A DNA stretch of 64,000 bases, from the NCBI RefSeq assembly GCF_037042905.1, contig NC_087252.1, positions 5,272,001 through 5,336,000 on the forward strand, written 5' to 3'. The stretch comes from Lytechinus pictus. Taxonomy: Eukaryota. How positions within the stretch are numbered: the stretch's first letter is position 1; the number at the start of each line of letters is the position of its first letter. A model generated the notes under the pieces. The model did not search any database. It was given only the letters and a program-made list of their open reading frames with translations, and was not told the DNA's origin. The position numbers and the translations under genes are program-made. Of the stretch, positions 1 to 64,000 are shown one piece after another.

Positions 1-3000
1 AGACCACCGTTAGTAGAAAGTGAATCAAACATAAATCCCTATGTTACTTCCTTTGAAAATCATGTTACAGACAAATTTAATTCATCATCACAAGAGTTGA
101 ATTATGATTTTGACACTGATAACCAATTTCCAGGTCCATGTTCTGAATACGTCACCCATAACCAGTTTAATAATGTTGTTAAGGAATTTGATAACTCCTC
201 TTTTTCTCTTATACACCTTAATATTAGGAGCATTAACAAACACTTTGATGAATTACGGTTACTTTTAGATAATCCCACCATGCAAACATTTTCAGTAGTA
301 GGTTTAACCGAAACATGGCTTTCTCATGATTCAAGCCTTCCATTCGCTCTCGATGGTTATGATCTTTTAGTTAACAACAGACAAAATAGGGTGGGTGGGG
401 GCGTTGCATTATATGTTTCACAATCTTATGATTATGTAGTTCGAGACGAGCTTAACAGCATGTCTGATACAATTGAATCTCTTTTTATTGAAATTACTAT
501 CCCTAACAGCAAAAACATTATCATAGGTGTTATATACAGGCCTCCGAGTTCGAATATCAAATCATTTCTAGATCATATCTCAGACTTGGTTAAAAATCAA
601 ATTTTTGATAGTAAAAATTGCTTTATAATGGGCGATTTTAATATTGATTTATTAAAACAAAATAATGTTACACAAGATTGTTTGGAAATATTTTTATCCG
701 CTTCTAACTTACCTTTAATATCTAAACCCACACGCGTAGTCAATGAATCCGCTTCGCTTATTGATAATATTTTCTGTAACGTTCTTCCCCCACCCGATTC
801 CTTCATATTACTCTCTGATATCACTAATCACTTCCCTGTCTCGACTAATTTCTCTTTAAAAGACAGATTCAATAACATATATAGCCGTCCATTAAAACGT
901 AGAATAACACACGAAAATATAGCTCGTCTGGGTGCTAGTTTAGACGATGTTGATTGGTCTTGTGTCTTTGATAATAATGACGTTAACTTGTCCTTTGAAA
1001 ACTTTATGAACATTTTTAATTTACACTTTGACACCCATATTCCAAAACTTAGAGATAAGACATTTAACTACAAAAAAAAATCACCGAAGCTCCCATGGAT
1101 TTCTAAATCGCTCTTGCGTTCGATAAATAGAAAGAATAATTTATATTATAAATACAAAATGAAACGCTCTGAGCAATCCAAACTTAAATATACTTGTTAC
1201 AAAAATACATTGACAAAAATTATACGTTTAGAAAAGAAAAGATACTTTACTAATCAGTTACAACTTTACAAGCGTGATATGCAAAATACATGGAAAGTTT
1301 TAAAACAAGCAATGGATATAACAAATAACAAATCTAATATTACAAAAATTAGATCTGGCGATGTTATTTTTGAAGATTCTCACCAAATTTGTAGTATCCT
1401 GAATAATCACTTTTCTTCAATTGGGGAAAATCTTGCAAGTAATATTCCTCCCGCAACAAAACACTTTTCTGAATTTTTAGGCCCACCAAATTCTAGTTCA
1501 ATGTTTCTCGCTCCAACTTATAATCAGGAGATAATTAATATTGTTTCTGATTTTAGTTCTAAAAAAAGTACAGGACATGATGACATCAATAATTTTCTTC
1601 TTAAGTGGGTAATATCGTCCATTGCGGATCCCCTAACTCATATATTCAATCTGTCACTTCTTAACGGCATTGTCCCCGAGAGCATGAAAATTGCAAAAGT
1701 CATTCCTTTGTTTAAAAGGGTGATAAATTAGATGTTAATAATTACCGCCCAATTTCTTTGTTATCTACTTTGTCGAAAATACTTGAAAAGATTATTTATA
1801 AAAGAACTGTAAATTTTTTCAAATCAAATAATATTTTTTCAAATTCGCAATTTGGATTTAGGGAAAAGCATAGCACCACACATGCATTATTGAGTTTCAT
1901 TGAAAAAGCGGCACATTCAATCGATAAATCTTCTCATTTAATTGGTTTGTTCCTGGACTTCTCCAAGGCCTTCGACACCATTAATCATGATATTTTACTT
2001 AACAAATTACATCATTATGGAGTGCGTGGGAAGGCCTTGGAGTGGTTCAGGAGCTACCTCATGAATAGGAAGCAATATGTCTTTTTAAACGGTTGCAATT
2101 CTCAAATGAAAAAAATTAATTGTGGAGTTCCCCAGGGTAGTATTTTAGGCCCGATTTTGTTTATAGTTTATATTAATGATTTTTGTAGATCATCAGATGT
2201 TCTTTCTTTCATTCTCTTTGCGGACGACTCCAACTTATTTTTTTCACATAAAAATCCTCTTCACCTTGCTAATATAATCAACTCTGAACTAGAAAATGTC
2301 ACCGAATGGATAAGAGCAAATAAATTGTCACTAAATCTTCAAAAAACAAAATATATGTTGTTTAGCAACTCTATAAATACACTTCCTGTTGATATTATTT
2401 TTGATGGAACTCCCTTGGAAAATGTATCCCATATTAAGTTTCTTGGAATAATAGTCGATAATAAGCTCTCATGGAAATTTCACATAGATAACATATGTAA
2501 AACTATTTCACGCAACATTGGTATAATTAACAAGCTTAAATTTTGTTTACCATTATCGTCTCTGCTGACATTATATTCATCCCTTATATTGCCTTATTTA
2601 AATTATGGAATTTTAGCGTGGGGTAATACACAACAAACACTCTTAGACAAATTACTCCTATTACGAAAGAAATCTCTACGTATTATATGTCACACGGCAT
2701 ATTTGTCTCATACTGACCCATTATTTTTTGGAAATAAAATATTGAAAATTAAAGACTTATATTTGTTTAATCTCGGTCAGTTTATGTATAACTATAACAA
2801 CAACAACCTCCCAAATGTATTTAATTCAATTTTTCCAAAAAATCAATCCATTCACAACTATCCAACAAGGCGATTGGGTGAATTTCATTTACCACTTTTA
2901 AGAACTTTGCGGGCTCAGAACACATTTATATATGATGGACCGAAGTTATGGAACTCACTTCATAATGATATAACAAATGCAACATCTTTGAACTCTTTTA

Positions 3001-3903
3001 AGACTAAATTCAAATTATCTCTATTAAAACCTTATAATATACTCCCAAATTAAGTTTAATTCATCATCTCTGTCACGTCATCATTATTACTTTAAAGACT
3101 ACAATTAAAACATAAAATAATTATTATCCTTTTTTTTATAAAAAAAAAATCTGACACAAGTCCTTCTCCGATGTGCTCATTATTGAACCTCATACATTAT
3201 TGTGTCTATCCTCTCCTCTATTTTCTCCTCTCCTGTCCGCTTATCCGCCTTCCTACCGGTTATTTGTTTACGGCATCAATCACATTTTCCGTGCATTATA
3301 TTCTTTCCAGGTTATTTTATATACTTTTTCTCCTTTTATACACATCATTGAATCCAGTTTGCTTGAGTCCACGACGGCATGTGTTCTATCTACATAAAAC
3401 AACACCCATCCATCTTCTCAGGGCATTCTCCCCCTTTTTTTTTTTTTTTTCCTCTTTTTTTCTGTGGGGGGGGGGGTTGGGTGGGGAAGGGTGGATATTT
3501 TTAGGACGGGTTGTCTTGTCCTTTATTTAACTGTATATTTTTGATAACTTTGTATTTATTTTGTGAGTATTTCCCTCTCAGTTATTGATTTTTTTTTTCT
3601 CATTTGATTATCTGTATTTATACTTTGCTATTTTGTTATTTGTTGTGTTATCTATTTTTTGAGGGGCCCACATTGTACAAGCATTGCTTTTTAGTGGGTC
3701 CCTCCATTTCCATTTTAATTTAATTTCTATTGAAAAATAGTATACTTATTTAAAACCTACAATGTGTTGCCCAAATTGTTTAAGTGTATCATTATTTTCT
3801 TTTTTTGTAACGTATACAAATATTTATGTTTATATATGGTATACAATTCATGTATGTACAATTGATGGAAGTGAAATAAATAAATTTGAAATTTGAAAAT
3901 TTG
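1..3903 (+). mobile_element. L2/CR1-group LINE (Crack-like); 5' end lies outside the window
   Basis: APE endonuclease plus RT coding region, long 3' UTR, stem-loop at 3661-3704, and an AATAAA + (ATTTGAA)-like tail at ~3874-3903. Confidence 0.9.
97..3053 (+). pseudogene. LINE ORF2 (APE endonuclease + reverse transcriptase) split by one frameshift at ~1714-1717
   Basis: Motifs LNIRS, GLTETWL, GGGVALY, IYRPP, MGDFNID in ORF 97-1731; LDFSKAFDT, GVPQGSILGP, FADD in ORF 1758-3053. Adding one A to TTTAAAAGGG restores VIPLFKKGDKLDVNNYRPISLL. The usual endonuclease SDH motif reads TNH. Confidence 0.9.
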
Positions 3904-4827
3904 TTCTCGGATTAATTGCCAATAGGGGCTGATGAAAGTTTTGCAAAGTCGGATACACTGGCGTAGGTAGCCAATGGAAGCAGAGGAGGCGAGAGGAGTG
4001 GTGGACCTTTAGTTCATCAGCGATCGCCCCCAAAACAATAAAAAGGACCATCCACTGAAGCTACCCTTTGTGGAGTTGAATTAAAATAAGATTTGAAGAG
4101 CTATGATTTTACTAGTGATATATTTTTTGTTATTGCTGCCTCTCAAACAGAGATCCTTTCAATGCAACACCCTATCATATACAACTTTGTAGTTCAGTTA
4201 CACCAGTGAAATTCTTAATTCATAATGGTTCTTCGTTGCAATATCTTCTTGTATGCTATTTAGTAGGTTTAACTTATGCTTTACTGGTGAAAATAGAAAA
4301 GAGATATGCTAAGATTACTGGTGCACTTTTAATATGACCCCAGCTGGTACAAGATCAGGAGGCAGTAGGACAGTATTACAAAAGAGAATGTTATGAGATT
4401 GTCCAATGGTATGATTTGTATGGTCAAGATCATTAATGATTTGAAAATGATATCTAAATGCTTTTTTGTTGTTTTCCTTGCAACTTCTTTAGCACCATTA
4501 AAAAAATACAAGGGGTTAGGGATTTTTAAAGATATTTTATATTAAACATAAAAATGTTATATGAGATATATGACATTTTTTAAAACGTTTAGAAAAAAAC
4601 AAACATATAATGTAATTTTTCGACAATTTTTTGGAAATGTTATAAAAAATGTTTTTCATGGGACATTGAAGAAAAGTGGTGACAGAACCAAGCCCTGGGT
4701 TACACCTTGACACTGTCGGCCAAATTGAAAATTGCGAGTCTTGTATATATGGTTTAGAGGATCGTTGGAAGAATCTGCCTTAAGCGACTGTAAGGAATTC
4801 CCAGGTGATGCTTTACTCCGAACTTGT

Positions 4828-5128
4828 CGCATTCCACTACGAAGAAACTCTCTACAAAGTACCAGTTCCTTTGAAAATGCAATTCAAATCACAATGGAGA
4901 GCTGAGAGGCTTTTGTCGAAGTTGGTGGACCGGGACAGCATCGGAATCTCTTGACTCCGGACAACGAAAAATTTGCAACGGTTTGTCCGGTGCAAATCTT
5001 CAGATAATCTGCTGTCCCAGTCTACCAACTCTCGACAAAGCCTGTCAGCTCTCCGTTGTGATTTCGATTGCATTTTCAAAGGATTCGTAACATTAGAGTG
5101 TGTCCGTAGTAAATGCGAAACTCCCTAT
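4828..5128. mobile_element. Degenerate palindromic MITE (~300 bp hairpin)
   Basis: CCTTTGAAAATGCAATTCAAATCACAATGGAGAGCTGA..GGGACAGCA is mirrored by TGCTGTCCC..TCAGCTCTCCGTTGTGATTTCGATTGCATTTTCAAAGG; right end is CTCCCTAT. Confidence 0.7.
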
Positions 5129-5178
5129 TATCCGGCCTTTGTTACGTCATGATCACCGCTATCGTCATCAACGTCAAT

Positions 5179-5483
5179 ATAGGGAGTTTTCGCTAAATGA
5201 CGTGCGGAGGATTCAAGAACATAGTAAATGTATTGACAATGCTCGTCAAATGACAAGCAACAGCTGTGAGGTCTTTGTCGGAAATTGATGAACTGGATCA
5301 GCAGTTTCGTCCGGCTGACGAAACATGGGAAATACATGTATGTCGTTTATCCAGAATCTACGACTAAACTGCTGTTTTGATTCACTAATTGTCGCCAAAG
5401 ACTTCTTTGTTTTCATTTGTTATGACGGGCATTTAACAATACATTTACTTTATTAACGTACGACGTTGAAAAATAGTCCCTAT
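5179..5483. mobile_element. Second degenerate palindromic MITE with ATAGGGA..TCCCTAT ends (PIF/Harbinger-like)
   Basis: AGTAAATGTATTG..ATGCTCGTCA is mirrored by TGACGGGCAT..CAATACATTTACT, and CAGCAGTTT by AAACTGCTG. Superfamily inferred from the termini only. Confidence 0.65.
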
Positions 5484-5514
5484 TTTCATCATGATCAGCG
5501 AGAGTAGCACTAAT

Positions 5515-5775
5515 ATTATCGGCATCGTATCCAAGTACCATCATGATTATTGTGATTATTATTCATAATGAGGATGATCATTTCGATGATGCTAATAAAG
5601 TAGTGATAATAATAACAACGCTGATGGTGGCAATGATAATGATGTTTGTGATTATGATGATAACCGTTCAAAATAACATAATGATGGTAATGTAGGATGA
5701 TGGTCATCATCATTTAAATCAGTATCATTATCACTGTCGCCTTCTTATTGATTATCACCAACATTGTCGTCGTCA
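5515..5775. repeat. Degenerate (ATG/ATA/CAT)n trinucleotide low-complexity tract
   Basis: Runs of GAT/AAT/CAT triplets; the His-rich ORF 5516-5713 is a by-product. Confidence 0.8.
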
Positions 5776-6109
5776 GGTAGCTAATAATGGATACTTATAG
5801 ATAAAATAGGCAGATATTAGTTAATCAAACATACTTTGAAATGACACCGCATTGAATTTACTGAAGAGATTTATTACCACAAATGAAAAACCCTCATGCA
5901 AGAGAAGAATTTCAATAAGATATACAAGCAAGTTCGTAAGTAAAAATATTTCCATATGAAAACAATGTTAAGATATCGAATATAAAACGTGGATTCACAT
6001 TCTACAGTTCCAAGATGACCATGAATCCCGGCCATGAATAGAATAGGGGTATATGAAAGATCATTGATACTTAAACATACAAAAGGACCATTATGAGTGT
6101 GATGACAAT

Positions 6110-6880
6110 GTTTTTTTTTATTTTCTCATGTCACCCTTAAAAGGGCATTGAATAAAACCAGATAACAACAAAGAAATAAATTCTCAGTATCAAATACAAC
6201 ATATTTACATTATTTACAATATTTACATTCGAGTATACCAGCCAATACAGGCGACATTTTAAGAAAAGAGAATACGTGTTTAGTCTAAAAACAAATGTAT
6301 AAAAAAAGATAAATTGTGAGTAAACATAAAAAGATGAAGTAAATAAAAAGGATTTAAAGACAACAACATAACCATTATAAAATATTTACAAGATCATTGA
6401 TAATTCATTTTATGACTTAAACAGTAAATCTTTAATATTGAGATGCGAATTTTTCTAAATTGGTGATCTGTTTCATGTTTCCCGAATTAAATAATTGATT
6501 CATCTTTAGTGTATTTGGACGTATTCTAATATACGGCTTGATATATGTGTGCCTCAAGTTATTCAATTTCGGACATTCAAACAAATAATGAAATTCATCT
6601 CCAATTTTATCAAGAGTGCAAAGATTGCATGTTCGATTTTGCCATTCTATTCCCGAATATCTACCCGTAACAATTGGTAATCGGTGATTTGCGCATCTCA
6701 ATTTTGTGAGTGCTATCCTACATGTATAGGGAGAGGGAAGTTTGATTAAGTAAGCTTCAAGGCCAACCTGATTTTTGAAAATTCTGTAATTAATACATTG
6801 TGAGCTATTGTTCACAACAAGCATTACTAAACGATTAATCATTTGTCCAAATATTTGACATTGCAAGTTCATTTAAATTA
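6110..6880 (-). mobile_element. 3' fragment of a non-LTR retrotransposon (RTEX-like C-terminal Cys/His domain + 3' UTR)
   Basis: ORF 6432-6872 contains LRCANHRLPIVTGR..RTCNLC..GDEFHYLFEC; an A-rich tail with AATAAA lies at ~6110-6125 on the minus strand. Confidence 0.75.
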
Positions 6881-7427
6881 GACTGAATGAATTTAACCCA
6901 AGAAGAGGAATATATGCCAAGGTCATGAAGCATTTTCAAAATTTTACAAGAAATAGTTGAATATTTAGGGGGAGTGGGGCTTCAGTCCCCACTTTTTCCA
7001 AAAACCATGTACAAAAACGTAAAAATTAGCATATGATTATGAATTATTGCATGGTCAGCCCCCCCACGTTGTAAGCCGTTCCGCGGCCCCTGTACCTTAC
7101 ATCTTTTGATGAATGTACTATATATGTTTTCTGACATTCGCTCTCTTTAAATTTTCCAGAAATTGTGCTACTGTAAAGTCGGCTGCTTCAAAATGTTTTC
7201 GTCATTACGTCATTGATTTAGGTAATTTACAGTAGGCTCCATTGGAGGCCTTGATAGGGGTTGTGTACTCCTAGCTACACTACATTTATCAGTCAGGCTA
7301 GGGTATCATCAGTTTTTTAAACAACACTCGCACGTCTCCTATGCCACCGTGCCATACATATTCTAGAATTATTTTATATGCTAGTACATGTAAAACAAAT
7401 CTTATCCTTATACCACTACAACCTCAA

Positions 7428-8040
7428 AGCCCTGTCACGTCGTTCTGTGCAAGCCTTGCGGGTGAGTTGCGGATAACTGTTTTCCAGCACGCAACCAAAT
7501 TTCTGCGGGTGAAAAAGCATTTTCACAAGGTCTGCGCGCGGGACGCGTGCAATTTACTGTCGTGTATTGCGTGTGCCCTTCGGGCGAAGCGGGATGATGG
7601 CGCGTGTAAGTTGCGGGCGACATTCGTGCCCCGCGTGTTATCTACTGCCAACCTGCGTCAAATCTGCGATTCACTTTAGTGAGAGTTGCGTGTGGATTGC
7701 CTTGTGATGTCGACTTGTTGATTGGCAGAGGTGCTGAACCAACGATCTTGGCCGCAACTCGCAGCTAACCAGTAGAAAGAAATTTGTCCTCAACATGCAC
7801 GCAAATTGCTCGTGCCTCGCCCGCAGAACTCACCAGCTACACCAATGTTGGCAGTATCATGGCTGTTTCTTGTCAGTATATTTGGCACGCAGAATGCCCG
7901 CACTGTCGCAGATTAACACGCATTTCCAGCGCATAGCCAGAGTTCCGCGGCAATCTGCGTGTGACTTGCGGGTCAGAACTGATGTTTTGCGCAAATCTGG
8001 AATAAGTTTTGAGCAAATTCAGAATTTGTCTGCGGGCAGA
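7428..8040. mobile_element. GC-rich fragment of a non-autonomous DNA transposon (possibly Harbinger-like)
   Basis: Dense TGCG/CGCA short motifs in both orientations (e.g. GAGTTGCGG vs CCGCAACTC); start AAGCCCTGTCAC; no credible ORF. Confidence 0.4.
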
Positions 8041-8715
8041 CATGGTATTCAGAAAATAACATCATATCTTACATCTTTCCTAATTTACTTTCATTTCCTT
8101 TCCTTTTCTTTCATCTTTTCTTTTTTATTCTCGGTTGTAGAACTTTTTGGGGCCAGTGAATCAGGGTACTAATGGATAATTCGTTTTTCATTCCTGATTT
8201 TCGTAGAGCAAAAACGGAAGTCAACCTCATAGATTGGTCTTTGAAAACACAAAAACGAAATCACAACGAGAAAAACCCCGTTGTGATTTCATTTTTGGAG
8301 ATCAAAAACAGAAGAATGACATCAGAAATACTTTTGGTCCTCTCTGATACCTCATTCTATACCTGTGTTTGTTATATATTAAAAACAAAATCAGAACACG
8401 CTTTCTACCCCCTGATTATGTTTGGAAAAACGCAGACAGCGAAAACGAAATCGGGTAGTTCGCTTTCCACTTCCTGCTCTCTGATTTCGTCTTTCGCACA
8501 GCCAACAGCCAACACACGTGCACGCAGTGCAGTGCATGCATGATACGACCACGTGCGACAAAAATTCACTTTAACATGGCTTTTTCCAGCGTTTTCGGAC
8601 CTTCGCAGACAGTGGCGTAGCTAGGATTTTTTTCCCGGGGGGGGGGGGGGGGGACTGGGGGGTCCTTGCTTTTTCAGGGGGGGGGGCACCGGCCATTTCT
8701 TGCGGTGTGTGTGTA

Positions 8716-10010
8716 ATAAAGTAATTTTTCAAGGGGCCCCCAGGGATATCCCGACGGCCTAGCCAGGGTAATCACGTATCCTAACTTGTAGAACTTGACT
8801 CGGGCAATCAGATAAACACTGACTTGACCCGGCGCATGCACATTTAGAGGGCTAAATTTAACAAAATTAAAGGGAATAAAGGGCTATTTATCGCATTTTT
8901 AAAATTAAAATAAAGTAATTTTTCAAGGGGCCACCAGGGATATCCCGACGGCCTAGCCAGGGTAACCACGTCTCCTAACTTGTAGAACTCGACTCGGGCA
9001 ACCAGGTAAACACTAGCTTGACCCGGTACATGCACATTTAGGGGGCTCAAATTAACAAAAGTAAAGGGAATAAAGGGCTATTTATCGCATTTTTTAAATT
9101 AAAATAAAGTATTTTTTCAAGGGGCCCCCAGGGATATCCCGACGGCCTAGCCAGGGTAACCACGTATCCTAACTTGAAGAACTTGACTCGGGCGATCATA
9201 TAAAAAATGACTTGACCCGGCGCATGCACATTTAGGGGGCTAAAATTAACAAAATTAAAGGGAATAAAGGGCTATTTATCGCATTTTTAAAATTAAAATA
9301 AAGTAAATTTTCAAGGGGCCCCCAGGGATATCCCGACGGCCTAGCCAGGGCAACCACGTACCCTAACTTGTAGAACTCGACTCGGGCAACCAGATAAACA
9401 CTGATTTGATCCGGCGCATGCACATTTAGGGGGCTCAAATTAACAAAATTAAAGGGAATAAAGGGCTATTTATCGCATTTTTAAAATTAAAATAAAGTAT
9501 TTTTTCAAGGGGCCCCGAGGGATATCCCGACGGCCTAGCCAGGGTAACCACGTATCCTAACTTGTAGAACTCGACTCGGGCAACCAGATAAACACTCGCA
9601 TGGCCCGGCGCATGCACATTTATGGGGCTTAAATTAACAAAATTAAAGGGAATAAAGGGCTATTTATTGCATTTTAAAAATTAAAATAAAGTATTTTTCA
9701 AGGGGCCCCCAGGGATATCCCGACGGCCTAGCCAGGGTAACCACGTATCCTAACTTGTAGAACTCGACTCTGGCAACCAGGTAAACACTAGCTTGACCCG
9801 GTGCATGCACATTTAGGGGGCTCAAATTAACAAAAGTAAAGGGAATAAAGGGATATTTATCGCATTTTTAAAATTAAAAGTATTTTTTCAAGGGGCCCCC
9901 AGGGATATCCCGACGGCCTAGCCAGGGTAACCACGTACCCTAACTTGGAGAACTCGACTCGGGCAACCAGATAAACACTAGCTTGACCCGGCGCATGCAC
10001 ATTTAGGGGG
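8716..10010 (+). repeat. Tandem array of ~194-bp units (~7 copies), left arm of the foldback
   Basis: The marker AAGGGGCC..GGGATATCCCGACGGCCTAGCCAGGG recurs at ~8731, 8925, 9119, 9313, 9507, 9700 and 9889. Confidence 0.95.
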
Positions 10011-11767
10011 CAACTGGTTAAAGCATCTCATGAGCAGATCTTATTCATATATTATACTCAGTCCTAAATCCTCCGCCAATAAAATAGTTCCGAAAGCTGA
10101 GTGACACCTGTATTTTTCTTTTATTTGCACAAAATATGTTCAATGGTTGCCCATTCTCTGTTTCTAGAATCAGTCTAATCATTATACATATTCTTTTTTG
10201 TAATCAACTTACAAATTAAAAAAATGAGAATGGGTTGGGTCGAATGAATATCTTCAGCCTTCTGTTGTAGATCGTCATCTCTTGGAGAAAAGATGGGGGC
10301 GTATATCGATAGAAAACGTATTGTCAAAATATAAAATATGAGTATAAAGCTCCTCAAATCTTCGAATAATTCTCATGAGACATTTTCTTTTGCACGTGTA
10401 GCCTTCAATTCAATTAATTAGCAACTTAATATAATATGTGATGTATGTACCCGCGATTTGATTAAAAAAAAAAATGGCCATCTGCAATGTTTAAAAATAT
10501 CACGAGGTTCTGGGGGCTCCGCCCCAGACCAGTGGCGCCACCGAATGGGGAGTCCCCAGTGAGTTGCCCCCCCCCGAAATTTGAAGAAACAAAATGTATA
10601 GTAAACGTTGTCATAATACTCCAAAAATGTTTTTTGTTCTTTAAATTTTAAAAATATTCTCATCCATTCACCGTTAGCATTTAGGTCCCAACAATTTTGG
10701 TCACTAACATAAATCTTTCAGGCCATTATATAAAATTAAAAATGTAGCTCGCGATACGCGCTCGCAGTTATTAATGATTATCTGTTCACATGGGGCTTAA
10801 AAATCAAATGTTATTAGAGTTTTCATTATTTGTTTTAGCGAGATACATATCCTGCGTATTCATAATTTCCATAGAGGATTTATTTTCAGCGAATTAGATA
10901 GCCATTCATTTTATAATTAAAAAAAAGCTTAGAACGGCCAGGTATCATCCCGGATATCAAAAATTTTCAGCTCACGCTTCGCGCTCGCATTATGCATTTG
11001 GTGAGATATCATCTTCATGACCCAATTAATGCAAACAGCTGATTCTTAACAGTTCCCTTTTTAAATCAGTAGGGACTGCATTTGCAATAAAATTAGCTCG
11101 CGCTTCTCGCTCGATTTTTTTTTTAAATGTGTGCCATCCCCCCGGCCCCAAAATGTTTGTTTGCCTCCTCCTAGGTTAAAAACCCTAGTACCGTCATTGC
11201 CCCGGATCCGAACCGCATAGCACTGCCCCCCCCCCAAAAAAAAAAAAAAAAAAAAAAAAGAAAAGTTCTACAACCGAGAAAAAAAAATGATAAAAGGAAA
11301 GAAAGAAAAGGAGAAGAAAGATATGTCATTTTCTGCATACCATGTCAAAATCAATCTCAAAATTGAAGGTGATTTTTATTCTCGCTCGCTTCGCTCGCTT
11401 GAGACTTATTATTAAGCAAATTTTTGCTGCGTGCGCCATGGTGTGCCCCCTCTATTTTGTTCTTATCTCGCATTGAGCTTCGCACTAATGCTCGGGGCAT
11501 AATCATAAAATAACCTGTTCATACAATGATATGACCCCTCCGTTCTCCCTTCTCTTTCTCTCCCTTTCCCCCTCCTTTTCTTTCCTATCTCTCCCTTTCG
11601 CTTCTCTCTCTTCTATTTTGTCTTCTCTCTTTCCTTGTTGTTTTTTACTCTACCCATCGGCAGCACTAAGGGATGGGGGGAAAAGTCAGGACCGTGGTTC
11701 CCCATGCTTGAAAAAGCCCGTATTCCTTTACTTTTGTTAATTTTAGCCCCCATAATGAGCATGCAAC

Positions 11768-13688
11768 CAGTTGCGTAACAGGCGGGGGGGGGGGGGGGGT
11801 GCAAGCTGCCCCCCTTCCCCCTGGCGGAGTTCACCGTGAAAATGTTAAGAAAAAAAAACCGGGAAAAGGAAAAAATAAGGGGAGAAAGAAAGAAAGGGAA
11901 AGGAGAAGGAAAGGAAAAAAGGTGAAAGGGGGAAAAGGGAGGGGAATAGAAAAGGGTAAGGGAAAATAAAACTAAGAAAAAAAAAGGGAAAACGGAAAGA
12001 ATTTGGAAAAAGGAAGGAAAGAAGTACATGTGAGGAAGAACAATTTTCCCAGATATACACATACATTAGCATGATTAGTAAGACAGGGAAATGAATTAAA
12101 GATGACAAAAAGGCAAACAAAAGCGGGAAATTAAGGTAGAATGGAATGAGGCAAAATCTAAATTGGAAAATAAAAAAAAAGGGACAAGATGGGCTGCTGA
12201 GGATTGAAGATAACGAGAGGGAAAAAAGATGGATGGTATATAGCATAATTTCGTATGAAAGTCTATTATAAACTTGCTAAATATCCAAAGCTACCGGGGG
12301 CTCTGTCCAAGAGTCAAGACCCCGTGCAGTGGAGGCTCTTAACCTGTAACCTTTAAAGGGTTCTATAATGGCCCCCTATATGGATCCTTCCGTTGAAGCA
12401 CTGGCGTACGGGGGGGGGGGGTTCCACAGCCAAGGGGAAATAAAAGAAAATGAAGGAGGCAGCGTAATGAGATGAATAAAATATTTTAAAAAATATATAA
12501 GACATGACATTTGCTATGATGTAAAAATCTATCACATAATTATAATTTTATTTCAAAATGCCATTTTTCTTCTGGCTCGCTTCGCTCGCTGGCGACTTTT
12601 TTTTAAAACAAATTTTCCCACATTTGCTATGGTGTGCCCCCTCAAAATATTTGGATGATTACGGTACACAACTACATTGATTGATTGATTGATTGATCGA
12701 CTAAATTTCCAAAGCGACTATCACATAATTAGAATTTAATTTCAAAATAATTTTAAAAGACAGGGAAATAAATTAAAGATGATAAAGGCAAACAAAAGCG
12801 AGTGAAGGTAGAATGGAATGAGGCAAAATCTAAATTGGAAAATAAAAAAAAGGGACAAGATATTACTACCGGGCTGCTGAGGATTGAAGATAACGAGCGG
12901 GAAAAAAAGATGGATGGTATATAGCATAATTTCGTATGAAAGTCTATTATAAACTTGCTAAATATCCAAAGCTACCGGGGGCTCTGTCCAAGAGTCAAGA
13001 CCCCGTGCAGTGGAGGCTCTTAACTTGTAACTTTTAAAGGGCTCTATAACGGGCCCCTATATGGACCCTTCCTGCATTAACCTTTGCGTTGAAGCACTGG
13101 CGTACGGGGGGGGGGGATTGGTTCCACAGCCAAGGGGAAATAAAAGAATATGAAGGAGGCAGCGAAATGAGATGAATGAAATAAAAAAAGACATGATATT
13201 TGCTGTGATGTAAAAGTCTATCACACAATTCAATTTTATTTCAAAAGGCCATTTTTCTTCTGGCTCGTTTCGCTCGCTGCCGACTTTTTACAAATTTTCC
13301 CACATTTGCTATGGTAGACCCCCTCAAAATATTTAGATGATTACGGTACACAACTGCAGCACTGAATTTATTTGTAGTGTGAAAGCTATATAAATATACA
13401 CGCAATTTGATTAAAATTAGTGGCCATCTGTAAGGTTTAAAATGGCTTTAATATCAAGAGGTTCCGGGGCTCTACCCCGGACCCCACTCATTTTTGCCAT
13501 TAAAATGTCAAAAATTTTGCTCGAACGCTCCGCTCGCTCGCATAAATATATATTTTTGTCCGATACTCCATAATATCGCCCCCTCAAAATTTTTGCCTTA
13601 TGACTCCATTGCCTGCTTTATGATGTGACCGGGAAATTCTTGGTTCTTGCCCCCCCCCCCCCAGCCACCGACCCCTGTTACGCCACTG
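11768..13688 (+). mobile_element. Non-autonomous hAT-type element with 8-bp TSD
   Basis: TIRs CAGTTGCGTAACAGG / CCTGTTACGCCACTG; CATGCAAC duplicated at 11760-11767 and 13689-13696; internal ~590-bp direct duplication (12081-12675 vs 12758-13357). Confidence 0.85.
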
Positions 13689-14395
13689 CATGCAACGGGT
13701 CAAGCTAATGTGTATCTGGTTGCCCGAGTGGAGTTCTACAAGTTAGGATACATGGTTACCCTGGCTAGGCCGTTGGAATATCCCTGGGGGCCCCTTGAAA
13801 AAAATACTTTATTTTAATTCTAAAAATGCGATAAATAGCCCTTTATTCCCTTTAATTTTGTTAATTTGAGCCCCCTAAATGTGCATGCGCCGGATCAAAT
13901 CAGTGTTTATCTAATTGCCCGAGTCGAGTTCTACAAGTTAGGGTACGTGGTTGCCCTGGCTAGGCCGTCGGGATATCCCTGGGGGCCCCTAAAAAAAATA
14001 CTTTATTTTAATCATCTAAAAATGCGATAAATATCCCTTTATTCCCTTTAATTTTGTTAATTTGAGCCCCCTAAATGTGCATGCGCCGGGTCAAGTCAGT
14101 TTTTATCTGATCGCCCGAGTCAAGTTCTACAAGTTAGGATACGTGGTTACCCTGGCTAGGCCGTCGGGATATCCCTGGGGGCCCTTGAAAATTTACTTTA
14201 TTTTAATTTTAAAAATGCGATAAATAGCCCTTTATTCCCTTTAATTTTGTTAATTTGAGCCCCCTTAATGTGCATGCACCGGGTCAAGTCAGTGTTTAAC
14301 TGGTTGCCCGTGTCGAGCTCTACAAGTTAGGGTACGTGGTTACCCTGGCTAGGCCGTCGGGATATCCCTGGGGCGCCCCTTGAAAAATTACTTTA
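13689..14395 (-). repeat. Inverted tandem array of the same ~194-bp unit (~4 copies), right arm of the foldback; a further partial unit lies at ~11710-11767
   Basis: GGCTAGGCCGT..ATATCCCTGGGG recurs with its G-run at ~13786, 13981, 14176 and 14370. Confidence 0.95.
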
Positions 14396-14824
14396 TTACA
14401 CACACACCGCCAAAAATGGCCGGTGCCCCCCCCCCCTGAAAAAGCAAGGACCCCCCATTGCTCCCCCGGGGGGGGGGGGGGGAATCCTAGCTACGCCACT
14501 GTCTGTGAAGATCCGAAAACGCTGGAAATTAAAAGCCATGTTAACGTGAATTTTTGTTGCACGTGGTCGTAACATAAAGCTATTACGTAATAGCTTCATG
14601 GTCGTATCATGCATGCACTGTACTGCGTGCCCGTGTGTATAACGTATTTCGATATGGCTGTTGGTTGTGCGAAAGACGAAATCAGAGAGCAGGAAGTGGA
14701 AAAGGAGGGCGCCCTTGATGTCAAGCTAAAGAGACACAGAAAGGAGAGCAGGAGAAAAAAATCCGTATTTTAGCCTGGAATACACATCTTCGGTCAACAA
14801 GGTACTGATTTGATATTAATTACG

Positions 14825-15733
14825 ATGTTTTCTCTGAAACGACTGAGATCTCCTTCTCCAGAGGATGAACCAAGAGGAGAAAACAGGATTTTTAAGACGA
14901 CAGTTCGTGAGAGAGGCGCCACACCCAGCTCTGATCCCAACACGGACATGGCAGAGGTACGTGATTCGAATCCAAACTCTACTGACCAACTCTTACGAGA
15001 AATTTTGAACAAAGTATCCGGCCTGGAAAATTTATATAAGAAAGTTGATATTATTTCTCAGAAAGTTATCAGCATTGAAAGGAAAGTAGAAGCATTGGAT
15101 ACAAGGATCATAGATTTAGAGCAGGGTTTTGAGTTCATTGAAACAGAAGTTATGGATTTGAAACGGCAAGTTGAAGAAATGAAGGAAATGAAAGCGGATG
15201 TGAAATATGCAAATGAGTTAAAGCGGAATGTTGTTGATCTCGTGAATAGGAGCAAGAGGAATAACGTCGTACTCCATGGAATTCCGGAGGGAGTCGAAGG
15301 TGACGCGCATGACTGCTCGCATTTCGTCAAGGAATTCTTCGATACGCATATGAATGTTTCCAACGTAGAGGTCGAAAGAGCACATAGAACGCCGGGTGGA
15401 AGATCTAGACAAAGAGATGCAACCATGGCAACAGCACGCCCCCGTCCCATTCACGTGAAGCTACTGAGATTCAACGACCGAGAAAAGATTCTGAAAAGGA
15501 GTGCTGCGCTGAAGGACGTCCGCATACAAGATAAGAAAATAGGAATTAGCGATGATGTACATCCGGAGACACGCGAGGAGCACAAAAAGCTGATGATAAG
15601 AGTGAAGAAGCTAAGAGAAGAAGGAAAGTTTGCGTTCATACCTAACTCCATTCCCAGAGTAATTAAGTACAAGGAAGGTGCTAAAGATAGTCCAGGACCG
15701 TTGAAAACACTCCGCGTGACAGACTTACAATAG
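14825..15733 (+). CDS. L1/Tx1-type ORF1 protein (coiled coil + RRM + CTD)
   Basis: A heptad-like region is followed by NRSKRNNVVLHGIPE, ERAHR and RPIHVKL, typical ORF1p motifs. First ATG at 14825; the frame is open. Confidence 0.88.
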   Translation: MFSLKRLRSPSPEDEPRGENRIFKTTVRERGATPSSDPNTDMAEVRDSNPNSTDQLLREILNKVSGLENLYKKVDIISQKVISIERKVEALDTRIIDLEQGFEFIETEVMDLKRQVEEMKEMKADVKYANELKRNVVDLVNRSKRNNVVLHGIPEGVEGDAHDCSHFVKEFFDTHMNVSNVEVERAHRTPGGRSRQRDATMATARPRPIHVKLLRFNDREKILKRSAALKDVRIQDKKIGISDDVHPETREEHKKLMIRVKKLREEGKFAFIPNSIPRVIKYKEGAKDSPGPLKTLRVTDLQ

Positions 15734-16285
15734 AATCATTCCAAAAGGTAAAATGTGTCAAAAAAATAATCGAGGAAACCAAATGGAGTGAGATAAATGT
15801 AAAGACAGATTATGATCATCATCGACACATCAACAGAATATTTTCATGACCAAGAAGACGGTTAATGTTTTTATGTTAATACTTATGATATTAGTATGGC
15901 TATTACATACCTTTTTAAAAAGAGAGAAAGTATAAATCCTCCTGCTCTCTTTTTTGGAGTAAAGATCAGTCCTCTATCTGAATGTTTTTAATTGTGAACA
16001 CTGTGTGTAATTACACCAGGATCACTATGTGTTTTGTCTCATTTGTATTTGTTGGTTATTTGCCTCGAGCCTATAAGTCTAGGCTAAAACCACGACTGAA
16101 CAGGCCACCTTATCTTATCTTGAATTATTATATATGTATTTTGTCATTGTTCAGGAGAAGTGGAAACCACTTTTGTATTTGTAGCTTGTTTATTATTTTA
16201 GTAATAACGTCGTGTTCTGTTTTTAAAGAAAGGATAAACTCCACAGGATTTGTTGGTTTTTATAATAAAAAGAAAAAACAGTTTT

Positions 16286-19200
16286 ATGAAGAGTAGTATA
16301 AAGATTGTTTCAATGAACTGCCGAGGTTTAGGCAATTCAGTGAAGAGAAGAGATGTTTTTGAAATATTGAAATTAAAGAATTATCATATATGCTGTTTAC
16401 AAGATACACATTTTAACACTGATAAAGAAGATGATATAAAAAGATTTTGGGGAAACAATTGTTTTTTTAGTAACAAAACATCAAACGCAAGAGGCGTAGT
16501 GATTTTATTTCGTGATGATGTACCAGTGAAAGTAATAAGAACTGAAAAATGTAATGATGGAAATTTTGTTGCTATAGATATGATGTTATATGATTACAGT
16601 ATTACTTTGATTTCACTGTATGGTCCTAACACGGATAATGTCGGCTTTTATGCACACATTGAGAACTTAATATTGGATTTCAACAACCCGTTTACAATCA
16701 TATGTGGTGACTGGAATTTGGTTCAGGATTTTGAAAAAGATACACACAATTATATCCGACTAAATAATCCCAAAGCGAAACAAAGGGTTGACGAGATGAA
16801 GATTAACTTAGAATTGATTGACCCATGGAGGGAATTGCATGGCAGTGATACAGTATTTACATGGCGTCAGCCTACACCTTACAAGGCTGCCAGATTAGAT
16901 TTCTTTTTGATATCAAAAGAATTAATATCAGTAATTGACAGTACAGAGGTAGTACCTGGTTACAGATCAGATCACTCATGGGTAAACCTAACATTATGTT
17001 TGAATCGTGACAAAATCGGTCCCGGTTATTGGAAATTTAACAACTCCTTATTGAAAGACGGTGATTATACATGTAGAATAAGACAGCTAATTGCAGAAAC
17101 TGTTGAAACTTATATTGTAAAACGTGACGGTGATATAAACTTCCCGCACGATAACTATGAGCATTGTAAATTTATGGTTAATGACCAATTATTTTTTGAC
17201 ACCTTATTAACTTTAATAAGGGGTGAGACGATTTCATATTCTGTGAATAAAAAGAAAAGAATGCGTGATTTAGAAAATGATTTAGAAAAAGAAATTGTAG
17301 CCCTAGAAATTGGTATGTTAAATGGACATGATACAAATAAATATATTGAGATGTTGGAAAACAAGAAAGTTCAGTTATATTTGATAAGAAAAGAAAAGAT
17401 AGATGGTCTAAAGATGAGATCAAAAGTCAAATGGATGGAATTTGGTGAAAAACCTTCAAAATACTTCTTAAATTTAGAAAAAAGGAATGCAGTGAACAAA
17501 CAAATAAATAGACTGATTGATAACGAAAATAAAACTATTTGTCTTCAGGAAAATCTTCAATCCGAGATTTTACGTTTTTATTCAGAATTGTATCGAAAGA
17601 ACGAGGTCATTGATATTGATTTGAACACCTCTTTAAATTATGCTGATGTACCCAAGTTAACAGACTGTTTATCTCAATCTTTGGAAGGCGAGCTTACTAT
17701 ACAGGAGATATATCAATCATTGTCAAATATGAAGAATTGTAAATCTCCCGGACTAGATGGGTATACAGTCGAGTTTTTCAAACATTTCTGGAAAGATATT
17801 AACTTTTTTTTGCTTAGATGCTTAAATTTTGCCTTTAAATCAGGTAGCATGTCACAGATTCAGAAACTTGGTGTGATATCTCTTATTCCAAAAAATAAAA
17901 AAGAAAGACTTTATCTTCGAAATTGGAGACCTATATCTTTATTGAATGTTACATACAAAATAGCTTCGGCATGTATCGCAAATAGGCTCAAAAAGGTGCT
18001 TCCTTTTTTAATACATGAGAACCAAAAAGGTTTCATGGAGGGCCGGTTTATTGGTGAAAATATTCGACTGTTATATGATTTGCTTTTGTATACAGATGTG
18101 AACGATATCCCCGGTTTATTGCTTTTAATCGATTTCGAAAAGGCTTTCGATTCGATTTCTCACAGCTTCATTATAAAAGTTTTTAAATACTTTAATTTTG
18201 GCCCATCGATTATACAATGGTTTAATGTCTTCTATGAAAATATTCAATCTTGTATTGTGGTAAATGGACACCTCACTCCGAGATTTAGAATCGAAAGAGG
18301 TTGTCGCCAGGGGGACCCATTATCTCCATATATTTTCCTCTTGTGTGCAGAGATTCTTGGAATTTTATTTAGAAATACAAGGTGTATTAATGGAATAAGG
18401 ATATCTGAACAAAATTTGAAATTGATTCAGTATGCGGATGATACTTTACTCACGTTAAACGGTACCGCTTCGGAATTGAATATCGCATTAAATATTTTAG
18501 ATGAATATGCTGCAATATCTGGATTAAAAATAAATATTCATAAGACACGAGCGATTTGGATAGGGCTAAATAAAAACAAAAAAAGACAAGATACTTATTG
18601 ATCGTAATTTAACATGGGTATTTGATGAATTCTTTAGATATCTAGGTGTTGATTTTTGTACGGATTTGCAGAAGATGGTACAATATAATTACAACGAAAA
18701 AATTATAGAAATAAAGAGTCAAATGACATCATGGTTAAAAAGATATCTAACTGTGTTAGGAAGAGTAACTGTGGTTAAATCCTTGTTGGTTTCTAAACTT
18801 AATTACCTCATTATGTCTCTTCCGAATCCTAGTGACGAAGTTTTAAAGGATTTAAATTCATTATTTTACAAATTCATATGGGAGGAAAAACCGGACAAAG
18901 TTTGTAGGATTCAAATGTCCCAAACATATTTAAACGGTGGGGTTAAAATGATAGACATATATTCACACTGTCAATCATTAAAGATTTCTTGGATTAGGAG
19001 AATTGTAAACGGATCAATTGATAGTTACATTCTAAGCTTTCTTACGTTATCCTTGCCAAGACTACAAGATGTTCTTTTCTATATGACATATATGGGTAGT
19101 CACTACTTTCGAGAATTATCAAAACAGACCTATAACTCTTTCTGGAGTGAAATGTTTTTTGCTTATAGTAATTTCTTAACTATCTATTATAATAATCATG

Positions 19201-20096
19201 TCAATATACCTTCACATCCTTTATGGAATAATAACATAAAAATAGGCAATTTGCCAATATATATGAAGAAATGGAGTGAAAGGGGTATACGTTTCATTAA
19301 TGATATTTTGGATGAAGGAGGGCATTTTTTATCTTTCAAAGATTTTCAGGATCTTTATGATGTCCAGTCAAATTTTCTTTTTTATCATTCACTGTGTGCT
19401 GCTATCAAGGAAGCCTACAAAAGGTCCACTTTCAATAGAATCCCCCAACCATTAATTCCAGATGTGCTATCATTTATTACTAAACATAAAAAAGGATGCT
19501 CGCATATTTATTCCATTCTATTGAAACGACGAAAAACAGAAAACAAAAGCTTTCTTAAATGGAAGTGCATATTTGATCTGAACGATAAAAGGTGGGAATC
19601 CTATTGCTCATTGGGTTTTCAGTGTACCATTGATGTAACATTGCGTTGGTTTCAATATAAGGTTGTGCAACGTATATTATTTACAAATGATTTGCTTTTC
19701 AAATTGAAATTAGTTTCAGTAAACAAATGCACCTTCTGCCGAAAAGAAATCGAAACGGTTTTGCATCTATACTCGGAGTGCAGGCATGTTAATCACATTT
19801 GGAAAGAGTTAGAGGTTTGGATTAGGACCAAAACCAGTGAGACTCTACACTTTTCAGATGAAAATAAAATATTCGGATTTATTGGAAAAAACAATTGTGC
19901 ACTTAATTGTATTTTTATTATAGTAAGAAAAACTGTATATGATTGTAAAATAAACAATACAATTCCTCTTTTCAGTATCATTAAATCCTCAATAATCAAT
20001 TATTATCAAAATGAGAAATACATTGCCCAACTAAATTTCAAACAACGCAGATTTGACAAAAGATGGTTTCGGTTGAAAAATCTTTTTACTGTTTGA
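16286..20096 (+). pseudogene. L1/Tx1 ORF2 (APE + RT + C-terminal CCHC) with a single +1 frameshift in the A-run 18578-18584
   Basis: Motifs MNCRGL, LQDTH, GDWN, RLDFFL, SDH; WRPISLLN, DFEKAFD, GCRQGDPLSP, YADD; CTFC..HLYSEC. Removing one A joins the two ORFs through KDKILIDRNLTWVFDEFFRYLGVDF. Confidence 0.92.
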
Positions 20097-20554
20097 CTTC
20101 AACATGTAAAATTATTTTGTTATACTTGTCAGTTCATTGTTTATATCAGTGATTGTATTATTCATTGTGCTCTGTACCTATTGATTTTTGATTGCCAATA
20201 AAATCCCTGTGGAGGGGAAAAAGATTAAAAAAAAAAAAAAAGGAAGTGGAAAGCGAACTACCCGATTTCGTTTTCGCTGTCTGCGTTTTTCCAAACAGAA
20301 TCAGGGGGTAGAAAGCGTGTTCTGATTTTGTTTTTAATATATAACAAACACAGTAATAGAATGAGGTATCAGAGAGGACCAAAAGTATTTCTGATTTCAT
20401 TCTTCTGTTTTTGATCTCCAAAAATGAAATCACAACGGGGTTTTTCTCGTTGTGATTTCGTTTTTGTGTTTTCAAAGACCAATCCATGAGGTTGACTTCC
20501 GTTTTTGCTCTACGAAAATCAGGAATGAAAAACGAATTATCCATTAGTACCCTG

Positions 20555-21050
20555 ATTTTCAACCTCCCTAATCACTCTGTCAAAGATATCAAAGTCTGCA
20601 TCTTCGGCGGAGGATTGTTTACTATTATCTCTCTGTGCAATGTGCAGCGTGCGCGGTCTAAGCTAGACACTCTTTTTATTACGAAATATCTTTATTGTTA
20701 CGAAACCTAAATCATACTCTTTTATTATTACGTAACTTACGTCATTAATGGTCTATTACCCCAAAACGCGCACTATACATTCATAACAGCATTTGCGCAC
20801 CTAGCAGTGGTTACCCTTGTCCCGCTGAGATCGCGCACGCTTTAATAAAAAACAACTGTCATTCAAACTTGTCACAATTCACGAATCTTCCCTGAAGAAG
20901 GTAGATGTCTACCGAAAATTTGGAGAGTGAATAAAAGAACTAAATTGTTGGCACTGCAAAAACTGCATTACTCGTGAATTTGTTTCGCATTTCTGATGTC
21001 TTATTATTATTATTGCCAATACGTGGAAAACCAAGATGCTTATACTTTAT
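20555..21050 (+). mobile_element. Penelope-like element remnant (GIY-YIG C-terminal fragment + pseudo-LTR)
   Basis: 20558-20602 translates as FNLPNHSVKDIKVCI, resembling the HFNLPxHSxxD motif of Penelope endonucleases. A hammerhead-like core at 20892-20921 and AATAAA at ~20930 follow. Confidence 0.65.
20887..20926 (+). ncRNA. Minimal type I hammerhead ribozyme motif (Penelope-associated)
   Basis: TTCC-CTGAAGA-A-GGTAGA(TG)TCTACC-GAAA-ATTT-GGAG: CUGANGA box, stem II hairpin, GAAA box, palindromic AATT stem III, and short stem I (TTCC/GGAG). Confidence 0.65.
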
Positions 21051-22098
21051 ATATATTTATTAACGAATATAACACATGTAATGGTCTCTCTAAAATTACT
21101 TAGTACTACTCCACATTATTTAGCAAGAAGACAAATGCTTCACAGATCATGGGCCTACCCCTAACTAACATGGCTGACAAGTCAGCAAAAGAGCATGATT
21201 TTCAAAGATGCTCTTTCCCAGGAGTCTGATCTGGAGAGAAACTTATCATAATCCCCTTCAAATTGCCTCCCATGGATGGATGAGAAGTATAAGTTAGGGG
21301 GGCACTCCTGTATCTGTTCATAGCACATTAGTTATTATCAATGAATATTTATCCGAACTTGTTCCATTTGGATTCAAATCGGGGCCACCATCCTCTAAGG
21401 TAAGCATTTGCCACTTATCGTGTATCGTATGCATTTAAATAACCTTGTATCATTCCAAATAAAAGGAAAACTTAACAAGCAGTTGAGACTTAAGAGGGGG
21501 AAATCAGTCTGGAAGATGAATGAGAGAAAAAAAAATGAAGTGGAGTTAGGATGATGCAAAATGTCAAATTTGTCTAATCGGATACTTGCCTAAAAATGTA
21601 AATTTGTGTTGTAAAAGTCATTTTCTTAGGTTGCTCCAACATGATTGATCTCAAACCGGAAATTATGTTTAATCCATTATTTGCTGTGTATAACTCTGTC
21701 CTTGATTACAGTTTATGTTTTCAAAGAAAACTAAAAAAACAAAACAAAAACAACAAAACACTGTGCAGTTTTATTTCATGTAGGAAAATGGGTGATATGA
21801 TACAAAGCTTATGTTACATTTTTTTAAATTAAAGTCTTGTTACATTGCCTGACATCATTTGACCTACCATTAACATTGCTGCACTTTAGGTGATCTTGTC
21901 ATGTTATCTGGTAACTTTTTAAAATTGCATTTTACTTGCTGCTCTATTATTTTTATTTTGAATGTTTGATTCAACATGAGATTGCATGCGATATAATCAA
22001 ATATCATATCCCGAATAGAGAGTATGATGTGCCAAGTAATAACATGTATTTTTCGTACTTGTAATTATCACTTCCTTGTTCATGTGAAAAACGAATAC

Positions 22099-25000
22099 TA
22101 GACGGGTCAATATATGGTTTGACCCGGAACAAATTGCAACAAATGATTTTTCAACGGTATTTTGTACTATTTGACCTCAGGAATAACATACTAAAAATCT
22201 ACCAAAATCCGCATCCGGGAAAGTGGTTATTTTCAAGATGGCGTCCAAGATGGCCGTCATTCACTAAAAATGGATATAACTCACTCATTATCCACCCTAG
22301 AATCCTATTTGGATTCATATTCCATGATCCAATGGGTAAAATAATTTATTTATACAAGTTAGAGTGAATACTAGCACTCCAGGGTACCAGGAAAATCCAA
22401 GATGGCGCCCAAAATGGTTGCCGTAGTCTAAAAAAATCCACAATTCATCTATTACTTACTTAAGTGTCTTTAATTTGGTTTCCATTCGATTGTTTTAATG
22501 ATGAAGTAGTACGTCGGGACAAGTTACAAGGGCAGCCAGTGGTCTGGTGTGCCGGAAAATACAAGATGGCTTCCAAAAATTGAGTTTAAAATGGCTGTTA
22601 ATCCTTAAAATGGACATAGCTCATATCACATCCACCTGAGAGATAAGATTTTGATGTCTAGACCATGGTTCCAATGGTCAAATAATACATTGTGACAAGT
22701 TACAAGGACAGTCAGTGGTCCGGTATGTTAAAAAATCCAAGATGGCTTCCAAACATGGAGTAAAAAGGGCTGTTGCTACTTAAAAAAAACCCAACATAGT
22801 TTGTTAAATATCCGGGAATATGATTTTTTGTGCCTATACCATGGTTAAATGGGTCAAATAATAAATTTGGATAGGTTACAAGGACGTTTGGTGGTCAAGT
22901 ATGTCCAAAAGTCCACGGTGGCTTAAAAAATAGTATCAATTAGCCGCAATGGTATTTAAAAATGGACATACATGTAGTTATGTTTTATTCGTCAAGGGCA
23001 TATGATTTTGTTGCCTATATCATGGTTTCAAAAGGCAGAAAATTAGTTACAAGGACAGTCAGTGGTCCAGTATGTCGAAAATCTAAGAAAGCTTCCAAAA
23101 ATCGGAGTCTAAAATGACTGCTGTTACTTTAAAAATGGACATAGGTCCTTTAAAATCAACCTAGGAGATATGATTTCGGTGTCCACACTATGGTTTCATG
23201 GTTAAAATAATACGTTTGGACTGGTTACATTGATATGCAGTTGTCCAGTTTGCCTAAAACACAAGAGGGTTTTTAAAAAAGGAATCTAAAACGACTCATA
23301 TCATTCAATAGTGGTCAGAGTTCTACAATATTCATCTGCAAGAAATAATGTTGGTGTCCAAATTGTGGTATGAAGGGTCAAATAATACATTCGGAAAAGT
23401 AACAAGGATGGTTAGTACCCCATTTTGTCAAAGAATCCATGATGGATTCTAAAATTTCATCAAAATGGGTGCTGTTACCAACTCATGTAACAATATGATA
23501 ACTTGTCCCCATGCATTTAAGTGTAGGCACCAAGATTATTTCTAACAGGTAGATATTATTCTTATGTAACGGTAGTCACTTTAGAACCCATTCTTAAGCC
23601 AACTTGGATTTCAAGGCAAAATGGATTGCTGCATATCATGGTAACCAGTCCCAAAGTATTGTTTGGCCCTTGAAACCCTAGTGTAGACACCAAAATAATA
23701 TCCCCAAGGTGTATTGATAATGTTCTACATCCACTTTTAAGTAACAGCAGTCTTTAAGACCCCCCTTTTTAAAGCCATCTTTGATTTTTAGACATACCTG
23801 ACACCTGACTGTCCTTTGAACTTATCCCAATGTATTGCTTGACCCTGTAAACTCTAGTATAGACAGCAAAATCATACCTCCAAGGTGTATTTATAATAAA
23901 CTATGCATACTTTTAAACAGCAACAGTAAATTTACACCCCATTTTTTGAAGTAATCTTGGATTTGTTAACATACAGACAACTGACTGGTCTTGTAACTTA
24001 CCCTAGTGTATTACTTGACCCTTTTAAACCATGCTTTTAACACCAAACTCATATTCCCCAGACAGATGTTAAACAAACTATGTCCTTATGTAAGTAACAT
24101 CAGACATTTTCTTACTCCATTTTTGGAAGCCATCTTGTAATTTTGGACATACTAAGCCACTGACTGCCATTGTCTTGTCCTAATTTATTATTTGACCCTT
24201 GAAACCATAGTTTAGACACCGAAATCATATCTCACAGGCTGATTTAAAACGAGCTATGCCACTTTTAAGTATCAACCGCCATTTTAGAATCAAGTTTTGG
24301 AAGCCAACTTAGGTTTTTTGACCGACCAGGCCACTGACTGTCCTTGTAACTTGCCCTAATGTATTAATTGATCCTTGAAACTAGTGGTTTAGACACCAAA
24401 GTCACCTTTCCAGACCGATATGAAATGAGCTTTGTCCGTTTTAAGTATCAGCAGCATATTTTTAAGACCAATTTTTGGACACCATCTTCGATTTTTGGAC
24501 ATACCAGACCATTGACTGTCCTTGTAACTTATCCTAATATATTTTTTGACCCTTGAAACCAGTGGTTTAGACATCAAAATCACATATCCCAGTCCAAAAT
24601 GAAATGAGCTATGTCCGCTTTAAGTATAAGCAGCCATTTCAGAATCAATTTTTAGAATCCATCGAGGATTTTTGCACATACCAGCCCACTGACTTTCCTT
24701 GTAACTTGTCCCAATGTATTATTTGACCCATTGAACCATGGTATAGAAAAAAAAATCATATTTCTGGATATAAATCAAACTATGTCGGGTTTTTTAAGTA
24801 GCAACAGCAGTTTTCGACTCCATTTTTTGGAAGCCATCTTGGATTTTTGAACATACTGGACCACTGACTGTCCTTGTAACTTGTCCCAATGTCTTATTTG
24901 ACCATTGAAATCGTGGTCTAGACACCAAAATCATTATGTCCCAGGCGGATATGAAATGAACTATGTCCATTTTAATTATCAACAGCCATTTTAAACTCCG

Positions 25001-25465
25001 TTTTTTGGAAGCAATCTTGGATTTTTGGACACACCAGACCACTGGCTGTCCTTGTAACTTGTTTCAATGTATTATTTCACTCTTAAAACCATTGAATGAA
25101 AAACAAATTTAGATGAATTGTGGATTTTCAGCCTACGGCAGCCATTTTGGGCGCCATCTTGGATTTGCCTGGTACACTGGAGGGCTTATAATTCTTTCTA
25201 GCCTAAATCAACTTTTGTACCCCAGACCATGGAATATAGAACGAAATAGGATTCTAGGGTGGATAATGTGTCAGTTGTATCAATTTTCAGTGAATGGCGG
25301 CTATCTTGGACGCCATCTTGAAAATAACCACTTTCCCGGATGCGGATTTTGGTAGATTTTTAGTATGTTATTCCTGAGGTCAAATAGTACAAAATACCGT
25401 TGAAAAATCATTTGTTGCAATTTGTTCCGGGTAAGGCTATTTTTGGTCGTATATTGACCCGTCTA
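22099..25465. mobile_element. Foldback-type non-autonomous DNA transposon, Academ-like termini, built of opposed ~177-bp tandem repeats
   Basis: Ends TAGACGGGTCAATATA / TATATTGACCCGTCTA; TAC duplicated at 22096-22098 and 25466-25468; near-perfect IR 22122-22256 vs ~25297-25431. Units AGTTACAAGGACAGTCAGTGG (left, ~6) and CCACTGACTGTCCTTGTAACT (right, ~9). Empty site at ~51666-51688. Confidence 0.85.
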
Positions 25466-26722
25466 TACAGTCAAACCAGTATGCAATGGCGATACACTAT
25501 GTAGACAGTCTGAATGGGGAAAACCAGACTACACACTTCACATGAATACCCCGCAACTACCAACTTATAACCTTTTGTGGTAATAAAATATTTACCTCCA
25601 AAACCGTGATGACTACACTAGACAATTCTATTCAGGGTAAGCTACACCCATTCGAATATGAAATGAATAAACGTTAGGATCGATTGCCTTTTCCCGCCCA
25701 CGTTTTGTTATCCCCATCTAATATGTAAAAGAATAATGAAAATAAATGTGTAGAAAAAGAACAGAGTAACAAGTTCACTACCTCTAAACAAATCATGCTT
25801 GTCTCATTATGTTTATTTCATCTGACTATCAACAAAAATATTTCCATGGGACAGTATTCATTTGTATTCAATTGAAACAATACTACCTAGTTAATAATTT
25901 TGATTATCATTATGCCATTCCCAAATACTGAATAAGAATTATTTCTTACCATCAGCCCCATATTTTCTTTTTGAAAAATAGTGCAAGGATACATTTTGAT
26001 ACAAACATGAGAACAGAAAGGGTACTGCAATGTAATGCTTTTCAAAAACGAAAGTACAGTAAAAAAAAATACTTTATTTAAGTCAAACTACGAGTCTTTG
26101 GGATATTTTCCCCACACTAAGCATCCATACATTCTGAAAGAACAGGCTCATATTTGACACCTTAGAATACAGGTCTTGAGTGGAGACTAGATGACAAAGC
26201 CTCTGTTTTCTAGCCACAGTACAAACAGAATACGTCACCAGACCAGACTCTGCATTAAATCACTATGCAAATTGCGAAATACATGTATAAAGAATCTTTG
26301 CTCTAGTGCAATATCAGAGAAACCAATTTCAGCAGACTGTGTTTCTGAAGGAGAACCCAAGCTGGAGCATGGAGCCAAGTTAAATGCACGTAGTTTGATC
26401 GTGCGTTATTCTCCGTATACGAATCGTGATAGGGTTGAAATTGCCTTGTGCATGTTGTAATGCTCTGGATGAGAATGTGTTCGATTTCTCTTTGTAACAG
26501 ACTGCCAAATTAAAATGATTTTTTTGTCTTAGTTTATCGAGAGCAAAAAACCCGCTTAACGAGGAAAAAGACTACAGCTTTCATGTTTTAAGAAACGATC
26601 GGAGACGGTTCATAGCAAATGGTTAATGGAATATCATCGACAGCTTTAATCATTTATATCTACCGCATGCAATTGTTATATAACACTCAATTTCATATCT
26701 GATAACCTATTCAGCAACCACC

Positions 26723-26789
26723 ATGTTCTCATCAGACACGAAATATTTCATCTTCATCATTTTCATGGTCTTGTGTAGCGGTTCAGAAT
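26723..26789 (+). CDS. Putative first coding exon (signal peptide MFSSDTKYFIFIIFMVLCSGSE) of an unidentified secreted/membrane protein gene, copy A
   Basis: Kozak-like CAACCACCATG, hydrophobic core, phase-1 donor GTGAGT at 26790; conserved with an in-frame 3-bp indel in copy B. Confidence 0.65.
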
Positions 26790-27162
26790 GTGAGTAAATG
26801 TTTTTTTTTAAAGATTGTCTAAGATCTACTTTGTCAGCGTTTCATATATGCGTAGTGTAGGAACTATTCCTTATGAAGGTGTTATATAGACATTACTGTC
26901 TACTCTGTAAAAGCGATACCATAGGCTACTGCACAGCATGATAGAATTCAACGTTTCCGTAAGTTTTCAAAACTTGTTTCATTCAAACATAGGAGGCAGA
27001 TCATTATTCAAAAGCACATGTAAAATGTACATGTATACACTGTTAAAACCCCTGATTTTACAGAAAAAAACCCAAGATTTTACAGAAAGCAATAACAAAA
27101 TCATTCAGTAAATAATTCGTAAAACGGGAATTTTTCTTCTATTTAACAGAACAGGTCTGTTG

Positions 27163-27338
27163 TGTTATGTACTCCTAATTAATCTACAGTAATTAGTAAT
27201 TAAGGCACATAAATAAGCACACGTCTGATACTCTTGGTATATGATTCCAAAGCAAGTTTATTCCGCATTGCGCCTGCGCAGCTACAATTGTGAGTCATGG
27301 TATGACATCATGTATGACATCATTATCAATATATAACA
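27163..27338 (-). repeat. 3' LTR (176 bp)
   Basis: Reads identical to 31763-31938. Confidence 0.97.
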
Positions 27339-27719
27339 TCTCTCCCCCTTTAGATTAAATATACCTTTTAAATATCCCAATTCAATTTGCAACTTAATAA
27401 CTGTGCCAGTAAATATTCAACTGGTCATGAAACTATATATTGAAATTTAACAATTTCTTTGATAGCAGATGAAATTTAACAATTTCTTTGATAGCAGTTC
27501 CCGGATTAAAATTTAACTTCGATAAACTTTTGATACTTATCAAACATTAACTGGTATACGTCAGTCAGGAACTGAAGTTAGAATTAAAACTAATAAATTC
27601 AATGATACTTTCTGTTTCAGTGAACTAAACCATTAAATCAGGAATTTTGACAAGGTCCAAAAATATTTGAGTTAATAATCCAAGACAAGATCTTATTAAA
27701 ATTATAGTTGCGTCCAAAT

Positions 27720-30700
27720 TTATGAAAATCCAAAATAGTTTGGTTTTCTCCGCTCTCGTCTAGGATAATGCTTTATACCGTCATCGTGTTCGACTTCAGG
27801 ATTGTCTTCACGATCGGCGCGAATGTCTACATGATCTTCATTGACATCGCGATCATCATTCTCGTTATCACGGATGATAACGTCATCTTCGTGTGTCGGG
27901 ACGGTGTCGTCGTTCGAGGTTGATGAAGTCGAGATTCGACTTCGCAGTTGGTCAACATGACGTTTCCATTTCAGCGTGGTGTTATTGGCATTGACATTTA
28001 CGACATAGGATACCGGACCGTTACGTTCGACTACTTTTCCGGGTAGCCATTGGTTACCTCGCCCGTAATTTCTCACAAGGACTTCTTCTCCTATCTTAAA
28101 TTCGCGAAGTATGCGAGAAGTGTGAGCGGTCTGTGAGAATTGCTTCTTCTCAACGGTTGCGTTCACATCAGGCAGAACAGAAGATATGCGAGTACGCAAC
28201 TTTCGGTTCATGAGCAATTCTGCCGGTGACTGATTTGTGGTAGCTTGTGGAGTTGTACGGTAACTCAACAAGAACCTTGATAATCTCGTCTGAAGGGGTC
28301 CACTCATTTTTCTGAGGGCTCCTTTCACAGTTTGCACTGCTCTTTCCGCGAGACCATTAGTGGCTGGGTGATATGGTGCACCTCGAATGTGATTGATTGC
28401 GTTCATTTTCATGAACATAGCGAATTCCTCACTCGTGAAACAGGGCCCATTATCCGAAACCAGCGTTTGAGGAAGACCTTGTGCCGAAAAGACTTCCCTC
28501 AATTTGTCGATTGTCGCTTCACTAGTCGATTTATTCGTAATATGAACATCTATCCACTTTGAATACGCATCTACTATTACTAGTAACATTTTCCCTTCTA
28601 CTGGACCTGCGTAATCGACATGAATTCGCGACCACGGTTTACTTGGATATTCCCACTGATGGGGTGGAGCTTTCGACGGTTGTCGCTGGTGTGATTGACA
28701 TTTTTCGCAAGATTTAACTTTACGCTCCAAATCTTTGTCAATCTGTGGCCACCATACGCAACTTCTCGCCATTGCCTTCATACGCACTATCCCCGGATGT
28801 GCATCATGCAATTCTTCCATCATTGCTTCTCGACATTTCGGTGGAAGCACCGCGCGAGCTCCCCACAATATTACTCCCTCATGGACACTCAATTCATCTT
28901 TTCTATTCAAATACGGACCGAATGCCTTATCTTGTAATTCATCTGCTGTAGGCCATCCGTGTAAGATGAAGTTACGGACCCGCGACAAGATCGGATCTTT
29001 GTCGGTAAGAGAACGGACGCGCGAGGGCGTTATCGGTGTCCTATCTAACGTATCCATGAGAAGTATGATATCTCCCGGGATCGGAGGATCCGGAATGGTT
29101 GATTCTAGCGGCAATCTACTGAGTGCATCAGCATTTGAATTTTTCTCTCCCGCTTTATACTTTATTTCATATTCGTATGCCGCAAGTGTAATCGCCCACC
29201 GTTGGACGCGCGGAGAAGCCATCTGTGGAATGGCTTTCCTCTCTCCAAAGAGACCAAGTAGCGGCTTATGGTCCGTGATTATTTCGAATTTACGGCCATA
29301 CAGATATTGGTGAAACCGTTTTACCCCAAATACAATCGCTAGACCTTCCTTGTCTAATTGCGAATATCTGCGTTCCGCAACATTCAGTGTTCGCGACGCG
29401 AAACCGATGGGTTTTTCGGTCCCATCCGAAAATCTATGTGCGAGTACGGCTCCGACACCGTACGGACTAGCGTCGCAAGCTAGTATCAGTTTCTCTTCCG
29501 GATTGTAGTGGGCTAGCACTCGAGTTGAATTAAGCAACTTTTTGGCTCTTACGAAAGCCTGTTTTTGCTCATTACCCCACTGCCATCTTGCGTCTTTCCT
29601 CAACAACCGATGAAGAGGTTCTAGATTTGATGCAAGGTCGGGTAGAAATTTACCATAATAATTTAGCAAGCCCAGGAACGAGCGGAGTTCCTTTACGCTT
29701 TTTGGTTCCGGCGCATTTGTAATTGCTTGCACCTTGTCCCCCGTGGGACGAAGACCTTTGGCAGTGATTGTGTGTCCGAGGTAATCAACCTCGTCCTTGA
29801 GAAACACACATTTTTCTTTCTTTAGTCTTAGTCCAGCTTTCAGAAGAACATCCAGGACTGCTCTTAGGTTCTTCATGTGGGCATCTGTTGACTCTCCTGT
29901 GATGAGAAGATCATCTAGGTAGACAGCCACACCTGGTATACCGGCCAGCAATGACTCCATCGTCCGCTGAAACACAGAGGGCGCAGTTGAAACTCCAAAA
30001 GGCAGTCTCTTGTATCGAAATAACCCTCTATGCGTGTTGATGGTGACGAACTCCCTGGATTTCTCAGACAGGACTAGCTGTTGATAGGCATGAGACAGAT
30101 CCAGTTTTGTGAATTTCTTTCCATTTGCAAGCCTGGCAAATAGCTCTTCTACTCTCGGGATCGGATAAGTATCCGATCGAGCTGCTGTATTAATCGTGGT
30201 TTTATAATCCCCACAAATTCGAATGGATCCATCTCCTTTGACAACTGGGACCACTGGAGCTGCCCAGTTTGAATATTGAACTGGTTCAATTATGTCATCT
30301 GCTAGAAGGCGATCCAGCTCTTGATCCAGACGACTTCGAAGCGAAAATGGAACTGGACGGGCCTTCAAAAACTTAGGTGATGCATCGGGGTCAATATCCA
30401 GATCTACTTCTACACCTTTCAACTTTCCAAGTTCTCGTGTGAACAGTCCCGCGTAGTCTAAAAACACTCTGTCTACTGCGTCATTGACCCTGACCAAGTT
30501 TATCTCCCTCCAGTCCAACTTTATTTCGTGCAGCCAATCTCGTCCCATGAGATTCGGCCCTCTGCCTCTCGCAACTATCAAAGGCAAGCGTTCCTCCTTG
30601 TTGCCCTTGGATACGGCGACTTCACATTCTCCGATAATGTCGATTAAATGTTCGGTGTATGTACGAAGCCGCGTTTTTGGTTCGCTCAGCTTAGGCCTCT

Positions 30701-31694
30701 CTTTGTCACTCCACTGAGAGAGCCACGTTTTCTCAATGATGAGCGTTACTGCCGAGCCCGTGTCCACTTGGAAGTTTATAGGTTTCCCTTTCACTGTTAG
30801 CTGAGTCATAATCGGAGGAGGTTTGGAAGCTTTCGTCGAGTGTGTATACAACCCGTAGCTTTCGCTTTCATCATCCTCTCTTGTTTCGATCTGCAGAGTT
30901 CGAGATTTATTGGAGGCGGTCCGTTTCCCTTGCTGCTGGAAAACTTTTCTCTGGTCCTTCCTCTCTCCTTTGGCTCTGCATACCACGGCAAAATGTCCCT
31001 TTTTCCCGCAGTGGAAACACTCTCCGTCTTTTGCTGGACAAGCCTCTCCTTGATGCTGTCCCTTTCCGCAGCGACCGCATGAGGAATGTTTCTTGGAATT
31101 AGGACGTTGTGACGACTTACGATGACGAACACCATGAGCGATTTTGTTCACCATCTCGCCTTTGTTCTGATCTCTGAGATCGACTGTATTTTTATCAGCT
31201 AATTCCATTGCTAATGCAATATCTTTAGCTTTTTCGAAAGTTAGAGTTGGTTCAGCCAATAATCTCCTTTGTATTCTATCATCCGCCACTCCACACACAA
31301 TCCTATCTCTCAACATCTCCTCTAAAATAGTACCAAACTTACATTCATTAGCCAATCGTCGCAGTTCAGCAATGTAAGTTGACAACGATTCATCTGGTCT
31401 CCTCGACCTGCTGTTAAACTTGAATCGTTGGACGATCACCGATGGCTTTGGATCTCGATGATCAGTCATTAATTTCACAAGTTCCTTGAACTCAACTTCA
31501 CCTGGTTTCCTTGGTGCCGCCAAACTTGACATTAACTTGTAGGTTGAGGCTCCACAAACACTAAGTAAAATGGATCTTTTCCTCCCCTCATCAATGATGC
31601 TATTGGCGTCGAAGTAGTGTCCCATACGCTCAATGTACTCGGACCAACTCCCTTCGTCTTCCCGAAATTCACCAATTGTTCCAAAAGTAGCCAT
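27720..31694 (-). CDS. Gag-Pol polyprotein, 1324 aa from the first ATG (gag with two CCHC knuckles, protease, RT, RNase H, integrase)
   Basis: CGRCGKGQHQGEAC and CFHCGKKGHFAVVC; VDTGS; LPFG and YLDD; CDAS..TDHKPL..NADALSR; HDAHPG..CEKC, HVDYAG, SDNG, GLAER. No internal stop. Confidence 0.97.
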   Translation of the reverse strand: MATFGTIGEFREDEGSWSEYIERMGHYFDANSIIDEGRKRSILLSVCGASTYKLMSSLAAPRKPGEVEFKELVKLMTDHRDPKPSVIVQRFKFNSRSRRPDESLSTYIAELRRLANECKFGTILEEMLRDRIVCGVADDRIQRRLLAEPTLTFEKAKDIALAMELADKNTVDLRDQNKGEMVNKIAHGVRHRKSSQRPNSKKHSSCGRCGKGQHQGEACPAKDGECFHCGKKGHFAVVCRAKGERKDQRKVFQQQGKRTASNKSRTLQIETREDDESESYGLYTHSTKASKPPPIMTQLTVKGKPINFQVDTGSAVTLIIEKTWLSQWSDKERPKLSEPKTRLRTYTEHLIDIIGECEVAVSKGNKEERLPLIVARGRGPNLMGRDWLHEIKLDWREINLVRVNDAVDRVFLDYAGLFTRELGKLKGVEVDLDIDPDASPKFLKARPVPFSLRSRLDQELDRLLADDIIEPVQYSNWAAPVVPVVKGDGSIRICGDYKTTINTAARSDTYPIPRVEELFARLANGKKFTKLDLSHAYQQLVLSEKSREFVTINTHRGLFRYKRLPFGVSTAPSVFQRTMESLLAGIPGVAVYLDDLLITGESTDAHMKNLRAVLDVLLKAGLRLKKEKCVFLKDEVDYLGHTITAKGLRPTGDKVQAITNAPEPKSVKELRSFLGLLNYYGKFLPDLASNLEPLHRLLRKDARWQWGNEQKQAFVRAKKLLNSTRVLAHYNPEEKLILACDASPYGVGAVLAHRFSDGTEKPIGFASRTLNVAERRYSQLDKEGLAIVFGVKRFHQYLYGRKFEIITDHKPLLGLFGERKAIPQMASPRVQRWAITLAAYEYEIKYKAGEKNSNADALSRLPLESTIPDPPIPGDIILLMDTLDRTPITPSRVRSLTDKDPILSRVRNFILHGWPTADELQDKAFGPYLNRKDELSVHEGVILWGARAVLPPKCREAMMEELHDAHPGIVRMKAMARSCVWWPQIDKDLERKVKSCEKCQSHQRQPSKAPPHQWEYPSKPWSRIHVDYAGPVEGKMLLVIVDAYSKWIDVHITNKSTSEATIDKLREVFSAQGLPQTLVSDNGPCFTSEEFAMFMKMNAINHIRGAPYHPATNGLAERAVQTVKGALRKMSGPLQTRLSRFLLSYRTTPQATTNQSPAELLMNRKLRTRISSVLPDVNATVEKKQFSQTAHTSRILREFKIGEEVLVRNYGRGNQWLPGKVVERNGPVSYVVNVNANNTTLKWKRHVDQLRSRISTSSTSNDDTVPTHEDDVIIRDNENDDRDVNEDHVDIRADREDNPEVEHDDGIKHYPRRERRKPNYFGFS

Positions 31695-31762
31695 CCTCAG
31701 GTACTCGAACTTTCCCAAAGTGAAGAACAAACACAAAAGTTAATCCTCGTCGCCAGATTTGT

Positions 31763-31938
31763 TGTTATGTACTCCTAATTAATCTACAGTAATTAGTAAT
31801 TAAGGCACATAAATAAGCACACGTCTGATACTCTTGGTATATGATTCCAAAGCAAGTTTATTCCGCATTGCGCCTGCGCAGCTACAATTGTGAGTCATGG
31901 TATGACATCATGTATGACATCATTATCAATATATAACA
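31763..31938 (-). repeat. 5' LTR (176 bp)
   Basis: Reads identical to 27163-27338; the PBS follows after a 7-nt spacer. Confidence 0.97.
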
Positions 31939-32255
31939 TGTTGAAAAAGGGGAAAAGGGTGATTTATTTAAAGAAATCTGTAAGGTTCCATACACCAAAT
32001 ACCAATTTCCTGTAATTTTACATGATATAATGTATAAGTTTACGCAATCTGGTAAGATTACAGGTGTTCTCGAGACTCTGCTGCAGGAACTTTTTTTTAT
32101 TTTAAGAATACATTTTCTAACAGTGTATATACAAGGCAAATAATTGCTAAGATTGTGATAAATTGTGTTCTCTTTTCTACAAGCATAATATCTGGCACAA
32201 TGAGTAATATCCTGGAGATTTTTCCACATTTTAACATTGGTACAGATCCATTTAA

Positions 32256-34101
32256 AGTTGAATTAAGAAGACGATTCCAAATATTGTGATATTTACATTA
32301 ATAGCAACCTTACTACCCCTAAACACTAAAAGGTGATTCGACCCCCCACCCCATTTTCTTTTTTCAAAATAGTGAATTTGAACGATTTATCCCTACCCAT
32401 TTTCCCTGAGTTCGCTCCTGCAATGCCTACCGAGACGGGTGTTCTCTGAGTGTGACGTCACCGGGGGTATTCGGTCCCGGTGTAGTAAACAAGGCAGTGC
32501 CGCTTTGTGTACTATGCACGTACGCCTTCATATTTACTTTTGTGTCAAAACTTCATTTTATCGCAATTGATTTTATGTGAACGATATTGAAAGGAAGTAA
32601 TAATTATACAAAGTCATATAGCCAATAACATGTCCCTACATTGTTAAAACTGTTCTTCTTCGTAGGGATTTTAGACGATTTTAATGCATTGTTTTCTTTC
32701 GGGACTGTGTCCGTGGCGAAACAAGTCATAATTAAATAAACTGCAGTTGAAGTTGTATCTGCGAGCCGGAGAACTTGTAAAGAGGAAATGCTTAAAACTA
32801 TATTTATGGCCGTACTATTATTCCAAATATGTAAATTCCCTCAGAATGATACCATAGACCCTAAAGGAATAATTTCAAGGCGAATAGTATGAAATTTGAT
32901 CGAGATCTTCTCACCAGTCGATAACGTAGCAGACGTGTTATTATGACATATTTATCCGCGTGTGACGCGGCTATTGCAAAAAACACAGTTGGTTGCGGGA
33001 TTGCTTTGTGTCGACCGACCGCCCGCTCCGGCGCAGTTAGCTGTCGAGCTACCGTACCGCATACCTTTCTTGCTCTTTTCAACTCACTTGCGAATTGCGT
33101 TTGTATGCGTGAGGGTGACCCCTACACTCTAAAAACAAATCAGTCAAAATGGCTAGTTAATAGGGTCAGCTGGGTGCAACTGTTATTCTAGTCATATTTG
33201 ACTATTTTCTAGTCATATTGTACTAGAACAGAGTTATTTCTGACTAGAATATATGTAAGAAATGTGAATATCAGTGATTGCCATATCAGTTGCTCCCAGC
33301 TGACTACTGGTCTAGTCAATTTGACTGATTTGTTTTAAGAATGTAGCGTAATTAAATATAGAAAACAACTTGGAAGGCCAAGAAGTATAGTACGTTTGAT
33401 TCAAGATTGTTCTGTGGAATGAGCTATGAGTGGGAATGATCCAGAGGATATAAAAATGGATTCAAAGACAAAATGAAAGAAGAAAGAGACGCCAGGGGAT
33501 CGCTGCATGGTCATGAACTGCGGGTCGACATACCAGACCACTACAGTACACTCAATGCCTGGGTGTTGTGTGTATTGTATAGGCGTGCAGCGCGCGCAGA
33601 GCTGAGCTAGCCGCCGGAATTACTTTCCAGCAACTCACTTGATGAAACATCGTGATAAAATAAATGAGAAATAGTGAAAATATCATTCAATAACTCACTG
33701 TTTGCAATCTTACATCGTGATTTAATAGTTCATGATAGTTATTCATACTGTTTTTTTATACAGGGAAAGTAAAGATTTGTACATATGAGTCCTCTTTGTT
33801 TGATTTGAGTTGCTTTGAAAAAAAAAAGGAAAATCATCTTTCTCTCCCTGCATAGCATTTCTGTATTACATTCGGGCACCTCTTATACTAAATTCCCCCG
33901 GTGACGTCACACTCCGAGTGATTTTTCTGTACACTCGTCTCTCGGGCTCTGACAAGTGGCTAATTTCATAGACTTCCAAAGCAAAATATCGAGAAGGCAG
34001 AGGATTTTTGTGACATTCTGTCTGTTTGAACAACTGATATATACTATATATTGTGTGTGGAACCCGTATTTATGGAAACTCACCCCTTTCTTAATTCAAC
34101 T
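32256..34101. mobile_element. Non-autonomous Kolobok-like DNA transposon (TTAA TSD)
   Basis: TTAA-AGTTGAATTAAGAA .. TTCTTAATTCAACT-TTAA; internal inverted pair GAGTGTGACGTCACCGGGGG (~32448) / CCCCCGGTGACGTCACACTC (~33895). Confidence 0.75.
33125..33343. mobile_element. Small MITE nested in the Kolobok-like element
   Basis: TA-CACTCTAAAAACAAATCAGTCAAA..GTCAGCTGGGTGCAACTG is mirrored by CAGTTGCTCCCAGCTGAC..TTGACTGATTTGTTTTAAGAATG-TA. Confidence 0.75.
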
Positions 34102-34444
34102 TTAATGAAATTATGGAAATACAACCATTGTTTCGAGGGAACATAACTCTTATATTTCTTACACATTTTTTTTTATTAAGGTATCAAATAAAAGAGCAGA
34201 TATTGAACTTTTTAGGCATGTGATTTTCTTTTTGAAATTCAGATACCCCCCGCAAAATAAGTTTTTGGTATCCTTTCTTCAAATTGTTTTTGCTCACTTA
34301 TGCATGAATGTGGAATAATCTAAGTAATATCAGATGAAAGAGGAGATTCTAAGCTTTACATTGGTAGGTCATTTGTCTATTGTATTTGTGATTAAGTTAT
34401 GATAAATCATCGCTTAATCTCGGCTTCGTTTTTTCTGGGATACA

Positions 34445-34485
<41 letters not shown>

Positions 34486-34674
34486 CACATTTGTATACTT
34501 TCTCCCATACGTGTACTGTATCAAAGCAATTTAGCTTTGATCCAGCTGAGGCATGGAGGCTTGTCATTATTCAAAACCCACCTACACCCGACAAAGGAAA
34601 TTATAATTGGTATAGTGTCGAAAATATGTCAATCTGACGGTCAATCGGATCGGGGTCGCCCTAGCCACTAACCC

Positions 34675-34746
34675 GTCTCTGTGGTCTAGTGGTTAAGGCA
34701 CCGGCGTTCAAAGCTGGGAGCCCGGGTTCGATTCCCGGCAGATACA
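34675..34746 (+). tRNA. tRNA-like sequence (tRNA-Glu-like body, TCA at the anticodon position); probably repeat/SINE-derived
   Basis: Acceptor GTCTCTG/CAGATAC (6/7 pairs), D arm GTCT/AGGC, anticodon arm CCGGC-GTTCAAA-GCTGG, T arm CCGGG-TTCGATT-CCCGG. A box TGGTCTAGTGG, B box GGTTCGATTCC, T6 run at 34747-34752. Confidence 0.6.
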
Positions 34747-36193
34747 TTTTTTCGGCCTTACCAATTTTTCAAAAGGGCAGATAGCTCCAGGGAAGCTACG
34801 CCTACCATTGTTCTCTTTATCCATTTCTTTCACAAAATATTAAATGAAAGAGTTGCCAAAGCTGTTGTACATGTATAATTTCACACACATATATATGTAT
34901 ATATATATATATAAATATATACATGTATATACCCCATAATTTGAACACAGATTTATCATGTTTATACATTGGCCTAAGCCAAGGTAATCCTGATTATACA
35001 ATACGGGCCAAATGTGTACATATAATGCAATATTTAAGCATTTCGTATTCCCAAATAATGTGTATGCTACAATATAATATTGTCGGGCACGCAAAAATCA
35101 TATTCCCGAAAGGAAGCATAATTAGACTGTATTTTTTTATGCATGAACAGCTGCGCCACAAACTTGGCAAGGACATCAACCATTAAGAGCCTAAATATAG
35201 ATTGCTGATCGGTTGGGGAAAACCACGTAACATTTGACCCCAGCTGACAACGCGCTGTGATGCACACGTTTGTTATTATATACGTAATTTCCCGCCAATA
35301 CAGTATGGGTATAGAAAATATAATAACATAATCAGACAAAACTTGTGAAATCGTACAAAATCAAGCAGGCTTATGGAAAAGAGATCTATTATGTTTTAAA
35401 GCAAATCTTGTAAGGATCTCCTGATAATTGTGAATTAATAATCACTTTTATTTCCAATCTAGACCAAAAAAGAAAAAAAATATGTGTCAACATGAATAGT
35501 CAAAGGATGTATATGTGCACCATTTGAAACATGTTTTTTACCTTTGATATACAAAATGATTGAGGTAACATAAATTATTGTGAAGCCATGCACTGGTTAC
35601 GAGTACCAGGATACTGGCTCATAAACTGTTCTTAAAAGTGATTATTGTGACAAAAATCTAACACGAATCCAGAGACCAGCCTGTTATAAATTAGAGTTAC
35701 ACGAAAATTTTCAAATTGCGAACAATTTGATTCCTTTTGTGAGCTTGAAACAAACAACAACGCCTACTAACTTAACTGTCCTCTTAAACGAGTTGCTTAA
35801 AATAATCATATCTAAATAAATACAATAATATTCACTGAGAAAAATGGTGAAAACATCATAAAAATCGTATAACAAATGTGTAAGTTTTTGAATGTTTGAT
35901 TTTAGCAATGTTTGTGAAAACGTCTTCAAACATATTCATTAGATGGACGGGTGATATTACATCCCCACTTTCCTTTTCTTAGTACGTTATCATGGTCATG
36001 ACATGAAATCATAATAATTCTAATATGTCTATGATATGTTTCCCTTTTATATAAAAAAGTTGCAGTAATGAATATCTAAATCTGCATCATTTTTTGTTTG
36101 TTCTTGGAGGCAAACTGAACAAAACAAATAATTCATGTAATAAAACACAAACGAACAAGTGATGATATGAAATCATCAGTTAGTTCGGTTCCA

Positions 36194-36385
36194 TGACAAT
36201 TGCTCCGCCGATATTTGCTCCGTCGACATCTGCTCCGCCGATATTTGCTCTGCCGACAATTGCTCCGCCGACATCTGCTCCAACTATACGACAATTGCTC
36301 CGCCGATAATTGCTCCGCCGGAAATTGCTCCAGTTATACGACAATTGCTCCGCAGTCAATTGCTCCGCCGTCACATGCTCCGATA
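36194..36385. repeat. Minisatellite of ~15-bp units (GACAATTGCTCCGCC)
   Basis: About 11 copies of the TGCTCC/TGCTCT core; it produces the repetitive ORFs 36180-36374 and 36200-36499. Confidence 0.9.
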
Positions 36386-36647
36386 ATACAATTGCATGAA
36401 CATCTTACAAATTGTTTTGTTGTTGTTTTGTTCTTATTATTCGTCAATGTTTTAATTATTTATTTCATTCTCCCCCTATCATCACAGCTTTCTGCTTAAC
36501 AAAACAAATTGTTTTCCCTGCCGCTGCCACTTGACATTGTAACGCAAAAGGGGAATGACACACTCCCCATTGAAATCGTGAATCTGGATATTTGTTCATT
36601 ATTATTATCCGGTCTTGAGCGGGGAGAAAGAGAGTGTGTGTGGGGAG

Positions 36648-36716
36648 CACTAGCGTACCTACGGGGGGGGGGGGGGCAGGGGGGGCACTCTCCCCCCCCT
36701 GACGAGATTTTGAAGA

Positions 36717-36758
<42 letters not shown>

Positions 36759-36808
36759 TGTTTGTCAAATTTTTTCTGGTACGAAAATCTTTATTTTGTA
36801 TTGATGAC

Positions 36809-36851
<43 letters not shown>

Positions 36852-36911
36852 TGTCAAATTTTTGGGCGGCCAATTTTGCCCCCCCTGTGAAAAATCCTAG
36901 GTACGCCACTG
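36648..36911. mobile_element. 264-bp hAT-type MITE with 8-bp TSD GTGGGGAG
   Basis: Ends CACTAGCGTACCTA / TAGGTACGCCACTG; GTGGGGAG at 36640-36647 and 36912-36919; two internal poly(T)-GCTTG subrepeats. Confidence 0.8.
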
Positions 36912-36937
36912 GTGGGGAGGGGGAGGGGGAAGGGGTG

Positions 36938-39631
36938 CAGTGGCGTAACAGGCGGGAGATGGGGCAGGGGGCAAGCTGCCCCCCCTGGCGGATTTCACCG
37001 GGAAAATCAAAGAAAGACGGGAAAAAGAAAAAAAAGGAGGGAGAAAGAAAGGGAAAGGGGAAGAAAAGGGGAAAAGGAAAGGAGGAAAGGGAAACGCGGA
37101 AAGAAAACGATTTTTTAATGGAAAAGGAAGGAAAGCGGGAAAATGTAAGATAGAAGAGCATTTGAGAAAGAAAAAAAATCATTCCGAAATTTCCAAAATA
37201 GGACTATGTAATGGGAATAAATTAAAAGATGAAAAATTGACAAACAATAGCGGAAAACGAAGGTAGAATGGAATTAGTCAAAAGCTAAATTGGAAAACAA
37301 AGAAAAGGGACAAGAACAAAAATTAATAAAACAACCGGGCCGCCGATGATTAAAATTAAAGAGCGGGAAGAAAGATGGACAGCATACAACATTGTGCTAT
37401 AAGCTTGCTAAATTTTATGCAAATAAGCTACCGGGGCTTTGCCCCAGACACCACGCAGTAGGGGCTCTTCATTTATAACCTTCAAATGGCTCTATAACGC
37501 CCCCGTTCAATCACTGGCATACAGGCATGGGAGGGGGGGGGGTCTTGGTTCCACACCCAAGAGGAAATAAAAGAAATTATAGGAGACAACGTATAATGAA
37601 ATGAATGTAAACAATGAAATGAGTTATTTGCTGAATAGAATGGGAAAATCTATCACATAATTATAATTAAATTTCAATAGGCAATTTTTTTTCCAGCTCG
37701 CTTTGCACGCTGGCGACTTTTTAAAAAATTTTCACACATTGCTATAGTTTGCACCCTCAAAATATTTGGTTCATTTCGCTACTAGGTTGAATAAATGTGT
37801 TGTGCAAAAGCTATATTCTGTATATGCCCACGATTTGATTAAAATAGCGGTAATCTGCGAGCTTTAAATGGCTTGATATCAATAAATTCCAGGGGCTCCG
37901 ACCCGGACCCCAACCGCACAGCACTGCGTATGGAAGGGTTGGGCCATGGCCCCAACAAGTTTTACAAACAAGAACCAAACAAGATGAATGCCTCTGGCCG
38001 TCTCACCTGCATCACGCGATTCAATATAGCAGCAGTGCTGATTTTGAAAACTACTATAACTCGCACAAGATGTTCAGTGATACTTGGTTACTCTTATTTC
38101 TACGTTTTATGAACTAGACCCATACACTTATAGAGATATGATGGTAATTCAACAAATACCCCCAACGTGGCCAAAGTTCATTGACCTTACATGACCTTTG
38201 ACCTTGATCATGTGACCTGAAACTCGTACAGGATGTTCAGTGATACTTGATTACTCTTATGTCCAAGTTTCAAGAGAAAGATCCATCAACTTTCCAAGTT
38301 ATGATGGTAATTCAACAGATACCCCCATTAAGCCAAAGTTCATTGACCTTTGACCTTGGTCATGTGACCTAAAATGCGCAAAGGATGTTCAGTGATACTT
38401 GATTACTCTTATGTCCAAGTTTTATGAACTAGACCAACACACTTTCAAAGTTATGGCGGTAATTCAACAAATACCCCAATTTGACCAAAGTTCATTGACC
38501 CTAAATGACCTTTGACCTTGATCATGTGACCTGAAACTTGCACAGGATGTTCAGTAATACTTGATTACTATTATGTCCAAGTTTCATGAATCAGATCCAT
38601 AAACTTTTAAAGTTATGATGGTAAATCTACAGATACCCCCAATTCGGCCAAAGTTCATTGACCCTAAATGACCATTGACCTTGGTCATGTGACGTGAAAC
38701 TCATGCAGGATGTTTAGTGATACTTGATTAACCTTATGTATAAGTTTCATGAACTAGGTCCATATATTTTCTAAGTTATGATGACATTTCAAAAACTTAA
38801 CCTTAGGTTAAGATTTTGATGTTGATTCCCCCAACATGGTCTAAGTTCATTGACCCTAAATGACCATTGACCTTGGTCATGTGACGTGAAACTCATGCAG
38901 GATGTTCAGTAATACTTGATTAACCTTATGGCCAAGTTTCATGAACTAGGTCCATATACATATTAAGTTATGCTGTCATTTCAAAAACTTAACCTCAGGT
39001 TAAGATTTGGTGTTGACGCCGCCGCCGCCGTCGCCGCCGCCGCCGCCGTCGGAAAAGCGGCGCCTATAGTCTCACTCTGCTATGCAGGTGAGACAAAAAA
39101 CGGAGGAAAGAAAAGCAACGGAATAGTGTAGGATATGATTTTATTTACTGAATATAATGTCAAATAATAGCTCAAAGTTAGATTCTCATGAAAAGGTGAT
39201 TTTTTTTCTGTCGCTCGCTTTGCTCGCTTGAGACTTATATAAAGCAGCTTTTTAGCACATGTGCTATTCTGCGCCCCTCTTTTTGTTTTTGTTTTTTATT
39301 ACTCTTTATGCTACTGCCGCAAAGAATCCTGTTCACAGTGGCGTACAGACCAAAAAAAGGAATCTTAAGAGAGAAGAGTGAAACATTTTATTCTCTGGAT
39401 ATCATGTCAAAATCTAACACAAAATTGGATTTTGGTATAAAAAAAAAAAAATCAAAATTTTTGCTCGCTCGCTCGCAACGTTTTTTTAAAGATAAATTCT
39501 GCCCGATACGCAATATCTGGACCTCTCAAAATAGTCGCCTCATTACACCATTACATCTGTTCATACCATGATATGACCGGGAAATGTTTGGCTCTTGCCC
39601 CCTCTGGCCACCGACCCCTGTTACGCCGCTG
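36938..39631 (+). mobile_element. Second copy of the hAT-type family seen at 11768-13688, interrupted by a Helentron-type element
   Basis: Ends CAGTGGCGTAACAGG / CCTGTTACGCCGCTG; shared internal blocks such as GCAAGCTGCCCCCC, AAGCTACCGGGG and GACCGGGAAAT..CCACCGACCCCTG. Confidence 0.8.
37979..39097 (-). mobile_element. Non-autonomous Helentron-associated element (HINE/DINE-1/pearl-like) with central tandem repeats
   Basis: Subterminal IRs GTCTCACCTGCA (38000) / TGCAGGTGAGAC (39083), adjacent short IR GTCTCAC (39069), (GCC)n microsatellite at ~39017-39048, six ~150-190-bp repeats (GATGTTCAGTGATACTTG..), A-run (TT-type) flanks. Confidence 0.8.
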
Positions 39632-39658
39632 GGGGGGGGGGGGGGTGCTGGACACAAT

Positions 39659-40544
39659 GGCCCGAATTCACAAAGGTGGTTTTGAAAACCCACGTTTGCG
39701 TCCATGGTTTATGCAGATTTCGTGTATAAATTACGCTTAATTTAGCGCGTTATTTATTTGTTTATTTCACATCTTTATACAGGGTATGTAACCAATTCAG
39801 TTATACACGATAAAAAAACATTAACAAAGATAAAAGCTGGTTTGCAATTGGGCCCTGTTAATCAAAATACATACAAATTATAAAGTACATATTATGCAAA
39901 TATACAAGAGATAAACCTTTACAAATCCCAAGCACCCAAACCCCCCCCCACACACACACACACCCCATTACACTCTGCAGACTTGTAACATATAATAAAT
40001 TCAACATTATGATTACATATTAAGCGAAAACAAATTTTACAAATAAGATACAATTAAGATACGAATGGTGTGGGAATATTTTAAAGAATTCAGAAGACGT
40101 TTGAATATTGCTAATGATTGAGCAGATCGAGTGTCTTGAGATAAACAGTTCCATTCACTTATGCCTACCGGTATAAATGTGTTTTTGTAATACTGCGTTT
40201 TAAATTTCGGGGCTCGTAGCATTAATTTATTAGTTCTTCGTGTTATACGCACTGATACATCATCATTAAAACACGGGCGCGTGTATAAAACATGTCCAAT
40301 GCTGATGCGCGCATTTCTCACAGTGCGCCAATCTGACGCCTGTTACCATGGTTAGATACGCTATTTTATTCATGAGTCCACTGTTTGAAGAGTGGACTCA
40401 TGAATAAAAACAGTGGACTCATGAATAAAATAGCGTATCTAACCATGGTAACTGGCGCTAAATTAAGCGTAATTTATACAGGAAATATGCATAAACCATG
40501 GACTCAACCGTGGGTTTTCAAAACCACCTTTGTAAATTCGGGCC
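39659..40544. mobile_element. PIF/Harbinger-like MITE with ~88-bp TIRs and AAT TSD, interrupted by a LINE tail
   Basis: GGCCCGAATTCACAAAGGTGGTTTTGAAAACCCACG / CGTGGGTTTTCAAAACCACCTTTGTAAATTCGGGCC; AAT at 39656-39658 and 40545-40547; extra internal palindrome at ~40342-40452. Confidence 0.8.
39751..40276 (-). mobile_element. 5'-truncated L2/CR1-type LINE 3' end
   Basis: C-terminal peptide PKFKTQYYKNTFIPVGISEWNCLS..SLAIFKRLL, terminal stem-loop at 39780-39857, AATAAA-type tail, GCGCGT duplicated at 39745-39750 and 40277-40282. Confidence 0.8.
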
Positions 40545-40555
40545 AATATATCTTC

Positions 40556-41954
40556 CATAGGCGGATCCAGGGGGGCGAGGGGCCCGCCCCCCCCCCACCC
40601 TATTGGCGGAGCCAAAAAAAAAAGGAGAAGAGGGGAGTAAAAAGAAGAGGAGGAAGACGAGTAAATAAAATAAGATGAGGGAAAGATTTGGAAAATAAAA
40701 AGAATCTTTCATGTCACTGTATAAAAATTTTGCTCGCGGTTCGCGCTCGCATTGCCTGTTAGGGGATTTTCATATCTTGTTCAATAATTATGGAATTCAA
40801 ATATCACGTTTGGAAGTCAATATCCAAACATATTTTACCTCGGGAATCGAACTTTTATTATTTTACGCTCGCATTTGATTGGAGAGTTATGTATGTCTTA
40901 ATATTGAATGTACAAATAAACTACTTAAAATCCACATTTAATGACAGTTTATCAAAAAATTTTGCTCGCGATTTGCGCTCGCATTAATGGTTGAAAATAT
41001 ATTAACTGATGCATCTTATTTATGACTACAAAAGTGTTGAAATGTTCAGTTTTCAGACCATAGTATCCTAGATTTCGTGCCCTCATTGGGCATTAATGAG
41101 TAAGATATTAATTTAGAAATTAAATTGTCCCTTTTGTTTTGTCTCGCGCTTAGCAAGAGGAATAGGAAAATAGTCATTATTTTAATATGATGACATGTCC
41201 TAAGGAAGTCCCGGTCCTATATGTCAAAACTCAAAGTAATAATAAAACATATCAGCTCTTTATTACGTGCGATCCATATCCACCTCACAATTTCCCTACA
41301 AAGTGCTTAAAATATAGAGCAGAAATTGACTTTGTTTTTAGTCGGAATATCAAATAGCTTAATCTATTTAATCATTATCCAGTTTCAGATCACAATAACA
41401 AAAATTTTCTGCTCGCGCTTTGTTCTGGCATTATCAAGTTAGGAAGATCCCTTATTACTCATTATTTTCATGATTTACAAAACATGAATAGAGTGTCCCG
41501 TTTTAGGTCTAAATCTCGATTTTTCCGCTCGTGCTTCGCGCTCGCATAAATTGTTTAGTTATAATAGCTATCCTGTTCACGATTACAAAAATTGATTGAA
41601 ATTTTCCATTCTTTATGTAGAAATTTCAAAATGTTTCAGCTCGCGCTTCGCGCTCGCATTATTTGATTGTTAAAATATGTAACGTCTTCATGGCTAAGTG
41701 CAAGCAATCCTTAACAGGTACCTTTTTGATCACTTTAAAATGTATACAAAAATTTCTGCTTGCGCTTTGCGCTCGCACTATATAAATAAGAATTATGATG
41801 TTATATATTTATGTTGATTTATAAGAATAAAGGTAAGAAGTGACTATTAGGATTACCCCTTCAAAAACACCAAAATCATTATCGAGCGGCCGATCGGGGA
41901 AAATATGGCAAAACCCCCCGCCCCCCTTATTGGCGAAGGCTTGATCCGCCCCCG
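40556..41954. mobile_element. Non-autonomous DNA element with GGCGGATC-type ends and ~115-bp degenerate subrepeats
   Basis: Ends CATAGGCGGATCCAG / TTGATCCGCCCCCG; GCTCGCGCTTCGCGCTCGC-like motif at ~40732, 40964, 41411, 41527, 41639 and 41758. TSD not resolved. Confidence 0.6.
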
Positions 41955-42619
41955 CTCTTCTGCTTTCCAGCAACGTATACACCATACATTCGCGCCCCCC
42001 CTCTCTCTCCCTCTTTCTCGTTTTGTTCTTTCACACTATTTATTTTCATTGGTGACCGCTTGATTTATTGTATATTTATCAACATTATAATTATTAATAT
42101 TTTTATCAATATTTTGATACGTCTTGGGCCTTATCTACCCTTGCACCTTTTTTCTTTCAATTTTTTTCAAACGAAAGTATGATCATCACTGGCGTACAGA
42201 TAGGGGAGAGTCGTGCTAGGGGTCACGGATCCCCCCCCCATTCTCCCTACCAATGAAAAAAAATAAAGGAAAGAAAACTAAATGTCATCCTTGTCTGGCC
42301 CCTTCATTTTTTGTTGGCTCATTACGCTACTGTTGAGTTACTATGAAACCAGACTTCGGTTGTATTTTTTTTTTATTCTGTGCAAATACAACAATATAAA
42401 TGTATTTTAATAAATGAATATATGTATGTATTTCTCTCATAATGTATAAACAAATAATGTTTTTTTTTAAAGACAACAATATACACAACAGTAATAATAT
42501 AGTTACATATTCATGAAGCATCAATACGCATCTCACTTAATTTGTAATGCGAATACGAAACGCGAGCTGTTATTAACCTGGAAAGGGGGCATTTCTCCGC
42601 AATTTTTTAACATTGTAAA

Positions 42620-45411
42620 CATGAGTTGATCAAAAGTCTCAAACTCTCATTGATGTTATTTATACTTCCAATACTTCTAAAATAGAAGAGAGTGGCGTTA
42701 TACACACCGGGATTAGTGACAATTCACTTGTTTTTGCTTTATTTGGTAAAAGGCGGTTTAATAAATGTCATCATGCGTACAAAGTGTACAGGAATTATAA
42801 AAGGTTCAATGGCGACGCATTTCGTGAAGAAGTGGGTAATAATAATTACAACGATGTGTACAGTTCTTCAACGGTTGATGAGTCTGCCAATTCTTTTATA
42901 AATTCTTGTTTCTTATCATGTAATAAATTTGCCCCATTAAGAAAAAAGAAGATAAAAAGGGACAGCCTTCCATGGATTGATGCAGATATTCTGGCAATGA
43001 TTCGTAAAAGAGACAGCATGAAAAGAAAAGCAGTTAAAGATAATCAGGATGAAGATTGGAAAGCATATAAGAAAATTAGGAATTCTGTAACAACAAAACT
43101 GAAGTACAAGAAAAAGATTTACTTTCAAACAAAAATCGAGACTTCGAAAGGCAATGTAAAAGAAACATGGAAAAATCTAAATATGCTATTGAATAGGAAC
43201 AATAAATCAAATGAAATACCGTTTATAAAATGTAATGATATTGATATTCATGATCCTATTCTGATTGCCGAAATATTGAATAAACATTTTGTTAATATAG
43301 GACCCCAGTTAGCAAATTAAATTATAGAGCCCACAGTTAATTCCGATCTTACGTATTATTTCCAATATTTGCCTCAAAATACACAGTTTCATTTCACACT
43401 GGTAAATGAAAGTGAGGTGTATAGGTATATCATGAATTTACCAAATGATAAAGGTATGGGGTGCGATTTGTTACCCGCAAAACTGATCAAATTAGTTGCC
43501 GAATACATCACTCGGCCCTTAACACATATAATAAACTTGTCTTTTATATTCGGTGAAGTTCCTGAAATGTGGAAAAATGCCATCGTGACTGCATTACACA
43601 AAGGAGAATCTAATGAACTTAATAATTTTAGACCGATTTCTATTTTACCGATCTTATCAAAAATCTTAGAAAGAATAGTTTTTAACCAATTGTACAATTA
43701 CTTTAGTTCTCATCATCTCTTGAATGCTTCCCAATCAGGCTTAGGCCCCTTCATTCAACCATGACAACACTGCTTTCAATCACCGATGATTGGTTTAATG
43801 AATTTGATAACGGGAATGTTGTATGTGCTGTAATGCTTGATCTGCGCAAAGCGTTTGATACTGTAAGTCACGAATTGTTTATCGATAAACTATGTCAGTA
43901 TGGTCTGGATGGAGTGTCAATAAACTGCTTCACGAATTATTTAAAAGGAAGAGGGCAGGTTACAAGAGTCAGTAGCCATATATCTCAAACTCGCCTTATA
44001 CTGGGTGGTATTCCCCAAGGGTCAATATTGGGACGCCTACTTTTTATCATATTTGTTAATGATCTACCGTCCATTTTAAAACATTGTAAAGTTAGCTTGT
44101 ATGCAGATGATACGATGATTTATTGCTCGGGCAAAAGCCCCACTGAAATATCTTTTAAGATTAATGAAGATCTATAAAACATAAGAAAATGGCTGATTAA
44201 AAATAAACTACACTTAAACATCGATAAAGCCGAATACATTGTACTAGGTACCAAACAAAGGCTCTGTAAAATTAAAAATGCTATGTTTCATATACATATT
44301 GATAATACTCGATTGCGTAAGGTAGATGAATGCAAATATTTAGGTGTTATCCTTGATTCTAATTTAACATGGCAAAACCATATTGATTATGTTCAGAATA
44401 AAGTGAATGGTGGTTTATTCATGCTAAAGTCTATAAAGAACTTCGTCGACGAAAAGGATCTGATCATTGTTTATAATTCCCTGATAATGTCACATTTTAA
44501 CTATTGCGATGCTGTATGAGGTACCTGCGGGTTGATTAATCAGAAAATTCTTCAAAAGCTACAAAATAGGGCTGCCCGAATAATAAATCGATCTCCATGG
44601 TATTCATCTTCCAAAGAAAATTTAGATAAATTAAAATGGGTAACGCTACAAGAAAACAGAAGAGACAACATTGCTATAATGATGTTTAAAATAATGACAG
44701 GACAGGCACCGACATATTTGATTGAAAGATTTTCATTTTATAGGCATACATATAATACACGGTCAGGTCTACTAACTTTAAATATCCCCCAAGCAAAAAC
44801 CGAATCTGGTAAGAAAACTTTTACGTTCAGGGGGGCTCACTGCTGGAACTCACTACCAATCCAAATGTAACAATCTACCAGTTTCAAAAGAGTATTAGCC
44901 AATTCAAGGAAATGAATCACAAAGGGATAGGTTGGTGGGGAGGGTATTTTTTTGTTTACCCATTATACCTGTATGCGTTATATCATAGGGATGAGACTTA
45001 ATGATGACGGGTGTATGAAAGGGTGTGTGGTGTGTATCTGTTTGTGTGTAAGGGTGAGTGTGAAGTGTTGTTAGACATTTTTTTTTCTCAATAATTCAAA
45101 TTAATCCATTTATAATTATGTATCTGATTAATATTTCACCTTATAATAATGTTATATTTTCTGTAGTATGCATTCATATTGAAGACATTCTGTATATTTC
45201 CAATTTGTTATTTGATTACTATTCGTAATTATTTGTATAAACTTACCGTCTTTGTATTATCACCTGGTAATAATTACGATTATTATGTTTATGTACTATT
45301 CATGTATACTAAGATAGGGTGCCTTTTAATTTGTACATTTTATTCATGGCACGGCCCCAATGCAAATCAGACTATGTATCTGTTTGGGTTTTTACCGTGT
45401 GAAAATAAAAT

Positions 45412-45498
<87 letters not shown>
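42620..45498 (+). mobile_element. Degraded 5'-truncated L2/CR1-group LINE with (TATC)n tail
   Basis: Consecutive ORF pieces with NFRPISILPILSKILE, LDLRKAFDTV, GIPQGSILG, YADD, KYLGVILD, LQNRAARII and WNSLP; several stops and frameshifts; stem-loop at 45350-45399; (TATC)n at 45413-45496. Confidence 0.9.
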
Positions 45499-45699
45499 AT
45501 TAATACAAGTAATTTAAAAAATAACAGAACAAATAAATGAGAAAAGAAAAAAAGCAGCATAGACATTATTAGTTTACATTAGAAGAAGTACAGCTTATCA
45601 ACATATATTGAATACTTGATAAACATGTTGCAAAAGTAATCACTTTTTCTCTTGTAACTATTCCTCATCCCCTATAGTATAGTAAAGGCAAGAATGTAA

Positions 45700-47120
45700 T
45701 AACAGAGGGATAAAAATCAGGTGTTTCACCTATTATTAAAGATTAACAAAATTCCAGAGCAGTTAGAAAAGTTATTTCTAGTTTTAAATAAATATTTAAA
45801 AGAGGATTCTGAGCCATCAATAAAACATGTGGAATCATTTGCTAGCAAAGATATTTTAGTTTGTTATTTTTAACTGGTATACTTTTGATTTGAGAATTTT
45901 GTCGAATAGCAAGTGCCATAGTTTCAAAACTTATACAAAAGGAAAGGGGATATGGGACACCCTTGAAAAATTCCTCTTTCCATATTAATAGAATTTGTCA
46001 AATTTCCGTAATTATATACGTAACTTTTTTCGACCGGAATAAAACATCTTTATCCAATTAACAAACTTATTACTAAAATTAAAACGATGTAACACACTAA
46101 TAAGGAACTGGTGAGTAACGCTATCAAAAGCTTTGTAGATATCTAGCAGAAGAATTGCACCAGGAATTTTATTCAAGTCTGTATAGTCAATAATATTCAA
46201 TTCAATTCAATTCATTTATTCACCATATAAAAATATTTAAATACACTGTAAAATAACATAATATATAAATGCATAAATATACCAAGACATACAACAAATA
46301 AATATACAACTAATAAGTATAATTTATACATTCATGTTAAAGAAAAATCAACATATGGTAAGAGGCAACCAAAAAAATTAGAATCTTGTAAGCAGTTGCC
46401 CCTTTACAAGTATTAAATAATCATTAATAATCATAACGTAATCAAATATACATTCACACATCAAACACAGAATCACCAACACTCAACAAACATCCATAAC
46501 TCATTACACTCAAACAAAAGAGAGAGAGAGAGTAAGAAAGAGGGCAGAGAGAGAGATGGGGGAGATGAGGGTACATGTATATTTAGAAAACAGAAAGGAA
46601 ATAAAGATGAATAACCACTAATTAATTGTCTTTTAAGTAAAATTTTAAATGAGGAGGCAGTTGAACAGGAACGAATTATAGGATCTAAATTGTTATAAGT
46701 TCTAGGTCCTGCATGTTTAAAAGAATTATGAATTTGATTATTAGAGGTCAGTGGAAGATGAAAATGAGAAGCTGAACGATTATTATACTGGTGAAAATCA
46801 TTATTATAATTAAAGAAATTCATAATGTTTACGGGTGCCATCTCCTGTTTAATATAATACATAAAAACTGCAACTTTAAATTCATAAATATGATAAATAT
46901 TTAGTGTCTTTAACTCAAAGAAGAGGGAGGCAGATGATGCATAATAGGAATATTTAGTACAGATACGTAAGGCTTTTTTCTGCAATTTATGAAAAAAAAA
47001 ACATCTGTGATCAGTCGAATATTGTTCCCAATATTCATGCCCTTTAAGAAACCAGATTGGTCAGGGTGAATCAGGTTTGAAAGACATTTTTTTTTCAAAC
47101 GATTTGCTAGCGTTTTGCTC
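45700..47120 (-). mobile_element. Degraded Tx1/L1 RT fragment split by an L2-type insertion
   Basis: LIHPDQSGFLKGMNIGNNIRLITDV (47098-47000) continues as IIDYTDLNKIPGAILLLDIYKAFDSV (46195 downward), matching the RT region of the ORF2 at ~18000-18160. Confidence 0.8.
46197..46985 (-). mobile_element. 5'-truncated L2/Crack-like LINE 3' end
   Basis: Peptide LQKKALRIC..LFFELKTL..FHLP..SFKHAGPRTYNNL; stem-loop at 46361-46403; AATAAA + (GAATT)n tail at ~46197-46220. Confidence 0.85.
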
Positions 47121-49998
47121 GAAGCTGTATTGGAAGCGATCTTCCAAGCCAGTTGAGAAAACCAACTCGCGATGTAGTTCCAAGATCGCTTTGCTTCGTT
47201 AAATTAGTTTAAGAGTGAGGACACATCCGTTCTTTAAAAAGCGATGTGCGCACATTTTTAGCGCGCTTCGGATTCAAATTTCGCGCGAAACATGTAACCC
47301 AAACAGTCATGCCCAATGAGAGTGTTCCTTTACTACTGTAGCAACAAGACCGTCTTACATGAAGTGATTTATCCGAAAAATAACTTTTGTGTGATCAGGT
47401 GGGAACGCTAAAAGCGTTCTTCCAAACTGGTTTGCTGAACCGGTTTCCAGTAAACTACTTTTGGAAAGTATAATGAGAACTGGCTCAGGCTACTGTTGAT
47501 AGGCAACACCGATGAATGAAAAAGCGGTATAAGACTAGAGAGGTTGGAGCGATGTTTTTTGAAGAAAAGTAAATGCCGGGCTATGCCATCCGATCTAATC
47601 TTTTGAGATTTAGACCTAAAAAATGAAACTTGTAATCACGATTGTGACCAAAGCTTTACAATCTCGCCTCAATTGTTATCAAAGAGGGCAAGAATGTGTA
47701 TATTATTTTTTTGGCCCGAATTGGGATTCGAACCCACTACCTTGCTATTGTATGCACAAGGATTATCCCAGTTACTCGGGCAGTTGTAGCTTTTCGATTC
47801 ATATTGATGAATGTTAAAGATGTGGTGGCTTTGAGTAAATAAACCATATTTTCAACGCCGGGAATAAAAGTTGGTAGGAAAAAAGACGCGGACAAGCGAT
47901 CAACAAATAATTTACTAAAGTTCACTGGACTGCATGGATTGGTAATTAATATACCCATGCAGGCTTCATATTGACAGCATATGTGATGAAGTTCACTTAA
48001 TTATTTTGAAATTTCAGATGTTTCTACTTTCTTGCAATTTAATCGCCCCCATTCATTATTTTAGAACTGCAATGAACATTCACAGAAGCGATACTTTTTG
48101 TTTTAGCACGATGAATGTTTTGCCTTGGTATTCATTAGGATGTTTTGACAATCACAAATGGGACAGATTCTACAACCTATCCAATCTATCGAAAATGCCC
48201 GTCAACATGGTCAAATCACAATATTAGCTGAGAGATCTTTGTCGGTGTTGGTTAACCGGGGCAGCTGATCGTCATAAGATTCTAATGATCGTAAGAGCTA
48301 GTGATGAGCAATTGCAAATATGTCGCTCGTCTAGAGTCAAGTGCTATTTTGATTCACCGATTTTCAATAGAGACTGCTTTGTCACGAACCCGTCATGAAG
48401 GGCTTTTGACAAAATATTTTCTATGTTGTTGAATCAGTCCCCGTCGCCATTGCGAAACCCCAAGATCATCTCTATTCTTGTAATCAATGATTCTCGGGTG
48501 AAGCATTGCTCTGTCACCTCGCTATAGTAATTCGTGATAGTAACATATGTTCTTTCCTGCAGTGCAACGAATATCACACCTCTTTCGGTACCTGTTTCAA
48601 ATTCAGGTAAAGCCTCTTGTACATGTGTAAGGGAGATAACAGATAGTACGATTCTAGTTCAAGAACTGGTTTCGTGGCTTTTTCTAATGGTGGATCGGCA
48701 GAAACGATGGGGAAAAGGGGGAAGGAGGAGAAACATGGAAGCTTTCATGGCCAAGGAAAGAAAAAGGAAACGCCGCTCAAACAATACTTGCCTATGCTTT
48801 CCAAGAAAGAACTAACGAGAAGGACCGTTTTCATGGTGTTGAAAAGAGTAAAGAAATAGCATCAAAAGCGTAAAAAAAGATCGAAACTAAAACCATCACA
48901 ACAACATGAACAAGATATACTTATTGTAATAGCATAATTAATGTGACACTATAGACTTGCCTATGTAGTCGCCACTGAAACCTGCCTATTAAAACATGGA
49001 GTAGTGTATATGTGTGTGTACAGCGCTTTGTAACCTACTGGAATATAAGCGCTATATCAAAATAATCGGATTAAAAAATAAATGACTATGACGCAACGGA
49101 ATGAAATGCGACCTGAAACTCGTAATATACTGACCTGAACAAAACAAAAAAATCCAGTCTTGGACTGTTTGCTATGACCCATGAGGAAGATTGATATCTT
49201 ATCAATAAATAATGCGAGCGCGAAGCGTGAGCTAAAAAAGGTTATATACTCTCACCTGAAAACCTGACTTTATCAGCATTTTTTGGTAAAAATGTTTTAG
49301 TCAAGTAGAACCCCAACAGAACCGTAAAGTTGGGTATGACTACTGGAAATTGTAGTACAGGATTTCTACTCCAAGAATCGGACGGGTGCCACGTGGGAAC
49401 CCTTGGGCATTTCTTGTTATTGACGTCATACGTCACGTCCACTTTTATATGATGTTCATGTTTATTTTACCTAGTTAACATGTCATGTTTTGTATCAAAT
49501 CAAAGCTAATGAAAAATCAAATGCAAATAAATGGATAACTGGGCATTTTAAACATGCCTAGGTCAGTAAAAGGTCGTTTAAGGTCATAAAAGGTCAAATT
49601 TCCTTACAAATATAAGTAAGACATATAAAGCGGAACAAACCATGCTTTAGATACAAACAATTCAGGTCTGCATTTTTGGCAAAGGTTAAGTTTGAGAGTG
49701 TAAATATTAAGAATTCGATGGATGCTACCTTGGCATCTTGAGGAATTTATTTTTCTGACGTCATTAACCACACTAACTTTCAGTTGTATTCCTCGTAAAT
49801 ATGATTCTTCTATTTAGCGGAATAAGCAAATCATGTTTGATATCACATTACATAAAATGTTAATTAAAATCCACATAATTTGAATCACTACGGATTTAAA
49901 ACGAGTCCGGGGCATTTAAGGGCCATTTAAGGTCATAAAATACCCAAATATATATATATATATATATTGTAAAGAAATGAATGAAGAGAACTTCTCAC

Positions 49999-50068
<70 letters not shown>

Positions 50069-50071
<3 letters not shown>

Positions 50072-51016
50072 TGCGTATCAAAAAAAGTTTACACTTAGAA
50101 AAAATCCTATAAAATGATACATTTGTGATATCCTGAAGATTTTCCCACATTCTAACATTGGTACAGTTCCATTTAAAGCAATGACGATATAACTGTCGAA
50201 AAATATTTCCGCTTGAGTGAGCACCACTTACTTTTGAAAAGTTAGTGAAAAATAATTTGCGCAGAAATTTAAAATAGTTAAGTGAATAAAAGTAGACCTT
50301 AATCATGAAGAACACGTGAAATTTAGCTAGTAAAATTGGTTTGAAGATATTTTTTACCTTTTGAACTTGTTTCCTTGCCCAAAACACTTTGAAGAGTGCA
50401 ATGCGCTCCACCCCACTCCCCCACATACCGATGCCATTGTGACGATATTTGTTTTACACTGAGCTGCGATTTACATTAAACGGCTTAGGCTTGATTTTCA
50501 TTTTGTTTATCATTGTCAAGCTTGGGAAAAGTGTGGAGAAAAAGGTATTAAATGAAAAATGAAATGTAAACCCACTTTAAACGATAAAAACTTAGTGAAA
50601 AAATGCTGGAGATTCAGTTATGTCCTCAGATCCAGCTGGCAAAAAAGGGGTAAACGTTGTGCTTACTTAGTGTTGAAATTTTAATTTGGGTGGCAAAATT
50701 GTTACAAAATGCTTGAAGGTATCCATTTTATTTCAATAGACTAAAAGTGCAAGGAAAATGTTTAGAAGGGTAAGTTTGATTTCGCCCTTTCCCCTTGAAA
50801 CAGCGTGAAAACGAGCATTTCTGCGCAAACAGATTTCTGCGACCTTTACAAAAATGGACAGTGCTCACTCAAGTGTAACATTCTGTCAAAACTTTTACTT
50901 TCATTGGATAGATGAGACCCAAACCCAAGATTATATGTGAAAAAAATACCCACATGTTGTATATCTTTTAATTTGCAGGGCTTTTCCAAAGTGTAAACTT
51001 TTTTTGATACGCACTG
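50069..51016. mobile_element. Tc1/mariner-type MITE (948 bp, TA TSD) next to (TA)n microsatellites
   Basis: 28-bp TIRs CAGTGCGTATCAAAAAAAGTTTACACTT / AAGTGTAAACTTTTTTTGATACGCACTG, each flanked by TA. Confidence 0.9.
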
Positions 51017-51037
51017 TATATCTGTCCCCCTCTCTCT

Positions 51038-51092
<55 letters not shown>

Positions 51093-51539
51093 AAGTGAAA
51101 TAAACTTCTCGGTGATGAAATGAAGGTTGAAAAATGATTTAACCACACGTTTTGTACCAATTACATGAATTACAAGGATAGGTATCTAAATGAACAATTG
51201 ATGCGAGTGCGAAGCGCGAGGTGAAACTTTTAATACTTTGATCTGAAAAAATGTCATTTTATCGAGTTTTGACTTAAGAACAACATATATATTTGACAAA
51301 CAATTATTGCAAATGTGAAACGTGCGCATTTGAGGTTTAGACCCTATAAAAGGAGAATTTTACCTTGTTTTTATTGAGCCTAATACACACACACCCTCAC
51401 ACACACTTTTCGGTGATTATATGAAGGTTCCCCCCAAAAAGAAGAAAAGTATTAAACAACAAATGATCTGAAGAGGTTGTTAAGAACAACTAATACAGCT
51501 TATATAGCTTCGTCTACAAGGCTCTATTATTCATATGTT

Positions 51540-53340
51540 TGAATGTTTGATTCAACATGAGATTGCTTGCAATATAATCAAATATATCCCGAACAGAGAG
51601 TATGATGTGCCAAGTAATAACACGTATTGTTCGGACTTGGAAATGTCACTTCCTTGTTCATGTGGAAAACGAATATAGTCAAACCAGTATGCAATGAATG
51701 GTGATACACTATGTAGACAGTCTGAATGGGGAAAACCAGACGACATTATCGACCGGAGTACATTTAACTGCCAACGGAAAATCTTTTGTGATAATAAAAT
51801 ATTAACCGCCGGAACCGTGATGACTACGGTGTATGTAAACAAAGAGAACTCTATTCAGGGTTATAAAGCTTCACCCGTCCAATATAGAATAAATGAACTT
51901 TATGACCCATTGCTTTTCCCAGGTCATGCATCCTGATCCACATCTATATTGCATAGGAAAAAATGAAAGTATTGCATAAATGTTAAAAAAAAAAAGTGTA
52001 TAAAAGAATAGAGAAACAAGTTCACTGACGTTTGAATAAATCCTATGCTAGTCTCATCATGTTCATTTCGTCTTAAATGAGAAAAAATATATTGACAGCA
52101 TATCACATTCATCTGTTTTCAGTGGAAACGTCACTACCAAGTTATTGATTGCGATTATCCTTTGCACATTCCTGAATTAAAAAGGTTTACCACCCGCCCT
52201 GTATTTATTTTTATTTTGTTTTATTTATTTAATTTATTTATTTATTTATTTTTTTTTTTTTTTGGGGGGGGGGATAATGCATGAATGAAGTTTAATTAAT
52301 AAATGATTAAAGAAAATGGCACTGCAATATCATGTTTGTCTAAGATGAAAGTATAGCCATTAAAAAAAATCAAGTTGAAACTATTCTTTTGGATATATTC
52401 TACCCACACCATACATGCATGCGACATATTTTGAGGGAGTTTTTATTCACCATCATAATAAAAAAAAAATGAACACATGCGCAGATCTTTTCAATATCAC
52501 GCCATGATTGCCGTCTGTTTACTCTACATGTACGTTAGTTTTTGCCTCTTTTTTTGTGCCTACCGACGCGACCCCTCTCTCCCCATTTCCCGTGTATTCT
52601 TTGTCACACATGATGTTCAATATCAAATGGTATCCCCCGGTGACCTCTTGTAAATGTATTATAGACTGATTTCGTTTAACTGTGTTGCGGCAGGAGAGTT
52701 CGCTCTACCAGGAGCCAAAACAAAACACGTTTGGATATGTTAATCTTCGTACGAAGCGTGATATTTTGTGAAATCGCCTTGTGATGCTGTGGATCAAAAT
52801 GTGCTTTCATATTTTTGCTTGCTAACAGTCTGTCGTATCAACATTAATATGTCTGAGTGAATCAAGAGCGACAACCGCTTAACAGACTGCAGTTTCCTTG
52901 TGTTATAAGAAACGATTGCAGACGGTTGACAGCAACTGGTCAAGGGAATATGATCGATATTTTTAATCATTCATATTCACTGCCCACCACAGTTGTACAA
53001 TTCATTTCATATCAATTGTGATAAACTACCCTGCAACCACCATGTTCTTACTAAAAAAATGTTTCATCTTCAACGTGTTCATGGTCATGTGTAGCGGTTC
53101 AGAATGTAAGTGAATGTATAGAGATGATCTATAATCTACTTTTACAGTGTTATATATACATTATGTATAGTGCAGGAACAATAAGGTGTTGTATGCTTGA
53201 GATTACTGTCTGTTCACTAGCGATATCATAAACTACTCTAAAGCATGTGTACAGAATTAAATGTTTCCACAACTTTAATTGTTTTCTATTTTTATGCAAA
53301 CAAAGGAGGTAGGCAATTATTCAAAGCACATGTGAAATTT
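51540..53340 (+). repeat. Paralogous block B of the tandem duplication (lacks the 3.4-kb foldback)
   Basis: Colinear similarity to 21960-22098 + 25466-27030. Confidence 0.85.
53042..53105 (+). CDS. Putative first coding exon (signal peptide MFLLKKCFIFNVFMVMCSGSE), copy B
   Basis: CAACCACCATG context, phase-1 donor GTAAGT at 53106, TATA-like TATAAG at 52904. Confidence 0.65.
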
Positions 53341-54539
53341 TTACAGAGCGTCCCACTCAAAAGGAAACCCGTTTTAATTCCGAGAAAGATTTCAAAATCA
53401 TTAAATATGTTTTTGCTATAATATGTACTATAAATTTGGTGCTCATGGCAAGAGTGTAATCTCATCTCTCATTTTGAACCAAAAGCTTAGCAAATAGTTC
53501 ACGTATGGCAGATCACAAACAATAAATATTAAGACGTATCAGAAACGATTGGCGCTGAAATTCACGTGCGAATCTGAATCCATTCTTATTTCAGGGATCA
53601 GTCAGAGAATCATAAACAAAGGATATGCTTATGAGCCAATCGTCGAATTTGACATAAGAATACCAAACCCATCTTGCTAATAAATGCATGAAGTATTCGT
53701 CTCATATTAGGTATGAAATTAAAGAGGAATAATTGAATGATATAATGATGTAAATGAAATATAATGATTTATTTTCCTTTGAAAGAAAAAGCCATGGGAA
53801 TGCCGATTTCTTTTTTGTGCACTTTTTGCTACAAGCATAATATTTGGCATAATGATAAAATGCTAATATTCAGACCTGAAAACTTGATTTTTGATATTGA
53901 AACATATAAAAATGTACATTCCAAGCACCTTTTGTAACCATGAATATTAGAAGGTGTCTCACTAAAATTGATGAAAGTTGAAAATGTAGATTTTCCGACA
54001 TGAAACGCCTACGGTTTGGGCACATTTTAAATGAAGATACAGGGACATTCTATGAACCAAGGCTATTTTCTTGCTAAAAGATGCGAGCGCGAAGCGCAAG
54101 CTGAAAATTTCGATCTGAAAACTTGACATTTTAGGCACGTTTGAAATAAAAATAACGTACAAGTTCTGTATTTCAATGAACAATTGATTCGAGTTGATAA
54201 TTTATTTTACTAACTCGGAAGGGAACATGCGAATAACTCTTCAACATTTTGTTTAAGATTAACAAATTTGCTAATTGCCTAATTCACCATCCATATTCGT
54301 ATTTTTTTTTGCTTATTTTTCTTGCTTATTTTTTCCCTTCCTCTTTTCTTTTTCTCTTCCATCCTGGTCTCTCTTTCGTTTTTTCTCCCCATTTACTCCT
54401 CTTCCTTTGCCAATAGGGACAGAAGCCGCCCGAGCCCCGTAAATCTTCCCATCACCTTTCCCTTTCTAATCTGTTTGGGAGGCAAAGAGTTGCAAGATCC
54501 TAGATTCACAATTTTGTTTAAAAAAATAACAAGTGATAC

Positions 54540-55420
54540 AATTCCCATCTAAATTTGTCCTCTTCATTTCCTTTTTACTAACCACTTCGACTTATCCCTC
54601 TCTTTTCTCTCGCATTTCTCTTCTCTCTCTTTTTTTTTCTTTCTTCCCTTTCTGGTTCTTTTCTTTCCCCTCTCCGGTCTCTTCTCTCCTTTCTCCCCTT
54701 TTCCTTTTTACCTCTTTCATTTCCACTCTCCCTCTTATCTCTTTTTGTTCTCCTTCCCCCTCTTTGAGCCCTTCCACCTCCCTCTCATTCTACCCTTCCT
54801 TTAATCTCCTTTTTCTTTTTTCTTTTATCCATATTCCCCTATCTTTTTTCCTCTCTTCCCTTTCCGTTCTCTTCGCTTTTTCCTTTTCTCCCCTTTCTCT
54901 TCCTTTTTTCCCTTTGAATCTCCTTTACCCTTTATTCTTCCTCCTCTTCTTCTCCTTTTTCCTCTTGTCCCCTTCCCTTCATTTTTTCTTCTCTTTTTGT
55001 CTCCCTTCCCTTTCTTTTTTTCTTTCTCCTCTGCCTTATTTTCCTTTTCATTTTATCTCCTTTTTCTCTTTCCCCTCCTCATTTTCGTTCTCCTTTCCAC
55101 TTCCTTTCCTTTTCTCCATTTCTGTCTCATGTCCTTTTTCTTTCCCCTCCCCCTTTTATTTATTTCCTTTTTTTTTCTCTCTTTCCCCTGTTCTGTCTTT
55201 TCGTCTTCCTTTTATTTCTCCTTCCCTTCCTTTCCGGTTTCTTCTCTTGGTCTCTTTCCCTTTCCTTTCATTTCTTTTTCCTCTTTGTCTTTACTTTCCC
55301 CTCTCCATTTATTTCTCTCTTATTCTCCTTTTTCTCTTTCCTTTTCTTTTCCTTTCTTTCTTTTTTTTTTCTTTCTTTCCCTTCATTTTTTCCCTTTCTT
55401 CTGTTTTTTTTTTTTTTGGG
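54540..55420. repeat. ~0.9 kb polypyrimidine low-complexity tract
   Basis: Almost exclusively C/T on the + strand; the F/L/S/P-rich ORFs here are artefacts. Confidence 0.95.
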
Positions 55421-56465
55421 GGGGGGGGGGGAGGGGGCGAGGCCCCTTCGGCTCTCCCATGGATCTTTGCCTGGTTCATACGCATAAATGATCAAAACAC
55501 ATGACGAAAGAGCCAGGTAAAAATTTGAAACATATAATTTATAATCAGATCATGTATATATAAATAAATATGTATTATTTAATCCCATAATTTGAACACA
55601 GATTTATCATGTTATACATTGGCTTAAGCTTTAGTAAACCTGACTTCAGAATACCGGACTAATGTGTACTTATAATGTGCAATATTTAAGCATTTGAAAT
55701 TCCCAAATAATGCGTATGCTACACTATAATATTGTCGGGCGCGCAAAAATCATATTCCCAAAGGGAAGCATGATCAGACTTTATTCATTGATGCATGCAC
55801 AGATATACTACAAACATGACAAGGCAAACATGGAAAGCCTAAATATAGTCTGGGGAAAACCACGTAACATTTGACCCCAGCTGACAACGCGCTATGACGC
55901 ACACGTGTTGCTGTTATGAATGGTGTAGCTGCAATTTCCTTGATTTCTTCTCACAACTCTCTGCTTAAACTGCACTTGAAAATTGAAGAGCTCACTTGCA
56001 AAAGGGGTTACTAGGTCCTTTTTTCATCAAATCACATTTTTTTGTCTCAATGTATAGAATTTTAGTAGCTCTATAATATGATACTAAAGACAAGTTGAAA
56101 TTCTCATTAAAAAGTGATCCAAAATGGCAAAGAAAAATCCCTTTTTCTCAAAAGGGGTTAGGTCCATTTCAGTTTAGTTGGAAAAGGGGTTAGGTTCACA
56201 GATAATTTTTTTGGAAAAGTTTATTAAAAAAAATATGAAGACAGGTAGATTTCTTTTATACCCAATTTTATGTACTCTTGGTAGCGTATCATGAAAATTT
56301 AGTTCCGCCTATTAAAGAATAATGCTATATGGAAGAATAAAAAGATGATTTTCTTGGAGTGGACCTTACACTGTTTTGCAAACAAACTATTCTGAAGAGC
56401 TCATTTGTCAAAAGGGGCTAAATCCATTGTTCATAAATTTTATTGTCTTGCGATCGCCCCACCAA

Positions 56466-56522
<57 letters not shown>

Positions 56523-56597
56523 AAAGTTATACATGTACAACTCTGGGGAACCTTGATTTAAGCTACGCCTACCATTGTTCTCTTCATCCATTTCTTT

Positions 56598-56652
<55 letters not shown>

Positions 56653-56738
56653 GGGGGGGCAAACATGTAGTTTTGCCCCCTCCCAAAAAAAAAAATCCGC
56701 ATGTGCAATATATATATATATATATATATATGGGCATA

Positions 56739-56904
56739 CACTGTAAAACATGAAGTGCTAATTAAGTACTTCCAGTGCTTGTATAGTGACTGCACTACCA
56801 GTGCTGATTTTCTGGTTCAAATTCGAACTAGAAAATCAGCACTCGAAGTGCGGTCACTATACAAGCACTGTAAGTGCTAATTTAGCACTTCATTTTTTAC
56901 AGTG
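56739..56904. mobile_element. 166-bp near-perfect hairpin MITE (CACTGTAAAA..TTTTACAGTG, TA flanks)
   Basis: Arms pair along almost the whole length, e.g. CAGTGCTTGTATAGTGAC / GTCACTATACAAGCACTG and AGTGCTGATTTTCT / AGAAAATCAGCACT. Confidence 0.9.
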
Positions 56905-58329
56905 TACGTGTGTGTGTGAGTTTGTTTGATTTGTGTGATCGAACGCCTTTGGAAAGTTGATTCATGATTTTGCCCCTCCCAATCTGAAAAATGGATCGAC
57001 GCCCCTGCAAACAACAGCTTTAGATACTTGTCTATTTATTCCCTTTTGCAAAATCTTCCGTGATAATGACGACACATAAATCAACAACTTGTCACCAAAT
57101 ACGGCCTTGTATTTTGTAATGAAGTTTCTAGGTCGACATAACCAACGACCAGCGAATAAATCTTTAACCAGCATCAACTGTCAGCAACCAGTGTGTCAAC
57201 AATTGCGGTTCGCTGAAATAAAAAACAAATAAACATAAAACACAGTGTTAATATGCATTTGTCAATAACAACACAACTTAATCATTACTGAATATAGTCA
57301 TGGTAATAGCTTCAAATATAACCCACAGGGAATAAGTATCAAAGATACTATAAAAAATGTACAATGGTCAAGGATACTGACGTGATTAAAGGAAACCTAA
57401 ATAATTGTTCATATTATTTGAGTTGAATGATTGTTGTTTGGTAACAATAATGAATTGGTAATCAATAACTGTAATTAATATCAGAATGAATCTTAAATTC
57501 CTTTTTAGTTCTTGGAGGACAAAATATGAATAAACATAATTTCATGTAGTGAAATAAAAAAGGATAAGTGATGATATGACATCATCAGTTTGCTCATTGA
57601 AGACTGGCAAATAATTTTTTTATCGAAATAATGCAAATCTTTAAAATGTTATAACCTCGTTATTCATTGTTCGATTTTGCAGATATATTCAATGTTTATC
57701 TGATTTTTCTTTATCTGCGCAAATCATATAATTTAAAGTTTAGCCTGTCCCATCTAATCCGGGAGGCGAATGTAAAGAATCCGACAAGTCCAGCATAGGA
57801 TATTGAATGCCAATCAAGAGGACTTTAACAAGGACTACACAATTACCCATGACCTCTACCGACACAAGTTGCCTCAATGAGACAATGGGCATAAGTTGTG
57901 TCGAAAGATGTCAAGGGTTTTAGAGAAAGAGTGATCCATCCTTATATTTTTATGTGTATGTTTATATATTCATATTTAATCTAATATCTTGTGAAATGTA
58001 TTTTATTGTGATTTTTATACGGTAAATAAAACCAAACCAAACCAAACGTTAGAGCTCCAAAAACTAAGCATCAGTAAGGTAAAGCTCAGAATTGCTACAA
58101 TGCATTAAAGAGGACCATAACAGGGTTTGTAGACCAGCCTATAATACATAATTTGAACGGATTGACACTGATCCAGGCTGTAACAATTAGCATGTTGGGA
58201 GCCCTTGATATCATGTGCTATGATTACATTGGAATAGCGTTATTAATAGAAGGCAAAAGATTTTGTCTTAGTATTCACCTCTGATCATGATGATGATTAC
58301 ACTGCTCTACAAGTCCTGGGACGCAGTCC

Positions 58330-58560
58330 TGACCCAGACATGGCCAGATAACATATTGTTTAGTCCAGCAGGTGTAGCCAAACTACTGAAGAAATTGTTA
58401 AAGAAAAACAACCTGCATGACGCTACTAGGCCATATGAAATCTTTGCTACACTTCTTAATGAGACTACTCATCAGATCTTACCTGCGATATAGTTTGCTT
58501 TTCCTGCCCTCCCTTTATGCGGTGAAATTTCAGGAAAGTCTAAGTCGTTCCCATCCATAT
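58330..58560 (+). pseudogene. Highly degraded CR1-type ORF2 fragment
   Basis: FSPAGVAKLLKKL..ATRPYEIFATLLNETTHQILP resembles the pre-RT motif GVxKLLxxL..KAxGPDxI..LKE. Confidence 0.5.
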
Positions 58561-59094
58561 AAGAAATGGTTGTCAGTTGTTAACAAACTACACACTTATT
58601 CAAATACTGTGCTTTGGTCTTGTCAATCCAATCATCTTGTCAGACTAACAACGCGGCTTTAGGAAGAGAAGAACATATTTCCAGTATTGTTCTTTGAATA
58701 GAAAATTATATTAGGATAAATTTGAATGCTTAGTGATAGCATATTAATAATAATAAAAAAACTGAAATGTTTTAGCTGCAGTTAATGTGAGAAAAAATAA
58801 AAAATTCTTGACATTTTCCATATAAGGATACTTATTTGCAAAATATTCAAATGAGGCAGATTTGCTAGTTTTTTAAAGACATTGAACTTATTCATTCATC
58901 ATGAACTACTGTTCAAATTACTTGCTGTGGACATTTAATTTGTAATATTTGCATTATTTTCTTTATTTTCTATTTCTTTATAAATGGCTAATTTGCAGGA
59001 TATGCTAATTAATTTTCAGGCATTGGGGTGAATTCTAATGCTTAGTGATAGAAGCATATTAATGTCAACATTAATTATTTTTTTTCTTCTTCTT

Positions 59095-59380
59095 CTTATT
59101 TATTTTTATTATTTATTTCGTTTTGTTTACCCAGGGTAACCCCATCAGTGGACTAAGCACTGTTTTTCTTGGGGGCCCTGCTTACAAGTGACAAATACAT
59201 ACATATAACAAGTACAAACAGTGAAAAGGTATTAAACAATGAAAAAATATGTTCAAAGAGACAAGCAACCTGCAGGACATATACACAGACATACTGAAAT
59301 ACATGTGTGTATGTAGAACAAAAGTCAACATATATATTGTGCATAAGCAAATCCAGATAAGTATATATTCCCTATGATCA
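59095..59380 (-). mobile_element. Short L2/CR1-type 3' UTR/tail fragment
   Basis: Terminal stem-loop CAGGG-CCCCCA..TGGGG..CCCTG (59180-59132) followed by an AATAAA-rich tail; flanked by (TTC)n. Confidence 0.65.
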
Positions 59381-59404
59381 TATGATTCTTCTTCTTCTTC
59401 TTCT

Positions 59405-59824
59405 TCAGGGTAGACCTGTGTCCTTCACATTTGAAGATTTTCACGCAGTCTATATGGGAAAAATCACAATATCTTGACTTTTTTCCATATAAGGATGCTT
59501 ATTTGCATAATATGCAAATGAGGTGGAATTTTTTGCACTTTTGATTAAAAACATTGAATTCAATTATTTATCATGAATTTGCATTCAAATTAAATTGTTT
59601 TAGACACTTAATTTGTAATCTTTGGATTATTTTCTTTCTTTTTTCTAAATTTTTATGGCTAATTTGCATAATATGCAAATTTCATAAATGTCCACTTCTT
59701 GGATTTTTTGGGGGACTTTTAGTATGTTGTTTAGGGGACCTTCCTCAAAAGTATTTCAGTGGAATATCTCGTGTTGCAATTAGTGGTGGGTTACCCCCCT
59801 ATTCTGGCTAGATCGACTGGACTA
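59405..59824. mobile_element. Fragment of a non-autonomous element ending in GATCGACTGGACTA (TAG-type terminus); partial duplicate at ~58805-59020
   Basis: The terminus resembles TTGACCCGTCTA of the 22099-25465 element; TTCCATATAAGGAT..CTTATTTGCA..CAAATGAGG occurs twice. Confidence 0.45.
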
Positions 59825-60647
59825 ATAGTAATGTAGATGTGGTGTGTGCTTGTGTGTATTTCGTACATATACAGCTGATAATATTCATGCACGCTGCATG
59901 ACATTCAGAGGATTCAGCTGTAGCATTATAACAGCCATGCAATAGAGGCCTGTTGCACGCTCGAGCAAAGCAGCAGATCCCAAACTCAATAAAAGTATGC
60001 GAACCATAGCATGCGCATATGAGAGGCCAAACAAGCCATTAATATGATGTATTATTGATACATGTATAATTTTAGCCAATCACACAACGAGAAACGTCAT
60101 GAATACATCTATTCCACTATTCCACCCAACTATACATCCATGCATTCACGCCACTCCAGCCAATACAGGTATAGTTTCAACCAATCAGATTGCGAGAAAC
60201 TATACTACGTCTAACCCCTACGCACCTGTCCCTCACTGGAAATGCAGGGAGTTCGGGATACCGAGAAGGAACCAGGATTTAGATCTGTTAGCGCTGAGTT
60301 CCAACTCGGATGAGGGGCTAGTTCAATGACCACCAAATTAGAATATATGTTTCAAATTATAAAGTAATGCAACAAACGTAAGCGCTGGAACACAATAGAA
60401 ATAATGTGTCATATACTTTTAATTAATTCTCTGACCTCAGAACTGTCACTGAATCAAACAAAACTTATAACAACGAATGACTATTATATTTCATCTATCT
60501 TTTAACTGTACATATTTTACGACATATTATCCAAACTTATAACGAAAAATGAACGTTCAAATAACTTATTTACCAGTGAATGTTTTGCAGATGGGGAGGA
60601 GAGGAATTAGTAATTGAGAAAATTGTAGTAAATTAAGTGGCCACTTA

Positions 60648-61711
60648 CAGTCAGACGGCAGGAAGTGGCTTCTTTCATCCAAGTGATATTCATGACTTGA
60701 GATGTTTTGCATATTTAATGAGCTTGATGCGGACCAAAACACCTCTTTTCATTCGGTCATTTCTGCTCTAATTGTGCATCGAATTTCATGAATTTGGTAT
60801 CATTGTAAAGAAGAAGAATCATTCTTTCAGGTCATGTGTTTAAATTTATTCCAAAATTTTGTAATATAGCTTAAAATTTTGATCTAAAATATGCTACAAA
60901 ATAATCATTTTCACCTGACAAAAGCTGCTATTTTCACACTTTATTTTTGTTTTAGCCCAAATAATTTTTAAATCATAATAAAGTTGAATATGTATGCTTT
61001 AAAATGATATAGGTTTCAAAATAAGAATTGGTTTAATCGGGTCAAGATCACACTTTTCATTTGCCAAGTACATAAAGCAGCTTGAAAACAAGAATACTGC
61101 ACTCTGATTGGTCAAAGAGACCACACAGTGGCAAATTCCAACGGTTCCAGTGCCTGGGTTCATGGGAAGGTCACACTTCCCATGTGGTAATCTCCTCAAA
61201 TACCCCGCGCCTGTTGATCTGTGAACCTTATCCAGCCAATCAGAACTCAGAAATCAGATTTCAGAAATCTCGTCTTGTACCTTGGTGGGAAAAGTGTGAT
61301 CTTGACCCGATTAAAAGGTGCCGTATATAAAGAGTGGCATTGTGAGAAAGTACAGAAGTTCAGCTTTATGATGATATAGATATCATTGAGGCTCAAAATA
61401 AAAAGTTTTGCATAATTTGCAAAAGAAAACAGAGGAAGAAAATTCAGTTTTGAGGCACATTTTCAGGCCAGAAATTTACTTATTTAACAAAATATTGTAT
61501 ACAAAATAAATGACCAATATGAAAGAGTAACATTTACTCTATCTGATGGTGTAATAATATTTCATTTAACTTGAGGTTAAAACAGGTAAATTCTTAGAGA
61601 AAGAAAATCTCACGAATCACGAGATTTTGCAAGGAGGAGGATTCAGCCACGATATGATTTGGATGAATCTGGCCTTTTTGCTCATTAGCATAGGGACCTG
61701 CGGTCTGACTG
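60648..61711. mobile_element. Unclassified non-autonomous DNA transposon with 4-bp TSD
   Basis: TIRs CAGTCAGACGGCAGG / CCTGCGGTCTGACTG; CTTA at 60644-60647 and 61712-61715; internal perfect IR at 61033-61058 / 61289-61314. Confidence 0.75.
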
Positions 61712-61774
61712 CTTACACACGCGATCGCAAGTTTACAAAACAGTTCAGTTGCTGACGGGGACTTTTCTTACGGT

Positions 61775-61975
61775 TGTGATGACGAGGACAGGGACGATTC
61801 GATGATGATGACTTGAATGATGATGACGACGACGAAGACTGGATCGATGAGGTGACAACAAGGACTGGATTGATGAGGTGACGACAAGAGCGGTGACGAT
61901 GGGGCGATGACGACGACGACAGGAGCAGTGAAGGACAAGGAGGAGGACCGGAGTTTAATCGATGAAGACGTTGAC
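61775..61975. repeat. Degenerate (GAT/GAC/GAG)n low-complexity repeat
   Basis: GATGATGACGACGAC runs and a duplicated GACTGGAT(C/T)GATGAGGTGAC. Confidence 0.8.
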
Positions 61976-63104
61976 GCAAACTTGGAAGAACTCGATAGCT
62001 TAATATCAATAGGAATGAAGGGTTCCAGTTGCCAACTGTCAGATTGTATGAAATACTTGGAATATACTTTTCTTTGTTGCAGTCCACTTTATGTTGCACA
62101 AAATAATATTCTCTCGGTCTGACGAACTTCTTCGTTCTAAATATATTAGTAGTTAGTTAAAGTATAGAGAATATTTGATGATGTTGACAATGATTGGCGA
62201 TGGTGCAGGGTGGGTAGCCAGATCGAGGTCCAATAGAGGGGAATCAAATAGGGGGTAGTAAAGGGGGGTCGCCAAGTCAGAGGTCCAGATGGGGGTGTCC
62301 GAGTGAGGAAAACCAGCTTGGGGTCATCTTTAATACCTAATTACATGTTCACTAAACTCAATTCTTATTGGACAGGGATATCTGCTGGAGGGCGTGACTT
62401 AAATAAAACTACAATTTTCATTGGTCGAGTTTAAGGAAGGCTGTGATGCATGTTTCAATAAGTTTGTCCAGTCAAGGCTAATTAATAGGTTCTAGGTAAT
62501 GCTTCATGGGTGCCAGTAACCAATATTAACATGATTAATGTCTTTAAGTACTTTGTTCATACTGTGGAAATTAGTAAAGGGGAACAAAGAGGGCACTTTG
62601 AAGAAAAGTTTACCAGAAATTGGGGAGTTTTAAGGCCTATAATAAAGAATAATTTCGGAACAAAGGGGAGTTATTTGTAAACAAAATGGGGACTTGTTGG
62701 GGATGACTATAATGTCTCAATAAGAATACATGTGAGCATGAAGAGAAGATGGAAAATACATAGAGGAATGGAAATAAAGAGAATATGAAATACAGAGAGA
62801 TAGCAAGGCATAAGAATATGAAATATTGAAAGAGATATTAAGACTGATAGATAGCAAGATGTAAGGCAAATATGCCACAATGCCTCATATGGCATTATTC
62901 CGCTCAACTGTACATGTACATCCATGCGCTCATTCCAGTCCAACCAATGACATTTTAAGTAATCAATCCATCACTATTTCCTTAGTGGGACAATGTCTTC
63001 ATAGGTTTGGAGGTCGAGCATTGACTTTTTTTTAACATGCACACTGTACTAGGTCCACCAAAACAAATTTATATATACCGACAATCATCGCCAGCATCGA
63101 GCTT

Positions 63105-64000
63105 TATTTCAGTTTAGTTTATTTCCATTATTCATATACATACATTTATATGCTTGACATGAGTATAACATAATTATCTAGAGTTGAAATAAATGGTTCT
63201 TGAGACAGAAATTATACGCAATAAGAATTTAAATCAGTGAAAAATGGAGGGGCCTAAGTTGAAAGCAGAGCTTGTGAGTTATAGGCCCCAATGGAAGAAA
63301 TAGATAAGATATAAGGCTATATAGTTATTAAAAATAACAAGGTAAAGGAAAGCAAAAGTTTATGAACCAATTGGTTTAATCACATTAGTAGCACGCCCTG
63401 GAAGGAAAGTAATATTTTAAATGGAGGTATGGTGGTAAAATGGAGCTGCTGAAAGGTTTAGTTATCTACTGCTGCCTGAACTACATAATCATTCAGAAAA
63501 GTATGTTTAAGTTTACGTTTGAATATAAACAATGAATTGGAGTCTGAAATGTCTTTGGATAGTCCGTTCCAGAACTTCGGTCCTGAGAAAGTAATTGTTT
63601 TCTGAGCAAAGGTTGTTCGAGTCAGTGGTAAATGATAAAATGTACTTTGTCGAGTTGCGTATGAATGAATTACATTTCGTTTAACAAATAATAAGGTGAC
63701 AATGGCTGGTAATTCATTTGTGGATAGCTGGAACATAAAAATTCCTAAATTATTTCTATATAAGTCTGAAATTTTGAGAAGTTGATTTCCATGAAAGTTA
63801 CGACTTGTATGGGAAAGGAAACCAGAATTGTTTATTTTTCTAACCGCACGTTTTTGAATGACAAACAACCTACGTAGTTGAGTTTTACTGCTATTACCCC
63901 AAGCAAGAATACCGTAACTGAGATAGGGCAAAATCAAAGTATTGTAGAGAGATAATAAAAATTCTTGGGGAAGATCAAGTTTAAATCTGTTTAAAATGCC
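63105..64000 (-). mobile_element. 3' end of an L2/Crack-like LINE continuing beyond the window
   Basis: LILPYLSYGILAWGN..YHLPLTRT..GPKFWN closely parallels the C-terminus of the ORF at 1758-3053; stem-loop at 63246-63290. Confidence 0.9.

What the first reader, a model, noticed from the sequence alone, without database searches (positions are those of the whole stretch)
8162..20554. 12.4-kb foldback element whose inverted arms carry 194-bp satellite arrays of unequal copy number
Seen: after removing the two nested insertions, the element is about 5 kb. It has a ~550-bp unique outer inverted domain (rich in AAAACGAAA-type motifs), inner opposed arrays of a 194-bp unit (~7 left, ~4 plus a partial right), and a ~1.7 kb non-coding spacer. 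Termini are CAGGG..CCCTG with AT on both sides. Each arm also embeds an hAT-like end (CAGTGGCGTAGCTAGG at 8610, CCTAGCTACGCCACTG ending 14481), so it looks like a composite of two nested terminal systems. Known: modular long IRs with tandem repeats occur in Drosophila FB and sea-urchin TU elements, where the tandem repeats form the outer domain; here they are the inner domain. Inference: this may be an unclassified foldback family that carries and amplifies a nucleosome-length satellite.
Basis: partly seen in the sequence, partly recalled or inferred. Interest (0 to 1): 0.72.

Follow-up and report, generated by a model that had tools for sequence, protein, structure and literature searches.

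The report
Composite foldback repeat in sea urchin
This is a real, gene-less, hairpin-shaped piece of jumping DNA in a sea urchin, built from the ends of two different transposons plus a short tandem repeat; the design is already known from fruit flies, and this copy looks rearranged rather than freshly inserted.

Summary
The mirror structure is real. Arms run 8159-10011 and 11711-20557, net 4.9 kb once a LINE (12-bp TSD) and an hAT-like MITE (8-bp TSD) are removed. Each arm is an outer domain of about 450 bp, an hAT-like end, then a 194-bp array (6.7 units left, about 4 right). The inner hAT-like ends have inverted flanks, not a TSD, and the two arrays share ordered unit variants, so both arms derive from one copying event. 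The 'AT TSD' is doubtful. The left flank is a common repeat cut at 8156-8158 and the right flank is a Penelope ORF cut exactly at 20558, so the flanks were probably never one target site. Contigs from four runs show that the outer end, the hAT-like end and the 194-bp unit are each multi-copy. In the three runs recorded as DNA the unit is far deeper than the outer arm. No listed contig shows the whole composite elsewhere. Repeats inside a unique outer domain are already described (Tetris, Galileo). Verdict: a new example of a known foldback design, probably a recombinant copy. That this family amplifies the satellite was not shown.

The parts
8039..8158 (.). Left flank: piece of a common MITE-like repeat, broken off at the tip of the arm
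   Evidence: 85% to 11261-11320 (reverse), also hits near 37950 and 39140. The two copies aligned go on into a motif that is missing here.
8159..8609 (+). Left arm, outer non-tandem domain with repeated AAAACGAAAT-type motifs (candidate transposase-binding sites, inferred)
8610..8714 (+). Left arm, hAT-like end and G-rich linker
   Evidence: Motif at 8610. 19 of 19 identical to 14483-14501, and 85.7% over 35 bp to an unrelated MITE end at 36879-36911.
8715..10011 (+). Left array, 6.7 units of 194 bp
10012..11710 (.). Middle domain: non-coding patchwork of common repeats
   Evidence: Many hits elsewhere in the window. Longest ATG ORF in left arm plus middle is 123 aa. No Rfam family above E 0.47.
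10530..11199 (+). Older hAT-like MITE inside the middle domain, degenerate ends, 8-bp flanks matching at 6 of 8
   Evidence: one search printed the right end one base off; the count is read
11711..11767 (-). Right array, remainder of the fourth unit beyond the MITE
11768..13688 (+). Nested hAT-like MITE with perfect 8-bp TSD (11760-11767 and 13689-13696) and an internal ~680-bp duplication
   Evidence: relative at 36938-39631 (68-71%)
13689..14397 (-). Right array, 3.6 units
14398..14501 (-). Right arm, hAT-like end and linker
14502..14702 (-). Right arm, inner part of the outer domain (55 bp longer than the left)
14573..14600 (.). 28-bp CAT..ATG palindrome between 7-bp near-duplicates (6 of 7); footprint-like insert
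14703..20240 (+). Full-length young L1/Tx1-type LINE with 12-bp TSD (14691-14702 and 20241-20252); ORF2 frame break near 18570-18601
   Evidence: 7 differences in 3421 nt to a contig of run X14
20241..20557 (-). Right arm, outermost 317 bp (includes the LINE TSD copy)
20558..20614 (+). Right flank: 57-bp piece of a Penelope-type RT + GIY-YIG ORF, cut exactly at the arm's tip
   Evidence: 19 of 19 aa to P0001 residues 547-565. A contig of run X10 enters at 20558 with the upstream codons of that ORF.

Best explanation
A non-autonomous composite foldback made by arm extension, lying at a rearranged site. (1) An abundant TIR-type DNA element supplied the outer domain (multi-copy: shown; superfamily: unknown). 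(2) An hAT-type MITE carrying a 194-bp array came to lie inside it, about 450 bp from one end (inferred). (3) One inverted copying event, by break repair or conversion between the close inverted ends, put outer end + hAT end + array on both sides, as in Galileo's TIR1-F1-F1-TIR2 copies. Common origin of the arms is shown; the mechanism is inferred. (4) The arrays gained or lost whole units by slippage or unequal exchange, giving 6.7 and about 4 (inferred). (5) A footprint-like insert, an hAT-like MITE and a young LINE then entered the right arm (shown by TSDs). (6) The two flanks come from different target sites, through recombination between two copies or a deletion next to an end, so no TSD survives and AAT..ATT is most simply the tip of the arm (inferred). 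The composite is a passenger of the satellite rather than its main vehicle.
For: Inner hAT-like ends have inverted flanks: 7 of 8 and 18 of 20 inverted matches, against 3 of 8 and 6 of 20 direct. Units are no more alike within an arm than between arms (left-left 8.0%, left-right 8.7%, right-right 10.4%), and neighbours L3-L4 pair in order with R2-R3 at 5.2% and 4.1%. No direct repeat of 3-12 bp at any of 6 candidate boundaries; only the 2-bp AT. Left flank repeat stops at 8156-8158 and its continuation is not at the right. Right flank starts at residue 547 of a Penelope ORF, and a contig of X10 carries residues 537-546 up to exactly 20558. The outer end is a real, multi-copy boundary: 2 contigs of X14 leave at 20557, and depth at 20466 is 403, 7175, 4823 and 16 against LINE 5' bins of about 19-28, 170-230, 410-450 and 0-2. 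One contig of X5 joins 14701 to 20266 without the LINE. One 617-nt contig of X10 lies only with its last 217 nt on the outer domain. Precedent: 12 of 170 Galileo copies are chimeric with non-matching flanks (PMC3573991).
Against: No whole genome was held, so copy number and flanks of the composite were not counted. A-AT..AT-T fits the ISL2EU target exactly, and the one new flank seen also begins with ATT. Penelope copies are often 5'-truncated (own knowledge) and this piece is only 57 bp, so it may have arrived later. In X14, the run with the longest near-identical pieces, the outer end (403) is deeper than the hAT linker (223) and the unit bin is only about twice the arm bins. Summed contig depth is not a copy number, and only 24 of 605 loose ends were shown. 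The outer 317 bp differ less between arms (5 of 317) than the inner parts (12 of 225; Fisher p 0.02), which a single copying event does not explain without later conversion.
Confidence: 0.5

Rival explanations
1. A clean insertion of a mobile composite family that is cut and pasted by an ISL2EU/PHIS-type transposase into A|AT|T with an AT duplication, or by a Spy-type one with no duplication. It would carry its satellite arms to new sites.
For: Flanks read A-AT and AT-T, the published ISL2EU target (PMC4482050). Two contigs of X14 leave after ATT. The outermost 317 bp are 98.4% identical, as in a recently moved unit.
Against: ISL2EU TIRs are 6-259 bp and usually start GG; this one starts CAGGG. 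The site is GAA|TTT, not the Spy AAA|TTT. The target AATT would have to be a 4-bp filler exactly between two unrelated cut repeats, which I put at about 1-2% by chance (own estimate; AATT occurs at 0.010 per bp). The Penelope ORF has no AATT at that point. One of the two X14 contigs may be this locus's own left arm. No transposase here.
Confidence: 0.22
2. A one-off local inverted duplication, for example by alternative transposition of the hAT end or a replication template switch. It copied the hAT end, its array and the neighbouring piece of another element; the whole never moved as a unit.
For: No TSD. Both arrays break off on the inner side with no second end. The middle looks like ordinary repeat-rich DNA. 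Composite insertions of this kind are reported for maize Ac/Ds (search listing only).
Against: The duplication stops at a point that is also an end elsewhere (X14 contigs leave at 20557); an arbitrary breakpoint need not do so. The outer part is more alike between arms than the inner part.
Confidence: 0.18
3. The inner 8610-14501 is its own hAT-ended foldback that inserted at the centre of a 0.9-kb palindromic MITE.
For: Inner ends are 19 of 19 identical and correctly oriented. The linker has many variants in organism A (joints at 14427-14443 to 14483), so it belongs to a varied family.
Against: No 8-bp TSD (3 of 8 direct), although the nested hAT-like MITE has a perfect one. It would need a duplication-free insertion at the exact tip of a perfect palindrome.
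Confidence: 0.06
4. Assembly artefact.
For: Long inverted and tandem repeats are hard to assemble; no contig spans the stretch.
Against: The arms differ by substitutions, indels and TSD-bound insertions. An X14 contig covers 14499-14695 with 2 other letters and 8 gaps, close to the right-arm version rather than the left, which is 55 bp shorter.
Confidence: 0.04

Closest known systems
Tetris foldback transposon of Drosophila virilis (PMC4079207; passages and section 17 read)
   Same: Long TIRs with a unique outer flanking domain (up to 866 bp), a variable number of about 220-bp tandem repeats further in, a non-coding middle, no ORF, and the repeat also present as satellite.
   Different: Tetris has 8-10 bp TSDs and an inner domain, and its repeat shares 37 bp with its own flanking domain. 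Here there is no such TSD, the unit has no hit to the outer domain, and an hAT-like end sits between outer domain and array.
Galileo extended-TIR and chimeric copies, Drosophila mojavensis (PMC3573991; passages read)
   Same: TIR extension by recruiting internal sequence in inverted orientation, tandem repeats inside the TIR, and chimeric copies with non-matching flanks.
   Different: Galileo is P-superfamily with a 7-bp TSD and a known transposase, and recruits its own internal sequence; here the recruited piece is the end of another family.
ISL2EU and Spy groups of the PHIS superfamily (PMC4482050; parts 1-2 of 4 read, supplements searched)
   Same: Flanks fit A|AT|T.
   Different: TIR starts CAGGG, not GG; arms are far longer than 259 bp; no transposase; a clean target is doubtful. 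The supplement search showed a Harbinger row for S. purpuratus and no sea-urchin ISL2EU row among the places shown.
TU elements of Strongylocentrotus purpuratus (Liebermann et al. 1983; paper not seen, only cited in PMC4079207; features recalled)
   Same: Sea-urchin element with long modular inverted arms.
   Different: As recalled, TU has short repeats in the outer domain and an 8-bp TSD; no sequence comparison was possible.
Tandem-repeat-carrying MITEs such as DTC84 of the clam Donax trunculus (PMC3879986; abstract read)
   Same: A MITE cassette holding a short array with ordered unit variants, a model for the hAT end + 194-bp module.
   Different: DTC84 has one central array and an AA duplication.

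Membership tests
Foldback-type elements (structural class) | Long composite inverted arms with several domains and tandem repeats | tested here: met
   definition from PMC3169594 passages
Foldback-type elements (structural class) | Variable repeat number between arms, non-coding middle | tested here: met
   6.7 vs about 4 units; longest ATG ORF 123 aa
Foldback-type elements (structural class) | Dispersed copies of the whole structure | tested here: inconclusive
   Modules are multi-copy; the whole composite was not seen elsewhere in the rows shown; no genome held
Mutator-type foldbacks (FB, Tetris, Tm1) | 8-10 bp TSD | tested here: not met
   At most 4 matches at k = 8-10 for 6 boundaries; uninformative if the copy is recombinant
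ISL2EU (PHIS) | AT duplication within A|AT|T | tested here: inconclusive
   Letters fit, but the flanks are unrelated cut repeats
ISL2EU (PHIS) | TIR 6-259 bp, usually starting GG | tested here: not met
   Starts CAGGG; arms over 1 kb
ISL2EU (PHIS) | Autonomous partner with DDE/THAP transposase and YqaJ protein | not testable with these tools
   No ORF in this copy; no genome to search
Spy (PHIS) | Insertion between AAA and TTT without duplication | tested here: not met
   GAA on the left, TTT on the right
hAT (inner unit 8610-14501) | Short TIR of the type seen on the window's 8-bp-TSD MITEs | tested here: met
   the label hAT for this end type is from own knowledge
hAT (inner unit 8610-14501) | 8-bp TSD | tested here: not met
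   3 of 8 direct, 7 of 8 inverted
Sola1 | 4-bp AWWT duplication | tested here: not met
   At most 2 of 4 at any boundary; definition from PMC3845634 passages
Any family already in Repbase or Dfam | Consensus match | not testable with these tools

The most novel reading that the evidence does not exclude
A mobile foldback family with two working terminal systems. A PHIS-type transposase would move the whole 4.9-kb unit into A|AT|T. Arm extension would have turned a one-ended hAT fragment into a new two-ended, symmetric hAT unit (ends 19 of 19 identical) that an hAT transposase could lift out with its satellite arrays. That would be a route by which one transposon builds a new satellite-carrying element of another superfamily.
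Probability: 0.12. Interest if true: 0.6.

Novelty: new member of a known kind. Interest (0 to 1): 0.3.

Why it matters
As it stands it is one more case of foldback arms holding satellite units, in a genome where earlier notes list several with cleaner TSDs. Its specific value is that the arm's modules can be traced to different families and that the two arrays keep unit order, which shows arm extension capturing the end of a foreign element. If the novel reading held, it would link foldback structure to the PHIS superfamily and show how symmetric hAT-ended satellite carriers are born. If the recombinant reading holds, the locus marks a possible deletion or rearrangement breakpoint.

Tried and rejected
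Whole-genome copy search: no genome held. Earlier notes near this place, by the sequence of the outer domain, by the hAT end + array, and in relatives: nothing. Exact patterns in metagenome contigs for the outer end and the unit: 0 hits. Viral contigs: 2 hits to an 18-mer, rejected as chance because the match stops at 22 bp in 46% GC coding-like DNA. Rfam over 7300-21500: 3 matches, all E 0.47-0.65 and far under gathering scores. Origin of the 194-bp unit from the outer domain or the hAT linker: no hit at E up to 1. The start of the new X14 flank is not in the window. A Helitron reading (A|TC..CTRR|T fits the letters) was dropped: it follows from the inverted ends, and I saw no hairpin near the end (by eye; Helitron features recalled). 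Literature searches listed no paper on this element or unit; the library lacks most subscription papers, including the TU papers.
Full report
Setting. The window is 36% GC animal DNA full of repeats. Earlier notes on the same genome call it a sea urchin (unchecked). The one protein record that matches the right flank is named Lytechinus pictus (only 19 aa, so the genus is likely, not proven). No whole genome was held.

The observation. The outer inverted match is 8159-8475 against 20241-20557, 312 of 317 identical with no gap. It continues as 8464-9422 against 14702-13687 (85.7% with gaps). A LINE at 14703-20240 splits the right arm. It has a 12-bp TSD, an ORF1 with a weak L1 RBD-like hit (E 0.035), and an ORF2 with endonuclease, RT and zinc-binding domains. 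An hAT-like MITE at 11768-13688 with a perfect 8-bp TSD splits the fourth unit of the right array. Without these the element is 4914 bp. The left array has 6.7 units; the right has 3.6 plus about 57 bp beyond the MITE. The middle is not a unique spacer. It has many hits to other repeats in the window and holds another degenerate hAT-like MITE at 10530-11199.

How the arms relate. The inner hAT-like ends are 19 of 19 identical, but their flanks are inverted copies (18 of 20) and not direct ones (6 of 20; 3 of 8 at the TSD positions). So the inner unit did not insert here as an hAT element; its two ends are two copies of one junction. The 11 units compared (7 left, 4 right; the last of each partial) differ by 8.0% within the left arm, 10.4% within the right and 8.7% between arms. 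L4-R3 (4.1%) and L3-R2 (5.2%) are ordered cross-arm neighbours, L2-L6 (2.6%) is a within-arm pair, and L1-L3 ties L3-R2 at 5.2%. The arrays therefore descend from one multi-unit array and were not grown separately from a monomer. One result fits less well: the outer 317 bp differ at 5 sites, against 12 of 225 in the inner unique part and hAT end (p 0.02). That needs later conversion of the tips or constraint on them.

The termini. Across 6 candidate boundaries and lengths 2-12, the only full direct repeat is the 2-bp AT at CAGGG..CCCTG. The letters A-AT..AT-T match the ISL2EU target A|AT|T, but ISL2EU TIRs are 6-259 bp and usually start GG (PMC4482050). The same letters can be read as the tip of the arm. 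The flanks argue for the latter. On the left, 8039-8158 is a piece of a common repeat. The two other copies aligned run on into a shared motif, while this one breaks off at 8156-8158, and the continuation is not found on the right. On the right, 20558-20614 encodes residues 547-565 of P0001, 19 of 19 identical. P0001 carries an RT domain and a GIY-YIG hit below the curated cut-off (E 0.0019), the Penelope architecture (own knowledge). One contig of run X10 enters at exactly 20558, and its loose end reads as residues 537-546 of that protein (read by eye). So two unrelated repeats are each cut at the arm tips. A clean insertion would need a 4-bp AATT filler exactly between them; I put that at about 1-2% by chance (own estimate). 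A recombinant copy or a deletion beside an end explains it directly, and 12 of 170 Galileo copies are of that kind (PMC3573991). The caveat is that a 5'-truncated Penelope piece could have arrived later.

Other copies. Seventeen runs hold part of 14200-22500; 4 were laid on 14200-21400, all as contigs. X14 and X10 match the LINE almost exactly (7 differences in 3421 nt; 0-5 in six pieces of 155-213 nt). X2 and X5 differ by 3-5%, so organism A is a more distant relative. Summed depths, which the tool says are not copy numbers, in the order X14, X2, X5, X10: unit bin 240, 272681, 685304, 244; bin 14441-14681 99, 5019, 8470, 1.4; bin 20225-20465 122, 2094, 5878, 7.3; hAT linker at 14426 223, 22182, 31491, 0; outer domain at 20466 403, 7175, 4823, 16; LINE 5' bins about 19-28, 170-230, 410-450, 0-2. 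All three modules are repeated. In X2, X5 and X10 the unit is tens to over a hundred times deeper than the arm bins; in X14, whose library type is not on record, only about twice. The linker exceeds the outer end in X2 and X5 but not in X14 or X10. One X5 contig joins 14701 to 20266 without the LINE. Two X14 contigs leave at 20557 after ATT; the consensus shown is a new flank, and the second contig could be this locus's own left arm (11 of 30 letters shared by eye, close to the reported agreement of 0.67). One X10 contig of 617 nt lies on the outer domain only with its last 217 nt, and X10 has little depth over the inner part, which hints that the outer end also occurs with other interiors; joints at repeats were dropped for that run, so this is weak. 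No listed row joins outer domain, hAT end and array at another locus. Only 24 of 605 loose ends, 15 of 34 joints and 32 of 5565 pieces were shown, so absence is not established.

Mechanism. Most likely (0.5): an abundant TIR element took in the end of an hAT-type MITE carrying a 194-bp array. One inverted copying event extended both arms over it, as proposed for Galileo. Units were then gained or lost, three later insertions hit the right arm, and the copy now sits between flanks from different sites. Shown: common origin of the arms, nested TSDs, multi-copy modules, cut flanks. Inferred: the order of the first steps, the repair mechanism, the recombination. Rivals: clean A|AT|T insertion of a mobile composite (0.22), one-off inverted duplication (0.18), separate inner foldback (0.06), artefact (0.04).

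Comparison. It works like Tetris and extended-TIR Galileo copies. It fails the 8-10 bp TSD of Mutator-type foldbacks and the GG ends of ISL2EU, so I do not file it under either. Foldback is a structural class with several transposase types. Earlier notes list several foldback-plus-satellite elements in this genome, three with 9-bp TSDs (unchecked). What I saw of each paper: PMC4482050, parts 1-2 of 4 and a term search of 3 supplementary files (first places only); PMC4079207, passages and section 17; PMC3573991, PMC3169594 and PMC3845634, passages; PMC3879986, abstract; the maize papers, search listing only; the TU paper, not seen. Seven searches listed no paper on this element. Repbase and Dfam could not be checked, so a named consensus may exist.

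Verdict. Real structure, known design, family status and TSD unproven. Interest 0.3. The boldest reading left open is a two-system element in which arm extension has made a new symmetric hAT unit carrying satellite (probability 0.12, interest 0.6).

Noticed in passing
   Followed up: partly
window 20860-20950: Hammerhead-like core (CUGAAGA, a short hairpin, GAAA) downstream of the Penelope piece. The hairpin is predicted but z is -0.71, and Rfam found nothing. The link to Penelope LTRs is recalled.
   Followed up: partly
window 14703-20240: Very young full-length L1/Tx1-type LINE inserted in the arm of a DNA element; some Tx1 elements target repeats (recalled), untested here. ORF2 has a frame break near 18570-18601 in an A-rich run.
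   Followed up: partly
window 14200-14440: The 194-bp unit bin is over a thousand times deeper than the LINE 5' end in both runs of organism A, but about ten times in X14: possibly a satellite that expanded in one lineage.
   Followed up: partly
window 8250-8297 and 20419-20466: Imperfect 48-bp palindrome inside the outer domain, about 90 bp from each tip.
   Followed up: no
window 36938-39631: Relative of the nested hAT-like MITE (68-71%), interrupted by a 152-192-bp tandem-repeat element at about 38050-39020.
   Followed up: no
window 27720-31739 (-): Open 1339-aa gag-pol-like frame of an LTR retrotransposon; the same 12-bp tandem unit at 27295 and 31895 may mark LTRs.
   Followed up: no
window 22200-25092: Diverged 176-bp array (8.2 units at 23641-25092), preceded by a further degenerate repeat with recurring CAAGATGGC motifs.
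   Followed up: no
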